52,667 bases of DNA from Candidatus Eiseniibacteriota bacterium. Lineage in GTDB: Bacteria; Eisenbacteria; RBG-16-71-46. The DNA is taken from the NCBI GenBank assembly GCA_044222065.1, contig JBGAOA010000031.1, forward strand, positions 1-52,667, given 5' to 3'. The notes beneath the pieces were generated by a model. That model saw nothing but the letters and a program-made list of their open reading frames with translations, was not told where the DNA came from and made no database searches. Positions 1 through 52,667 of this stretch are shown in pieces. The first letter of the stretch is position 1. The number at the start of each line of letters is the position of its first letter. The position numbers were made by a program, and so were the translations under genes.

Positions 1-1
1 G

Positions 2-634
2 GCGCAGGCGCGCCACGCGGCCGAAGACCTCGAGCGCTACCGCGCGCTCGCGCCGCGCGGCGTCGTGAGCCGCCAGCAGCTCGACGCGGCCGTGAACGCG
101 TCGGCCGTCGCCGACGCCGCGCTCGATGCGGCGCGCCGTCAGGTCGCGGCCGCCGAAGCGGCGGTGAGCGGTGCGGGGGCGAAGCTCGCGGCGGCGCGCG
201 CGAAGCGCGAGCAGGCGGCGCTCAACGAGTCGTGGACGACGGTCGTTGCGCCCGCGGGGGGCGTCGTGAGCCGCAAGAGCGTCGAACCCGGCCAGCTCGT
301 CCAGCCCGGCCAGCCGCTGCTCGCCGTCGTCCCGCTCGACGACGTGTGGGTGATCGCGAACCTCAAGGAGACCGAGCTCGCGGACGTCGGGCCGGGCGAC
401 CGCGCGACGATCGAGGTGGACGCCTATCCCGGCCGCAAGTTCGCGGCGAAGGTCGAGAGCGTGAGCCCGGCGACGGGCGCGCGCTTCTCGCTCCTGCCGC
501 CGGACAACGCGACGGGCAACTTCACGAAGGTCGTGCAGCGCGTGCCCGTCAAGATCCGGCTCGACGGTCCGGCCGATCCGCAGCACCCGTTGCGGCCCGG
601 CATGAGCGTCGTCGCGACCATCACGACGCGCTGA
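2..634 (+). CDS. emrA: HlyD/EmrA-family efflux membrane fusion protein (5'-truncated by the window edge)
   Basis: Frame open from nt 2; C-terminal FSLLPPDNATGNFTKVVQRVPVKI and LRPGMS are EmrA signatures; followed by a DHA2 MFS gene. Confidence 0.92.
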   Translation, partial: AQARHAAEDLERYRALAPRGVVSRQQLDAAVNASAVADAALDAARRQVAAAEAAVSGAGAKLAAARAKREQAALNESWTTVVAPAGGVVSRKSVEPGQLVQPGQPLLAVVPLDDVWVIANLKETELADVGPGDRATIEVDAYPGRKFAAKVESVSPATGARFSLLPPDNATGNFTKVVQRVPVKIRLDGPADPQHPLRPGMSVVATITTR

Positions 635-638
635 TCCC

Positions 639-2225
639 GTGACGGCCACCACCTTCGGCGGCGTCGCGGACCTGCGAACGACGTTCGAGTACCGCCACCG
701 CTTCGTCATCGCGTTCACCGTCGTCATGGCGAGCGTGATGGAGCTGATCGACACGAGCATCGTGAACGTCGCGATCCCGCACATGATGGGGACGCTCGGC
801 GCGACGCTCGACCAGATCGCGTGGGTCTCGACCGGCTACATCGTCGCGAACGTGATCGTGCTTCCGATCACGGGCTGGCTGTCGGCGTACTTCGGCCGGC
901 GCCGCTACTTCGCGGGCTCGATCGCGCTGTTCACGATCGCATCGTTCTTCTGCGGGAACTCGCACACGCTCGGCGAGCTCGTGTTCTGGCGCATCGTGCA
1001 GGGGCTCGGCGGCGGCGCGCTGCTCTCGACCTCGCAGGCCGTGCTGTTCGAGGTGTTCCCGCGCGAGGAGTACGGCATCGCGACCGCGATGTTCGGCATC
1101 GGCGTCATGGTCGGGCCGACGATCGGCCCGACGCTCGGCGGCTGGATCACCGACACCTGGTCGTGGCCGTGGGTGTTCTACATCAACCTGCCGTTCGGCG
1201 CGCTCGCGCTGCTGCTGTCGCTCACCTACGTGCGCGATTCGCGCTTCCAGCGGCGGATCGAGCGCGTGGACTGGATCGGACTCGGCCTGCTCGCGGCCGG
1301 CATCGGCACGCTGCAGGTCATGCTCGAGCGCGGCGAACGCCAGGACTGGTTCGCCTCGCGCGAGATCGTGCTCTACGCCGCGACGAGCGCCGTGTCGCTG
1401 ATCGCGTTCGTGTGGCACGAGCTGACGACCGAGCACCCGGTCGTGGACCTGCGCATTCTCGCGAGCCGTCAGCTCGCGAGCGGCGTGACGATCGGCTTCG
1501 TGCTCGGACTGTGCCTGTACGCGACGGTGTTCGTGCTGCCCGTCTACCTGCAGACGCTGCTCGGCTTCACGGCCAACCAGACCGGGCTCGTCATCCTGCC
1601 CGGCGCGCTCGCGACCGCGTTCACGATGGCGTTCGTCGGGCGCACGGCCGGGCGGCTCGATCCGCGGCGGCTCATCGCGGTCGGCGTGCTCATCTTCACG
1701 TTCTCGATGTGGCAGTGGTCGCACTTCACGACGCAGAGCGGGCACGACGACTTCTTCTGGCCGCTGATCGTGCGCGGCGTCGGACTCGGGCTCGTGTTCG
1801 TGCCGGTGACGAACCTCTCGGTCGGCGAGCTGCCGATGACGAAGATCGCGGCCGGCACCGCGCTGTTCAACCTCATGCGCCAGCTCGGCGGCAGCGTCGG
1901 CATCGCGCTCTCGGCCACGCTCGTCGCGCGCTTCGGCGCCGAGAACCGCGCCGTGCTCGGCCAGCACCTCTCGCGCTTCGAGCCCGCGACCCAGGAACGC
2001 CTGGACGCGCTCGCTCGCGCGCTCGTCCAGCGCGGCCAGTCGCCGTCCTCGGTCGAGACGCAGGCGCTCGGCATCCTGAGCGGCCAGCTCGCGCGCCAGT
2101 CGCTCATGGTCGCCTTCGAGCGCATCTTCATCCTGTTCGGCGCCGTGTTCCTGCTCGTGCTCCCGCTCGTCGCGCTGATGCACTGGAAGCGCGGCATGCG
2201 GTCCGGAGGCGGCGCGGCGCATTGA
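639..2225 (+). CDS. emrB: DHA2 (EmrB/QacA) MFS efflux permease
   Basis: MELIDTSIVNVAIP, WVSTGY, GPTIGPTLGGWITD, WPWVFYINLPFG, FNLMRQLGGSVG; many hydrophobic helices. Confidence 0.93.
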   Translation: MTATTFGGVADLRTTFEYRHRFVIAFTVVMASVMELIDTSIVNVAIPHMMGTLGATLDQIAWVSTGYIVANVIVLPITGWLSAYFGRRRYFAGSIALFTIASFFCGNSHTLGELVFWRIVQGLGGGALLSTSQAVLFEVFPREEYGIATAMFGIGVMVGPTIGPTLGGWITDTWSWPWVFYINLPFGALALLLSLTYVRDSRFQRRIERVDWIGLGLLAAGIGTLQVMLERGERQDWFASREIVLYAATSAVSLIAFVWHELTTEHPVVDLRILASRQLASGVTIGFVLGLCLYATVFVLPVYLQTLLGFTANQTGLVILPGALATAFTMAFVGRTAGRLDPRRLIAVGVLIFTFSMWQWSHFTTQSGHDDFFWPLIVRGVGLGLVFVPVTNLSVGELPMTKIAAGTALFNLMRQLGGSVGIALSATLVARFGAENRAVLGQHLSRFEPATQERLDALARALVQRGQSPSSVETQALGILSGQLARQSLMVAFERIFILFGAVFLLVLPLVALMHWKRGMRSGGGAAH

Positions 2226-2257
2226 AGCGCCGCCGCGCGCGGCGTTAGCGTGCCGGC

Positions 2258-3472
2258 ATGAGCGCCGAAGCCGCCGCGGTCGTGGTCGCCGGCGCGGGCC
2301 TCGTCGGGCTCGCGACGGCGCGCGCGTTCCAGCGCGCCGGGCTCCGCGAGGTCGTCGTGCTCGAGGCCGAGGCCACCGTCGCCGCGCATCAGTCGGGCCG
2401 CAACAGCGGGGTCGTGCACTCGGGGCTCTACTACCGGCCCGGATCGCTCAAGGCGCGGCTGTGCGTCGCGGGACGGCTCGCGCTCGAGCGCTACTGCGCC
2501 GAGAAGGGCGTCGCGCACGAACGCTGCGGCAAGCTCGTGGTCGCGACGCGCGCGGAGGAGCTGCCGCGCCTCGATGCGCTCGCCGAGCGCGGCCGCGCGA
2601 ACGGCCTCGCCGGCGTGCGGCGCGTGGGCCCCGAGGCGCTGCGCGAGATCGAACCGCACGCGGCCGGGCTCGCGGGGCTCGTCGTGCCCGAGACCGGCAT
2701 CGTGGACTTCGTCGGCGTAGCGCACGCGCTCGCGGAGGACCTCGCCACGGACGGCGGACGCGTCGCGATCGGCACGCGCGTCCTCGCGGCTCGCGAGTCG
2801 GGGGGCGAGGTCGTCGTCGAGACGACGCGCGGCGCCCATCGCGCGCAGCGCTTCGTCGGCTGCGCCGGACTCCACGCCGACCGGCTCGCGCGCGCCTCGG
2901 GCGTCGAGCCCGGCGTGCGCATCGTCCCGTTCCGCGGCGAGTACCACGTGCTCGCGGAATCCCGACGTTCGCTCGTTCGACACCTCGTCTATCCGGTGCC
3001 GGATCCGCGGCTGCCGTTCCTCGGCGTCCACTTCACGCGTCGTGTGAGCGGCGAGATCGAGGCCGGCCCGAACGCCGTGCTCGCGCTCGCGCGCGAAGGT
3101 TACGGCTGGGGCGTCGTGTCGGCGCGCGATGTCACCGAGACGCTCGCGTGGCCCGGATTCTGGCGACTCGCGCGCCGCCACGCGCGCCACGCGGCGGGCG
3201 AGGTGCGCCGCTCGCTCGACCGCCGCGCGTTCGCCGCGGCGCTGCGGCGGCTCGTGCCGGAGCTTCGCGACGGCGACCTGCGCCCCGCGCGCGCCGGCGT
3301 GCGCGCCCAGGCGCTCGGCCGCGACGGCGCGCTCGTGGACGACTTCCAGCTCGTCGAGACGGCGCGGCAACTCCACGTGCTCAACGCGCCGTCGCCCGCC
3401 GCGACCGCCTCGCTCGCGATCGGCGAGTGGGTCGCGTCGCGCGCGCTCGGCCGCGATCTGACATCGCGCTGA
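2258..3472 (+). CDS. lhgO: L-2-hydroxyglutarate oxidase (FAD-dependent)
   Basis: GAGLVG Rossmann motif, HQSGRNSGVVHSGLYYRPGSLKARLC, YPVPDPRLPFLGVHFT, GVRAQA, HVLNAPSPAATASLAIG. Confidence 0.9.
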   Translation: MSAEAAAVVVAGAGLVGLATARAFQRAGLREVVVLEAEATVAAHQSGRNSGVVHSGLYYRPGSLKARLCVAGRLALERYCAEKGVAHERCGKLVVATRAEELPRLDALAERGRANGLAGVRRVGPEALREIEPHAAGLAGLVVPETGIVDFVGVAHALAEDLATDGGRVAIGTRVLAARESGGEVVVETTRGAHRAQRFVGCAGLHADRLARASGVEPGVRIVPFRGEYHVLAESRRSLVRHLVYPVPDPRLPFLGVHFTRRVSGEIEAGPNAVLALAREGYGWGVVSARDVTETLAWPGFWRLARRHARHAAGEVRRSLDRRAFAAALRRLVPELRDGDLRPARAGVRAQALGRDGALVDDFQLVETARQLHVLNAPSPAATASLAIGEWVASRALGRDLTSR

Positions 3473-3680
3473 CTTTCGCGCGCGACGAGCGCCGGAAATC
3501 GCGGCGCGCGCGCTCGCCCCGCGCGAAATTCCCACTGGACACGATGCGACCTCGTGCCGAAACTGCGGTCAGACCACTCGCGCGGCCACATCCGCGCGCG
3601 ATCCGGGCGGCTCGGGCGGCCGAATGGATCGGGAGGGTTGGGTCCCTCCGCGTCGCAGGCCCCGAAAAGGAGGTGATCCA

Positions 3681-3725
3681 TTGGACAGTAGTCGCCGTAG
3701 TTCGGTGGAGGTGGCGTCCTCGTAG
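3681..3725 (+). CDS. Putative 14-aa small peptide MDSSRRSSVEVASS (TTG start)
   Basis: AAAGGAGGTGATCCA immediately upstream, GGAGG 7 nt before TTG, TAG stop at 3723-3725. Confidence 0.45.
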   Translation: MDSSRRSSVEVASS

Positions 3726-3800
3726 GGGACCTCCGGACGCAGTGACGCCGAGGCGACCCCAGGACGGGGCAACCCAGCGCCATCAAGACCGAAAGTCTCG

Positions 3801-3835
3801 GGACTCCGGCTCGATTCGAGCCGGAGTCTTTTTTT
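3801..3835 (+). terminator. Rho-independent terminator
   Basis: GACTCCGGCTCGA-T-TCGAGCCGGAGTC inverted repeat followed by T7. Confidence 0.85.
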
Positions 3836-3848
3836 CACCCCGGAAGCG

Positions 3849-3880
3849 GACGGCCGCCCCGGGGGAGCGGGGCGGCCGTC
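3849..3880. terminator. GC-rich hairpin, likely terminator of the minus-strand gene ending at 3895
   Basis: 13-bp perfect stem gacggccgccccg/cggggcggccgtc. Confidence 0.55.
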
Positions 3881-3894
3881 GAGCGGGGCGCGCG

Positions 3895-6330
3895 TTACTC
3901 GATCGCGGCGAGCCTCGCCGAGCGCGAACCGAACGCGCTCTCGAGCCGCAGGAAGTAGAGCCCCGCGGCGAGCGTGCGGCCGGCGTCGTCGCGCCCGTCG
4001 AAGCGCAGCGCGTGCTCGCCCGGGCCGAAGCCCGCGTCCGCGATCCGCCGCACGCGCCGGCCCGCGGCATCGAACACGCCGAGCGTCACGCGCGACGCGG
4101 CCGGGAGGCCGAAGCGCACGAGCGCGCCCGAGCCGCGCAGCGGGTTCGGAGACGGCGGCGCGAGGAACAGCGGCACCGCGACGCCGTCGTCCACGGCGAG
4201 CACGCCGTCCGGGATGAGCGTCGTCGCCGGCGACTCGTTGCCGTGCGTGTCCACGGCGGTGAGCTTGTAGACGAACGGCGCGCCGGCGGGATCGCTGAAG
4301 GTGAGGACGTTCGGCTCGGCGATGCGGTTCGCGAGCGAGGGCGTGAAACCGAGCCCGTGGCCGCGATAGAGCCGGTAGTTCGCGAGATCGCTCTCGAGGT
4401 TCGCGCCCCACTGGAGCAGCGACGAGCCCGAGGCGTAGAGGCCCGTGAACGGCGCGGGCGCTGCGGGCGCGAGATCGTCGACCGAGTAGCCCGAGTCCGG
4501 CGGCGACTCCCAGTGCCACCCGTAGTAACTGAAGGCCTGCACCATGTAGCTCGTGAGCGGATTGCTGCCCGCGATCGAGTCGCCGGTCGTCGCGGCGAGG
4601 AAGCTGTAGCTCGGCAGGTGGTAGGCGTTCTGCGAGCCGACGAACTCCCAGTAGCTCGTGTTCGTACCGTTCGGCACGGCGAGCAGCAGGGGCTGGCGGC
4701 GCATCGCCGCGGCCGCCGCGTCCTCGCCGCGCGTGGTGACCGCGCCCGCACGCAGCGCGTTCGCGACCAGCGAAGCCGGCGCCGAGCGGAACACGTAATA
4801 CCCGCCGATGTTCTCGAACGCCGGGTCGGTGTCGAGCGGGCTCGCGTCCCAGGACACTTTGACGCGGCCGCCTTGATCGTTCGGTACGTCGGCGACGTCC
4901 GTGACCCACGGTTCGGCGCCGAGGAAGCCCCAGCGGTCCACGTGCTGGACGCCGGCGTGATTCGCCGACACCGGCGTCAGGAAATCCTCGAACACGAAGT
5001 ACGCGCCACCCTGCGTGTCGGGCACGAGCAGGAACGCGTGCGGGGCCGACGTGCCGCTCGCGAGCAGCGTGCCGCCATTACCCCACTGGCGCACGCCGGA
5101 GTCGCTGAGGCGCTGCGCCGAATAGTACGGGGTGCCCGACGCGCGGTAGTCCTCGAACGCGACGATCGTTCCGCCGAAGCCGTCGGCGACGACTGCCGGC
5201 AGGGCCTGCTGCTGGAGCCCGGACGCGACCGGGACGCCGTCCGTGGCCCACTGCGCGAGGCCATAGAACGGATCGAGCCGTTGTGCGTAGACGTCGGAGA
5301 GTCCGCCGCCGGGCCGCGAGTCCGTCCACGCGATCACGACGCCGCCCGCGAGGTCGTTCACGATGCGCGGCGAGGTTTGTGAGCTGCCGTCCGTGCAAAC
5401 GGGCAGACCGTCGGAAGCCCAGTATCCGATTCCGCCCTGGACGCGGCGCGCGTAGATGTCGAAGCCCGAACGCGTGTCCGTCCACGCGACGACGCTGCCG
5501 TTCGAATTGTCGGCGCAGATCGTGGGGGCGAACTGACTCCCGACCGCGGTGCTCAGGGCCACACCGTTCGTGCCCCACGAGGCGAACCCGCCCCAGCTGA
5601 TGCAGTTCGCGTAGATGTCGCCGGCGTCCGTGCGGGCGTCGCGCCACGCGACGATGCCGCCCTCGCTCGGCGACACCGCGATCGCCGGCTGCGTCTGCTG
5701 GCCCGTGGCCGAGACGAGCGAGATCCCGTTCGCCGGCGTCAGCGCGACGCCGTTCGCGTACAGCAGCGCGCCGTACACGTCCCAGTCGGCCGCATTGCGC
5801 TTGTCGGTCCACGCGAGCAGCAGGTTCGAGAACAGGTCCGTCGCGGCCGTGAGTTCGACCTGGTCGCCCGCGGCGCCGCACACGAGCACCCCGTTGGACG
5901 TCCACGTCGTCACGCCGTTCGCATTCACGCTCTGGGCGTAGATGTCGCTGTTGCCCGACCGGTAGTCCTCCCACGCGATCAGCGCGCCGCCGCGCACGTC
6001 GGGCAGCACGACGATCCGGCCCGGGTTCCCGGTCGCGGTGCAGATCGCGACTCCCGTCGAACCCCAGAGCTTGTTGCCGAAGTGGTCGAAGCGCTGGGCG
6101 CGGATGTCCTGATCGGAAACGCCCGCCGTCGTGTACGCGACGATGAGTCCGCCCGAGCCGTCGCGGACCGCTTCGGCGCCGGAACCCGTGCCGACGTAGC
6201 TCGGAACGAATCCGGTCGAAGGATGGACTTCGAGGCTCACCGCGGGATCGTGGGACCAGCGCGCGGCGGCGGGAGACGAGACGAGGACCGCGGCCGCGAG
6301 GGCCGCACAGGCGATGCGAATCGTGCGCAC
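3895..6330 (-). CDS. Secreted repeat (probable beta-propeller) protein with FlgD-Ig/T9SS-tail-like C-terminal domain
   Basis: Signal peptide; about 8 repeats of DxxGGxxxAWxDxR...DIYAQR...W..GVxxC; C-terminal PNP...DAAGRRVR...FDGRDDAG...GLYFLRL; GGAGG upstream. Confidence 0.8.
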   Translation of the reverse strand: MRTIRIACAALAAAVLVSSPAAARWSHDPAVSLEVHPSTGFVPSYVGTGSGAEAVRDGSGGLIVAYTTAGVSDQDIRAQRFDHFGNKLWGSTGVAICTATGNPGRIVVLPDVRGGALIAWEDYRSGNSDIYAQSVNANGVTTWTSNGVLVCGAAGDQVELTAATDLFSNLLLAWTDKRNAADWDVYGALLYANGVALTPANGISLVSATGQQTQPAIAVSPSEGGIVAWRDARTDAGDIYANCISWGGFASWGTNGVALSTAVGSQFAPTICADNSNGSVVAWTDTRSGFDIYARRVQGGIGYWASDGLPVCTDGSSQTSPRIVNDLAGGVVIAWTDSRPGGGLSDVYAQRLDPFYGLAQWATDGVPVASGLQQQALPAVVADGFGGTIVAFEDYRASGTPYYSAQRLSDSGVRQWGNGGTLLASGTSAPHAFLLVPDTQGGAYFVFEDFLTPVSANHAGVQHVDRWGFLGAEPWVTDVADVPNDQGGRVKVSWDASPLDTDPAFENIGGYYVFRSAPASLVANALRAGAVTTRGEDAAAAAMRRQPLLLAVPNGTNTSYWEFVGSQNAYHLPSYSFLAATTGDSIAGSNPLTSYMVQAFSYYGWHWESPPDSGYSVDDLAPAAPAPFTGLYASGSSLLQWGANLESDLANYRLYRGHGLGFTPSLANRIAEPNVLTFSDPAGAPFVYKLTAVDTHGNESPATTLIPDGVLAVDDGVAVPLFLAPPSPNPLRGSGALVRFGLPAASRVTLGVFDAAGRRVRRIADAGFGPGEHALRFDGRDDAGRTLAAGLYFLRLESAFGSRSARLAAIE

Positions 6331-6464
6331 AGAGACCTCCGTGTCAGCGTCACGCGTCGTGCGTCGCCAGCGTCGGCACTCGAGGCGTCGCGGCGCACGA
6401 ACGGCGACAGGCTAGAGGCACGGCCGGCGCCCGCCAAGTGCGGAAGTGGAGCGCCGCCCCGGCG

Positions 6465-6941
6465 TCAGTCCGGGCGTACGGTCGTGCGGCGCAGCACGGC
6501 GGCGAGGTGCGCGCCGACGAACGTCAGCACGAGCATGCTCGTCACGTTGTGCAGCGCGGAGACGGACGGCGCGTAGTTCGTGAGTCCCGTGCCGTCGAGC
6601 CGCGCGTTCCACCACGCCGCGCCGAGCGCGAGGCCGCTCGCGAGCGCGAGCACGAGCGAACCCGCGGCGAGCAGGCCGAGCGCATAGTCCAGTCGCGAGC
6701 GGAACGGGGCGACGCGGCGCCAGTGACCGAGCTGATAGAGCGCGTAGACGAGCGCGAGCGCGAGGCCGCCGACGACGTGCAGCGCTTCGCCCGGCGTCGT
6801 GCCGGCGGCGAGGCGCGCGAAGAAGATCACGAGTCCGCCGGCCGACTCGAAGGCGAGCAGCGCCGCGAGCGCGACGAGCAGCGGTGCGCGCAGGCGCCGG
6901 GCGCGCGCCGCGGCGGCCGGCGGAGCCGCGGCGGGGCTCAC
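6465..6941 (-). CDS. Four-TM membrane protein with paired His residues (cytochrome b-like / DUF4405-like)
   Basis: GTG overlaps upstream TGA (GTGA); TM helices carrying ALH..GH and LHx13H. Confidence 0.55.
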   Translation of the reverse strand: MSPAAAPPAAAARARRLRAPLLVALAALLAFESAGGLVIFFARLAAGTTPGEALHVVGGLALALVYALYQLGHWRRVAPFRSRLDYALGLLAAGSLVLALASGLALGAAWWNARLDGTGLTNYAPSVSALHNVTSMLVLTFVGAHLAAVLRRTTVRPD

Positions 6942-7366
6942 ACGAGGTAGCGCAGCGCGAAGATCGCCTCGCCCGAGACGATGCTGATCGTCCACAGGAC
7001 GAGGAACGCCGCGGTGAGCTTCGGGTGCTCGCGGAAGAACCAGCGCCCCTGTCGCTGCTCCTGGTGCGCGAGCGCTCCGAGGATCACGAACACGACGTAG
7101 CCGACGAGCGACAGCAGCCCGTGCGCGGCGAAACCGATCTTCATGCCGACCGGCAGCGCCGCGGCGGCCGCGTGGCCCGCGGACGCCTCGGAGGCGCGGT
7201 TCGCCATGTAGAGCACGTTCACGAGCCCCTCGAACAGCGCGACCCCGAGGAACAGCGCGAACGGGAACGGCCGCCGCGTCCAGTTGCGTCGGATCACGAA
7301 CAGCACGCCGGCCGTCACGAACAGCTCGCTGACGGCGGAGAAGATCGAGAACGGAGGCGCGTTCAT
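6938..7366 (-). CDS. Four-TM membrane protein, DUF420-like
   Basis: Hydrophobic 142 aa starting MNAPPF; AAHGLLS and HPKL..LW motifs; TACAGT 7 nt upstream of the ATG. Confidence 0.6.
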   Translation of the reverse strand: MNAPPFSIFSAVSELFVTAGVLFVIRRNWTRRPFPFALFLGVALFEGLVNVLYMANRASEASAGHAAAAALPVGMKIGFAAHGLLSLVGYVVFVILGALAHQEQRQGRWFFREHPKLTAAFLVLWTISIVSGEAIFALRYLV

Positions 7367-7462
7367 GCGGCGCACTGTAGGGAGGCAACGCACCGGATGT
7401 CACGCGCGGGGTGACGGACATCGCGCTTGAGCCCGGTCCCCGAACGGCGCAGATTGCCGGTC

Positions 7463-8098
7463 GTGAAGAGCCTCACGCCATGGAAGATCCCGCTGCTGGT
7501 CGCGGCGGCGCTGCTGCTCGGCGTCGGGGAGTTCGTGCGCCCCGCATGGGAACTCGTCGTCGCCGGCGCCGAAGCGATCGGCGACGCGGTCGTCGCCCGA
7601 CTCGACGCGCGGCCGCCTCGCGAACTCGCCCCCCGACCCGAGGACCTCACGAAGTTCCCTCGCGCGTCCTTTCAACTCGTCGTCTCCACCGGCAGTGAGA
7701 CGCTGCTCGACACCTCCGCGGGCACGCGACTCTTCCAGCGGCCCTTCCGTGCGGACACGGTCCTGCCGTTCAACCTGAGCTCCGCGCAGATGGACACGCT
7801 GTACGAACTCGTGATTCGAAGCCGCTGGCTCGATTCGCTCGAGACTCGGACTTCGCCGCCGTCCGGAATCGCACCCCGGTTGATGCTCTGCCGGATTCGC
7901 TTCGGCGCCTCGCTCCGAAGCCTGGATGAAGCGCGCTACTTTCCCCCGGGACCTCGGTCTGATGAGCAGAAACGACGACTTCAGTTCTTCTCGATGATCC
8001 GCAGGATGCTGGCGGACCGGCTCGAGAGCGCGTGGAGCGCCACCCGCGCGCGCGAGGTCGGAGCCGCCCACGACCCCAACCCGAGGCCGAACTCATGA
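7463..8098 (+). CDS. Hypothetical protein with N-terminal hydrophobic segment
   Basis: Protein-like composition; stop overlaps the next ATG (ATGA); start uncertain. Confidence 0.5.
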   Translation: MKSLTPWKIPLLVAAALLLGVGEFVRPAWELVVAGAEAIGDAVVARLDARPPRELAPRPEDLTKFPRASFQLVVSTGSETLLDTSAGTRLFQRPFRADTVLPFNLSSAQMDTLYELVIRSRWLDSLETRTSPPSGIAPRLMLCRIRFGASLRSLDEARYFPPGPRSDEQKRRLQFFSMIRRMLADRLESAWSATRAREVGAAHDPNPRPNS

Positions 8099-8373
8099 GC
8101 GACACCCGAGCCAGCGACCGCTCACTTCCCGCCGCGGCATTGGACGCGCTTCAGCGCGGCAACGTGATCGAGGCGATCAAGATCGTGCGGCTCGATGGCC
8201 GTCTCGGACTCAAGGAGGCGAAGGACCTCGTGGACGCCTACCTGCGCGACCATCCCGAGGTGCGCGGCCCGATCGAAGAGCAGAGCCAGTCGGCGAGCCG
8301 CGCCTCGCTCTTCTGGATCCTCCTGATCGCGGGCGCCGGGGCCGCGGTCGTGCTGCTGCTGCGCGGACGCTGA
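8095..8373 (+). CDS. Ribosomal L7/L12 C-terminal-like domain protein with C-terminal TM anchor
   Basis: GNVIEAIKIVRLDGRLGLKEAKDLVDA resembles the L7/L12 KIxxIKxVRxxTGLGLKEAKDLVE motif; C-terminal FWILLIAGAGAAVVLLL. Confidence 0.75.
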   Translation: MSDTRASDRSLPAAALDALQRGNVIEAIKIVRLDGRLGLKEAKDLVDAYLRDHPEVRGPIEEQSQSASRASLFWILLIAGAGAAVVLLLRGR

Positions 8374-8392
8374 TCCCTCGACCGGAGGCTCC

Positions 8393-8686
8393 ATGAACTA
8401 CTTCGCATTGCTCTACGACGTCGTGCCCGATTACGTCGAACGCCGCGCCGCCTATCGCGCGGATCACCTCGCGCTCGCGCGCGAAGCCGCATCCCGCGGC
8501 GAACTCGTGCTCGGCGGCGCGTTCGCCGAGCCCGCCGACGGCGCGCTGCTCGTGTTCCGCGGCGCCGACCGCTCCGTGGCGGAATCGTTCGCCGCCGCCG
8601 ACCCCTACGTGCGGAACGGCGTCGTGACGCACTGGCGCGTGCGCCCGTGGACCGTCGTCGTCGGCGCCGCGGCCGTCATCGGCTGA
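8393..8686 (+). CDS. yciI: YciI-like protein
   Basis: RRAAYRADHL, LGGAF, GALLVF, FAAADPYVRNGVV, VRPW; GGAGG SD. Confidence 0.88.
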   Translation: MNYFALLYDVVPDYVERRAAYRADHLALAREAASRGELVLGGAFAEPADGALLVFRGADRSVAESFAAADPYVRNGVVTHWRVRPWTVVVGAAAVIG

Positions 8687-8693
8687 CGCTCGC

Positions 8694-9188
8694 TCAGCGC
8701 CTCTTCGGCGCGAGCTCCCGGTAGCCGTAGGTCGGATCGGTCTCACGTTCGAACGCCGCGTTCGAGAGTTCGCCGATCACGATCTCGGCGGTCGTGTACA
8801 CCGCCGAGCCGTCCACGAGGTGTCCGCCGAACACGGCGCCGGTCGAGTCCGCGAACGACGCGTGCAGGTGAGCGCCGTCGCGCGTGAGCGTGCCGCCGAG
8901 CGACACGATCTCGAAGTGCCCTTCGCGCGCGCTCGTGCCGGGCTGGTTCGCGAGCCGCAACGACGCGCGCGTCACGCTGCCGATGGCCGAAGCGACGAAG
9001 CCGGCGCGCAGCCCGCGCGCGCGCGCGAAGCGGAGCAGCTCCGCCCGCGGGTCCTGCCCGGGCTTCAACCGCAGCGCCCAGTAGCGCGCTCCGCCCGGTC
9101 CGGTCCACGGGAAGGCGAGGGTGGTCGAATCGGGCGCGGGCGCCGCGAACACGGTCGCCGCGAGCGCGAGCGCGAAGGTCGGGAACAT
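8694..9188 (-). CDS. PPC (DUF296) domain protein with apparent signal peptide
   Basis: RLKPGQD, AIGSV, FEIVSLGGTL, HLHASF, GGHL, VYTTAEIVI, DPTYGYREL. Confidence 0.85.
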   Translation of the reverse strand: MFPTFALALAATVFAAPAPDSTTLAFPWTGPGGARYWALRLKPGQDPRAELLRFARARGLRAGFVASAIGSVTRASLRLANQPGTSAREGHFEIVSLGGTLTRDGAHLHASFADSTGAVFGGHLVDGSAVYTTAEIVIGELSNAAFERETDPTYGYRELAPKRR

Positions 9189-9321
9189 CGTCGGTCTCCT
9201 TCCGGCGAGCGGGTGGGGCGCGACCGTAGCACGCGCGCGTGGAGCCGCGCGCCGGTTCGCGCTATCGTGCCGCCTTCACCCCACGGGTTCGACGTCCCGC
9301 GCACTGGAGAGGAATTCCCCG

Positions 9322-9990
9322 ATGTCGGTTCGCAATCTCGCGATCGTGTTCGTGATCGTCATGGCGTTCGTCGGCGGCATGGTGTGGCAGCGCCAGACCA
9401 TGCACTCGCCGCAGCAGCAGGCGCAGGAAGGCGGCGAGATGCCGCCGGGCGGCGAGATGCCGTCGATGCCGCAGGACGGCGGGCAGGGCATGCCGCCGCA
9501 GGGCATGCCGCAGCAGGGCACGCCGAACATCCAGGCCGCGGACCCGGGCCTCGACTGGAACGTGCCGAAGCGCTGGTCGAAGGCGCCGGACCGCGCGATG
9601 CGCGTCGCGACCTACGTGATTCCGAAGCAGGGCGGCGATCCCGAGGACGGCGAGTGCGCGGTGTTCCACTTCGGCCCCGGCCAGGGCGGCCCCGTGGACG
9701 CGAACATCCAGCGCTGGGTGGATCAGTTCGCGAACGTGAAGTCGCCGAACCGCTCGACCAAGACGATCGCCGGCATGTCCGCGCACTACGTGAGCCTCGA
9801 GGGCGACTTCCTCGCGCCCGCGGGTCCGATGATGGAGTCGCAGGGCACGAAGACGGGTTACGCGCTGCGTGGCGCGATCATCGAGGGACCGATGGGCGGC
9901 GTGTTCTTCAAGTTCACGGGACCGAAGAAGACGGTCGCCGCGGCCGCGCGCGAGTTCGACGACATGATCGCGTCGGTGCATCCGCGCTGA
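9322..9990 (+). CDS. Membrane-anchored hypothetical protein with Met/Pro/Gln-rich linker
   Basis: N-terminal TM, low-complexity GEMPPGGEMP/GMPPQGMPQQG, globular domain with GGPVDANIQRWVDQF; GGAGAGG SD. Confidence 0.75.
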   Translation: MSVRNLAIVFVIVMAFVGGMVWQRQTMHSPQQQAQEGGEMPPGGEMPSMPQDGGQGMPPQGMPQQGTPNIQAADPGLDWNVPKRWSKAPDRAMRVATYVIPKQGGDPEDGECAVFHFGPGQGGPVDANIQRWVDQFANVKSPNRSTKTIAGMSAHYVSLEGDFLAPAGPMMESQGTKTGYALRGAIIEGPMGGVFFKFTGPKKTVAAAAREFDDMIASVHPR

Positions 9991-10075
9991 GCGAATCGCA
10001 GGGGAGTTCCTCGCGGGGGCCGGCGCTCGCCGGTCCCCGCGTGCGTTTCGTACGTCGCCTCGGGGGCGCCGGGCG

Positions 10076-10441
10076 TCAGCGCGGGCCCCAGGCCGACATC
10101 GGCCCGAGGTTGCGCACGGTCGCGTATCCGCGCGACTCGAGCACGCGCCGCGCCTGCGCGCTTCGCGCGCCGCTCGCGCAGTAGAGCACGAGCGTGCGCG
10201 ACGTCTCGCCGGCCTTCTCGGGGCTGCGCACGAGCGCGTCGAGCGGCAGGTTCACGGCGCCCGGGAGGTGCCCCGCGCGAAACTCCTCGGGCGTGCGCAC
10301 GTCGATCAGCCCCGCGCCTTCGGAGACGAGCCGGCGCGCCTCGGCGCCGCTCACGTCGGGACGCAGTCCCGTCAGCATGAAGAACCCTCCGGCGATCACC
10401 GCGACGACCACGACCGCGAGCAGGACGAATTCGCCGCTCAC
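10076..10441 (-). CDS. Membrane-anchored rhodanese domain protein
   Basis: LIDVRTPEEFRAGHLPGAVNLP; active-site loop YCASGARS. Confidence 0.9.
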   Translation of the reverse strand: MSGEFVLLAVVVVAVIAGGFFMLTGLRPDVSGAEARRLVSEGAGLIDVRTPEEFRAGHLPGAVNLPLDALVRSPEKAGETSRTLVLYCASGARSAQARRVLESRGYATVRNLGPMSAWGPR

Positions 10442-10481
10442 GACGCGGCGCCTTCCCGGATGGAGCTTCGGCCCGCCCTCG

Positions 10482-10670
10482 TCACGGCTTGAGCCCCGCC
10501 TTCTTCAGGATCGCCATCATCGGACACCACTTCGTGAACGCGCTCTGGAACAGGTTGAGCCCCACGAACGCCGTGAACGCGAACCACCACGGGTTCACGA
10601 AGTACCCGAGCGCGACCGACAGCACCACGAACGCTCCCGCGATCATGCGCAGCGCTTCTTCGATCCTCAT
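10482..10670 (-). CDS. DUF2892 (YgaP-like) membrane protein
   Basis: LRMIAG...FVGLNLFQSAFTKWCPM; GAGGAGG SD. Confidence 0.88.
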   Translation of the reverse strand: MRIEEALRMIAGAFVVLSVALGYFVNPWWFAFTAFVGLNLFQSAFTKWCPMMAILKKAGLKP

Positions 10671-10683
10671 CGCCGTCACCTCC

Positions 10684-14231
<3,548 letters not shown>

Positions 14232-14235
<4 letters not shown>

Positions 14236-15307
14236 GATGCGACCTTCACGGCGCGGCCGTCGGTCAGGCCTTCGGGATCGGCGACGACCGAGTCCGCCGC
14301 AGCGAGCCCGGCGAGCACCTCGATCGCGCCGTCCGATTCGCGGCCGACGCGCAGCCAGCGCAGCCGCGCGATTCCGTCCTCGACGACGTACACGCCCGTG
14401 AGGCCGCCGCGCCGGACGAGGGACCGGGTCGGAACGGTGAGTGCGCGCGGTGTGCTGGCGGCGTCCTTCCCGGCGCCCTCGCTCGTCGCGGGAGCCAATC
14501 GAATGCGCGCGAACGCGCCGGCCTCGAGCGCGCCGCCGTCCGCGGCGCGGAAGCGGGCGACGCGGCTGCGCGTCGTGAAGTCGGTCATGCCGTCCACGCG
14601 CGCGAGCTTCGCCGCGCGCCACGGCCCGTCGCCGAGCTGGAACTCGGCCGTCTTCGCGGTGAGGCGCGCGAGTTCGGACTCGGGAACGGTGGCCGCGATC
14701 TCGCCGACCGCGGTGGAGCGCACGTCGAGCAGCGGCTGCCCCGGGCCGAGCGTCGCGCCGACGTCGGCGTGGCGGCGCACGACGACGCCGTCGAACGGCG
14801 CCTCGATCGCGACGCCGGAGCGCAGCTGGTCCACCTGCGCCTTCGCCTGGGCGCAGGCGGCCTCGGCGGCGCGGCGCTCGGCCTGAGCGCCCTCGAGTTC
14901 GCGCAGCGCCGCGACGCGGGATCCGTAGAGCGAGTCCATGCGCGACTCCTGCCGGCGCGCGAGGTCGCGCGCGAGCGTCGCCGCGGCGAGCCCGGCCTCG
15001 GCGCCTTCGAGCGCCGCGCGCGTCTCGGGGGCGGCGAAGCGCGCGAGCGTCGTTCCGGCGCGGAAGCGGTCGCCCTCGCGCAGCGGGAGCGCGGTGAGCT
15101 GCGCGGCGAGGCGCGCGGTCAGCGTGACTTCCTCGCGCGCCGTGACGCGCGCCGGCAGCTGGCGCGTCAGCGCCACGCGCCGCGGGGGCAGCACGGTGAC
15201 GGTGGCGGGTTCGCCGGCGCCCGGGTGCGCGGGCGCGTGCGGCCGCCGCAGCCCGCGGCGAACGCGGCGAGCGCGACGGAGGCGGCGATCGGGAGCAGCT
15301 TCTTCAT
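14232..15307 (-). CDS. RND periplasmic adaptor lipoprotein, with one frameshift near 15240
   Basis: Lipobox MKKLLPIAASVALAAFAAGC in one frame; body (IEAPFDGVVVRR..VG..PGQPL, VPTRSLVRRGGLTGVYVV) in another. Confidence 0.8.
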
Positions 15308-16644
15308 CGCAGTTCTCCGAGAGCGTGGAGGAGTCGGTAGCGGGACAGCGTGAGCGATGCGGCGGCCTCGACGTCGGCGCCGCGCGCGGCGGTCAGCTTC
15401 GGCGTCCGCCGCGAGCAGATCGGTGAGCGGGAGCAGGCCGGCGCGGTAGCGCGATCCGGCGAGCGTGAGCGCGGCTTCCCGCGGCCGCGCGCCCGTCGCG
15501 CGCCGCCGACCGGCGTTCCTCGGCGACCGCCGCCTCGGCGCGTGCGGCGGCGAGTCCGACGGCGAGGTCGCGCTCGAGCGCCGCGGCGTTCGCGCGCGCT
15601 TCGGCCGCCTTCGCGCGGGCGAGCTTCCAGGCGTTGAGCTTCTGCGCGCCGTCGAACACGGGGAACTCGGCGACGAGACCGACGAGCCAGCGGCGCTCCC
15701 ACGCATCCGAGCGCGCGGGGCGTACTGCGTGGCGGCGAAGCGCGCATTCACGGACGGCAGCAGCGCGAGCCCGGCCTGCGTCGCCTGGCTCGCGGCCGCG
15801 GCGGCGGATTCGCGCATCGCGACGAGTTCGCCGCGCGTGCCGTCGGCCGGCGCGGCGCGGGCGCGTCGCCCGCGTCGAGTTCGTCCGGCGCGACCGGTGC
15901 GCCGACGAGCTTCGAGAGCCGCTCCATCCTCACCGCGAGCTGGCGGCGCGCGCCGAGCTCGCGCACGCGCGCGTCGCTCGCGCGCGCCGCGGCGCGCAGC
16001 GTGTCCACCTCGGGCACCTGCCCCGCGCGGAAGCGTTCGGCGGCCGAGAGCCGCATCGCCTGCGCGAACTCGAGCGCCTGGGCGGCCGCCTTCGCGTTCT
16101 CGCGCGCCGACACCGCGTCCACCCACGCTTCGACGGCCGCGAGCAAACGGTTCGCGACGCTCGCGCGCTCCATCGCCGTGGCGGCGCGGCCGTAGCGGGC
16201 CGCGAGCCCGGGCGTCATCAGTTCGCGCCCGCCGTTCCACAGCGGCTGGTCCACCGTGACCGACCACTGGAGCGCCGTCGCGGGCGCGGGCTGGTTGAGC
16301 GCGTCGATCGCGAAGTCGGCTGGCGTGAATCGTCCCTGCCAGAGCTTCTGCGAGAACAGCACCGCCGGATCGTCCGTGCGCGTGAGCCCGCCGCCGAGCG
16401 TCACGTGCGGCGAGAGCTGCGCCCACGTCATCGAGGCCTGCGCGCGGCCCGCGTCGCCCGCGGCGCGCGCGGCGGCGAGCGCCGGGTCGTTCGCGCGTGC
16501 CGCCTCGAGCACGCGCGCGACGCTCCAGGGCTCGGCGGAGGCGGGAGCGGGGAGCAGCGGGTTCGAGAGGAGCAGGGCGGAAGCGAGGAAGGAGGCCCGC
16601 GCGAGGCGGGCACGGAGGCGGTCCACGGGAGTCGCGTCGTTCAT
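15304..16644 (-). pseudogene. TolC-family outer membrane channel, broken by about 4 frameshifts (probably sequence errors)
   Basis: Consecutive TolC-like segments in alternating frames (DQPLWNGG; LLPSVNARF; FPVFDG; RYRAGLLPLTDLLAA; SRYRLLHALG); stop overlaps the adaptor ATG. Confidence 0.75.
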
Positions 16645-16709
16645 GGCGACCGTGAGAGCCCGATCGAGCGCCGAGGATTCGGGGGCGCGGGCCGCGGGCC
16701 GCAAGCCTC

Positions 16710-16718
16710 TGCTAACAT
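16710..16718 (+). promoter_or_regulatory. Extended -10 element (TGcTAACAT) upstream of the ECF sigma gene
   Basis: TGn-TANNNT motif in a short divergent intergenic region. Confidence 0.4.
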
Positions 16719-16767
16719 GCGTCGCCCGAACCGCCGCACGACCCGCGAGAGATTCCGGCGATCCCCG

Positions 16768-17646
16768 ATGCCTCCGCACTTCACCGACGCCCCGAAACCC
16801 GCCCGCACGCCCCGGCCCGCGCCGCCCGCGCCCACGCGCCGCGACGAGGCGAGGCTGCTCGCCGCCGCGCGCGGCGGCGACCGCACCGCGCTGACGAAGC
16901 TGCTCGAACTCGTCGCCGGCCCGGCCCAGCGCTTCACGCAGGGCTTCTGTCGCGACCCGCACGACGCCGAGGACCTCGCGCAGGACGTGCTCGCGACGCT
17001 GCTTCGATCCCTCGACACGTTCCGCGGCGACTCGTCGCTCACGACGTGGGTCTACACGGTCGCGCGGCGGAGCTGCATCCGCATGCGCCGGCGCGCCGCG
17101 CGACAGTCGCCGCTGCCGAACGACGACGCGACGCTGATCGCGCGCCCGGACCCGGGCGCCGAGCCGCACCGCGGGCTCGAACGCCGCCAGCTCGGCGAGG
17201 CGCTCGAGCGCGCGATCGCCTCGCTGCCGATGGCGCAGCGCGAAGTGCTCGTGATGCGCGACGTCGAAGGTCTGCCCGCCGCCGAGGTGGGCAAGGTGCT
17301 CGGGCTCGGCGAGCGCGCGGTGAAGTCGCGGCTCCACCGCGCGCGGCTCGTGCTGCGCGAGAAGCTCGCGCCGCACTTCGGACACGCCGACGCGCCGGCG
17401 GCGGGCCCGAGCTGCCCGGACACCGCGCGCGCCCTGAGCCGGTACGTCGAAGGCGAACTGAGCCCGGGCGTGTGCGCCAAGATGGAGGCGCACGTGAAAG
17501 GCTGCCCCGCCTGCGGCGAGGCGTGCCAGTCGCTCAAGCAGGTGCTCGGCGCCTGCCGCGACTACGGCGACCGCAAGCTGTCGTCCGAGATGCGCGCCGC
17601 GGTGAAGCGCGCGGTGCGCGGGTTGCTCATCGAGGCGCGATCCTGA
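16768..17646 (+). CDS. ECF sigma-70 factor with fused C-terminal zf-HC2 (ZAS) zinc-binding domain
   Basis: DAEDLAQD, FRGDSSLTTWVYTVARR, region 4 VKSRLHRAR; then SCP...YVEGEL...HVKGCPAC. Confidence 0.88.
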   Translation: MPPHFTDAPKPARTPRPAPPAPTRRDEARLLAAARGGDRTALTKLLELVAGPAQRFTQGFCRDPHDAEDLAQDVLATLLRSLDTFRGDSSLTTWVYTVARRSCIRMRRRAARQSPLPNDDATLIARPDPGAEPHRGLERRQLGEALERAIASLPMAQREVLVMRDVEGLPAAEVGKVLGLGERAVKSRLHRARLVLREKLAPHFGHADAPAAGPSCPDTARALSRYVEGELSPGVCAKMEAHVKGCPACGEACQSLKQVLGACRDYGDRKLSSEMRAAVKRAVRGLLIEARS

Positions 17647-17679
17647 CTGCGGCCGGGCGAGCGAGCGGGATCCTCGCCG

Positions 17680-18492
17680 CTACATGAACCACCCGCCGTG
17701 CTCGTGCACCCAGTCGCCGTATTCGCGCATGAACCTCATTTCGTCCTCGGCGAGCGGGCCACGCTTCACCGATTCGACGTTCTGCAGCAGCTCCCGCGTG
17801 CTGCGCGGCGCGGTGAGCACCACGTCGACGTCGGGGTGGGAGAGCACGAAGCGGTACGCGAGATCGGCGGTCGGCACCGGCCGGTTCTTCGGCCAGCCGC
17901 CCACCCGCCTCACGAGATAGGTCCAGCGCGTGGCGGTGTAGCTCACGATCGCGGGGTCGTGCGCGTGCGTGTGCGGGAAGATCTCGGTCTCGGCGCCGCG
18001 GTGCGCGGCGTTGTAGCGAATCATGAGCAGGTCGACCGCTCCGGTGCGCGCGAGCTCCCCGGCGAACCGGCGATCGTGGGTCGAGATGCCGATCGCTCGC
18101 ACCTTGCCTTCGTCTCGAAAGCGCAGCATCTCCTCGCGCACGCGCTCGGGGAACTGCTCGGGCTTCATCACGCCGAGGAACATGAAGACGTCGAGGTGGT
18201 CGGTGCCGAGTTCGCGCAGGCGCTTCTCGAGCAGCTTGCGCAGGTTCGACCTCCACAGGATCCAGTTGTAGCCGCCGGTCGCGATGACGAAGTCGTCGCG
18301 CCGAGTGCGGCACGCGTCGCGCAGCGTCCGGATCAACTGAGTGTCGATCCCGAAGGCGAAGAAGTAATTCACGCCGTGGTCGATCGCCGCGACGACCGCG
18401 GGGCGCCCCGGCCGATAGGTCGCGGACAAACCGAGCCGGAACACCTCGCGTCCGATCCGCCCGAGACGCGCGTAGCTCGCATCTCGAGCCAT
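17680..18492 (-). CDS. Aldo/keto reductase
   Basis: LEKRLRELGTDHLDVF, EGKVRAIGISTH, MIRYNAAHRG, YRFVLSHPDVDVVL. Confidence 0.85.
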   Translation of the reverse strand: MARDASYARLGRIGREVFRLGLSATYRPGRPAVVAAIDHGVNYFFAFGIDTQLIRTLRDACRTRRDDFVIATGGYNWILWRSNLRKLLEKRLRELGTDHLDVFMFLGVMKPEQFPERVREEMLRFRDEGKVRAIGISTHDRRFAGELARTGAVDLLMIRYNAAHRGAETEIFPHTHAHDPAIVSYTATRWTYLVRRVGGWPKNRPVPTADLAYRFVLSHPDVDVVLTAPRSTRELLQNVESVKRGPLAEDEMRFMREYGDWVHEHGGWFM

Positions 18493-18771
18493 CGTGCCCT
18501 CCTCCGATTTCGGTCGTGGTGGCGGGCGGGCGGGGTGGACCCCGTGCGGACCCGATGACGGGCGCGCCGAGCCGATCCGTCACACGGGCCCCGAGCGGGC
18601 GTGGAACCGACCGGAGGCTAACCCTCCGATCGATTTTCGGCTACTCCCGGGTGCGCGGCTGGGCTACGCTTCGCGGCGCCATCGAGGCAGCGACGCGCGA
18701 CATGCGCGCGCTCGTCGCCAGTCGTCCCGCCGCCTCGTCGTTCCGCACAGGCCACGAGCGGGAGCATCGAG

Positions 18772-19653
18772 ATGCGAGCACTCCGAGTCGTGACGGCCGT
18801 GGCGGCCGCCCTCCTGATGGTCGCGCGGGTGCGCGAGTGCGCCGCCGGCGTCACCGTGTTCTTCGATCCGAGCCAGGTCGCGGTTTCCTCCGACAGCGGA
18901 GCCACGTGGGACCAGGTCACCTGCGACGGCTACGTGTTCACCTACACCCGCGACAAGCTCTTCACCGGCGGCGGCCCGGCGCCGATCGGACGGCCCGTTC
19001 GTGTGTGGTGGCCCGCGGGCGTCGAGGCGCAGTACGTCACCGCTGGCCCGACGCCTGACAAGGCCACGATCACGCTGCGGCGCGTGGACGGCGGCGTGTT
19101 CGACTTCACATCGTTCACCGCGAAGCTGCTCGCGAACGCCGGCGCCGGCCGCGCGATCGAGATCGTGCCCATGCTGAACGGCGAGGAGCCGTTCGCGGAT
19201 CCCTTCACGTTCGACGTCTCGGGCGTGTACGGGCAGCAGTTCTCCTACGACACGTCGCCGAACCCGTGGGGCTCGACGGCTCCGCTCGTGGGCTTCGACA
19301 CGTACAAGGTCCGACTCACGCTCGACTACGCGCTGACCGCGCTCACGCTGACGGATCCCTCGACGATCTCGGTCGAACCCGGCGCCCGCGCGGTCGGGGA
19401 ACTGCGAGCCGCTCCGATCCCGGCCGCGAACGCGGTGCGGTTCGCGCTGCCCGGCGTCCCCGGCGCGCAGACGCTCACGATCCACTCGGTGGACGGCGCG
19501 CTCGTTCGCACGCTCGCGCTCGATGGCGCGGGCGGAGCGCGCTGGGACCTGCGCGATGCGTCGGGGCGGCGCGTCGTCGCGGGCGTGTACTTCGCGCGCA
19601 GCGGGTCCGAGCGCGGGCCCTCGCGGTCGCGGAGGCTCGTCGTGATCCGCTAG
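18772..19653 (+). CDS. Secreted protein with FlgD-Ig-like C-terminal domain
   Basis: Signal peptide; C-terminal DGALVRTL...WDLRDASGRRVVAGVYFAR. Confidence 0.78.
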   Translation: MRALRVVTAVAAALLMVARVRECAAGVTVFFDPSQVAVSSDSGATWDQVTCDGYVFTYTRDKLFTGGGPAPIGRPVRVWWPAGVEAQYVTAGPTPDKATITLRRVDGGVFDFTSFTAKLLANAGAGRAIEIVPMLNGEEPFADPFTFDVSGVYGQQFSYDTSPNPWGSTAPLVGFDTYKVRLTLDYALTALTLTDPSTISVEPGARAVGELRAAPIPAANAVRFALPGVPGAQTLTIHSVDGALVRTLALDGAGGARWDLRDASGRRVVAGVYFARSGSERGPSRSRRLVVIR

Positions 19654-19696
19654 GACGCCGCGATTCGCGCGGCGTCGCGGCATTCGCTTCGCCCGG

Positions 19697-20959
19697 CTAC
19701 TCGACGAGGACGTGCGGGAGGATGCGCGTCAGGTCGTCCTCGCGGATCGCGACGCGCGCCGTGTCCTCGACGACCGTGTCGCCGGGCGGATAGGCGATCG
19801 CGAGGCTCGCGCGCAGCATGATCGCCTCGTCGTTGAACTGGTCGCCCACGAACACCGCCTCGTCGGGGCCGCAGCCGGCGCGGCGGCACACGAGTTCGAG
19901 CGCCTCGGCCTTGCCCTCGAAGTCGAACGCCGTGGCGCGCACGCCGGCCACCACGCCGTCGCCGTCGAACGTGAGTTCGTTGATGAACACGAAGTCCACG
20001 AACTCCCGGAAGTCGGGGAAGCCGTCTTCGAGGAACGTGTGGACGCCGCCCGAGATGATCGCGGTGACGCACCCCGCGTCGCGCAGCGCGCTCATCGCCT
20101 CGCGGCACTTCACGGTCAGGTGCAGCCCTGTGGCGAACTGCGCGAGTTGCGAGCGCGTGAGCTTCCGGTCGCGGAAGTGGCCGACGGCCTGCTCGCACCA
20201 GTTGCGATACGCGTCGAGGCGCTGGCCCTTGCCGGCTTCCGCCTTGAGACGGTATTCGCTCCTCAGCTGCTGGCGGACCGACTTCGCGAATCGCAGCTCG
20301 GTCCAGATCCGCTCCCACGAGAACGCGTACTTCTCGCCGCGCATCAGCGTGCCGTCGAGATCGAACGCCACGACCTTGTAGCGGTGGGCATTGCGGTGGA
20401 TGGGGGAGCGCCACGCGGCGTCGGGCACGTGGAAGAGGCCCGGCACGCCTCCGCCCTCGGCGCGAGGCGCGCCGGATGCCGCCGGCGTCGCGCCGGCGGC
20501 GGGGAAGGCCGGTCGCGCGGCGGGCGCCCCCGCGCCGCCCGGGAATTGCGGTGCGACGTCCGGCTTGCGGCGCTTGCCCTCCACCCGGTCGAGCAGGCGC
20601 TTTCCCGCGGCCGCCTCGTCGAGCCCCACCAGATCCACGTACACGATGTTCGCGAGCACGCCGTCGAGCGGCACGTCCTGGACGCGCACCGGGATCAGCA
20701 GGTCCTTCGCGCCCGTCGGATCGCGGCGGAACGCATCCGCCCACTCGGGATGCGTGTAGAGGGCATTCAGATAGTTGGGCGACAGCACCGCGATCGTGCG
20801 CTCCGAGTCCTTCATCGCGCGATCCATGTCGAGCACCCAGTTGCCGACGAAGTCCCAGGCCTGGACGACGACGCTGTATCCGGCCGCCTCGAGCTGCCAC
20901 GAGATCCACTCCGCCCACCGCCGGTCGGCGCCGTTGTAACTGACGAAGAAGTCCTTCAT
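19697..20959 (-). CDS. TIR (TIR_2) domain fused to a HAD-superfamily phosphatase (SerB/HAD-IB-like)
   Basis: DFFVSY...WAEWISWQLE...VLSPNYL...EW; HAD motifs FDLDGT, ISGG, GKAEAL, VGDQFND; TATAGT -10 at 21007-21012. Confidence 0.88.
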   Translation of the reverse strand: MKDFFVSYNGADRRWAEWISWQLEAAGYSVVVQAWDFVGNWVLDMDRAMKDSERTIAVLSPNYLNALYTHPEWADAFRRDPTGAKDLLIPVRVQDVPLDGVLANIVYVDLVGLDEAAAGKRLLDRVEGKRRKPDVAPQFPGGAGAPAARPAFPAAGATPAASGAPRAEGGGVPGLFHVPDAAWRSPIHRNAHRYKVVAFDLDGTLMRGEKYAFSWERIWTELRFAKSVRQQLRSEYRLKAEAGKGQRLDAYRNWCEQAVGHFRDRKLTRSQLAQFATGLHLTVKCREAMSALRDAGCVTAIISGGVHTFLEDGFPDFREFVDFVFINELTFDGDGVVAGVRATAFDFEGKAEALELVCRRAGCGPDEAVFVGDQFNDEAIMLRASLAIAYPPGDTVVEDTARVAIREDDLTRILPHVLVE

Positions 20960-21227
20960 CGCATCGGGTCTCGCGGGCCTGGGGGATCGCCTCGAATCGA
21001 GGCGGGACTATAGCCCAGCGCCGCGGTCGCGAGCCGCGCGTGCGCGGGCGCCCGCGATCGCGGCGCCGCGTCGCGGGCACGGCCGCACGCGCCCGGAGGC
21101 CGCGCGAGGACGCGGCGCCAGGGCACTTTGCCGTTGGAGCGGTCCTCGGGCGCGACTAGGCTTCGGGCGACCCGAACCCCGCGCGCGACCGCCGCCGGCG
21201 ACGGGACGCTGTCGAGGAGGCAACGGC

Positions 21228-21635
21228 ATGGCCGCGATCCGAAACGTGCAGCTCTCGATCGACGACACCCCGAACCCCGACCTGTTCGTGGTGAGCGTGA
21301 CCTACGATCTCGAGATCTCCGCGCACGACGCCGAGCGGTTCTCGGCGTACCGGGAGGAACTCGACGTGCTCGGAGAGGACGGGCGCACGTTGCACGTGAT
21401 CGAGGATCGCGTCTCGCCGACGACCTTTCGCCCAGTCGCGGGGACCCAGCGACGCCGCATGCAGACGACGATGACCCGGCGTTCGCTCGCGGAAGACCCG
21501 GATCCGCCGAACGTGCCGTTCCTGCCGCCGCTGCCGAAGAACCTCGACGAGATCCGAGCCCGCGTGCGCCTCGTTCCTCAAGTGACGCCGCACCTCGAAG
21601 CGCTCTCCCAGCGCGTCCAGCGGCACTTCGGCTAG
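21228..21635 (+). CDS. Hypothetical protein
   Basis: GAGGAGG SD, normal codon usage, beta-strand-rich sequence. Confidence 0.65.
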   Translation: MAAIRNVQLSIDDTPNPDLFVVSVTYDLEISAHDAERFSAYREELDVLGEDGRTLHVIEDRVSPTTFRPVAGTQRRRMQTTMTRRSLAEDPDPPNVPFLPPLPKNLDEIRARVRLVPQVTPHLEALSQRVQRHFG

Positions 21636-21772
21636 CCGCATCGCTCGTCCGAGCGCGCCGCGCGCGTCTCGTGGGGCGCGTGCGTTCCCCGGCGTTTGCC
21701 CCCGGCGCCCGCCGCTCCTAACCTGCGCGCGACTCGCGAGCGATCCCCGCTCGCGCTGCTCCCGGAGGCGCC

Positions 21773-22141
21773 ATGCGCGACACGCCCTCTCCGTCGAATC
21801 GCGGCCGGCGACGCTTCCTGCGCGCGGCGGCGGTCGCCGGCCTCGCTCAGGCGGCGAACGTTCCCGCTCTCGTCCTCGCCCAGTCCGCGCCGAAGCCCGC
21901 GGGCGCCGCATCCCCCGCGCCGACCCAGCCCGAGCCCGCCGCACCCGCGGGTCCGCCGCCGATCTCGGAAGACGCGCGCTCGCTCGCCGAGATCGTGCGC
22001 CGCCGCTACGGCCAGCACCTCACGCCCGAACAGCTCGAGGGCGTCACGCGCGAACTCGACCAGCGCGTCCAGGCCGGCCGGCGCCTCAAGGACGCGAAGC
22101 TCGCGAACGGCGACGAGCCGGACTTCGCGTTCCGGGCCTAG
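21773..22141 (+). CDS. Tat-signal small protein with GatC/AtzG-like C-terminus
   Basis: GRRRFLRAAAVAG twin-arginine signal; C-terminal LANGDEPDFAFRA; GGAGG SD; 11 nt upstream of the amidase. Confidence 0.7.
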   Translation: MRDTPSPSNRGRRRFLRAAAVAGLAQAANVPALVLAQSAPKPAGAASPAPTQPEPAAPAGPPPISEDARSLAEIVRRRYGQHLTPEQLEGVTRELDQRVQAGRRLKDAKLANGDEPDFAFRA

Positions 22142-22152
22142 GGGAGGCGCGC

Positions 22153-23556
22153 ATGGACGACACGCTGCTGTTCCTGCCGGTGCGCGAACTCGGCGCGCGA
22201 TTGCGCGCGAAGCAAGTGACCTCGGTCGAGCTGACCGAACTCTCGCTCCAGCGGCTCGAGACGATCGGGCCGAAGCTCAACGCGGTCGTCACCGTGATGC
22301 GCGACGGCGCGCTCGTGCAGGCGCGCGCGGCCGACGCCGAACTGAAGCGCGGCAAGCCGCGCGGTCCGCTGCACGGGATCCCGTTCGGCGTGAAGGACCT
22401 GCTCGCGACGAGGGACGCGCCGACGACGTGGGGCGCCGCGCCGTATCGCGACCAGCGCTTCGACCACGACGCGACCGTCGTCGCGCGGCTCCGGAACGCG
22501 GGCGCGGTGCTCACGGCGAAGCTCGCGATGGTCGAGCTCGCGGGCGGCATGGGCTACAACCACGCGAACGCGTCGTTCACGGGGCCGGGGCTCACGCCGT
22601 GGAACACGAAGTTCTGGAGCGGCGGCTCGTCGAGCGGTCCCGGCGCCGCGGTCGCGGCCGGGCTCGTGGCGTTCGCGATCGGCTCCGAGACCTCGGGCTC
22701 GATCCTCACGCCGAGCGCCTACAGCGGCGTGACCGGACTGCGGCCGACCTATGGACTCGTCTCGCGGCACGGCGCGATGGCGCTCGCGTGGACGCTCGAC
22801 AAGCTCGGCCCCATGACGCGCAGCGCCGACTGCGCGGGTCTCGTGCTCGCCGCGATCGCGGGCGCCGATCCCGCCGACGCGACGAGCGTCGCGCGCGGCT
22901 TCGAGTGGCGCGGCGCGGCGACGTCGCCGCGCCGCTTCCGGCTCGCGGTGCCGAAGGGCGTGAGCGACAAGGAGCAGGCGGACGTGAAGGCGAACTTCGA
23001 GAAATCGCTCGGCGAGTTCGCGCCCCATTGCGAGATCACGCGCGACGTCGAGTGGCCCGACTTCCCGTGGGGCCCCGCGGTCGGCGCGATCGTCGGCGCG
23101 GAAGGGGCGACCGCGTTCCTCGAGCTGATCGAATCGGGGCGCGTGAAAGAGCTGACCTGCCCGAAGGACCGCTTCGGCGGCTACGCGGGCACGCTCATCC
23201 CGGCCGTGGATTACCTGCAGGCGATGCGGCTGCGCGCGCCGATGAAGCGCGCGGTCGCCGCGCTCTTCGAACGCTTCGACGCCGTCGTCGCGCCGACGCG
23301 CGCGAGCGTCGCGTACCCGGCCGACCAGAACTTCGAAGACGTGTACCCGGGCGTGAGCGGCGGACCGCCGCTCATTCCCGCCGGCAACCTGTGCGGACTC
23401 CCGGCGCTCGCCGTGCCGAACGGCTTCGGCGAGAACGGGCTTCCGACCTCGCTGTCGTTCCTCGGCGCCGCGTTTTCCGAGCGTGACCTTCTGACGCTCG
23501 GCGCGGTCCATCAGCGGAGGACCGACTGGCACCTCCGCCGTCCGCCCGCAGCGTAG
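22153..23556 (+). CDS. Amidase signature family enzyme (GatA-like)
   Basis: GPLHGIPFGVKDLL (Lys), GGSSSG (cis-Ser), GSETSGSI (nucleophile Ser), GLRPTYGLVSR. Confidence 0.92.
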   Translation: MDDTLLFLPVRELGARLRAKQVTSVELTELSLQRLETIGPKLNAVVTVMRDGALVQARAADAELKRGKPRGPLHGIPFGVKDLLATRDAPTTWGAAPYRDQRFDHDATVVARLRNAGAVLTAKLAMVELAGGMGYNHANASFTGPGLTPWNTKFWSGGSSSGPGAAVAAGLVAFAIGSETSGSILTPSAYSGVTGLRPTYGLVSRHGAMALAWTLDKLGPMTRSADCAGLVLAAIAGADPADATSVARGFEWRGAATSPRRFRLAVPKGVSDKEQADVKANFEKSLGEFAPHCEITRDVEWPDFPWGPAVGAIVGAEGATAFLELIESGRVKELTCPKDRFGGYAGTLIPAVDYLQAMRLRAPMKRAVAALFERFDAVVAPTRASVAYPADQNFEDVYPGVSGGPPLIPAGNLCGLPALAVPNGFGENGLPTSLSFLGAAFSERDLLTLGAVHQRRTDWHLRRPPAA

Positions 23557-23594
23557 GCGGCGGCGATTCCCCCGATCGAAAGGAGAACATTCGC

Positions 23595-23957
23595 ATGAAG
23601 CGTGGTCTGCGTTTCGTCGCTCTCGCCGCCGTCACGGTGGCGCTCGTCGCCGGCTGTCAGGGCGACATGATGAACCAGCTGATGTCGAACCAGGAGATGC
23701 AGGGCAAGGTCATGGACATGATCGCCGGGCAGGCGCCGATGGCGCAGCAGATGCTCGACAAGTTCATGGCGAACGACACGCTCAAGGCCGCCGTGCTCGA
23801 CAAGGTCATGGGCGACGAAGGCCTGATGTCGCAGGTCGTTTCGAAGGTCGCGGGCAATCAGGACATGCTCGACAAGGTGCTCGGCGCCGCCGTGCAGGAC
23901 CCGGCGATGAAGGAGCACATCATGGGCTTCGTGAAGGGGCTCGCCGCGGCGAAGTAG
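23595..23957 (+). CDS. Met-rich helical lipoprotein
   Basis: Lipobox LVAGC; AAAGGAG SD; 15 Met in 120 aa; repeated LDKV/LDKF. Confidence 0.75.
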   Translation: MKRGLRFVALAAVTVALVAGCQGDMMNQLMSNQEMQGKVMDMIAGQAPMAQQMLDKFMANDTLKAAVLDKVMGDEGLMSQVVSKVAGNQDMLDKVLGAAVQDPAMKEHIMGFVKGLAAAK

Positions 23958-23971
23958 CGGCGTTCGACGAG

Positions 23972-24007
23972 ACGGGCGGCGACCGCGAGGCCGCCGCCCG
24001 TTCTCTT
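23972..24007 (+). terminator. Hairpin terminator between convergent genes
   Basis: acgggcggcg...cgccgcccgt stem followed by tctctt. Confidence 0.55.
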
Positions 24008-24021
24008 GCCCCGCGGGTCGC

Positions 24022-25035
24022 TCACCCGCGCGGCGGTTGCCACTCGATCGGCGTCGCGTCGATCTCGATCCGCCGGCCGCGCCGGAGCAGCGTGAGCGTG
24101 AGCGCGCGTCCGATGACGTCCTCGGTGAGGAGCCGCTGTAGGTCGTCCACACCCGTGACCGGCGCTTCCGAGACGGCGACCACGATGTCGCCTTCCTCGA
24201 TGCCGGCGCGCGCCGCGGGACCACGGGGCTCGACGTGCAGCACGAGGAAGCCGCCGTCGCCCGCGAGCTGCATCTCGAGCACGCGGCGACGCTGGAGCTT
24301 GACCGTCTGGCCGCCGACGCCGATCCAGCCGCGGCGGATGCGGCCGTGCGGAATGAGGCGGCTCGCGACCCAGCGCGCCGTGTTCGCCGGAATCGCGAAG
24401 CACAGGCCCTGCGCGGGCAGGATCACGGCGGTATTGACGCCGACGACCTCGCCGCGCGAGTCCACGAGCGGTCCGCCCGAGTTGCCGGGGTTGAGCGCCG
24501 CGTCCGTCTGCACGATGCCGTCCATGAGGCGTCCCGAGCGCGCTCGCAGCGAACGCCCGGTCGCGCTCACGACGCCAGCCGTGACCGTGGCCTGGAAGCC
24601 GAGCGGATTGCCGATCGCGATCACGAGCTGGCCCGGGCGCAGCCGGCCCGAATCGCCGAGGCGCGCGACCGGCAGGTCGCCGCCCGGCACGCGCACCACG
24701 GCGAGGTCCGTGTCCGGGTCGTCGCCGACGAGCGTGCCCTCGCAGTGACGACCGTCCTGCAGCGTCACCTCGATGCCGCGCGCGCCGCTCACGACGTGGC
24801 TGTTCGTGAGCAGCAGCCCGTCGGGCGTGAACAGGAATCCGGAGCCGCTGCCGCCGCGTCCACGCGCGACGCGCACGTCGAGCTTCACGACGGCGGGCGC
24901 GACCGTGTCCACCGCGTGCGTGACCGCGCGCGAGTAGGCGTCGAGAAGCTCGGCGTCGTCGGATCCGGCGGGCGTCGAGGCGGCGTCCGGCGCGTCTCCG
25001 AGGCCGCTCACGAATTCGAAGCGGGGCGTGTCCAA
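24022..25035 (-). CDS. HtrA/DegQ-like trypsin serine protease with PDZ domain
   Basis: GSGSGF, TNSHVV (His), DLAV (Asp), QTDAALNPGNSGGPL (Ser); C-terminal PDZ. Confidence 0.92.
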   Translation of the reverse strand: MDTPRFEFVSGLGDAPDAASTPAGSDDAELLDAYSRAVTHAVDTVAPAVVKLDVRVARGRGGSGSGFLFTPDGLLLTNSHVVSGARGIEVTLQDGRHCEGTLVGDDPDTDLAVVRVPGGDLPVARLGDSGRLRPGQLVIAIGNPLGFQATVTAGVVSATGRSLRARSGRLMDGIVQTDAALNPGNSGGPLVDSRGEVVGVNTAVILPAQGLCFAIPANTARWVASRLIPHGRIRRGWIGVGGQTVKLQRRRVLEMQLAGDGGFLVLHVEPRGPAARAGIEEGDIVVAVSEAPVTGVDDLQRLLTEDVIGRALTLTLLRRGRRIEIDATPIEWQPPRG

Positions 25036-25113
25036 GGCGAAGTCCTCCCCGAGGTCGGTGGTGAGGACGTTCGATGCCGCGGGGCGCCGGGAGGAGCAGT
25101 CGGAGCCGGGCGC

Positions 25114-25788
25114 TCAGCGTTCGCGGTGCGCTTCGGCGACGTGACGCGCGACGTGGTGATCGAAGCGCGCGCGGGGGGCGATGTAGTAGATGGGAATCAG
25201 CGCGTAGAGGAACAGCGTGACCCGGGCGTTGAGCAGCGAAACCAGGATCGCGACCGCGTAGAGGGCGGGGCCCACCAGCGTTCGCCGCAGCACGTCGCGC
25301 ACGAAGTCGTCGTCGAGTTCGGGCGACACGAGCCGGTGCCCGCGGGTCGCGTACCACCACACGAGCGCCATCGCGAGACCGGTCGCGATCAGCGTCAGCC
25401 CGTAGGGCACGACCGCGATCGGCGTGCCGACGTACTCACCCATGAGCGCGGTCGGGAACGGGATGAAGGCGACGCACAGAAGGAACAGCAGATTCAGCCA
25501 CAGGAACGTGCGGTCGGTGCGGCGCACGAGGCTCAGCATCATGTGCTGGCCGACCCAGAACACGCCGATCACGACGAAGCTCACGAGCCAGCTCAGCAGC
25601 TTCGGCCACAACCCCATCAGCGCGTGCAGCAGCTCGAGGTCCTCCATGCCCTTCGGCAGCGACGGGACCTTGAGCTCGAAGATCAGCAGCGTCATGACGA
25701 TCGCGAACACGCCATCGCTGAAGGCCTCGAGGCGGTTCGTCGGAATCGAAGCGGGGTGCGGCTCGTGATGCGGATGACGCGCAGGCAC
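25114..25788 (-). CDS. TMEM175-family (DUF1211) potassium channel-like protein
   Basis: RLEAFSDGVFAIVMTLL, SFVVIGVFW..H, WLNLLFL...IPFPT; start uncertain. Confidence 0.88.
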   Translation of the reverse strand: MPARHPHHEPHPASIPTNRLEAFSDGVFAIVMTLLIFELKVPSLPKGMEDLELLHALMGLWPKLLSWLVSFVVIGVFWVGQHMMLSLVRRTDRTFLWLNLLFLLCVAFIPFPTALMGEYVGTPIAVVPYGLTLIATGLAMALVWWYATRGHRLVSPELDDDFVRDVLRRTLVGPALYAVAILVSLLNARVTLFLYALIPIYYIAPRARFDHHVARHVAEAHRER

Positions 25789-25872
25789 GCGGTGGGTTCC
25801 TCGGGGAGCGGGGTCGTGGAAGGTCGACGCCGGAATGCCGGCGACGTGCCGGGAGTTCCCGGGCGCCGCGAT

Positions 25873-26002
25873 CCTGGGTTCTGTCTGAGAACTCCGAGTG
25901 CAAGGCACGAGCGAGCGACGAGCGAGGCGTATCCTGCGGGATACTCCGCAGCGAGGAGCGAGCGAGAAACGCAGCACTCGGAATTCTCAGACAAAACCTA
26001 GG
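25873..26002. repeat. Palindromic MITE-like element, copy E1, with tandem-GA core
   Basis: 29-nt terminal inverted repeats (26/29 match); right end CTAG supplies the stop codon of the adjacent gene; core shared with 41170-41294. Confidence 0.75.
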
Positions 26003-27293
26003 CCGCGCGGGCCTCGCCGCCGTCGGCGCGCGCGAGCGTCCACGCGCGCAGCTCGATCGGTTCGTTCTCGTCCGCGACGGCGCCCGACCACACGCCGACG
26101 ACCGAGTGGCCCGCGACGAACGCGCGGCACGAGTTCGCGTCCGAGGGCGTGAGACCGGACAGCCAGCGCGCGAACCACGCTTCCGGGTTCGCGCCCGAGG
26201 CGCGCGCGACGATCACGCGCACGCCGCCGAGGCGCGCGAACGCGCCGGGCGTGTAAGGCCCTTCGGTGTCGAGCGCGACCCACGTCGGCTGCGTGGCGGC
26301 GAGCGCGTCGGCGAGCGCCGGCGGCTCGACCTCGCAGATCACGGCGCGCGCGGGGCGGTGCCGGTACACCGAGTGGTCGGCCGCGATGACGATGCCCTCG
26401 GGGAACTCGCCGCGCGCGGCGACGAGCGCGTGGATCACCTGCGAGGCCGCGTCGGCGTTCGCGCCGCCGACGAGCACGAGGCCGTCGCGCATCTCGTCGA
26501 GCAGCGCCAGCTCCTCGGGCCGGCCGTGAAAGCGCTCGCGCGCTGCCGGCGCGAGATCCACGGGCCTCAACCACAGCGACTCGCCGCGATGCTCGACGAT
26601 GCGGGTGACGCTCCACGAGCGGCCGCCCGTGAGGCGCGCGATGATGCGGCCGCCCGGGCTCGTGATGACACCGGGGCCGGTCGTGATGCGGCGCGACAGG
26701 TCCACGTACTCGGTCGTGCTCATGGCCGCGTCGTGCGATTCACGCCACTCGCCCTGGAGCTTCATGCGCACCGGGTGTCCGGGCCGGAACACGGTGCGGT
26801 CGTCGGGCCGGGTCGCGTTCGCCTGCGGCAGCGTGTCGCTCGGGCTCGCGCCGCGCGCCGAGCGCGCGTCCACGACCGCGGCGTGGAACGCCTGGCGCAG
26901 CTCGTCGAGCTGGCCCGCGCGCTCGCGCAGCTTCTCGGTCGCGGCGTCCGGCGGCCCGCCGCTCTGCGCGGACTTCTCGTCCATGCGGCGCGCGGCCTCG
27001 AGCATGAGCGCCTCGCTCGTGACCTCGATCGGGCCGTTCGGATCGGTCGTGTCGGGGCGGAACTCGAAGCGGCCGGTCTTCCACGCGAACAGCGTGTAGG
27101 CGCTCTGCTCGCCTTCGCGCCATTCCGGGTCGATCGCGTTCACGATCCGGCCGTCGTGGAAGTAGAAGTGCCCCTTCTTGCCGCCCTGCTCGATCGTCAG
27201 CACGCCGGAGGCGCGGTTGAGCGTGAGCAGCTGCCCGAGGTCGAACAGCGACAGCAGGCCGAGTTCGCCCGAGATCGCGTGACCGCCGGACAT
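25998..27293 (-). CDS. DUF4388 (PATAN-like) domain fused to a degenerate PilT-like domain
   Basis: GELGLLSLFDLGQLL...SGVLTI...FYFHDGRIVNA...WKTGRFEF...LMLEAARRMDE; C-terminal half is colinear with the neighbouring PilT; TGATG overlap. Confidence 0.8.
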   Translation of the reverse strand: MSGGHAISGELGLLSLFDLGQLLTLNRASGVLTIEQGGKKGHFYFHDGRIVNAIDPEWREGEQSAYTLFAWKTGRFEFRPDTTDPNGPIEVTSEALMLEAARRMDEKSAQSGGPPDAATEKLRERAGQLDELRQAFHAAVVDARSARGASPSDTLPQANATRPDDRTVFRPGHPVRMKLQGEWRESHDAAMSTTEYVDLSRRITTGPGVITSPGGRIIARLTGGRSWSVTRIVEHRGESLWLRPVDLAPAARERFHGRPEELALLDEMRDGLVLVGGANADAASQVIHALVAARGEFPEGIVIAADHSVYRHRPARAVICEVEPPALADALAATQPTWVALDTEGPYTPGAFARLGGVRVIVARASGANPEAWFARWLSGLTPSDANSCRAFVAGHSVVGVWSGAVADENEPIELRAWTLARADGGEARAA

Positions 27294-28369
27294 CACGCCG
27301 CCTTCGCGCGCGGATCGGCTCCGGCGGTTCCGAGCATCTCGCGCACGACCATGTGCGGAGTGGCTTCCTCGGTGCTGATGTTCCCGGCGCGGACGTGCGC
27401 GACGAGGCTCTCGTCCATCGTCTGCATGCCTTCGCGCTTGCCGGTCTGGATCACCGACGGCAGCTGGAACGTCTTGCGCTCGCGGATGAGGGCCGCGACC
27501 GCCTGGTTCGCGACCAGCACTTCGAGCGCGAGCATGCGGCCACCGCCGTCCTTGCGGCGCAAGAGCCGCTGCGCGAGCACGCCCTTCAGGCTCTCGGACA
27601 GCATGTAGCGCACCTGCGCCTGCTTCTCGCCCTCGAACGAGTCGAGGATGCGGTCCACGGTCTGCGACGCGCTCATCGTGTGAAGCGTGCCGAACACGAG
27701 CTGTCCGGTCGCGGCGGCGCTGATCGCGAGCGCCATCGTCTCGGGGTCGCGCAGCTCGCCGACCAGGATCACGTCCGGGTCCTGGCGCAGCGCCGCGCGC
27801 AGGCCCTGGTTGAAGCTCGGCGTGTTGCGCCCGATCTCGCGCTGCGTGACGAGCGCGGTCTTGTTCGCGTGCCGGTATTCGATCGGGTCCTCGAGCGTCA
27901 GGATGTGCTTCCGCTGCGTGCGGTTGATGTGGTCGATCATCGCCGCGAGCGTGCTCGACTTGCCCGAGCCCGGCGGGCCCGTGACGAGCACGAGGCCGCG
28001 CGAGAACTCGGTGAGCTTCAGGATGTGCGGCGGCACGCCCAGCTGGTCGAGCGACGGGATGTGGTTCGGCAGGATGCGGAACGCGCCGGCGAGGCCCTTC
28101 CACTGCTCGTAGACGTTGCAGCGCACGCGCACGATCCCCGGGACCTCGTAAGAGAAGTCCACGTCGCGCGACTTCTCGAAGCGCGCGCGGATCTCGGCGT
28201 CCATGATCTCGAACATCAGCGTTTCGGCCAGCTCGCGCGACAATTCCTCGTAGGGAATCGGAGTGATCTGGCCGTGCAGCCGGACCATCGGCGCCGAGCC
28301 CGTGGTCATGTGCAGGTCGGAAGCGCCCTGCTCCTTGACCAGCTTGAAGATGGCATCGATGCGCGCCAT
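27293..28369 (-). CDS. pilT: Type IV pilus retraction ATPase PilT
   Basis: ASDLH, Walker A GPPGSGKS, EDPIE, ALRQDPDVILVGE, TGQLVFGTLHT, AALIRERK, GMQTMD. Confidence 0.95.
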   Translation of the reverse strand: MARIDAIFKLVKEQGASDLHMTTGSAPMVRLHGQITPIPYEELSRELAETLMFEIMDAEIRARFEKSRDVDFSYEVPGIVRVRCNVYEQWKGLAGAFRILPNHIPSLDQLGVPPHILKLTEFSRGLVLVTGPPGSGKSSTLAAMIDHINRTQRKHILTLEDPIEYRHANKTALVTQREIGRNTPSFNQGLRAALRQDPDVILVGELRDPETMALAISAAATGQLVFGTLHTMSASQTVDRILDSFEGEKQAQVRYMLSESLKGVLAQRLLRRKDGGGRMLALEVLVANQAVAALIRERKTFQLPSVIQTGKREGMQTMDESLVAHVRAGNISTEEATPHMVVREMLGTAGADPRAKAA

Positions 28370-28588
28370 GCGCGGTGTCTCCCTGGGATCCTGCCGGGCC
28401 CGGGCGAGCGGGGGATTTCGCCTCTGGTGTCGGCCGGCCGCGACCGGGACTCCAGTCCGACGTGGGAACGCGGTTCGAGGGACCGCAAGGGCGCGAGCCG
28501 GGGCTCGGGAGCGGAAAAGCACCCGCACCCCTCAATTCGCACGATCGAGGCGCCGATACCCGCGACAGGTCTCGAGGAGGAGAGAGCC

Positions 28589-29110
28589 GTGGCAGGCTAC
28601 ATCTCGAAGATTCGAGTCGCCGTGCGTCTGGCCATCGTCGGCCACTTGCCGATGGAAGGCGCGTTCTCGCTGGAGCCGACCGCGCAGCATCGCGCCGGAC
28701 CCGAGACGATTCTCGAGCGGCTGAACTCGCACGCGCGCATGATTCCGTTCCATCGCGTCGAAGACGACGTCACGCTGCTCATCAACCGGCGCGACATCGA
28801 GTACGTCGCCGCGGGCGACGACGTGACGATGGACTACGTCATGCCGCCGACCTACCGCATCACGCACCAGGAGCGCGTGCGCGTGAGACTCGCGAGCGGC
28901 GCCGAGCTGACGGGCGTGCTGCGCCTCGAGCTGCCGGACGACCTGAACCGGGTGTCGGACTATCTGAACGGTCCCGAGCAGTTCTTCCCGCTCGCGACGC
29001 CGGGCGAGGTGCTGCTCGTGAACAAGCGCCACCTGAGCGTCGTGCGCCTGTTCGAATCGTCGCCGCGTCCCGTCGAGGACGGCGACTCGCGGCTCGTTTA
29101 CCCGGCGTAG
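28589..29110 (+). CDS. Hypothetical protein of two tandem homologous small beta domains
   Basis: GAGGAGG SD; internal repeat ERLN..MIPF..LLINRRDIEYV / DYLN..FFPL..LLVNKRHLSVV. Confidence 0.75.
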   Translation: MAGYISKIRVAVRLAIVGHLPMEGAFSLEPTAQHRAGPETILERLNSHARMIPFHRVEDDVTLLINRRDIEYVAAGDDVTMDYVMPPTYRITHQERVRVRLASGAELTGVLRLELPDDLNRVSDYLNGPEQFFPLATPGEVLLVNKRHLSVVRLFESSPRPVEDGDSRLVYPA

Positions 29111-29202
29111 GCCGGCGGACGGTTGCGGCTTCGATACCCCGCGGATAACCTCGCGCGCTCGTAACGACGAGCCCGTTCCACGCACCCCCGCGAGGACCCC
29201 GC

Positions 29203-31239
29203 ATGCACTCGATCGAACCCGCACGCCCGCTCGCCGGCGTGAACCTCGAGGCGCTCCCGTCGCCCGGCGCCGCCGTCGCCGCCTCGTCCGGCGCCGCTGC
29301 CGTGATCCGCGGCCGCGCGCTCATCTTCTGGGACCCGAAGGTGCCCGGGAAGAAGCTCGACGCGATCGACACCGACCAGATCACACCCGCCGCCGACTGC
29401 GTGAGCGAGAGCCTCGAGACGCTGGATGAGCGCTGGAAGGCGGGCTCGTTCCGCTACCTGATGCCCGACTTCCGCAAGCGCGTGCACGCGGGTGAGACGT
29501 TCGTGATCGCGGGCGACCGCTTCGCGATCGGTTCGTCGCGCGAGATGAGCCCGGCGGGGCTCAAGGGCGTCGCCGAGGAAGCGGGCCTCGAGATGGTCGT
29601 CGTGTGCGGGAACAACATGGGCGACATCTTCCGCCGCAACGCGCTCAACCTCGGGCTGCAGGTCGTGCAGAGCCCCGAGGCGGTCGCGGACGCGCAGGAG
29701 GGCGACGAGTTCACGTTCGATCCCCAGTCGCGCGCGCTCGCGAACGTGACGCGCGGCAAGACGTACGATCCGGTCGCACTCACCCCCAAGGAAGACGAGA
29801 TCCGCCGCACCGGCGGCATCTTCACGATCGGGCGGCGCGAGTTCCGCGAGTCCGCGCTCCGCAAACCGGACGTCGCGTGGGCCGACCCCGACACCGCGCG
29901 CCGCCTGACGACGACGGAGCAGATCGTGTGGGCGCACCGCGTGGACAAGAACGCGGAGCTCCGGCCGGGCGCGACGCTGCGCGTCTACGCCGATCTGCTG
30001 CCCGCGAGCGACGGCACGGCGCCGTTCTCGATCCACACGTTCAACCAGATCACGGGCGGGAACGCGATCTACCCGCGCCGGCTCGCGATCGCGAACGACC
30101 ACTTCGTCTTCACGGGCGTGGATGCGGACGACAAGCAGACCTCGATCGGGCGCGCGTTTGCGAAGCGCTTCGACATCCGGAAGCCGTACTACGCGACGCC
30201 GGGCGACGGCATCTTCCACTTCTACTTCCCCGAGCAGGGCCTCGTGCAGCCCGGCATGTTCATCCCCGGCGCCGACTCGCACTCGCGCGCGTACGGCGCG
30301 TACGGCGCGGTCGGCATGGGCGTGGGCTCGACGACGCTCGGCTTCGGCTGGTCCACGGGCTACGTCTACTTCACGGTTCCGAAGGCGCGGCGCGTCACGT
30401 TCGCGGGCGCGCTCAAGCCGTGGGTGAGCGGCAAGGACATCGTGCTCGAGCTGCTGCGCCGCTGGGGCGCGAAGCAGTCGCAGGGGATGAGCGTCGAATT
30501 CGTGGACGCGTCGATGCAGCTGCCGATCGCCTATCGCAACACGATCTGCAACATGATGGCCGAGGCCGAATCGCTGAACGGCATCTTCGCCGCCGACGAC
30601 GTGACGTACGAGTGGTACCGCTCGAAGGGCATGGCCGAGCTGCCGTACCCGCGCATCGCGCCGGGCGCGGACGCGCGCTACGAGATCGACGAGACGCTCG
30701 TGCTGTCGGACGTCGCGCCGATGATCGCGAAGCCGTTCAGCCCCGGGAACGCGTTCCCGGCCGACGAGGTCGCGAAGGAGCGCATCGCGTTCGACAAGGC
30801 GATGATCGGCTCGTGCACGAACGGCGGCTACGAGGACCTGCTGTCGGCGGCGCTCGTGCTCGCGGCCGCGCGCGCGAAGGGCGCGACAAAGGCCGCGAAG
30901 GAATTCGTGATCTTCCCGGGCTCGCGCGGCGTGGGCGAGGCGATCGAGCGTCCCGAGCCGCGCCTCGAGGGCGCGAGCATCGCCGACACGTTCCGCGGCG
31001 TCGGCGGCGTGATCCGCGAGTCGTGGTGCGGACCGTGTTTCGGGCAGGGCCGCGACGCGCTCGCGAAGGGCCAGAAGGCGATCACGAGCTTCAACCGCAA
31101 CTGGACGAACCGCATGGGCCTCGGCGGCGAGGGCTACCTCGCGAGTCCGTCGGTCGTCGCAGCGAGCGCGATGCTCGGCTACATGGGCCCGCCGAGCGAA
31201 CTCGGCCTCGCGTGGGAGGCGGAGCGCTTCGAGGTGTAG
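29203..31239 (+). CDS. Aconitase-family [4Fe-4S] dehydratase: LeuD-like swivel domain fused N-terminal to a LeuC-like domain
   Basis: IDTDQI, GSSRE, IFRRNALNLG; GADSHS, IGSCTNG, WCGPCFG, SFNRNW.NRMG, LASPSVVAASA. Confidence 0.88.
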   Translation: MHSIEPARPLAGVNLEALPSPGAAVAASSGAAAVIRGRALIFWDPKVPGKKLDAIDTDQITPAADCVSESLETLDERWKAGSFRYLMPDFRKRVHAGETFVIAGDRFAIGSSREMSPAGLKGVAEEAGLEMVVVCGNNMGDIFRRNALNLGLQVVQSPEAVADAQEGDEFTFDPQSRALANVTRGKTYDPVALTPKEDEIRRTGGIFTIGRREFRESALRKPDVAWADPDTARRLTTTEQIVWAHRVDKNAELRPGATLRVYADLLPASDGTAPFSIHTFNQITGGNAIYPRRLAIANDHFVFTGVDADDKQTSIGRAFAKRFDIRKPYYATPGDGIFHFYFPEQGLVQPGMFIPGADSHSRAYGAYGAVGMGVGSTTLGFGWSTGYVYFTVPKARRVTFAGALKPWVSGKDIVLELLRRWGAKQSQGMSVEFVDASMQLPIAYRNTICNMMAEAESLNGIFAADDVTYEWYRSKGMAELPYPRIAPGADARYEIDETLVLSDVAPMIAKPFSPGNAFPADEVAKERIAFDKAMIGSCTNGGYEDLLSAALVLAAARAKGATKAAKEFVIFPGSRGVGEAIERPEPRLEGASIADTFRGVGGVIRESWCGPCFGQGRDALAKGQKAITSFNRNWTNRMGLGGEGYLASPSVVAASAMLGYMGPPSELGLAWEAERFEV

Positions 31240-31323
31240 GCGGCGGCTCGCGGCGCGTGATTTCCGCGCCGCTCCGCCGGTCTCCGGAAGCGAGCACCCG
31301 CGGACCTTTCCCGGAGACCAGCG

Positions 31324-32283
31324 ATGACTCGACGCTCGTTCGCACTCGCGCTCCTCACGACGCTCGTCGCGTGGCGCGGCGATGCACACGCCACGACCGT
31401 CGTCTACGACGCGTCCCTCGGCACCCTGCCCAGCTCGCAGGGGTTCACGCTCGGGGAAGTCGAGCCGTCGAGTCCGGCGCCGTTCGTCTCGGGCGGTGTG
31501 CTGCACCAGGGGCCGACCACCGAGACCGGGCAGCAGTACTGGGACCGGTCGTCGGAATCGTTCGAGTTCTCGAACGGTTTCGTGTTCGAACTTCGCGGGA
31601 AGATCCTTCAGTCGACGTATGAGCTGCTGCTCCAGGACGGCAGCCAGCGCTCGGGTTTCTATCTCGAAGCGATCGACGCGACGGGCCATCGGCTGACGCT
31701 CGGATTCGGGGGCGGCGGACTCACGCTCAACACGGACGCCCCGCTGATGCCGGCGAACGGCATTCCGTTCCTTCCGGACCCCGCCCCGGCCACGACGGCG
31801 GACTACCGCGTCGTCACGCAATCGGGCCTCGCGACGCTGTTCGTGAACGGCCTGCCGCGGGGATCGACCGCGATCGAGCCCGCCGCCTTCGCGCCGGGCG
31901 CGAGCCGCATCCTGTTCGGCGATCTCACGAGCGCCGGGGGATCGCAGGTCGAGATCGAGAGCGTGCGAGTCGTCTTCCCGCTCCCCGCCGCCGACGTCGC
32001 CGGCTCGGACGACCGGGTCCTGCCGACGTTGCGCGCCCTCGCGGCCGCGACGCCCGGCACCGCCGAGTTCGCGCTCGAGGGCTTCGGCGAAGAAGCGCCG
32101 CGACTGCGCGTCTTCGATGCCGCCGGCCGGCGCGTGCGAGCGCTCGAGGCGGGAGCGGGCTCGACGCGCATCCGGTGGGATGGCCGCGACGCGGCGGGAC
32201 GCGCGTGCGCCGCGGGGCTCTACTTCGCCGCGGCCGAAGCGGGCGCGGGGCGCGCGGCCGCCCGGGTGGCGCTGACGCGCTAG
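31324..32283 (+). CDS. Secreted protein with FlgD-Ig-like C-terminal domain
   Basis: Signal peptide; RVFDAAGRRVRAL...WDGRDAAG...GLYF. Confidence 0.78.
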   Translation: MTRRSFALALLTTLVAWRGDAHATTVVYDASLGTLPSSQGFTLGEVEPSSPAPFVSGGVLHQGPTTETGQQYWDRSSESFEFSNGFVFELRGKILQSTYELLLQDGSQRSGFYLEAIDATGHRLTLGFGGGGLTLNTDAPLMPANGIPFLPDPAPATTADYRVVTQSGLATLFVNGLPRGSTAIEPAAFAPGASRILFGDLTSAGGSQVEIESVRVVFPLPAADVAGSDDRVLPTLRALAAATPGTAEFALEGFGEEAPRLRVFDAAGRRVRALEAGAGSTRIRWDGRDAAGRACAAGLYFAAAEAGAGRAAARVALTR

Positions 32284-32451
32284 CGTTCGCGGCGCCTTTC
32301 CGGACGCAGGCGCTGCCGCGCGGCCACCCCCGCGCATCCGCGAATTCGCCGCGCCCGTCGCGCCGATTCGTCGCACGCGCGGCGCGCGCGTAGGATGCGT
32401 GCCGCATTTCCCCCCCGCACGTTCCACGCACACTTCCCGGAAGGTCCAGGC

Positions 32452-34506
32452 ATGTTCCGTCGATCGAGTTTCCACACCCTCCCCGTGCTCGCCGCCGTCG
32501 CGCTCGCCGCGCTCGCGCCGGGCGCGTTCGCCGCGACGCCGCTCCCGCCCGACAAGGATCCGCTCGTCAGGAACAGGGACGCGTCGGTCCGCCCGGGCGA
32601 CGACTTCTTCAAGTACGCCTGCGGCGGCTGGCTCAAGCAGAACCCCATTCCCGCTTCCGAGCGCGGCTGGGGCATCGGGAACCTCGTCAACGAAGAGACG
32701 TACCGCCAGTGCATCGAGATCTGCGAGACGGCGGCGGCGGCGAAGGCCGCTCGCGGCACGAGCGAGCAGAAGGTCGGCGACTTCTGGGCCGCCGGCATGG
32801 ACTCGGCGAACGCCGAGAAGCTCGGCGTGAAGCCGCTCGCGCCCTACCTCGACCGCATCGCGAAGCTCGAGTCGCGCGCCGAACTGCTCGACCTCGCCGG
32901 CGAGTACCACGTGTACGGATTCCGCCCGCTGTACGCGGCCGTCATCTGGCAGGACGAACGGAACAGCGAGAAGTACGTCGTCCACCTGCTGCAGGGCGGC
33001 ATCCGCCTGCCGGATCGCGACTACTACTTCGGCACCGACGCGAACACGGTCCGCATTCGCGAGGCGTACCAGAAGCACGTCGCCGCGATGTTCCGGCTGC
33101 TCGGCGACGACGCGAAGGCGGCGGAGCGCGCGAGCGCTACGGTGTTCCGCATCGAGCGCGAGCTGGCCGCGCGCTCGCGCACGCTCGAAGAGCGCCGCGA
33201 TCCGTGGGCGAACTACCACAAGATGTCCGCGGCCGAGCTGCAGAAGCTCACGCCGACCATCGCCTGGAGCCGCCAGTTCGAGACGATGGGCTTCGGACCC
33301 ATCGACACGGTCATCGTCGGTCAGCCCGAGTTCTACGCGAAGCTCGACTCGTGCCTGAAGGCGTATCCGCTCGAGGACTGGAAGACGCTGTTGCGCTGGA
33401 ACGTGCTCAACAGCATGGCGAACCGGCTCAGTTCGCCGTTCGAGCTCGAGAGCTTTCACTTCTACGGCACCGTCATGTCCGGCATTCCGACGCCGCGCCC
33501 GCGCTGGAAGCGCGTCCTCGACGCCGAGGAGGACGGCATCGGCGAACTGCTCGGGCAGGTGTGGGTGAAGAAGTACTGCTCGCCCGCGACGAAGGCGCGC
33601 TACGAGAAGCTCGTGCAGGACATCTTCGCCGTGTATCGCGACCGCATTCGCGCGCTGCCGTGGATGACCGAAGCGACGAAGCAGAAGGCGCTCGCGAAGC
33701 TCGACCGCGTGACGGCGAAGGTCGCGTACCCGGACCACTGGCGCGACTTCTCGGCGCTCGAAATCGGCCGCTCGTCGTACGCCGCGAATCAGGTGAACGT
33801 GAACGCGTGGTGGTGGAAGCACGAGGCGTCGAAGCTCGGCAAGCCGATCGACCGCACGCTGTGGGACATGACGCCGCAGACGTACAACGCCTACTACGAC
33901 GGCTCGAAGGTCGAGATCGTGCTGCCGGCGGCGGCGTTCATGCTGCCGGGCCTGCCGGACGAAATGGTGGACGACGCGATCCTGTACTCGTACGCGGGCG
34001 GTTCGACGATCGGCCACGAGATCACGCACGGCTTCGACGACGAGGGCCGGCAGTTCGACGCGCAGGGCAACATGAACCCGTGGTGGAGCGACCAGGACTC
34101 CACGCAGTTCGCGGCGCGCGCGGACAAGCTCGTCGCCCAGTTCGACGGATACGTGATCGGCGAGAAGCACGTGCGCGGACGCGCGACGCTGGGCGAGAAC
34201 ATCGCCGACCTCGGCGGCGTCGTGCTCGGCTACGAGGCGTTCAAGAAGACCGAGCAGTGGAAGAAGGGCGAGAAGCTCAACGGACTCACGCCCGACCAGC
34301 GCTACTTCCTCGGCTACGCGCTGTCGTGGCTCGGCCAGCGCCGCCCCGAGGCGCTCCAGCAGCAGATCATGACCGACGTGCACGCGCCCGGATTCCTGCG
34401 CGTGAACGGGCCGGTCGCGAACGTGCCGGCGTTCTACGAGGCGTTCGGCATCCAGCCCGGGGACGCGATGTACCGCGGTGACGACGTGCGCGTCGCGATC
34501 TGGTAG
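32452..34506 (+). CDS. M13 family (neprilysin/PepO) metallopeptidase, secreted
   Basis: PGDDFFKYACGGW, IGHEITHGFDDEG, TLGENIADLGG, DVHAP...RVNG. Confidence 0.95.
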   Translation: MFRRSSFHTLPVLAAVALAALAPGAFAATPLPPDKDPLVRNRDASVRPGDDFFKYACGGWLKQNPIPASERGWGIGNLVNEETYRQCIEICETAAAAKAARGTSEQKVGDFWAAGMDSANAEKLGVKPLAPYLDRIAKLESRAELLDLAGEYHVYGFRPLYAAVIWQDERNSEKYVVHLLQGGIRLPDRDYYFGTDANTVRIREAYQKHVAAMFRLLGDDAKAAERASATVFRIERELAARSRTLEERRDPWANYHKMSAAELQKLTPTIAWSRQFETMGFGPIDTVIVGQPEFYAKLDSCLKAYPLEDWKTLLRWNVLNSMANRLSSPFELESFHFYGTVMSGIPTPRPRWKRVLDAEEDGIGELLGQVWVKKYCSPATKARYEKLVQDIFAVYRDRIRALPWMTEATKQKALAKLDRVTAKVAYPDHWRDFSALEIGRSSYAANQVNVNAWWWKHEASKLGKPIDRTLWDMTPQTYNAYYDGSKVEIVLPAAAFMLPGLPDEMVDDAILYSYAGGSTIGHEITHGFDDEGRQFDAQGNMNPWWSDQDSTQFAARADKLVAQFDGYVIGEKHVRGRATLGENIADLGGVVLGYEAFKKTEQWKKGEKLNGLTPDQRYFLGYALSWLGQRRPEALQQQIMTDVHAPGFLRVNGPVANVPAFYEAFGIQPGDAMYRGDDVRVAIW

Positions 34507-34522
34507 CGCGCACCGCGAAACG

Positions 34523-34557
34523 ACGAGCCCGGCGGCCGCGAAGGCCGCCGGGCTCGT
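34523..34557. terminator. Hairpin terminator between convergent genes
   Basis: 15-bp perfect stem acgagcccggcggcc/ggccgccgggctcgt. Confidence 0.6.
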
Positions 34558-34576
34558 TCGTTCCGGGACCGCTCGC

Positions 34577-35422
34577 TCAGCGCTCGAGCACGATGCGCCG
34601 CGATTCGCGCGCACCGGGGAGGTCGAGCCGCAGGTAATAGACGCCGGCGCGGGCCAGCGTCCCGGCGGCGGTGCGGCCGTCCCACGCGCCGCCGTGGACA
34701 CCGGCGGCGAGTTCGCGGTCGAACGCGACCGCGACGCGTCGGCCCGAAGCGTCGAACACTTCGGCGCGGCCGCGACCCGCGACGGCGACCGCGAAGCGGA
34801 ACGTCACGACATCACGCGTGGGGTTCGGCGAGGGCGCGCCGACGAAGCCCGTGCGCGCGGCGAGCGGGCCGTCCGCGACGTCGACCGTGGCGTCGGTCAC
34901 CTTCACGAAGCCGCGCATGTTGAAGAACTGGCCGTGCGGGCGGCAGTGGTACGGATAGAGCCCGGGTGTCGGGAAGTCGACCTGGAACTCGGTCTCGCTC
35001 GGGGTGATCGGTGCGTCCCACAGCGAGCCGGCATTCAAGTCGCCGGGGTTCCCGCTCGTCGTCGTGTGGAAGCCGTCCGAGAACTTGAACAGCACGCTTT
35101 CGCCGGTGTGGATCTTGACCGTGTCCACCTGCGTTCCCGCGCTGCCGTCGGTGTCGAACCGGAAGCTGATCACGAGTACCGTGTCGGCGGCGGGCGGTGC
35201 GTTGATGACGCCGCCGTGCGCGGGATTCGACGCGTACCATTGCGCGACCTCGCGGCGCATCACGGCCGGGTCCATCGCGTGGCCGTGTTCGACGTAGGCT
35301 TCGTTCGTGGCGTGCGACTTCGAAGTGTCCGCGCGCCGGGCGAGCGCGACGAGTCCGGCGATGGCGACGAGGACGACGAACGACGCGGACAGCGGGCGGG
35401 CGAGGCGGTGCAAGGCCGGCAT
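34577..35422 (-). CDS. Secreted cupredoxin (type-1 Cu) with FlgD-Ig-like C-terminal domain
   Basis: GFHTTT...YPYHCRPHGQFFNMRG (His, Cys, His, Met ligands); PSPNP...WDGR...GVYYLRL. Confidence 0.85.
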   Translation of the reverse strand: MPALHRLARPLSASFVVLVAIAGLVALARRADTSKSHATNEAYVEHGHAMDPAVMRREVAQWYASNPAHGGVINAPPAADTVLVISFRFDTDGSAGTQVDTVKIHTGESVLFKFSDGFHTTTSGNPGDLNAGSLWDAPITPSETEFQVDFPTPGLYPYHCRPHGQFFNMRGFVKVTDATVDVADGPLAARTGFVGAPSPNPTRDVVTFRFAVAVAGRGRAEVFDASGRRVAVAFDRELAAGVHGGAWDGRTAAGTLARAGVYYLRLDLPGARESRRIVLER

Positions 35423-35684
35423 GAGGGACCTCGGCGGGTTCGGCTCCGCAGCGACGGAGGGGGAGGATCGGTGAGCGAGTGGACAGCGTAAGAACCTCGG
35501 CGCGCTGGCCGAAGGATTTCCGCGCGAGCGCGAGTCGCGCGGAGCGAATTCGCGCCGCGTGTTTCGTGCGGGCGAACGCGGCGCTCGCCCGGACGCCCGC
35601 GGCGCCGGCCGCGTGCGCGGCGCGGAGGCTCCGCTGGCACGAGCCGGCGTCCGTGCGTCGTCGCGCCGGCGCGGAGGCGGGCGC

Positions 35685-37340
35685 GTGAGCCGCCGTCGCG
35701 CCGCGGCCGCGACCACGCCTCGCGCGACCGCAGCCCACGCGTGGACGACGCGCCGATTCGTCTCGATCGCCGGCCTCGTCGCGGCGGCGCTCGTCGCGAT
35801 CGGTTACGGGCGCACGCTCGGCTTCCCGTTCCAGTTCGACGACTTCGACTGGATCCGGGACAACGCCGCGCTCGGTCCGCCGCTCGACCCGGGGGCGATC
35901 TGGCGCTTCCGGCCGTCGCGCTTCGTGCCCGACCTGTCGTTCGCGCTGCAGATCGCGGCGTGGGGCCGCGACGTGTCGGCGCTGCGGCTCGCGAACCTCG
36001 CGATCCACGTGCTCGCGAGTGTGCTCGCGGGCGCGTGCGCGCGCGCGATCGGGCGGCAGACCTCGCCGGGCGCGACGCGCCGCGCCGACGTGGCCGGACT
36101 GCTCGCCGCGGGGCTGTTCGCGGCGCATCCGCTGGCGACGCAGGCCGTGACGTACGTCACGCAGCGCATCACCTCGCTCACGGCCGTGCTCGAGCTGGCC
36201 TGCCTCGCGGCGTTCCTGAGCGCGCGGGCGAGCGGCTCGCGCCGCGCGTGGAGCGCGACGTGGGCGTTCGGCTTCGCCGCGGCGCTCGGCAAGGAGATGG
36301 CGGCGGCGCTGCCGCTCGCGCTCGCGGCGATCGAGTGGGTGCTCCGGCGCGCGGGGGCCGCCGGTCGCGCGCCGTGGCCGCGGCCCCTGCCGCTCGCGCT
36401 CGTGCCGGTGCTGTGCGCCGTGCTCGCGCGCGCGCCGCTCGGGCCCGAGGCGCGCGTCGCCTCCGCGTTCGCCGAGACCGGCGACCTCACACGCACCGAG
36501 TACGCGCTCACGCAGTGCGTCGTCGTGCCGCGCTACGCCGCCCTGTTCGCGTGGCCGCGCGGCCAGCAGCTCGATCCGTGGATCGCGCCGCGCCGCGCTC
36601 CCGATGTGGCGGTGCTCGCCGGCGCGGCCGCGCTCCTGCTCGCGCTCGCCGCCGCCCTCGCGGGCGCGCGCGGCGCCGCCTCGCTGCGTCCGGCGCGCTG
36701 TGGTTCCTCGCCACGATCGCGCCCGAGTCGAGCGTCGTGCCGATTCGGGACCTCGCGAACGAGCACCGCGCGTACTTGCCGATGGCGGGCTTCCGCGTGG
36801 ACCGCCGCGGCGGCGCTCGCCGCGTCCGGCGCCCGCGGCGGTCCGCGTCGGCGCGCCGTTGCCGCGATCGCGGCGATCGCGATCGTGCTCGCGCTCGCGT
36901 TCGCGACCCGCGCCCGCAACGAGGTCTGGCGCAGCGGACGCGCGCTCTGGGGCGACACCGTCGCGCGCTCGCCGCGCTCGGCCCGCGCGCAGAACAACTA
37001 CGGTCTCGCGCTCGCCGAGGACGGCGACCCGGCCGGGGCCGAGGCCGCGTTCCGCGCCGCGATCGCCGCCGAGCCGCGGCACCTCGCCGCACGCGCGAAC
37101 CTCGGCATGCTCTACGGCCGCGCCGGCCGGCTCGACGAAGCGATCGCGATCCTCGAGGAGGGCCGCCGCTACGGGCCCGGCGACCCGCGGCTCAACTCGA
37201 ACCTCGGCGTCGCCTACTGGCAGCGCGGCGACACCGCGCGCGCCGCCGCAGCGTTCGAGCGCGCGCTCGCAACCGATCCGGCCGAGCGCGGCGCGCGCTC
37301 GAATCTGAACCGGCTGCGCCTCGGGCTGCCGCCGCGCTGA
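35685..37340 (+). CDS. TMTC-like (GT-C) membrane protein with C-terminal TPRs; compensated double frameshift at about 36690-36800
   Basis: FQFDDFDWIRDN, FRP, NLAIH, FAAHPLATQAVTYVTQR, GKE; NEHRAYLPM lies in an alternate frame; RNEVW..LW, NNYG TPRs. Confidence 0.78.
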   Translation: MSRRRAAAATTPRATAAHAWTTRRFVSIAGLVAAALVAIGYGRTLGFPFQFDDFDWIRDNAALGPPLDPGAIWRFRPSRFVPDLSFALQIAAWGRDVSALRLANLAIHVLASVLAGACARAIGRQTSPGATRRADVAGLLAAGLFAAHPLATQAVTYVTQRITSLTAVLELACLAAFLSARASGSRRAWSATWAFGFAAALGKEMAAALPLALAAIEWVLRRAGAAGRAPWPRPLPLALVPVLCAVLARAPLGPEARVASAFAETGDLTRTEYALTQCVVVPRYAALFAWPRGQQLDPWIAPRRAPDVAVLAGAAALLLALAAALAGARGAASLRPARCGSSPRSRPSRASCRFGTSRTSTARTCRWRASAWTAAAALAASGARGGPRRRAVAAIAAIAIVLALAFATRARNEVWRSGRALWGDTVARSPRSARAQNNYGLALAEDGDPAGAEAAFRAAIAAEPRHLAARANLGMLYGRAGRLDEAIAILEEGRRYGPGDPRLNSNLGVAYWQRGDTARAAAAFERALATDPAERGARSNLNRLRLGLPPR

Positions 37341-37474
37341 CGCGCTGCCCGCGCGCGTCGTGGCGCGAAATGGCCGGAAACCGCGTCGCGCCTCGGCCAT
37401 CCGAAGACACGTTTCCCGATCCGCGCCGCGGGTCCCGATCGAATTCCCGGCCTCACCTCCGACGAGGAACCCCC

Positions 37475-38047
37475 ATGCGACTCCTGTCGTTCGCACTCGC
37501 TGCCGTCCTGTGCCTCGCTGCCGCGCCGTCGTTCGCTTCGTTCGGAGGCGGGAAGAAGTCGGACGCCCCGGCCTCGACCGATACGCCCCAGGAGAAGGCC
37601 GCGCTCACGCCGCGCCAGGAGGCCGAGCGCTGGTACTCGGACGCGTTCGAGGAAGTGACGAAGGCCAAGAAGGACGCCGCCGAGGGCAAGACCAAGGGTG
37701 TCGAGAAGCGCTGGCAGAAGGCGCTCGATCGCGGGCTGCGCGCGACCGAACTCGACCCGAAGTACCACGAGGCGTGGAATCTCGTGGGCTACACGTCGCG
37801 CATGCTGGGCAAGTTCGACGCGTCGGTGGACGCGTACCTCAAGTCGATCGCGCTCAAGCCCGACTACGCCGCGGCGCGCGAGTACCTCGGCGAGAGCTAC
37901 GTCGAGCTGGGCAAGCTCGCCGAGGCGAAGGAGCAGCTCGCGTGGCTCGACAAGCTGAACGCCTCCGAGGACGCGAAAACGCTGCGCGCCGCGATCGAGG
38001 CGAAGGAAGCGAAGTCGCCGGCCGCGAGCGAAGGCGACTCGAAGTAA
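37475..38047 (+). CDS. Secreted TPR protein
   Basis: Signal peptide; DPKYHEAWNLVGY, KPDYAAAREYLGESY. Confidence 0.85.
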   Translation: MRLLSFALAAVLCLAAAPSFASFGGGKKSDAPASTDTPQEKAALTPRQEAERWYSDAFEEVTKAKKDAAEGKTKGVEKRWQKALDRGLRATELDPKYHEAWNLVGYTSRMLGKFDASVDAYLKSIALKPDYAAAREYLGESYVELGKLAEAKEQLAWLDKLNASEDAKTLRAAIEAKEAKSPAASEGDSK

Positions 38048-38226
38048 GGCGCGCCCCGGGCGGCCTCCGGCCCACGCGGCCGGAGGCCGTTCGGCTTCGA
38101 CGCGAATTCGGTCTTGTGGGGGGCCGGCGCGCCTTCGATACTGCGCCTCGCCGCAGGCCGATCCCACCTCGCCGTGCGGCTCCCGAGACTTCCGACCGCC
38201 CCGTCCGAAGGAAGGAGAGCCTGCCG

Positions 38227-39141
38227 ATGGCCCCGCTGTCCGCGACGTTCTTCGAAGGCGTGCGCGACTTCGCGCAGGGCATCAACTCGATGGCGCCCGA
38301 CCTCGTGTTCGGGCCCAGGCCCGGCAGCGGGCTCGGCCTCTACCACTACACCGACCTCGGTGCGCTCAGCGGCATCGTGCAGTCGAACGACCTGTGGCTG
38401 ACGCACGCGCGCTACTCGAACGACGAGGACGAGAGCGTCTACGGCGAACGACTCGCGCGCGAGCGCGTGCAGGCCTGGACGTCGAACACCGCCGGCGCCG
38501 ACGCCTTCCGCGACGCCGTGCTCGCGGCGCTCGACGACGCGGAGGGCAGCGAGGCGTACGTGTGCTGCTTCTGCGAGCAGGACAATCTGCTCGGACACTG
38601 GCGCGCGTACGGAGCGAACGGCACCGGCGTGAGCCTCGGATTCGTCACCGACGGCTTCGCGCGCTACACGGAGGAGGCGGAAGCGCGCGGGCTCGTGCTG
38701 CGGCTCTGGAAGGTGTTCTACGAGCGCAAGACGCAGGAGCGCATCGTCGAGCGTGCGATGACGTTCTCGTTCGCGGAACAGTGGCGCGCCCAGGATCCGG
38801 CCGAGAAGGCGCTGCTCGCTCGCGACCTGCTGCGGTTCTTCATTCCGACCTTCAAGAACCCGGACTTCGCCGAAGAGCGCGAGTACCGGCTGATCCTGTC
38901 GCCGACGGGGCCGAACGCCCTGCCGCCGCGCTACCGAACCGGGCGCGGCATGCTCGTGCCGTACCACGTGCTGTCCTCGGTGCTCGCGAACCCCGCCACG
39001 TCGCTGCTGCCGATCCGTTCCGTCCGCGTCGGCCCCGGGCCGCGCAAGCTCGAGAACGCCCGCAGCGTCGAGATGCTGCTGCGTCAGTCGCGCGCCGACG
39101 CGGTCGCGGTCCACGCCTCGGACACGCCGTACCGCGGCTGA
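38227..39141 (+). CDS. DUF2971 domain protein
   Basis: LYHYT, LWLT....NDEDE, CFC...DNLLGHWRAYG..GVSLGF, K..F.EEREYR, VGP; AAGGAG SD. Confidence 0.82.
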   Translation: MAPLSATFFEGVRDFAQGINSMAPDLVFGPRPGSGLGLYHYTDLGALSGIVQSNDLWLTHARYSNDEDESVYGERLARERVQAWTSNTAGADAFRDAVLAALDDAEGSEAYVCCFCEQDNLLGHWRAYGANGTGVSLGFVTDGFARYTEEAEARGLVLRLWKVFYERKTQERIVERAMTFSFAEQWRAQDPAEKALLARDLLRFFIPTFKNPDFAEEREYRLILSPTGPNALPPRYRTGRGMLVPYHVLSSVLANPATSLLPIRSVRVGPGPRKLENARSVEMLLRQSRADAVAVHASDTPYRG

Positions 39142-39170
39142 CGGCGCCGCGGCTCCGCGCGGAAAGCGAA

Positions 39171-39198
39171 GGCCCCCGGTCCGTGAGGACCGGGGGCC
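39171..39198. terminator. Hairpin terminator between convergent genes
   Basis: 12-bp stem ggcccccggtcc-gtga-ggaccgggggcc. Confidence 0.6.
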
Positions 39199-39237
39199 GC
39201 ATCGCGCGGGCGAGCGAAGGAGTCCGCGCGAACGAGC

Positions 39238-39858
39238 TTACTTGGCCGCGGCTTCAGGCTTGGCCTTCGTCGCCTCGACCTGCAGCGAGATCGTGACGTC
39301 GTCGCCGAGCAGCGTGCCGCCCTGGTCGAGCGTCTTGTTCCACGAGATGCCGTAGTCCTTGCGGTTCACGGTCGTCGTGGCCTCCCAGCCGCCGCGCACG
39401 CCCATCGCGTTTCCGCCGATGCCGACCGCGCCGAGGCCGAGCTGCGTGGCCTCGAGCGTCACGGACTTCGTCACGCCGCGCATCGTGAGGTCGCCGACGA
39501 TCTGGAACTTGCCGTCCTTGCCCGGCACCACCTTCGTGCTCTTGAACGTGATGTTCGGGAAGTGCTCGAGGTCGAAGAAGTCCGCGCTCTTCAGGTGGTT
39601 GTCGCGGCGCTCGTTCTCGGTGTTGATGCTGCTCACCGGGATCGTCACCTCGACCGACGAGTTCGCGAGGTTCTTCTCGTCGAGCTGGATCGTGCCGGAG
39701 ATCTCGTTGAAGCGGCCGGGCACCTTCGAGAAGAAGTGGCGGACGGTGAAGCCGGCCTGCGAGTGCGAGGCGTCGATGTCGAACTTGTCGGCGGCGAACG
39801 CGGGCGCGGCGAGCAGCACGGCGGCCACGGCGAACCACAGGGTCGAACGGTGCTTCAT
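39238..39858 (-). CDS. yceI: YceI-family polyisoprenoid-binding protein
   Basis: IDASHS..F.VRH, GRF, RDNHLKSADFFD, GDLTMRGVTK, NRKDYG, GDDV. Confidence 0.93.
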   Translation of the reverse strand: MKHRSTLWFAVAAVLLAAPAFAADKFDIDASHSQAGFTVRHFFSKVPGRFNEISGTIQLDEKNLANSSVEVTIPVSSINTENERRDNHLKSADFFDLEHFPNITFKSTKVVPGKDGKFQIVGDLTMRGVTKSVTLEATQLGLGAVGIGGNAMGVRGGWEATTTVNRKDYGISWNKTLDQGGTLLGDDVTISLQVEATKAKPEAAAK

Positions 39859-40145
39859 GGGGCAAGCCTCTCCTTGAGAAATGGGGTCGTGCTTCGATTC
39901 GGGCGATTGCAGAGCCGTCGGGGAGTTTCGAAGCGGCGGCAATCTAGCAGCGCGCCGGGGTGCCGGGAACGCGAGCGTGGCACCTTCGACGCTCGGAACG
40001 GCGAAAGTTCGCGTTCCGAGGGCCACCTTTTGCCACGGCTTGACCTGCGTTTACGCGGGCGCGACGGCGGCGGCGGCGGGCGCGCGCCGCGGGCCCGCCG
40101 CGCCGCGCTTGTGGGCCCCGGGAGTGGCGGCTACTGTCCGTCGCC

Positions 40146-41162
40146 GTGCCCGATCCGAACAACATCCCGCCCAGCGCGCGCCCGCTGCTCGAACAGCGCA
40201 TCGACAAGCTCGGTCTGACGCTCGAGACGCCGGCGGTGCAGCGCCCGATCCAGCAGCTGCGGCGGGAGCTCGACCGGAAGGGACTGCGGCGCTTCCGCCC
40301 GCAGTTCTACCTGACCGACGAGTGGGGATGTCCGGACGAGCAGCCGATCATCGGCATTCCGTTCTACCTCGCCGATCCGCGGCTGCGCCTGATCGAGCGC
40401 GCCGTCGTGCACGAACTCGAGACGCCGCGCCAGGTGCTCATGTACCTGCGGCACGAAGCGGGTCACGCGCTCAACTACGCCTACCGTCTCTACCGCACGC
40501 CCGAGTGGCGGAAGATGTTCGGACCGTTCGGGCGCCGCTACGGCGACGACTACCGGCCGACGCCGTTCAGCCGGAAGTACGTGCGCCACATCGCGGGCTG
40601 GTACGCGCAGAAGCATCCCGACGAGGACTTCGCCGAGACGTTCGCCGTGTGGCTCGCGCCGCGCTCCAACTGGCGCGTGAAGTACAAATCGTGGCCGGCG
40701 CTCGAAAAGCTGCGCTATGTTGACCGCGTCGTGCGCACGCTCAAGGACGTCGAGCCGCTCGTGCCGGTCGGGGAAGCCGATCTCACAGTCGGCGACATGA
40801 AGCTCACGGTGGCCCGCTTCTACGATCGCCTCGAGCGGCGCAGCAAGACGCCGATCAAGATCGCGCTCGAATCCGATCTCGGAGACATCTTCATTCCGAA
40901 GGGCCGGCGCCGGAAGAACGTGCGTCCGGCGTGGAAGCTCGTGGACTCGATCCAGGACCAGCTGACGTCGAAGATCACGTACTGGACGGGTCTGCAGCGC
41001 CGCGTCGTCGGCGCGATGGTTCGCCAGATCATCGAGACGTGCCGTAATCTGGAGCTGGCCGCGGACACGACCCGCGAGGCGGACTACCTCGTGGAGCTGA
41101 CCGCGTACGGCACCACCCTCGCGATGAACAAGCTGATGCGGGGGAAGTTCGAGCATCTCTGA
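40146..41162 (+). CDS. Putative zinc-binding metallopeptidase (zincin; Peptidase_Mx-like)
   Basis: LRHEAGHA (HExxH); YAQKHPDEDFAETFAVWL; KLRYVD. Confidence 0.82.
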   Translation: MPDPNNIPPSARPLLEQRIDKLGLTLETPAVQRPIQQLRRELDRKGLRRFRPQFYLTDEWGCPDEQPIIGIPFYLADPRLRLIERAVVHELETPRQVLMYLRHEAGHALNYAYRLYRTPEWRKMFGPFGRRYGDDYRPTPFSRKYVRHIAGWYAQKHPDEDFAETFAVWLAPRSNWRVKYKSWPALEKLRYVDRVVRTLKDVEPLVPVGEADLTVGDMKLTVARFYDRLERRSKTPIKIALESDLGDIFIPKGRRRKNVRPAWKLVDSIQDQLTSKITYWTGLQRRVVGAMVRQIIETCRNLELAADTTREADYLVELTAYGTTLAMNKLMRGKFEHL

Positions 41163-41169
41163 GGATCGA

Positions 41170-41294
41170 AGCAGGCAGCCGAAAAGACCGAGGACAAGGC
41201 GGCGAGGGAGTGAGGAACGAGGTGCATCCGCAGGATGCTCCGCAGTGACGAACGACCGAGCGAACGCAGTGATCGGGCTTTTCAGCAGCCTGCT
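41170..41294. repeat. Palindromic MITE-like element, copy E2, with tandem-GA core
   Basis: 22-nt terminal inverted repeats (19/22 match; right end TTTTCAGCAGCCTGCT); core shared with 25873-26002. Confidence 0.75.
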
Positions 41295-41329
41295 CGGGAA
41301 GGATCCGACGGCAACCGGCGAGGACCGCC

Positions 41330-42355
41330 ATGGCGAAGCTCCGCATCGGGGTGCTCTACGACTACTGGTGGGACGAGGACGAGGCGCGCGAGCCCGGCGC
41401 CCGTCCCCGGCGCAAGTCCCCCGACGAAGACGTCCAGGCCGTCTACGACGCGCTGAAGAAGGCCGGCCACCACCCGGTGTTCGTGCGCGTGGACGGCTCG
41501 CCCGAGAGCCTCGTCGAGCTCAAGCGCTCCGAGACCGACCTGCTCTTCAACCTCACCGAGTCGTTCGCGGGCGACGACGCGTTCGACAGCAACGTCGCCG
41601 CCTACCTCGAGCTGCTCGGCCGCAAGTTCACGGGCACGGGCTCGCGCGGCCTCGCGCTCGCGCAGGACAAGGCGCTCGCGAAGAAGATCTTCGCCTTCCA
41701 CGGCATCCACACGCCCTACTTCGCGACGGTCTACCGCGGCCGCACGGAACATTCGCACGACCTGCAGTTCCCGGTGATCGTGAAGCCCGCGCGCGAGGAC
41801 GGCTCGATCGGCATCCACTTCGGCGCCGTGTGCGGTTCGATCAAGGAACTGATGGAGCGCATCGACTACATCCACGCCGAGTTCGACACGCCGGCGCTGA
41901 TCGAGGAGTACATCGAGGGGCGCGAGCTGTACGTCGGCGTGCTCGGGAACGAGAAGCCGGTCGCGCTTCCGGTCGTCGAGCTCGACCTGTCGAAGCTGCC
42001 CGAGGGCACGCCGAAGATCGCGGGCGCCGAGGTGAAGTGGGAGGAGGGCACGGAGGCGTACGAGAACACGCAGCCGTTCTTCCCCGACGACCTCGGGGAC
42101 GCGCTGACGGCGAAGCTCCACGAGGTCGCGGTCCAGGCGTTCCAGGCGCTCCAGCTCAGGGACTACGGCCGCATCGACTTCCGCGTCGCGAAGGACGGCG
42201 CCGTGCACGTGCTCGAGGTGAATCCGAATCCCTACCTGCTGCCGAGCGCGGAGTTCTCGATGGCGGCGAAGAAGTCCGGGCGCTCCTACAACGCGCTCAT
42301 CGCCGAGATCGCCGACCAGGCGCTCGCGCGCTACGGGAACGGCTCGGGCTCCTGA
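41330..42355 (+). CDS. D-Ala-D-Ala ligase-like ATP-grasp enzyme
   Basis: QDKALAK, FPVIVKPAREDGSIGI, IEEYIEGRE, YGRIDFR, LEVNPNP; lacks the canonical Ddl LHG..GEDG motif. Confidence 0.85.
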   Translation: MAKLRIGVLYDYWWDEDEAREPGARPRRKSPDEDVQAVYDALKKAGHHPVFVRVDGSPESLVELKRSETDLLFNLTESFAGDDAFDSNVAAYLELLGRKFTGTGSRGLALAQDKALAKKIFAFHGIHTPYFATVYRGRTEHSHDLQFPVIVKPAREDGSIGIHFGAVCGSIKELMERIDYIHAEFDTPALIEEYIEGRELYVGVLGNEKPVALPVVELDLSKLPEGTPKIAGAEVKWEEGTEAYENTQPFFPDDLGDALTAKLHEVAVQAFQALQLRDYGRIDFRVAKDGAVHVLEVNPNPYLLPSAEFSMAAKKSGRSYNALIAEIADQALARYGNGSGS

Positions 42356-42394
42356 GCCGTCGTTCGCGGCGGCGCGCGCGAGGCGCGCCGGTGC

Positions 42395-43204
42395 TCAGCG
42401 CAGGACCGTGAAGATCCGCGACAGGCTCTTCGTCGCGGTCTGCACCCGCAGCGCGTAGACGCCGGCCGCGACCGGAGCGCCGGAGGCGTCGGTCTCGTTC
42501 CAGCGGAACGTGCGCTCGCCCGCGTCGAGTTCGCCGCGGTGGATCGTCGCGATGCGCCGCCCGGCGAGGTCGAGCACGTCGATCGTCACGCGCTCCGAGC
42601 GCGGCAGCGCGACCGCGAACACGAGCACGCCGCGGCTCGGGTTCGGCGCGGGGTTGCGCGCGAACGCCAGCGTCGCGGGCAGCCCGCCGCCCGGCACTCC
42701 GGCGTTCGCCGACACGACGAGACGACCGGTCATGAACGGTTCGTGGAAGAAGCAGAAGAAGTCGATCGTGTCCGGCTCGGTGAACGTCGAGTCCCAGTCG
42801 GGGTGCGTGTCGTCGAGCAGGTAGTCGAACCGCGTGCCCGCCTCGGGATCGCTCGAGCCCTTGCCGTTCGTGATCGTGTGGATGCCTGCGGCGAGGTGCC
42901 AGCGCACCGTGCTGCCGACCGGCACGACGAGCGTGTCCACCGGCGTCGTGGATTTGCCGTCCGCGTCGTACCACGCGTCGAACGCGTTGATCGTGTACTG
43001 CGGCGCGGTCGCGCCCGACCGGGGCGCGGGATAGCGGACCGTGCGGCTCGAGCCGCCGCGCGTGACGCGGAACGCGCCGGGCGACTCGGTCGAAGCCGCG
43101 AGCGTCGCGCTCGAGACGCACAGCGGCGCGCCGCCCTTCGCTGGGCCGGAAGCGGCGAGTGCGAGGACGACGAGCAGCGGGAGAGCGAGGAACCGCGTGC
43201 GCAT
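42395..43204 (-). CDS. Secreted cupredoxin with FlgD-Ig-like C-terminal domain
   Basis: GIHTIT...FFCFFHEPFMTG; PAPNP...DLAGRRIA...GVYALR. Confidence 0.82.
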   Translation of the reverse strand: MRTRFLALPLLVVLALAASGPAKGGAPLCVSSATLAASTESPGAFRVTRGGSSRTVRYPAPRSGATAPQYTINAFDAWYDADGKSTTPVDTLVVPVGSTVRWHLAAGIHTITNGKGSSDPEAGTRFDYLLDDTHPDWDSTFTEPDTIDFFCFFHEPFMTGRLVVSANAGVPGGGLPATLAFARNPAPNPSRGVLVFAVALPRSERVTIDVLDLAGRRIATIHRGELDAGERTFRWNETDASGAPVAAGVYALRVQTATKSLSRIFTVLR

Positions 43205-43321
43205 GCGAGGGCCAGTGGGGATCGTGACGGGCGGCGGGCCGGGGGTGCCCGCGGAATCGGCCGCAATTCTAGCGCCGCGCCGCGCTTCCGGCGCGGGGAA
43301 AATTCGCCCCCGCGTCGCCGG

Positions 43322-44590
43322 TCAGCCCTCTTCGCCGACCGCCAGCTCGGGTTCGCCCCGGGCCACGACGACCGCGGCCGCGAGGTCGCCGGTCACGTTG
43401 AGCGTCGTGCGGCACATGTCGAGGAAGCGGTCCACGCCGAGGATCATGCCGATGCCCTCGGCCGGCACGCCGACGAGCCCGAGGATCATCACGACGACCG
43501 GGATCGAGCCCGCCGGGACTCCGGCCGTGCCGATGCCGCCGAGGATGCAGATGAACACGACCGTGATCTGCTGCGCGAGCGTGAGCGGCACGCCGTAGAA
43601 CTGGGCGAGGAACAGCACGGTGACGCCCTCGAACAGCGCCGTGCCGTTCTGGTTCGCGGTCGAGCCGAGCGTGAGCACGAAGCGGCTCACGTGCGGCGGC
43701 AGCTTGAGCTCGCGCTCGGCGACGAGCAGCGAGGTCGGCAGCGTCGCGTTGCTCGAAGCGGTCGAGAACGCGGTCACCATCGCGTCCTTCACGCCGCCGA
43801 AGAAGCGCGCCGGGCTCATGCCGCCGAGCCACCACACCGACACCGAGTACACGACGAACTGCTGGATCGCGAGCGCGACGAGCACCACGGCCACGTACGC
43901 GCCGAGCTGGCGCAGCACGTCGAGGCCGAGCCGCGCCGTGAGCGTGAAGAGCAGGCAGCCGACGCCGACCGGCGCGAGCGAGATCACGCCCGCGAGCAGC
44001 CGCATGACGACGTCGTAGAGCCCCTCGAGCGCGCCTTCGAGCGCACGCGCCGCCGCCGTGCGCGTGAGCGCGAGCCCGACGCCGAGCAGCAGCGCGAACA
44101 CCATCACCGCGAGCATGTTGCCCTCGGCCATCGCCTTCACGGGATTGTCGGGCACGAGCCCGACGAGGAAGTCCACGCCGGTGCTGCCGGCCGCGGGCGC
44201 CGGGGGCGGCGCGGCCGTGGCCTGCGCCGCGAGCCGCACGCGCAGTTCGGGCGAGAGCCCGCTGCCCGGACGGATCAGGTTCACGAGCGTCACGCCGATC
44301 AACACCGCGATCGTCGAGACCGCGACCGTGTAGGCGAACGTCTTGAGGCCGATCCGGCCGAGCCGCCGCAAGTCGCCGAGCCCCGCGACGCCGAGCGCGA
44401 GCGCCGAGACGATGAGCGGGATGACGAGCACGAACAGCAGCCGCAGGAAGATCCGGCCGGCGGGCTCCGTGACGTAGCGCACGACCCGATCGAGCGCCGG
44501 GGAGCCGGCCGCGAGCGCGTGAGCGGTCGTTCCGAGCGCGATGCCGAGCACGAGACCGATCGCCATGCGCGCGGAGAGCGTGAGTTTCAT
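43322..44590 (-). CDS. Dicarboxylate/amino acid:cation symporter (GltP/DctA family)
   Basis: AFSTASSNATLP, LGSTANQNGT, GTAGVP, GVDRFLDMCRTTLNVTGD. Confidence 0.93.
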   Translation of the reverse strand: MKLTLSARMAIGLVLGIALGTTAHALAAGSPALDRVVRYVTEPAGRIFLRLLFVLVIPLIVSALALGVAGLGDLRRLGRIGLKTFAYTVAVSTIAVLIGVTLVNLIRPGSGLSPELRVRLAAQATAAPPPAPAAGSTGVDFLVGLVPDNPVKAMAEGNMLAVMVFALLLGVGLALTRTAAARALEGALEGLYDVVMRLLAGVISLAPVGVGCLLFTLTARLGLDVLRQLGAYVAVVLVALAIQQFVVYSVSVWWLGGMSPARFFGGVKDAMVTAFSTASSNATLPTSLLVAERELKLPPHVSRFVLTLGSTANQNGTALFEGVTVLFLAQFYGVPLTLAQQITVVFICILGGIGTAGVPAGSIPVVVMILGLVGVPAEGIGMILGVDRFLDMCRTTLNVTGDLAAAVVVARGEPELAVGEEG

Positions 44591-44759
44591 GGCGCGGCAG
44601 TATGGTGGGCGACCACGCACCGCGCAACGGCCATCGCCGCCGCGGACCGCGAGTGGCGCGAAGGCGCGCATCGCGGTATCCCTTCGCGCGGCGACGCCGC
44701 ATCGCCCGTCCGTTCCGCACCGTTCGCCGCCGTTCGATCGCCGATCCGGAGACCCCCTC

Positions 44760-46400
44760 ATGCGCCCCACGGAAGGGCCGTCCGCCACCCGCCGAGTCCG
44801 CCGTTCCGCGCGTCGCTTCGCCGCGCTCGCCGCCGTCCTCGCGCTCGCATCCGCCGCGCTCCCGCCGCGCCTCGCGCACGCGCAGACGCCCGCGCTCCCG
44901 GACGGCTTCCGCGACTCCGTCATGGTCCGCAACCTCAACGAGCCGGTCGGCCTGGCGTTCGTCCCCGGCGGCAACCGCCTGCTCGTCGTCGAGCAGCGCA
45001 CGCGCTTCATCCGGCTCGTCGTGAACGGCGTGCTGTCCACGACCGATCCCGTCGGACAGGTGGACAGCGTGCAGACGAACGGACCCGAGCAGGGGCTGCT
45101 CGGCATCGCCGTGGACCCGGGCTTTCCCGCGCGGCCCTACGTGTACGTGCACTGCGACAACCTCGGGAACCAGACGATCCGCATCTCGCGCTACACGCTC
45201 GCGGGCGACCTCGACTTCACGGGCAACGGCGCCCTCACGCTCGTCGCCGGTTCGCGGCGCGACATCCTGCGCGACCTGCCGGACGTCGCGAGCAATCACA
45301 ACGGCGGCACGCTGCGCTTCGGCGCCGATGGCTACCTGTACGACTCGATCGGCGAGGACGCGAACCCGTGCGCGGCGCAGGACACTTCGGGCACGAGCAC
45401 CGCGACGGCGCTGCGCGGCAAGATCCTGCGTCTCGACGTCTCGAACGTGCCCGCGGGCGGCGGGGCTCCTCCCGCGCTCTCGACGATCACGCCGCCGACG
45501 AACCCGTTCGTCGCGACGAACGCGCCGCGCTCCCGCCTCATCTGGACCTACGGCCTGCGCAATCCGTTCCGCTTCCACGTCGTGCCCGGCACGAGCACGC
45601 TCGTGATCGGCGACGTCGGCGACGGGACGTGGGAGGAAGTGGACATCGTCTCGAGCGGCGGCCTGAACCTGGGCTGGCCGCTGCGCGAGGGCTTCGCGAA
45701 CCACGCCGGCAGTTGCAGCCTGCTCGGCACCGCGACCGCACCCGTGTACGTGTACAACCACAGCGACGGGATCGCGATCATCGGCGGGCCCTCGTACCAC
45801 GCCGCGAACGGGTTGCCCGCGGGATTCCCGGAGGCGTACGAGGGCGACGTCTTCCTGTCGGACTACTACACGGGCTTCGTGCGCCGCCTCGAGAACGTCA
45901 GCGGCACGTGGACGGCCACGACCGCGGCCGGCTCGCCGAACGGCACGGACTGGGCGCTCGGCTACGAGAACGTGAGCGACTGGATGGTCGGGCCCGACGG
46001 CATGCTGTGGTACGTGCGCCAGTTCGACGCGAACTTCAACGACGTGAGCGGCAGCGTCGGCGCGATCGCCGGCGGCGGCTCCGCGCCACCGCCTCCGCCG
46101 CCGCCCGCCGACACGACCGACGCGTTCGCGATCGGCAAGCGTTATCCGGTGCCGAGCAACGGCACGTTCTCGGTCGAAGGCGACGTGACGGGCAACGTCA
46201 CGCTCACCGTGACCGTGCACGCGCTCGACGGCCGGCTCGTCCGCCACGTGCTCGGTCCGCGCGATTTCACGAGCGGACCCGTCACGCTGACGTGGGACGG
46301 CCTCGACGACGACGGCCGCAAGGCTCCTTCGGGCGTCTACCTGTTCCGCATCGAAGGACGTGGCTTCGATCGCACGTTCCGGGTGCCGCTGGTGCGCTGA
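44760..46400 (+). CDS. PQQ-dependent sugar dehydrogenase (GSDH family) with FlgD-Ig-like C-terminal domain
   Basis: EQGLLGIAVDPGF, NHNGGTLRFGADGYLY..GE, GKILRLD, YGLRNPFR, DVG..WEEV, NLGWP; WDGLDDDG..PSGVYLFR. Confidence 0.88.
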   Translation: MRPTEGPSATRRVRRSARRFAALAAVLALASAALPPRLAHAQTPALPDGFRDSVMVRNLNEPVGLAFVPGGNRLLVVEQRTRFIRLVVNGVLSTTDPVGQVDSVQTNGPEQGLLGIAVDPGFPARPYVYVHCDNLGNQTIRISRYTLAGDLDFTGNGALTLVAGSRRDILRDLPDVASNHNGGTLRFGADGYLYDSIGEDANPCAAQDTSGTSTATALRGKILRLDVSNVPAGGGAPPALSTITPPTNPFVATNAPRSRLIWTYGLRNPFRFHVVPGTSTLVIGDVGDGTWEEVDIVSSGGLNLGWPLREGFANHAGSCSLLGTATAPVYVYNHSDGIAIIGGPSYHAANGLPAGFPEAYEGDVFLSDYYTGFVRRLENVSGTWTATTAAGSPNGTDWALGYENVSDWMVGPDGMLWYVRQFDANFNDVSGSVGAIAGGGSAPPPPPPPADTTDAFAIGKRYPVPSNGTFSVEGDVTGNVTLTVTVHALDGRLVRHVLGPRDFTSGPVTLTWDGLDDDGRKAPSGVYLFRIEGRGFDRTFRVPLVR

Positions 46401-48430
46401 TGGGTCCCTGGATCCGGCCGCTCGCCGCAGGGCTGGCGTTCGTCGCGCTCACGAGCGTGACGCCCGCGCCGTCCCGCCCGCGCGTTCCCGCGCTCGTCTT
46501 CGTCTCCCGCAATCCCGTCCGGCAGGAGCCGCGCGTCGTACCCGGCCTCGGCCTCCACGGCCGGCTCGTGACGACCGGCGGACGGCTGCTCGTGCGCGAG
46601 GCGACGGGCCGCGTGCGTCCGCTGCTCCCCGAGGGCGCGCTCTACGACGTCTCCGATCCGTGCGTGTCGTGGGACGCGAAGTGGATCGCGTTCGCGGGCA
46701 CGCCGGCGAGCGACGCGCCGTGGCGCATCTACGTCGTCGGCGCCGACGGGCGCGGCGTGCGCGTGGTGACGCCCGAGCCTCTCGGCGTGCTTCGGCGCGT
46801 GGACGACTTCGATCCCTGCTGGCTCCCGGACGGCCGCATCGTGTTCGCGAGCACGCGCTGGCCCGAACGCGCGCAGTTGGGGCGCATCCCCGCGACGAAC
46901 CTGTACGCGATCCGGACCGACGGTACGGGGCTCGTGCGCGTCACGACCGAGCGCAACGCCGCGGGCGAGCCGACCGTCGATGCGGCCGGCCGCATCGTCT
47001 ACGGGCGGTGGTTCTTCAATCGCTGGCTCGCGAGCGACGTGGCGCCGGGCGGCGCGACGGCCGATCCGAAGCTCGCGGTTGAGCCGCCGAGCGTGAACCA
47101 GTGGCAGGTCGTCTCGATCCTCCCGGATGGCGGCATGATCCGGCTCGCGGGCGGCGATCCGCGCACGCGCCCCTCGAGCGCCGGCGACCAGCCCGCCGTG
47201 CTCGCGAACGGCGACGTGCTCGCGGTGCGCGGCGACGTGCTCGCGGCCGAGCAGTTCTCGAACCGGTTCGTCGTGCAGCGATTCAAGGGCGGCGTGGGGG
47301 AGGCGAGCATCGCCGCCGGATTCGGCGTGCGCTGCGAGAGCGCGTGCGCGCCCGCGGCGCTCCCGGGCGGGGGCGCGGTGCTCGCCGTGGACGCCGAAGG
47401 CCGCGGCGACTACGGGCTCGCCGCGCTCGGCGAGGACGGCGCGCTGCGGACGCTCTACGACGCACCGGGAACGCTCGAACTCGACCCCGCGCCGCTCGTC
47501 GCGCGGCGCACGCCGCCCGTGATCGGCGAACTGCGCGGCCGGCCCATGGAAGAGCGGCCCCCGACGACGATCGAGGAAGTGACGCCGACCTCGCGCTCGT
47601 TCCGCTTCGACTGCATGAACGTCTTCGCGCAAGGACCCGTGGACGGCCCGTGGCCGAACGCGGTCCCGATGCAGCGCGGGGTCCGGATCCGCTTCTACTC
47701 GACGCTCTCCCGACCCGACCGCGTGGGAGGCGACACGCTCGTTCTGTTCCGCGAGATTCCCGTCCAGCCGGACGGCAGCGTGCACGTCGAGGACGTCCCG
47801 GGCGATTCACCCGGCTTCGAGCAGCTCGTCGGCGCCGACGGCAAGGTGCTGCGCTCGGCGCTCGGGCCCGCCCACGTGCCGGGCTCGAACTTCGCGATCG
47901 CGGGCTCGGGCACGCAGTGCGCGGGCTGCCACGCCGGCCACTCCGCGCTGCCGGTGCCGGGCAGCTACTCCGCGGCCAAGTGGACGAACGCGGCTCCGTC
48001 GGCCGAAGTGCGCGTCGTCGCGGCCTACGGCGCCCGCGAGGCGAACGGTGTGACGGATCGTCGCACGTTCGGAGACCCCGAGCGGATCGGCTGGGTGAGC
48101 GGGGACCCGGCGGGTGAAAAACTCCAATTGCGTTGGCGATACCCCATTGAAGTGCGCGAAATCGTCCTCTATCCTCTGCACGCCGATCGTGTTCGCGGAA
48201 CGGATCTGCGCGTTTCTGAATGCGAGATCGCGTTCTTCGACGGTGAGCAGGAAGTGGAACGGACCCTGCTGCGCGAGCCCTTGAGTCCTCTAGGCACTCG
48301 CGCAACTTGCAAGAAGGCGCGGGTGGATCGTCTCGAGATCCGGCTGCTGCGCTGGGACGGCCGGGTGCTCGGGAGGCAAGCCGCGGGGTTGGCCGAAGTC
48401 GAGACCATCGCGCGGCTCATCGAGGACTGA
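46400..48430 (+). CDS. Hydrazine synthase alpha-subunit-like secreted protein (TolB/PD40 propeller + HzsA-like middle domain + one CxxCH + discoidin-like tail)
   Basis: VSDPCVSWDAKWIAFAG, DDFDPCWLPDGRIVFASTR, DGTG..RVT.ERN, PVQPDGS...VPGD..FEQL, CAGCHAGH; TGATG overlap with the upstream gene. Confidence 0.72.
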   Translation: MGPWIRPLAAGLAFVALTSVTPAPSRPRVPALVFVSRNPVRQEPRVVPGLGLHGRLVTTGGRLLVREATGRVRPLLPEGALYDVSDPCVSWDAKWIAFAGTPASDAPWRIYVVGADGRGVRVVTPEPLGVLRRVDDFDPCWLPDGRIVFASTRWPERAQLGRIPATNLYAIRTDGTGLVRVTTERNAAGEPTVDAAGRIVYGRWFFNRWLASDVAPGGATADPKLAVEPPSVNQWQVVSILPDGGMIRLAGGDPRTRPSSAGDQPAVLANGDVLAVRGDVLAAEQFSNRFVVQRFKGGVGEASIAAGFGVRCESACAPAALPGGGAVLAVDAEGRGDYGLAALGEDGALRTLYDAPGTLELDPAPLVARRTPPVIGELRGRPMEERPPTTIEEVTPTSRSFRFDCMNVFAQGPVDGPWPNAVPMQRGVRIRFYSTLSRPDRVGGDTLVLFREIPVQPDGSVHVEDVPGDSPGFEQLVGADGKVLRSALGPAHVPGSNFAIAGSGTQCAGCHAGHSALPVPGSYSAAKWTNAAPSAEVRVVAAYGAREANGVTDRRTFGDPERIGWVSGDPAGEKLQLRWRYPIEVREIVLYPLHADRVRGTDLRVSECEIAFFDGEQEVERTLLREPLSPLGTRATCKKARVDRLEIRLLRWDGRVLGRQAAGLAEVETIARLIED

Positions 48431-48450
48431 CCTTCCCCAGTCCGGGTCTC

Positions 48451-51243
48451 ATGCGCCGACACCTTGCCTTCCCCCTGGCAGTGCTCGCGTGCGCCCTCGC
48501 CGGCGCCGCCGCTCCCGCCCACGCTCAGTTCCTGCGCGACGTCTTCTCGAAGGACGGCACCGACGTGATCGCCGTCGGCGACTCCGGCACGGTGATGCGC
48601 TCCGTGGACTCCGGCGTCAGCTGGCTCCAGACCAAGGTCGGCGCGAAGCCGCTGCGCGCGGTCGTCGCGCGCGGGCTCACCGTGATCGCCGGCGGCGACA
48701 GCGGAAAGGTCTGGCGCAGCACCGACAGCGGCTTCTCGTGGGCGCTCGCGGTGCTGCCCGGCACGCCGACCGTGCGCTCGATCGCGTGGCCCGCGGACGC
48801 CGCGGCGTGGCTCGTCGGCGACGGCGGCGCCGTGTACTTCTCGGCCGACGGCGGCGCGAGCTGGTCGCCCCAGTCGAGCGGCACCTCGAATGCGCTCAAC
48901 CGCGTGCGCTTCAAGGACGCGAACGAAGGCTGGATGGTCGGCAACGGCGGCTTCGCGGCGCACACGACGAACGGCGGCGTGAGCTGGACGCCGAGCACCG
49001 TCGGCACGGCGAACCATCTGCTCTCGGTGGACTTCGCGGGCTCGGCCGTTTGGGCGGTCGGCGCGAACGGCTGCGCCTACTCGAGCGCGACCGGCGGCGC
49101 GAGCTGGACGCCGCGCAACCTGCGGCTCGATGCCGCCTCGGCCGTGAACGACGTGCAGGTCGCGAGCCTCGACACGATCACGATCGCCGGCGGCGGCGGC
49201 TTCATCCGCAAGAGCACCGACGGCGGCATCTCGTGGACGTTCCAGCGTTCGACGTACCAGTCGCCGGTCGCGTCGCTGTTCCTTCGCGCGGGCAAGGGCT
49301 GGATGTGCGGCCCGGCCACGAAGGCCGTGTTGCGCACGAACGACGGCGGCGCGAACTGGCTGCTGCCGGCGGGCAACGTCCAGACGCGCAACTGGGTGAC
49401 GAAGCTCTCGGTCGTCACGTCGGTGCGCGGCGCGACGCTCGCGCTCAATCCGAAGGATCACAAGACGCTCTACTGCATGATGGGCGCGACGCTTTACCGC
49501 AGCCGCGACGACGGCGAGACGTGGAGCACGGTCGGCTCGGTGCCCGGCGTCACGAAGACGAACGCGTTCGTGATCTCGCCCAAGGACACGAACCTCATGG
49601 TCGCGGCCGTCGGCACGCCCGACCGCATCGTGCGCTCGGACAACGGTGGCGTCACCTGGAACGACCAGTTCGCGAAGGAATTCGGCGAGTACGGCATCCC
49701 GCTCGAGATGCACCCGGACAAGCCCGACACGCTCTACTTCGGGCCCGACGCCGACGTGCTCTACCGCTCGATCGACTTCGGAAAGACGTGGGCGCCGTAC
49801 TCGGCCACGATCTTCCGCAGCCCGTGCGACATCATCGCCGTGCCCGAGAGCGACAGCGGCGTCGTGATCGTCGGCGACGGCATCACGTCGAGCGGCATCG
49901 GCGAGATCCTGCGCTCGAACGACCAGGGCGTGAACTACGTGAAGACGTTCTCGCCCACGTCGCCGCCGTCGCAGGGCTCCGAGATCCCCGGCATGTCCAT
50001 CTCGCGGCTCCGCACGTCGTCCGTGTACGCGACCGCGTGGTCGTCGGGCACGTTCAAGCGCAGCGTCAACAACGGCCTCTCGTGGAGCACGAGCTACAAC
50101 ATCACGTCGTCGTGGGGCACCGACGTCGCGAAGGACGATCCGGACTGCGTGATCTTCGGTACCTACAGCTTCGGCAACTGCCTGCTGTCGTTCGACGGCG
50201 GCGCGACGCACACGGCGACCGCCGCGCTCGCCGGCTCGAACTACTCGTTCTACGCGCGCGACCGCGCGCTCATGCTCGCCGAGCAGAGCGGCGGCATCCA
50301 GAAGCTCGTCGTGAGCGACGCGTTCACGGTGAACCAGGCCGGCAGCGTCGCCGTCACGGCGCCGAACGGCGGCGAGGTGTGGGACGCCGGGTCCGTGAGA
50401 AGCGTGACGTGGACCGCGACGCGCGTCCCGCTCGTGAAGATCGAGTGGCGATCCAGCGGCAGCGGCACGTGGCAGACCGTGGCACTCGTGGACGGCTACC
50501 TCGGCGCCTACGACTGGACGGTGCCGAACGTCGCGACGACCGACGCGCACCTGCGCGTGAGCGACGCGTGGGACGCCTCGCCGATCGACGAGGGCAACGC
50601 CGCGTTCACGATCCGCACGCCGGGCCTGCTCGCGGGTCCCGATCCACTCGACCTCGGCACGATCGAGATCAACACGGTCGCAAACGACACGCTGCACATC
50701 GAGAACACGGGACTCGCTCCGCTCACGATCATCGCGGTGACGAGCGACGACGCGACGTTCTGGCCCGGCCGCACGAGCCTGACGCTCGCACCCGGCGCCT
50801 CCGACACGATCGGCGTGTTCTACGGGCCGACGACCGTCGGCGCGGACACGGCGCACTTCACGATCGTCTCGAACGACCCGCTGTCGCCGAAGATCGTGCT
50901 CGTCACGGGCACGGCGCAGAACCTCGTCGGCGTGGGCGAGGGCGGCGCGCTCGCGTTCGCGCTCGGCTCGCCGCGGCCGAACCCGTTCAGCACTTCGACG
51001 ACGCTGCGCTTCACGCTGCCGACGCGCGAACGCGTCGAGCTCGACGTGTACGACGTGACCGGCCACCGCGTCGCGACGCTCGCGCGCGGCGAGTACGGGC
51101 CGGGTGTGCACGACGTGTCGTTCGGCGCCGGCGCGCGCGACAGCGAGGGCCGGCTGCTCGGACAACTGTCGTCGGGCGTGTACTTCTACAGGCTCGAGGC
51201 CGGCCGATTCACGGCGACGAAGAAGGTCCTGCTGGTGCGGTAA
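48451..51243 (+). CDS. Secreted YCF48/BNR (Asp-box) propeller protein with Ig-like domains and T9SS-tail/FlgD-like CTD
   Basis: Many SxDxGxSW repeats; APNGGEVW; PNPFSTSTTLRFTLP...YDVTG...SGVYFYRL. Confidence 0.88.
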   Translation: MRRHLAFPLAVLACALAGAAAPAHAQFLRDVFSKDGTDVIAVGDSGTVMRSVDSGVSWLQTKVGAKPLRAVVARGLTVIAGGDSGKVWRSTDSGFSWALAVLPGTPTVRSIAWPADAAAWLVGDGGAVYFSADGGASWSPQSSGTSNALNRVRFKDANEGWMVGNGGFAAHTTNGGVSWTPSTVGTANHLLSVDFAGSAVWAVGANGCAYSSATGGASWTPRNLRLDAASAVNDVQVASLDTITIAGGGGFIRKSTDGGISWTFQRSTYQSPVASLFLRAGKGWMCGPATKAVLRTNDGGANWLLPAGNVQTRNWVTKLSVVTSVRGATLALNPKDHKTLYCMMGATLYRSRDDGETWSTVGSVPGVTKTNAFVISPKDTNLMVAAVGTPDRIVRSDNGGVTWNDQFAKEFGEYGIPLEMHPDKPDTLYFGPDADVLYRSIDFGKTWAPYSATIFRSPCDIIAVPESDSGVVIVGDGITSSGIGEILRSNDQGVNYVKTFSPTSPPSQGSEIPGMSISRLRTSSVYATAWSSGTFKRSVNNGLSWSTSYNITSSWGTDVAKDDPDCVIFGTYSFGNCLLSFDGGATHTATAALAGSNYSFYARDRALMLAEQSGGIQKLVVSDAFTVNQAGSVAVTAPNGGEVWDAGSVRSVTWTATRVPLVKIEWRSSGSGTWQTVALVDGYLGAYDWTVPNVATTDAHLRVSDAWDASPIDEGNAAFTIRTPGLLAGPDPLDLGTIEINTVANDTLHIENTGLAPLTIIAVTSDDATFWPGRTSLTLAPGASDTIGVFYGPTTVGADTAHFTIVSNDPLSPKIVLVTGTAQNLVGVGEGGALAFALGSPRPNPFSTSTTLRFTLPTRERVELDVYDVTGHRVATLARGEYGPGVHDVSFGAGARDSEGRLLGQLSSGVYFYRLEAGRFTATKKVLLVR

Positions 51244-51268
51244 CGCTCGCCCGGCAGCGAGCAGCGAT

Positions 51269-51302
51269 GCGAACGGCCGCTCCGCGTGGGGCGGCCGTTC
51301 GT
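51269..51302. terminator. Hairpin terminator between convergent genes
   Basis: gcgaacggccgctcc/ggggcggccgttcgt stem. Confidence 0.55.
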
Positions 51303-51334
51303 GCGCGAGCGCGGTTCACCCGACGAGCGCCCGT

Positions 51335-52667
51335 CTACCGCGTCACGACTCCGCGCGTGAGCGCGTGGCGCTCGCCCTGCTCGAGGCGCAGCCAGTACAC
51401 GCCCGGCGCGACGCTCGACTCGCTCAGGCGCACGAGGTGGCGGCCCGCTCCGAGGCCGTCGAGATCGCGCGAGACGACGCGGCGCCCGCCCACGTCCAGC
51501 AGCTCGAGCCGCGCTCTCTCCGCGCTCGCGAGCGTGAACGACACCCACAGCGGACCGCTCGCCGGATTCGGCAGCAGGCCTTCGAGCGCGAGCGCGAACT
51601 TGGCCGGCACGTCCACCCACGTCTCATCACTCACGCGCGAGGCGCCGTCCTCCCGATAGGCGAGCCGGTAGGCGTAGCGCGCCCCGGGCGTCACCGTCTC
51701 GTCGCGGAACCGCAGCCGGTCCGCTCCGCGAGCGCGAACTTGGCCGGCACGTCCACCCACGTCTCATCACTCACGCGCGAGGCGCCGTCCTCCCGATAGG
51801 CGAGCCGGTAGGCGTAGCGCGCCCCGGGCGTCACCGTCTCGTCGCGGAACCGCAGCCGGTCCGCTCCGTCGGCCTGCGCTGCGCCGAGCGCCGTCCACGC
51901 GCTCGTCGCCTCGCGCCGCTCGACACGGGCCTCGAGTGCGCCAGCACCCGCGCCGCTCCACACCAGCGCCACCGCGTGCGGCCCGGCGCTGGCGCTCGCG
52001 AGTGAGATCTGCACCGCCACCACGCCGCCCGGCGAAGTGGCGCTTCAGGAACACGCCGTAGCGCGAGCGGCGGATCCTGCTCCGGCCGCTCACGATCACC
52101 GCCCGCGTCGTCCGGGATCACGCGGATGTGCGTCATCTGGACGATGTCGTCGCGGATCAGTTCTCCGAGTGGATCCACCCCGGCGAGGTCGTGCCGTCGG
52201 GCGCGACGCGCTTGATCAGCCCGAGATTGCGCGGCCCGATGTACGGCCTCACGTCAGGTACATCCCGCCCGTGCCGTCGAGCGCGAACTGTGTGGCCTCG
52301 TTCGCGTTCAGCGGATCGCTCATCAGCGATATACATTCGAGTCGGCCAGAGCGAAGTATCCCCGAGGCAACACGCGCGCCGCGACCTGGCTGCCAGGCCA
52401 CGTCATGACCAGTCGATACCCATTGCGGTACTCCGCCATAAGGTCAGAGTGGCGAACAACCCGTAGGCGAACGCGAGTCCGAGCGCAGCAGCACGCCGTC
52501 TTCCCAGCCCGCGGGGATCGTGCCGTCGCCGCTCACGCGGAACAGCCGGTAGTCACCGTCGCCGCCGTTGGGGAATAGCGTGGCCGACACGCCGGGCAGG
52601 TACACGCCGCCCGCGCCGTCGCCGAACATCTGGTAGCTGACGAAGTAGCCGGGGAGCAGCACGCCCG
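51335..52667 (-). pseudogene. 3' part of a secreted CTD-bearing protein, disrupted by a duplication and frameshifts
   Basis: C-terminal LPNP...DVGGRRV...PGVYWLRL; upstream fragments GDGAGGVYL and IPDDAGG lie in different frames. Confidence 0.6.
51587..51868. repeat. Perfect 140-bp tandem duplication
   Basis: 51587-51728 is identical to 51727-51868. Confidence 0.95.

Follow-up and report, generated by a model that had tools for sequence, protein, structure and literature searches.

The rreB and rreR RNAs of Alphaproteobacteria are small mRNAs (Hahn et al., RNA Biol 2016/17, PMC5711450) with analogues reported in Caulobacterales. In experiments described there, rreB co-sediments with 30S subunits, is weakly translated and turns over in a start-codon-dependent manner; its overexpression did not affect growth, and simple ribosome titration was judged unlikely by the authors (PMC5711450). 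The same paper reports the RreB and RreR peptides to be conserved inside their respective clades, and the genomic context of rreB to be quite conserved in Bradyrhizobiaceae (PMC5711450). When the later literature on rreB/rreR was searched, the original paper stood alone among the relevant matches. Two Rfam entries are also pertinent. RF02471 (Ms_IGR-5) is listed as a validated actinobacterial sRNA, and the literature passages on Ms_IGR-5 that were retrieved draw no link to an extended Shine-Dalgarno (SD) sequence or a mini-ORF. RF01867 (CC2171) is a Caulobacter sRNA and probably the Caulobacter rre analogue, judging from PMC5711450.

Here we describe a stand-alone RNA gene of ~265 nt, located at ~3571-3836 on the forward strand (as are all features given below) of a 52,667-nt stretch of Candidatus Eisenbacteria DNA (assembly GCA_044222065.1, contig JBGAOA010000031.1; hereafter the window, meaning the whole stretch analysed). 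We consider it likely to be a ribosome-docking small mRNA of the rreB/Ms_IGR-5 kind, enlarged to the long form that one family of Eisenbacteria typically carries. An earlier reading, made from the letters of the window and referred to below as the sequence-only reading, had placed the start of this unit at 3623, whereas its real start lies ~50 nt further upstream: a promoter at 3536-3564 (-35 box TGGACA at 3536-3541, 17-nt spacer, -10 box GAAACT at 3559-3564) would direct transcription from ~3571-3572. These promoter positions align with a TTGACA element and an nAnAnT box conserved among relatives; a strict sigma-70 scan of the window found no promoter. The strong terminator already recognized by the sequence-only reading is indeed present at 3800-3836, as a stem-loop of 14 pairs (3800-3830) followed by a T-run, and its stem covaries strongly in relatives. 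The gene downstream is convergent, as had been stated, and no neighbouring gene is conserved across 37 loci, the largest gene cluster comprising 6 loci (clustering considered ORFs outside the RNA unit, as antisense ORFs cross the RNA itself). With its own promoter and terminator, a covarying fold and no conserved neighbours, the unit bears out the earlier proposal of a stand-alone structured RNA, encoded once per genome.

That the RNA is made is evident from metatranscriptomes, where the stretch is present in 14 RNA runs from 4 studies. The sequence-only reading had named the lack of a transcript as a ground for abandoning it; contigs covering 3589-3821, 3583-3808, 3480-3792 and 3587-3798 match the RNA with 0 differences, and the flanking genes are without coverage by them. 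The 5' limits of these contigs fall at 3583-3589 in three of the four runs, although such contigs give neither RNA ends nor strand, and window parts without them are not read as silent. The RNA is an independent, single-copy and well-expressed gene. The contig of the remaining run (X3) extends upstream to 3480, so transcription may in part read through from the gene before it.

The RNA carries an extended SD, AAAGGAGGTGATCCA (3666-3680), a perfect 15-nt complement of the 16S 3' tail with a 13-nt core at 3667-3679, lying directly before a TTG-initiated ORF exactly as the sequence-only reading had it. It pairs without a mismatch to the 16S 3' end of its own genome (as taken from locus L001), and, the rRNA gene excepted, no longer complement exists among the 4,210,817 bases of that genome, where the next-best runs measure 13, 12 and 11 nt. 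The 13-mer with at most 2 mismatches is not rare at the window level, since it occurred at least once in 37 of 100 window shuffles; the significance of the SD therefore rests on exactness, genome-wide uniqueness and conservation. The computed duplex with 16S rRNA reaches -27.0 kcal/mol, as compared with -10.7 kcal/mol for a plain GGAGG context. Within the core the only variation among relatives is A to G at 3676, by which a G-U pair with 16S rRNA is retained, and in relatives with a GTG start the complement is one base longer, through the first G of the start codon. A search for the extended SD followed by a start codon (NTG, first base A, G or T) covered 206 genomes of the phylum; 123 of them have the pattern, in single copy, compared with 1 match for the reversed control.

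The mini-ORF itself (3681-3725; TTG-DSSRRSSVEVASS-TAG, given as MDSSRRSSVEVASS) spans 14 codons from its TTG start to a TAG stop and is open in all relatives. Its length is nearly fixed: of the 55 unique long forms, 52 have 14 codons, two have 13 and one has 15. Across the phylum seven length classes occur, from 11 to 17 codons and in whole-codon steps only, and the homologous stop ends the ORF in 85 of 86 sequences (L130 and L136, with 351 and 66 codons, are ordinary genes caught by the pattern and were left out of these counts). The other two frames carry stops in 26 and 49 of the 55 long forms. When codons 3-7 were shuffled, on average 11.8 of 43 segments acquired an in-frame stop, and 0 of 5000 shuffles were free of them; in-frame stops are thus avoided, even though this statistic overstates the support as the sequences are related. 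Codon periodicity is absent, with entropies of 0.73, 0.51 and 0.59 at codon positions 1, 2 and 3 and no third-position excess. Synonymous positions of codons 8-14 are almost invariant, the alternation of the amino acids A and T at codon 12 covaries with the RNA pairing partner, and the rest of the RNA shows the same degree of conservation as the ORF. Within the ORF lies a second, SD-like motif, GGAGGTGG (3707-3714), the AGG core of which ends 11 nt before the stop and hence 8 nt ahead of the final sense codon. In 85 of 86 sequences it lies 10-12 nt from the stop despite the variation in ORF length, and all three frames are used to read it, by 63, 11 and 2 of the 76 unique ORFs. This constant spacing could merely mirror conservation of helix P6 (see below). 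As judged by comparison of relatives, selection acts on the RNA fold, on the 13-15-nt 16S complement with a start codon placed 7 nt beyond it and on the openness of a frame of ~14 codons, and does not act on the peptide sequence.

The fold was derived from unique sequences of relatives, 55 of the long and 28 of the short form, the RNAalifold consensus being calculated on 20 sequences. Homologues keeping the SD complement, the ORF length and the stems, on which the earlier proposal had been made to depend, were thereby recovered. The comparative analysis shows a covarying architecture of three 5' helices (P1-P3), a pseudoknot involving the P3 loop, a long-range helix P5'/P6 and an alternative, start-hiding helix P5. 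P1 (3579-3598; 3579-3585 with 3592-3598) shows compensatory changes in the 20-sequence consensus, and P2 (3599-3631; 3599-3605 with 3625-3631), which encloses P2a (3609-3612 with 3618-3621), keeps several pairs through two-sided changes. The segment 3623-3630 had been thought to mask the start by pairing with GATCCATT; its GGATC (3626-3630) pairs instead with the upstream GATCC (3600-3604) as part of P2, with compensatory changes. The CCCTCC strand had been assigned two partners. Its pairing with GGAGGG stands, as hairpin P3 (3632-3649), in which 6/6 pairs covary and 100% of cells are paired; pairing with the SD does not, being impossible in lineages carrying GGGCGAG/CTCGCC. The CCCTCC-SD helix appears in the single-sequence minimum-energy fold and is absent from the centroid, and it is lost where the strand reads CTCGCC. 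The P3 loop TGGGT (3639-3643) is predicted to form the pseudoknot with ACCCA (3772-3776): at least four Watson-Crick pairs are possible in 55/55 unique sequences, one of which (L129) is invalid, and three (L039, L040 and L076) have altered yet complementary strands. Covariation in L129 was discarded, its supposed loop falling in the L129 promoter.

Around the mini-ORF, two alternatives compete. P5 (3677-3709; 3677-3686 with 3700-3709) buries the start codon and leaves codons 3-7 in a 13-nt loop; 3 of its 10 pairs have two-sided changes, with 97% and 88% of cells paired. P5' (3702-3706 with 3788-3792), stacked on P6 (3710-3717 with 3777-3784), forms a long-range helix (3702-3792) that closes the 3' domain and has codons 8-13 as its 5' strand; two-sided changes are found in 4 of 5 pairs of P5' and 3 of 8 pairs of P6. 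The energy difference between the P5-forced and P5'-forced folds averages -1.5 kcal/mol (range -16.6 to +10.0, n=19). P6 is the sole helix recovered in the short forms, and it covaries there too. The inner elements of the 3' domain (3718-3769) are P6a (3718-3719 with 3727-3728), the loop of which holds the stop codon and so matches the hairpin loop described earlier, a variable hairpin P7 (about 3730-3753), which is drawn from the window and poorly aligned in relatives, and P8 (3757-3760 with 3766-3769). Of the capped hairpins in the sequence-only reading, the GCAA one is better explained as P8 together with the pseudoknot strand ACCCA, and the GAAA one as ACCGA, the 3' strand of P5'.

The sequence-only reading could not assign the RNA to any known family. 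For the window itself no Rfam model was matched at gathering score, and RF02471 gave no match to the long form at E<=10, nor any in its own genome. Short-form relatives from the phylum, however, pass the RF02471 cut-off (gathering score 45 bits) with 62.5 (L132), 52.0 (L168) and 49.1 bits (L137), such matches being found in 11 of 151 phylum genomes, and the kind is in print as rreB/rreR; that part of the reading has to be given up. The short forms lack the entire 5' domain and keep everything else, which identifies this domain as an add-on. A model (R2) built from 28 short forms (alignment A4; L131, one of 29 listed short forms, was left out, and the long forms L138 and L139 were excluded) matches the window with 29.1 bits (E=1.1e-6, a rough value owing to shortened model calibration), compared with 14.3 bits for a bare 16S-antisense control. 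Reciprocally, the long-form model R1 matches short form L129 with 21.9 bits, and L129 in turn scores 38.5 bits with RF02471. Through these reciprocal models and the intermediate sequence, the long form is linked transitively to RF02471. RF01867 scores 24.2 bits on the window against a cut-off of 75 bits; as this model also matches the antisense 16S end (18.2 bits), the likeness is at the level of the motif only. The long form is most likely an enlarged variant of a kind already known as rreB/rreR and Ms_IGR-5.

Several other explanations have to be weighed against a ribosome-docking small mRNA. If the unit were an ordinary micropeptide gene, the 14-residue peptide would be functional and the RNA structure would only tune its expression. 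The open frame of near-constant length in family f1, the recurrence there of MDS...SVEV[AT]SS and the clade-level conservation reported for RreB and RreR (PMC5711450) speak for this. The lack of codon periodicity and the near invariance of synonymous positions in codons 8-14 speak against it, as do the covariation of the sole frequent amino-acid change with its RNA partner and the equal conservation of RNA beyond the ORF. Furthermore, peptides of other families (...GGGCS, ...ARCLVR, ...CEVPER) are unrelated, since there the ribosome would pass through this nucleotide motif in a different frame. With the peptide unconserved and the nucleotide motif read in three frames, the regulated micropeptide gene of the sequence-only reading is unlikely as stated, and we regard a functional peptide as improbable. 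At the other extreme, the frame could be incidental and the RNA an untranslated riboregulator or sponge, whether it serves as a CsrA decoy through its GGA motifs, soaks up sRNAs by their anti-SD-like seeds or does no more than trap 30S subunits. Sequestering sRNAs of the CsrB/RsmZ type carry many GGA motifs in conserved hairpin loops. The genome does encode CsrA and the RNA contains several GGA motifs, but its conserved loops are free of GGA (TTGGGT in P3; the P8 loop is variable), so that it does not qualify as a CsrA/RsmA-sequestering sRNA and a CsrA sponge is not supported; a 13-15-nt match to the 16S tail also far exceeds a CsrA site. The extreme stability of the SD duplex might block translation, as argued for rreB, yet in-frame stops are avoided and the length between start and stop varies in whole-codon steps, even among ORFs that have the internal motif in another frame. 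An untranslated regulator is accordingly given little credence.

The 5' domain (P1-P3 and the pseudoknot) might alternatively be an aptamer or thermosensor that sets the balance between P5 and P5', and hence translation of the mini-ORF. Its conservation, covariation and pseudoknot, together with the similar energies of the two alternatives, would suit a ligand or signal sensor; conversely, the whole domain is missing from the short forms, no Rfam riboswitch is matched and there is no downstream gene to benefit, leaving a sensor a rather unlikely explanation. Least probable by far, and rejected here, is a role in cis, as leader peptide or attenuator of an adjacent gene: although ribosome-dependent attenuators likewise have a short ORF with a terminator behind it, gene order contradicts this, there being no co-directional gene beyond the terminator, while flanking genes vary among the 37 loci and the unit has its own promoter.

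For the preferred reading, a ribosome-docking small mRNA, the following mechanism can be envisaged. The single-stranded 5' part of the extended SD would seed pairing with the whole anti-SD tail, providing a very stable seat for the 30S subunit. Initiation at the weak TTG codon would be gated by the two near-isoenergetic folds, P5 concealing the start and P5' exposing it, and a translating ribosome would have to unzip P5'/P6. At the stop codon, its anti-SD may meet the second SD-like motif, at SD distance from the last sense codon, which could retain the ribosome or hand it back. The functional product would be the RNA rather than the peptide, its fate and action being set on the ribosome. Such a design is concrete and open to experiment. 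To our knowledge no Eisenbacterium has been cultured; the design is nevertheless directly testable because other carriers (Mycobacterium, Streptomyces, Bradyrhizobium) are culturable.

A far broader proposal, which we put forward as a doubtful but not negligible one, is that Ms_IGR-5, rreB/rreR/CC2171 and the long and short Eisenbacterial RNAs constitute one ribosome-resident class, a global regulator of the 30S pool with a mini-ORF treadmill and recapture at a second SD. If true, this class would be for the ribosome what 6S RNA is for RNA polymerase: the anti-SD tail would be captured whole, the captured ribosome would run a short mini-ORF treadmill and be recaptured by the second SD at termination, and occupancy, release and RNA decay would report and tune the initiation capacity of the cell. 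By the strict pattern, extended-SD mini-ORF RNAs are not confined to Alphaproteobacteria, given their presence in more than half of the genomes searched in an uncultured phylum, and three separately named entries (rreB/rreR, Ms_IGR-5 and CC2171) become connected. Across forms, selection has kept full pairing with the 16S tail, the start codon and a frame that stays open for roughly a dozen codons irrespective of the peptide, along with the second SD-like motif, set at a constant spacing from the stop, and a helix that translation must open.

Compared with the known systems, the RNA resembles RF01867 in a shared 14-nt motif followed by a start codon and in its terminator. With the RF02471 consensus it shares an extended SD near the 5' end, the internal GAGGTGGCTG, CGCTAG, an AATCC-type junction, CAG.CACC and a terminator, all in the same order, the long form differing by the addition of P1-P3 and the pseudoknot. 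The earlier idea of a 30S-binding RNA or regulated micro-ORF agrees with the rreB experiments (PMC5711450), and by analogy with rreB the window RNA would bind 30S subunits. Set against rreB/rreR, it differs in its phylum, in peptides that are unconserved here and reported as conserved there, in a 16S complement of 15 nt instead of the 16-17 nt by which rre genes are defined (at least 16 nt, up to the first base of the start codon), a consequence of the start being TTG instead of GTG, and in its size, ~265 nt versus 165 nt, with an extra 5' domain, pseudoknot and long-range helix. Kinship with rreB/rreR is judged by design and not by sequence, and the design is much alike. In each case a small RNA is transcribed by itself, between a promoter and a terminator of its own; the SD is extended over the entire 16S tail, the start codon is not ATG, and the ORF that follows at once is tiny (14 codons here, 14 in rreB and 18 in rreR). 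The ribosome-binding site is partly buried in a conserved hairpin, and the genomic context is not conserved (for rreB, outside the Bradyrhizobiaceae).

A conserved, transcribed and autonomous RNA gene (about 3571-3836, + strand) lies in the 422-nt gap between a gene for a FAD-dependent oxidoreductase (2258-3472, + strand; Pfam DAO) and a convergent gene with a FlgD_ig domain (3895-6330, - strand), an 811-residue ORF whose sole Pfam match is to the C-terminal FlgD Ig-like domain (34.1 bits). The RNA carries an extended Shine-Dalgarno sequence (SD), the 15-mer AAAGGAGGTGATCCA (3666-3680), a TTG start codon (3681) opening a 14-codon frame that is closed by TAG (3723-3725), and a terminator hairpin of 14 pairs (3800-3830) followed by a T-run, all on the + strand; an earlier, sequence-only reading had described the same elements. 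AAAGGAGGTGATCCA is the exact complement of the 16S rRNA 3' end encoded on the rRNA-gene contig of the same genome (4,210,817 bases, 71.8% G+C), where it is the longest such complement, the rRNA gene itself aside; the runners-up measure 13, 12 and 11 nt, and the SDs of ordinary genes reach 10-12 nt. Its duplex with the 16S tail is computed at -27.0 kcal/mol, compared with -10.7 for a plain GGAGG context. Outside the window, the genome has one further identical 13-nt SD core (contig C34, minus strand), set in another context; the adjoining flank shows no start codon spaced as after an SD.

A BLAST search of 60 related genomes returned 19 nearly complete matches (71-84% identity), every one in the window's family f1; counting weak partial matches too, 22 of 36 f1 genomes gave a match at E<=0.01. 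Homology extends from about 3575 to about 3835, and upstream of it the relatives have in common the boxes TTGACA and nAnAnT, set 17 nt apart, to which TGGACA (3536-3541) and GAAACT (3559-3564) align on the + strand of the window, although a strict promoter scan of the window gave no match. No flanking gene is conserved in 37 oriented loci: the biggest cluster of related flanking ORFs comprises 6 loci, after correction of a first clustering that was confounded by antisense ORFs across the RNA. Scanning species-representative genomes for the pattern yielded 47 loci, 26 of them titled Candidatus Eisenbacteria and the others 'uncultured bacterium' or otherwise. The stretch is present in 14 metatranscriptomic runs from 4 studies, and contigs without a single difference were recovered from four runs, one per study (3589-3821, 3583-3808, 3480-3792 and 3587-3798), in which the flanking genes had no identical contig. 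Ends, strand and level are not provable from such contigs, which are most simply explained by a discrete and abundant transcript of about 230-265 nt. The contig of run X3 reaches upstream to 3480, just beyond the stop of the oxidoreductase gene, which points to some read-through or to another start site. The stand-alone unit recognised from sequence alone is thus borne out by its own promoter boxes, the lack of conserved flanking genes and the convergent neighbour, as well as by its relatives and its transcript.

For the fold, RNAalifold predicted 66 pairs from 20 full-length sequences, 20 of them with compensatory changes. We then counted pairs per named helix in an alignment of 67 matches (55 distinct) to R1, a covariance model of the core of the long form, that is, the version with the 5' domain P1-P3 found in the window. 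Changes on both sides affect 6/6 pairs of P3 (3632-3637/3644-3649; 100% of cells paired), 4/5 of P5' (3702-3706/3788-3792; 94.9%) and 3/8 of P6 (3710-3717/3777-3784; 96.6%), and the whole structure is better than 500/500 column shuffles and every slid control. An alternative helix, P5 (3677-3686/3700-3709), buries the start codon, excludes P5' and likewise fits the data (3/10 pairs changed on both sides). The energies of the two forced conformers are close (mean difference -1.5 kcal/mol, range -16.6 to +10.0, n=19), and each is the lowest-energy fold for roughly half of the sequences. Unpaired probabilities in the ensemble leave the start codon mostly paired (mean 0.17) and the 5' segment of the SD free in part (0.38). 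In 55/55 distinct sequences the P3 loop (TGGGT, 3639-3643) can pair with ACCCA (3772-3776); one of the 55, locus L129, does not count, as its apparent loop falls inside its promoter. In the divergent L039, L040 and L076 the complementarity is kept with other letters. The resulting pseudoknot joins the 5' hairpin with the 3' domain. According to RNAalifold, P1 and P2 covary too, and GGATC, which had been proposed to pair with the start region, belongs to P2. The original observation is confirmed, with its boundaries and pairings corrected.

R1 detects the long form in 44/151 genomes of the phylum (37/59 in f1, 5/12 in f17 and 1/1 in f8); under strict filters it is absent from all other families among these 151. 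A bare pattern, the 13-nt SD core plus 1 nt plus A/G/T-TG, occurs in 123/206 genomes, nearly always once (122/205 without G038, an f3 genome flagged as unpublished), with 38/41 in f11, 7/10 in f3 and 61/88 in f1 among the families; the reversed control pattern gave 1 match. Of 33 loci inspected from this set, L130 and L136 (f16 and f17) are ordinary genes of 351 and 66 codons with the 13-nt SD core and ATG, so that very long SDs are not confined to the small RNA in this phylum; the 66-codon gene has a hydrophobic N-terminus and several cysteines. The remaining loci are short forms, which lack P1-P3, start about 8-10 nt upstream of the SD, and have in common a start codon, an 11-17-codon frame, an internal GGAGGTGG-type motif, a stop, an AATCC-type junction, the P6 partner and a terminator. 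P6 is the only helix that RNAalifold found in them, and it covaries. The P2/P3 junction of the long form (3625-3637, GGATCGGGAGGG) resembles the in-ORF GGATCGCGGAGG of short forms such as L172, a likeness which hints that the 5' domain may have been born from duplication of the internal motif. A partial second R1 match at a contig end (L128, genome G159, contig C175; model positions 66-169) may represent either a duplication or one copy split in the assembly. FMN riboswitches (RF00050; 88.8-103.8 bits, over the cut-off) lie near short-form RNAs at four loci: L146:1200-1333 (-), L148:958-1087 (+), L170:310-467 (-), where about 30 nt separate it from the RNA on the same strand, and L171:932-1101 (+). 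None is found beside the window's copy, and the riboswitch seems to be an unrelated neighbour.

Of the 55 distinct long forms, 52 have a frame of 14 codons, 2 one of 13 and 1 one of 15; the frame ends in TAG in 53, TAA in 1 and TGA in 1; stops interrupt the two alternative frames in 26/55 and 49/55 sequences. Letter shuffles of the hypervariable codons 3-7 left on average 11.8 of the 43 distinct segments with an in-frame stop, and a stop-free outcome arose in 0/5000 shuffles, a support overstated by the relatedness of the sequences. Third positions show no excess of change (entropy 0.73/0.51/0.59 at codon positions 1/2/3, long forms); codons 8-14 are nearly invariant at all three positions, and the one frequent amino-acid substitution (codon 12, A/T) corresponds to a G-C to A-U covariation in P6. 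Over 86 sequences the frame lengths fall into seven classes differing by whole codons only. The internal AGG core ends 10-12 nt upstream of the stop in 85/86, and in 76 distinct ORFs the motif is used in all three frames (63, 11 and 2), giving unrelated C-terminal peptides. Whole-codon lengths together with a motif in all frames argue for selection on an open frame with fixed start and stop, from which the nucleotide motif is kept separately. We read this as the signature of translation mattering as an act, not through its product.

That the micropeptide itself is functional, an option which the sequence-only reading had offered beside a 30S-binding structured RNA, is opposed both by the frame-shifted motif and by the absence of codon periodicity; that reading was right in part. 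An untranslated sponge, for instance a decoy for CsrA, whose gene exists in the genome, is at odds with frame lengths that change in whole codons only. The existence of short forms tells against a signal-sensing 5' domain as a necessary part, and gene order speaks against a cis attenuator.

By analogy with rreB, a Bradyrhizobium small mRNA, and from geometry, we infer that the RNA would dock on 30S subunits, its extended SD pairing along the full length of the single-stranded 16S tail. The weak TTG codon, 7 nt after GGAGG, would toggle between a buried (P5) and a free (P5') state, and a translating ribosome would have to open P5'/P6, the 5' strand of which forms codons 8-13. With the stop codon in the A site, the second SD-like motif would lie 8 nt upstream of the P-site codon; as this is normal SD spacing, the anti-SD could be re-captured at termination. 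As candidate outcomes, the ribosome may be held, the RNA may control its own decay, or the 3' domain may act on other targets.

The sequence-only reading had assigned the RNA to no known family, which holds for the window, where no Rfam model matches at gathering score, but not for the short forms. The best weak match of the window (RF01867, CC2171; 24.2 bits versus a cut-off of 75) rests on a common 14-nt motif and the terminator, and the same model fires on the antisense 16S end. RF02471 (Ms_IGR-5; cut-off 45 bits) is passed by the short forms L132 (62.5), L168 (52.0) and L137 (49.1), with L145, L143, L129, L140, L170 and L141 significant below it; in the phylum sample 11/151 genomes exceed the cut-off, the window's own not among them, and 21/151 match at E<=0.001. 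In the seven f1 genomes with an RF02471-scoring short form, R1 has no match or a weak one at the same spot. R2, a covariance model built from 28 short forms, matches the window at 29.1 bits (E=1.1e-6; R1 and R2 were quickly calibrated and E-values are rough) and scores further long forms as high as 36.1 bits, versus 14.3 for the antisense 16S end as control. Since R1 in turn matches the short form L129, long and short forms are homologous, and by these scores the short forms belong to, or border on, Ms_IGR-5.

In M. smegmatis, Ms_IGR-5 is described as an NAD-capped RNA, validated though not characterised (bioRxiv 10.1101/2021.12.14.472595); it is also listed among cold-stress sRNAs (PMC10454040) and has an Rfam match with RNA-seq support in Streptomyces lividans (PMC8079986). 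Neither an extended SD nor a mini-ORF is tied to Ms_IGR-5 in the available portions of this literature. Northern blots confirmed CC2171 in Methylorubrum (bioRxiv 10.1101/2022.01.24.477521). As presented in the available text of Hahn et al. (PMC5711450), beyond which a literature search for later rreB/rreR work found nothing relevant, rreB is a 165-nt RNA in which 17 nt are complementary to the 16S 3' end and GTG opens a 14-codon ORF; it has analogues of 18 codons (rreR) in other Alphaproteobacteria including Caulobacterales. The rreB RNA is present in the ribosomal pellet and co-sediments with 30S subunits, its translation is weak, and replacing its start by a stop stabilises it; plain ribosome titration was judged unlikely because overexpression had no growth effect, and that text assigns rreB/rreR no function. 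The RNA described here is thus a previously unrecorded long-form version of a kind that is itself known and functionally unsolved. Besides defining the features kept by selection, its main value is to link rreB/rreR, CC2171 and Ms_IGR-5 across three phyla.

Follow-up and report, generated by a model that had tools for sequence, protein, structure and literature searches.

ERIC, Correia/NEMIS and RUP are imperfect palindromes of about 100-160 bp that lie between genes in both orientations, several of them with TA borders. For most of these families, we know of no match to the ends of a cognate insertion sequence (IS) as exact as the one reported below.

Among described MITEs, those with ends copied from an IS come closest to the repeat studied here; an example is Nezha of Anabaena and Nostoc, whose ends, in the account given by Delihas 2011 (PMC3184786), copy those of ISNpu3. 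The same account presents bcr1 of the Bacillus cereus group as a transcribed repeat of about 155 bp, cruciform-like and with two stem-loops. As to full-length ISs, the group descriptions in Dziewit et al. 2012 (PMC3281130) assign to the IS427 group a length of 832-865 bp, repeats that are mostly of 2 bp and two ORFs connected through a frameshift, and to the IS5 group a length of 1282-1485 bp.

The window analysed here (contig C66, 52,667 nt, the whole stretch of DNA under study) belongs to a genome of 4.21 Mb in 131 contigs with 71.8% G+C, from an uncultured sludge and soil bacterium. It carries two copies, E1 and E2, of a palindromic repeat that very probably represents an IS5-family MITE. 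All genomes compared were MAGs.

Sequence, fold and genomic setting of the two copies

The features of the window around E1 and E2 are listed below in the order of their coordinates.

25114..25776, minus strand: TMEM175-like channel gene, downstream of E1 (start set by coding signal only)
25875..25876, no strand: left TA duplicate, decayed (now TG), preceded by C25874; other copies have C-TA here
25877..25998, plus strand (GA strand): E1, the probable MITE proper, 122 nt (covariance-model match 25875-26000, 115.2 bits; fold)
25877..25892, plus strand: left terminal inverted repeat of E1, GGTTCTGTCTGAGAAC, a variant of the IS5-family inverted repeat (partner 25983-25998)
25900..25906, plus strand: GCAAGGC, 5' side of the conserved asymmetric internal loop (partner AAACGCAG at 25967-25974)
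25907..25927, plus strand: 5' strand of the GA ladder (3' strand 25951-25966)
25929..25944, plus strand: apical hairpin GTATCC, loop TGCG, GGATAC
25998..28535, minus strand: DUF4388-domain gene, its TAG stop overlapping the end of E1
25999..26000, no strand: right TA duplicate, with G26001 after it; together with C25998, this TA makes up the TAG stop codon of the gene on the minus strand
40044..41162, plus strand: Peptidase_Mx-like gene, upstream of E2
41171..41293, plus strand: E2, the probable MITE proper, 123 nt (covariance-model match 41169-41295, 130.4 bits)
41330..42355, plus strand: D-Ala-D-Ala-ligase-like (Ddl-like) ATP-grasp gene, downstream of E2

RNAfold displayed one long hairpin for E1 (-72.0 kcal/mol, z -8.35) as well as for E2 (-61.3 kcal/mol, z -5.26), with 0/200 shuffles equally stable in each case, and placed GA dinucleotides opposite each other between Watson-Crick steps of 1-2 bp in both. 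Sequence and fold thus agreed with the hairpin of GA facing GA that a preliminary description had drawn for E1 and for a second copy. In the pairwise alignment, all eight GA, CAAGGC, TCCGCAG and AACGCAG were common to both copies, while the stem displayed five changes (C-G to G-C twice, C-G to T-A, G-C to A-T and T-A to C-G) and no broken pair, so that the five compensatory changes claimed beforehand could be read directly from the alignment. The outer arms had been described as unrelated between the copies; they were instead two variants of IS5-family inverted repeats, GGTTCTGTCTGAGAAC in E1 and GCAGGCAGCCGAAAAG with its inverted partner in E2. The flanking TA of E2 was decayed, reading AA at 41169-41170 and TC at 41294-41295. 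The second copy was real, but the picture of two copies had to be widened, E1 and E2 belonging to a family of 34 matches in the source genome.

The GA strand of E1 was antisense to both neighbours (the DUF4388 and TMEM175-like genes, minus strand), and that of E2 was in sense, between two plus-strand genes. The TAG stop of the DUF4388 gene is the complement of 25998-26000, i.e., the flanking TA plus the last base of E1. The CTAG end of E1 does supply the stop codon of the neighbouring minus-strand gene, as had been proposed, because copies of the element sit as C-TA…TA-G, like the ISs described below.

Four sequencing runs were considered over positions 24000-43000, two labelled RNA and two DNA, all in the form of assembled contigs. 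The RNA contigs covered the neighbouring genes at low depth, with none assignable to E1 or E2, and are uninformative on transcription, while the DNA contigs ended inside E1 and E2. Variant letters at 25977-25994 may stem from other copies.

Size and distribution of the family

Iterated nhmmer searches recovered 32 core copies in the source genome. Alignment A2 comprised 31 of them (all but L004, truncated at the end of a contig) and served to build the covariance model R1 with a hand-written structure. The covariance-model search that the preliminary description had suggested gave, with R1, 34 matches on 29 contigs of the source genome, two of them weak (46 and 43 bits), and more in relatives. 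Copies were about 122-127 nt long, the majority 125-127 nt; in variants of up to about 166 nt, additional hairpins lay within the 5' ladder strand, instead of AACGCAG, or at both places. Such branch hairpins were not found as independent repeats: 15 and 6 matches lay inside elements, and the matches outside were loose and chance-looking, plus two possible fragments. As indels of 1 nt separate the copies, they share no reading frame.

R1 was positive in 16/24 further genera of the family, where genomes gave between 1 and 50 matches each, and in 0/16 genomes from outside the family but within its order or class. A phylum-wide sample gave 34/59 positives among the other genomes of the family (f1) and 0/91 among genomes of 16 other families. 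Presence also varied among species of one genus (4/11 in genus g2 and 2/9 in genus g22). A 19-mer of the core was found at 24 places in contigs taken from one genome per species; 14 of them lay in MAGs labelled Candidatus Eisenbacteria and were all R1-positive, and among the other 10, nine were R1-negative and one scored 24 bits. Among the genomes sampled, only one family of Candidatus Eisenbacteria harbors the element. On contig C113, two inverted copies 2 kb apart enclosed a heptosyltransferase-like gene and a SAM hydroxide adenosyltransferase-like gene, with no transposase. Split copies whose halves flank a gene were absent from the source genome, as searched with half-element HMMs.

Ends and probable parent insertion sequences

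Comparison by 12-mers of all MITE arms with DDE_Tnp_1 loci gave a match at locus L191 of genome G110, a 1421-bp IS with a 400-aa transposase (DUF772 and DDE_Tnp_1) and perfect 19-bp inverted repeats CAGGCTGCTGAAAAAGGGT. Homologues were obtained from G113 and G044 (83-87% identity) and from G166 (44%). The ISs of these four genomes had identical 16-nt ends, with CTA before all 7 ends seen, and the ends of the E2-type subfamily equalled those of the 1421-bp IS in 16/16 nt.

A second IS, 909 bp long, was recovered on 5 metagenome contigs by scanning with the arm of the main subfamily of the source genome (two inverted matches 909 bp apart). Its two frames, DUF4096 and DDE_Tnp_1/DDE_Tnp_1_2, met at the slip run GGGAAAAGGGGGG, and its inverted repeats GGCTCCGTTTGAAAAC lay between C-TA and TA-G, with CTA before all 10 ends seen. 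Its ends were those of the main subfamily of the source genome, again in 16/16 nt. Among the metagenome loci searched with R1 (59 modelled, from 63 distinct loci minus four overlapping), 22/59 held a MITE with the same ends and 5/59 held the 909-bp IS. The arms of the element, called MITE-like from their appearance in E1, thus match the inverted repeats of real ISs in two subfamilies. By size, domains and flanks, the 1421-bp IS fits the IS5 group and the 909-bp IS fits an IS427-like element.

The arm type of E1 itself was found at 6 further copies of the source genome; the search for an IS with this arm variant returned only MITE copies and one solo arm. Contig C3 of the source genome carried a copy of the 909-bp IS reduced to 361 bp by internal deletion, with C-TA/TA-G flanks, and a tblastn search of this genome for an intact cognate transposase gave only this remnant and fragments of 27-43% identity on contig C40. 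Close homologues of the transposase of the 1421-bp IS occurred in 3/60 other genomes of the family, plus one 44% relative, so that most MITE-bearing genomes are without an assembled partner. As MAGs often leave IS copies unassembled, missing IS partners are weak evidence either way.

The element is short and non-coding, with IS ends, TA flanks and an empty site, as in the usual definition of a MITE in the form given in PMC3184786. Its ends being IS5-family terminal inverted repeats, it is most likely moved in trans by the corresponding DDE transposases. Flanks that are copy-specific yet self-complementary are, in this family, diverging IS5-type inverted repeats, obliged to change at both ends together.

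Target site and empty sites

IS copies and the best-kept MITE copies sat as C-TA…TA-G. When a TA was counted up to about 4 nt from where the stem ends, 18/112 copies had one on both sides, 53/112 on one side and 41/112 on neither; the TA duplication is therefore deduced from the better-kept copies and from the ISs. Ends of decayed copies mostly read CCAGG or CCTGG. One IS copy (L203) has CTAA on its left and TTAG on its right, which is easier to reconcile with duplication of TA in CTAG than with duplication of 4 bp. Insertion would thus take place at CTAG, with the central TA duplicated.

CTAG was about 15-fold depleted in the source genome (713 observed vs 10,770 expected from base composition), and in a genome of 72% G+C a C followed by a TAG stop codon therefore accounts for a large share of the usable sites. 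The element has G as its first base and so restores the TAG stop, and insertion at such stops would place copies immediately after genes, whichever way they face. When the flanks of 113 copies (33 from the source genome and 80 from relatives) were tested for GC3 phase, a gene 3' end lay on the left, in sense to the GA strand, at 53 flanks, a gene 3' end lay on the right, antisense to it, at 53 flanks, and gene 5' ends adjoined the element at 51 flanks. At least 11/33 copies of the source genome overlapped a TAG stop, in both orientations, as counted with a crude gene caller and with E1 added, gene calls around copies being heuristic. Copies prefer gene ends without strand preference.

The Peptidase_Mx-like and Ddl-like genes that surround E2 were adjacent in 18/18 relatives, with a spacer of 29-102 nt vs 170 nt in the source genome. 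No element was found at this site in 17/17 relatives searched with R1, only the source genome being positive. Because the gene pair is adjacent in relatives without the element, E2 is an insertion of the lineage of the source genome; the mobility suspected at the outset is thus supported by an element missing from the same gene pair in 18/18 relatives. The empty sites of E2 were too diverged to give the exact joint. No element lay beside the DUF4388 gene in 11 relatives, and E1 has no clean empty site since TMEM175 is not the neighbour of DUF4388 in those genomes. One unpublished genome (G026) is counted in the tallies of the E2 gene pair, the DUF4388 neighbour and the Y1 gene (see below).

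Structure and conservation of the core

The core encompassed an asymmetric internal loop (GCAAGGC opposite AACGCAG), a G·A-laddered stem in which Watson-Crick steps of 1-2 bp alternate with tandem G·A/A·G mismatches, and an apical hairpin. In 80 copies from 15 other genera, positions 20-108 were conserved, while the outer 18 positions displayed no consensus and were still paired; the asymmetric-loop positions GCAAGGC/AAACGCAG were at least 90% conserved in these copies. A MITE usually keeps its ends while its core drifts, and a transposase that binds only the ends does not explain a core that is conserved next to outer positions that are not.

Copies of the source genome were paired in 90.6% of cells vs 75.2% in shuffles (0/500 shuffles as high), with double changes in 30/42 pairs, and slid registers were 34-40% paired. 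In relatives, with an alignment fitted to R1, 91.7% of cells were paired and 40/42 pairs displayed double changes, including all 10 ladder pairs and 7/8 apical pairs. The covariation of the core pairing, noted beforehand from E1 and E2 alone, thus recurs as double changes across the whole hairpin, in own copies and in relatives. A single transposase that has to bind both ends would by itself make the outer 16 nt change jointly; for the core, joint change is not expected.

Of the 80 copies from relatives, 37, 49, 60 and 60 kept GA/GA steps 1 to 4, respectively, and 24, 8, 10 and 3 had standard pairs in their place (45 replacements in total). All four steps were present in 14/31 copies of the source genome and in 24/80 copies from relatives, none in 7/80. 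Copies L104 and L107 had a fully Watson-Crick stem at the position of the ladder, and short forms of 69 and 62 nt were without ladder and without apical hairpin. The GA conservation presumed from E1 and E2, which both keep all eight GA, therefore held for these two copies but only partially for the family, where GA/GA steps are frequent but optional. Set beside a kink-turn, where a three-nucleotide bulge leads straight into tandem G·A/A·G adjoining a regular helix, the ladder steps were, by eye, symmetric 2x2 loops without a bulge, and the apical GA/GCA loop was 2x3 and not in k-turn register.

The GA strand was predicted to fold better than its complement in 95/111 copies with RNA parameters (mean gain 6.4 kcal/mol) and in 101/111 with DNA parameters (mean gain 3.3 kcal/mol). 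Mismatches on the GA strand were more often G·T than A·C (97 vs 51 in relatives, 53 vs 38 in own copies), an excess which hints at a strand-specific constraint. The 909-bp IS also has GCAAGG, almost equally far from its end, so that the asymmetric loop may derive in part from subterminal IS sequences that differ between left and right; the rest of the core matched neither the 909-bp nor the 1421-bp IS.

The arms of the core would stay complementary if the element folds back as a single strand, a stage that could be DNA at replication or transposition, or read-through RNA. They might be kept matched by selection on active copies or by template-switch correction between the arms; only 9/45 of the standard-pair replacements of GA/GA steps were GA to TC on one arm, which as a signature of template switching is suggestive, not decisive. 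The G·A steps would be tolerated by stacking inside the helix on one strand, and may also prevent the duplex from forming one long, perfect palindrome.

Alternative explanations

The core could be maintained because it is a functional strand-specific structured RNA or ssDNA module, e.g., a sheared-G·A protein platform, that rides in IS5-type ends and is used by the host or by the transposition machinery. This is unlikely in our assessment, even if several traits of the core would suit it: its conservation across genera next to outer arms that are not conserved, double changes in all 10 ladder pairs and 7/8 apical pairs in relatives, its association with the ends of two different ISs, the greater stability of the GA strand (95/111 copies with RNA and 101/111 with DNA parameters), the excess of G·T over A·C on that strand (97 vs 51), and optional branch hairpins confined to the element (15 and 6 matches inside). 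The strand-specific module of the preliminary description is upheld as far as the stability of the GA strand goes, but the symmetric orientation of the copies to genes (53 in sense vs 53 antisense), with E1 itself antisense, argues against a strand-specific role inside mRNAs. GA/GA steps are moreover lost or standard-paired in many copies (none in 7/80), and forms of 62-69 nt do without ladder and apical hairpin. No Rfam family matched: the whole window gave 0 matches at gathering threshold, the best sub-threshold scores around the two copies were 16.2 bits (threshold 60) and 15.7 bits for GA-cis (threshold 34.7), and with E up to 10 the hits there were no better than chance. The element is also absent from 25/59 genomes of the family and the E2 site is empty in relatives; hence no conserved locus depends on it. 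Some strand-specific RNA or DNA function of the core is possible, at a low probability. Doubtful as well, though conceivable, is that the core is the persistent unit, a strand-specific fold that has long persisted and taken on inverted repeats from two or more different IS5-family elements since the fold itself is needed. During mobilisation, such a fold might bring a protein onto ssDNA or RNA; alternatively, the host might use it as an RNA element. In this MITE, selection would then act on a structured single strand and not on the ends that the transposase binds.

Machineries other than IS5-family transposases were also considered. A REPIN- or SRM-like hairpin repeat, handled as ssDNA by a Y1 (RAYT) transposase or by a GIY-YIG Ssn nuclease, is barely credible and largely refuted. 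REPINs are hairpins with compensated stems, like the whole element here, and 38/41 relatives harbored a single-copy Y1_Tnp gene, a pattern typical of RAYTs. The Y1 gene was, however, present regardless of the element (e.g., in G002, G005, G007 and all f3 genomes), and no element was detected in its flanks in 6 genomes (best match 21 bits), so that RAYTs were rejected as independent of the element and not flanked by it. The Ssn/SRM variant was rejected as well, since the only GIY-YIG match in the source genome lay within a 674-aa frame, no small GIY-YIG gene was found and the SRM pattern, in its published form (PMC11893778), matched 0/32 own copies. The element ends match the inverted repeats of DDE-type ISs instead. 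IS630/Tc1-type transposases also insert at CTAG and duplicate TA, DDE_3 transposase genes were present in 6/15 f1 relatives searched, and the ISs that carry them also sit as C-TA…TA-G, with ends in which TA is followed by GTGGTCCGTCAG…. A MITE moved by such transposases is nevertheless very improbable: the source genome gave no DDE_3 match despite its 34 copies, and the IS630-like elements examined (L134, L184 and L186) have ends that agree with the MITE arms at scattered bases only, in contrast to the 16/16 nt of the IS5-family ends, for which reason this type was rejected.

Further candidates were discarded in the course of the searches. DDE_Tnp_4 (Harbinger-like) was present in 0/5 genomes, and the other DDE_Tnp_1 loci (L192-L200) had ends unrelated to the MITE arms. 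Integron attC sites were rejected as the RYYYAAC and GTTRRRY boxes are, by eye, absent at the foot of the hairpin and the copies are scattered on 29 contigs instead of forming arrays.

Comparison with known systems

A search of the accessible literature returned nothing on repeats of Eisenbacteria or on G·A-laddered MITEs. What had been a candidate structured RNA becomes, very probably, a MITE family of an uncultured phylum with likely parent ISs, a target site and an empty site; the IS5-family link, the CTAG/TA target and the empty site are new here. The repeats break short-read assemblies in these genomes, and the covariance model R1 can be used for masking them.

Hosts and sequences differ from those of ERIC, Correia/NEMIS and RUP. 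REPIN/RAYT and Ssn/SRM systems, as described by Chenal et al. 2025 (PMC11893778), likewise consist of dispersed hairpin repeats oriented by non-palindromic bases; in contrast to them, the Eisenbacteria element flanks no defining enzyme gene, lacks the SRM pattern and has the ends of DDE-type ISs. The account of bcr1 in PMC3184786 offers another likeness, in a dispersed repeat with short flanking direct repeats and with compensatory changes that keep the folded structure, but the Eisenbacteria element is known here from sequence and folds as one long stem with G·A steps.

Regarding the likely parents, the 909-bp IS resembles the IS427 group, as characterised in PMC3281130, by its two overlapping frames, slippery run, 16-nt inverted repeats and TA flanks, and the 1421-bp IS falls within the 1282-1485 bp given there for the IS5 group. 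Unlike these ISs, E1 and E2 are without transposase, and share with them the terminal 16 nt, plus possibly GCAAGG.

The element is an ordinary kind of repeat with one unusual trait, an unusually well-kept core. Its wider interest lies in why the core, not the ends, is conserved, and in whether tandem G·A steps are a general route for long palindromic mobile DNA to fold single-stranded. It shares with Nezha, as portrayed in PMC3184786, a length below 200 bp, the lack of a transposase gene, a very stable predicted hairpin, inverted repeats that equal those of a full IS, possibly located in another genome, a short flanking duplication, and filled and empty sites. It differs from Nezha, as far as that account goes, in a core that is better conserved than the ends across genera and that carries the ends of two different IS5-family ISs.

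Variants of the MITE

Beside copies with the complete GA-ladder core, the MITE family comprised shortened and extended variants. Two short forms were found on metagenome contigs:

L251:1601-1671, short form of 69 nt
L264:1601-1664, short form of 62 nt

Both consisted of the two IS-type ends and the GCAAGGC/AACGCAG loop, the latter complete or reduced to a single side; the ladder and the apical hairpin were missing from them. At the other extreme, long variants carried one to two additional branch hairpins, as displayed by host-genome copies L016, L018-L022, L024, L025 and L029-L032. One branch hairpin lay in the 5' ladder strand (CGACCCACGC-TTC-GCGTGGGT) while another replaced the AACGCAG side of the loop (GGGCACCCGCC-GAAG-GCGGGTCCC), these hairpins being found essentially only within the MITE.

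The MITE repeat interrupts short-read assemblies. DNA contigs from two other metagenome runs ended within E1 (25903-25912) and began within E2 (about 41232). Around E2, GGATCGA on the left (41163-41169) and GGATCCGA a few bases to the right (41301-41308) resembled a near-direct repeat; the spacer at the empty E2 site in relatives carried AAGGATCCGG.

Transposase-related sequences in the host genome

Outside the window, the host genome contained a copy of the 909-bp IS5-family IS with an internal deletion, an isolated arm and a Y1_Tnp gene:

contig C3, 90144-90504, IS remnant of 361 bp
contig C87, near 6390, minus strand, lone E1-type arm
contig C107, 15692-16030, single-copy Y1_Tnp (IS200/RAYT-like) gene

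The remnant on C3 joined IS positions 1-167 to 715-909, with 82-85% identity to the 909-bp IS, and was bordered by C-TA and TA-G. Its ends (GGCTCCGTTCGAAGAC) were common to some MITE copies. The arm on C87, reading GGTTCTGTCCGAGAAGCCCGAGCGC after the TA and followed by unrelated sequence, represents a truncated copy or else the terminus of an unassembled IS. The Y1_Tnp gene, which most relatives also carry at a single locus, was conserved in 38 of the 41 genomes of the order sample, and its presence was unrelated to that of the MITE.

Target site

CTAG occurred 713 times in the whole host genome, against 10,770 occurrences expected from base composition, and TA 32,747 times against 83,496 expected on the same basis. 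Host-genome copies without flanking TA (e.g., L001, L009, L010, L020 and L024) mostly ended in CCAGG/CCTGG, not in CTAGG/CCTAG. A change from CTAGG/CCTAG to CCAGG/CCTGG would be expected under very-short-patch-type T·G repair or general AT-to-GC pressure.

CTAG was also the insertion site of IS630-family elements in three relatives:

L134 (genome G009), L184 (G010) and L186 (G008), IS630-family elements of ~1.13-1.24 kb, with ends reading GTGGTCCGTCAG… after the TA

Two unrelated IS families, the IS5 and IS630 families, therefore share one rare target there.
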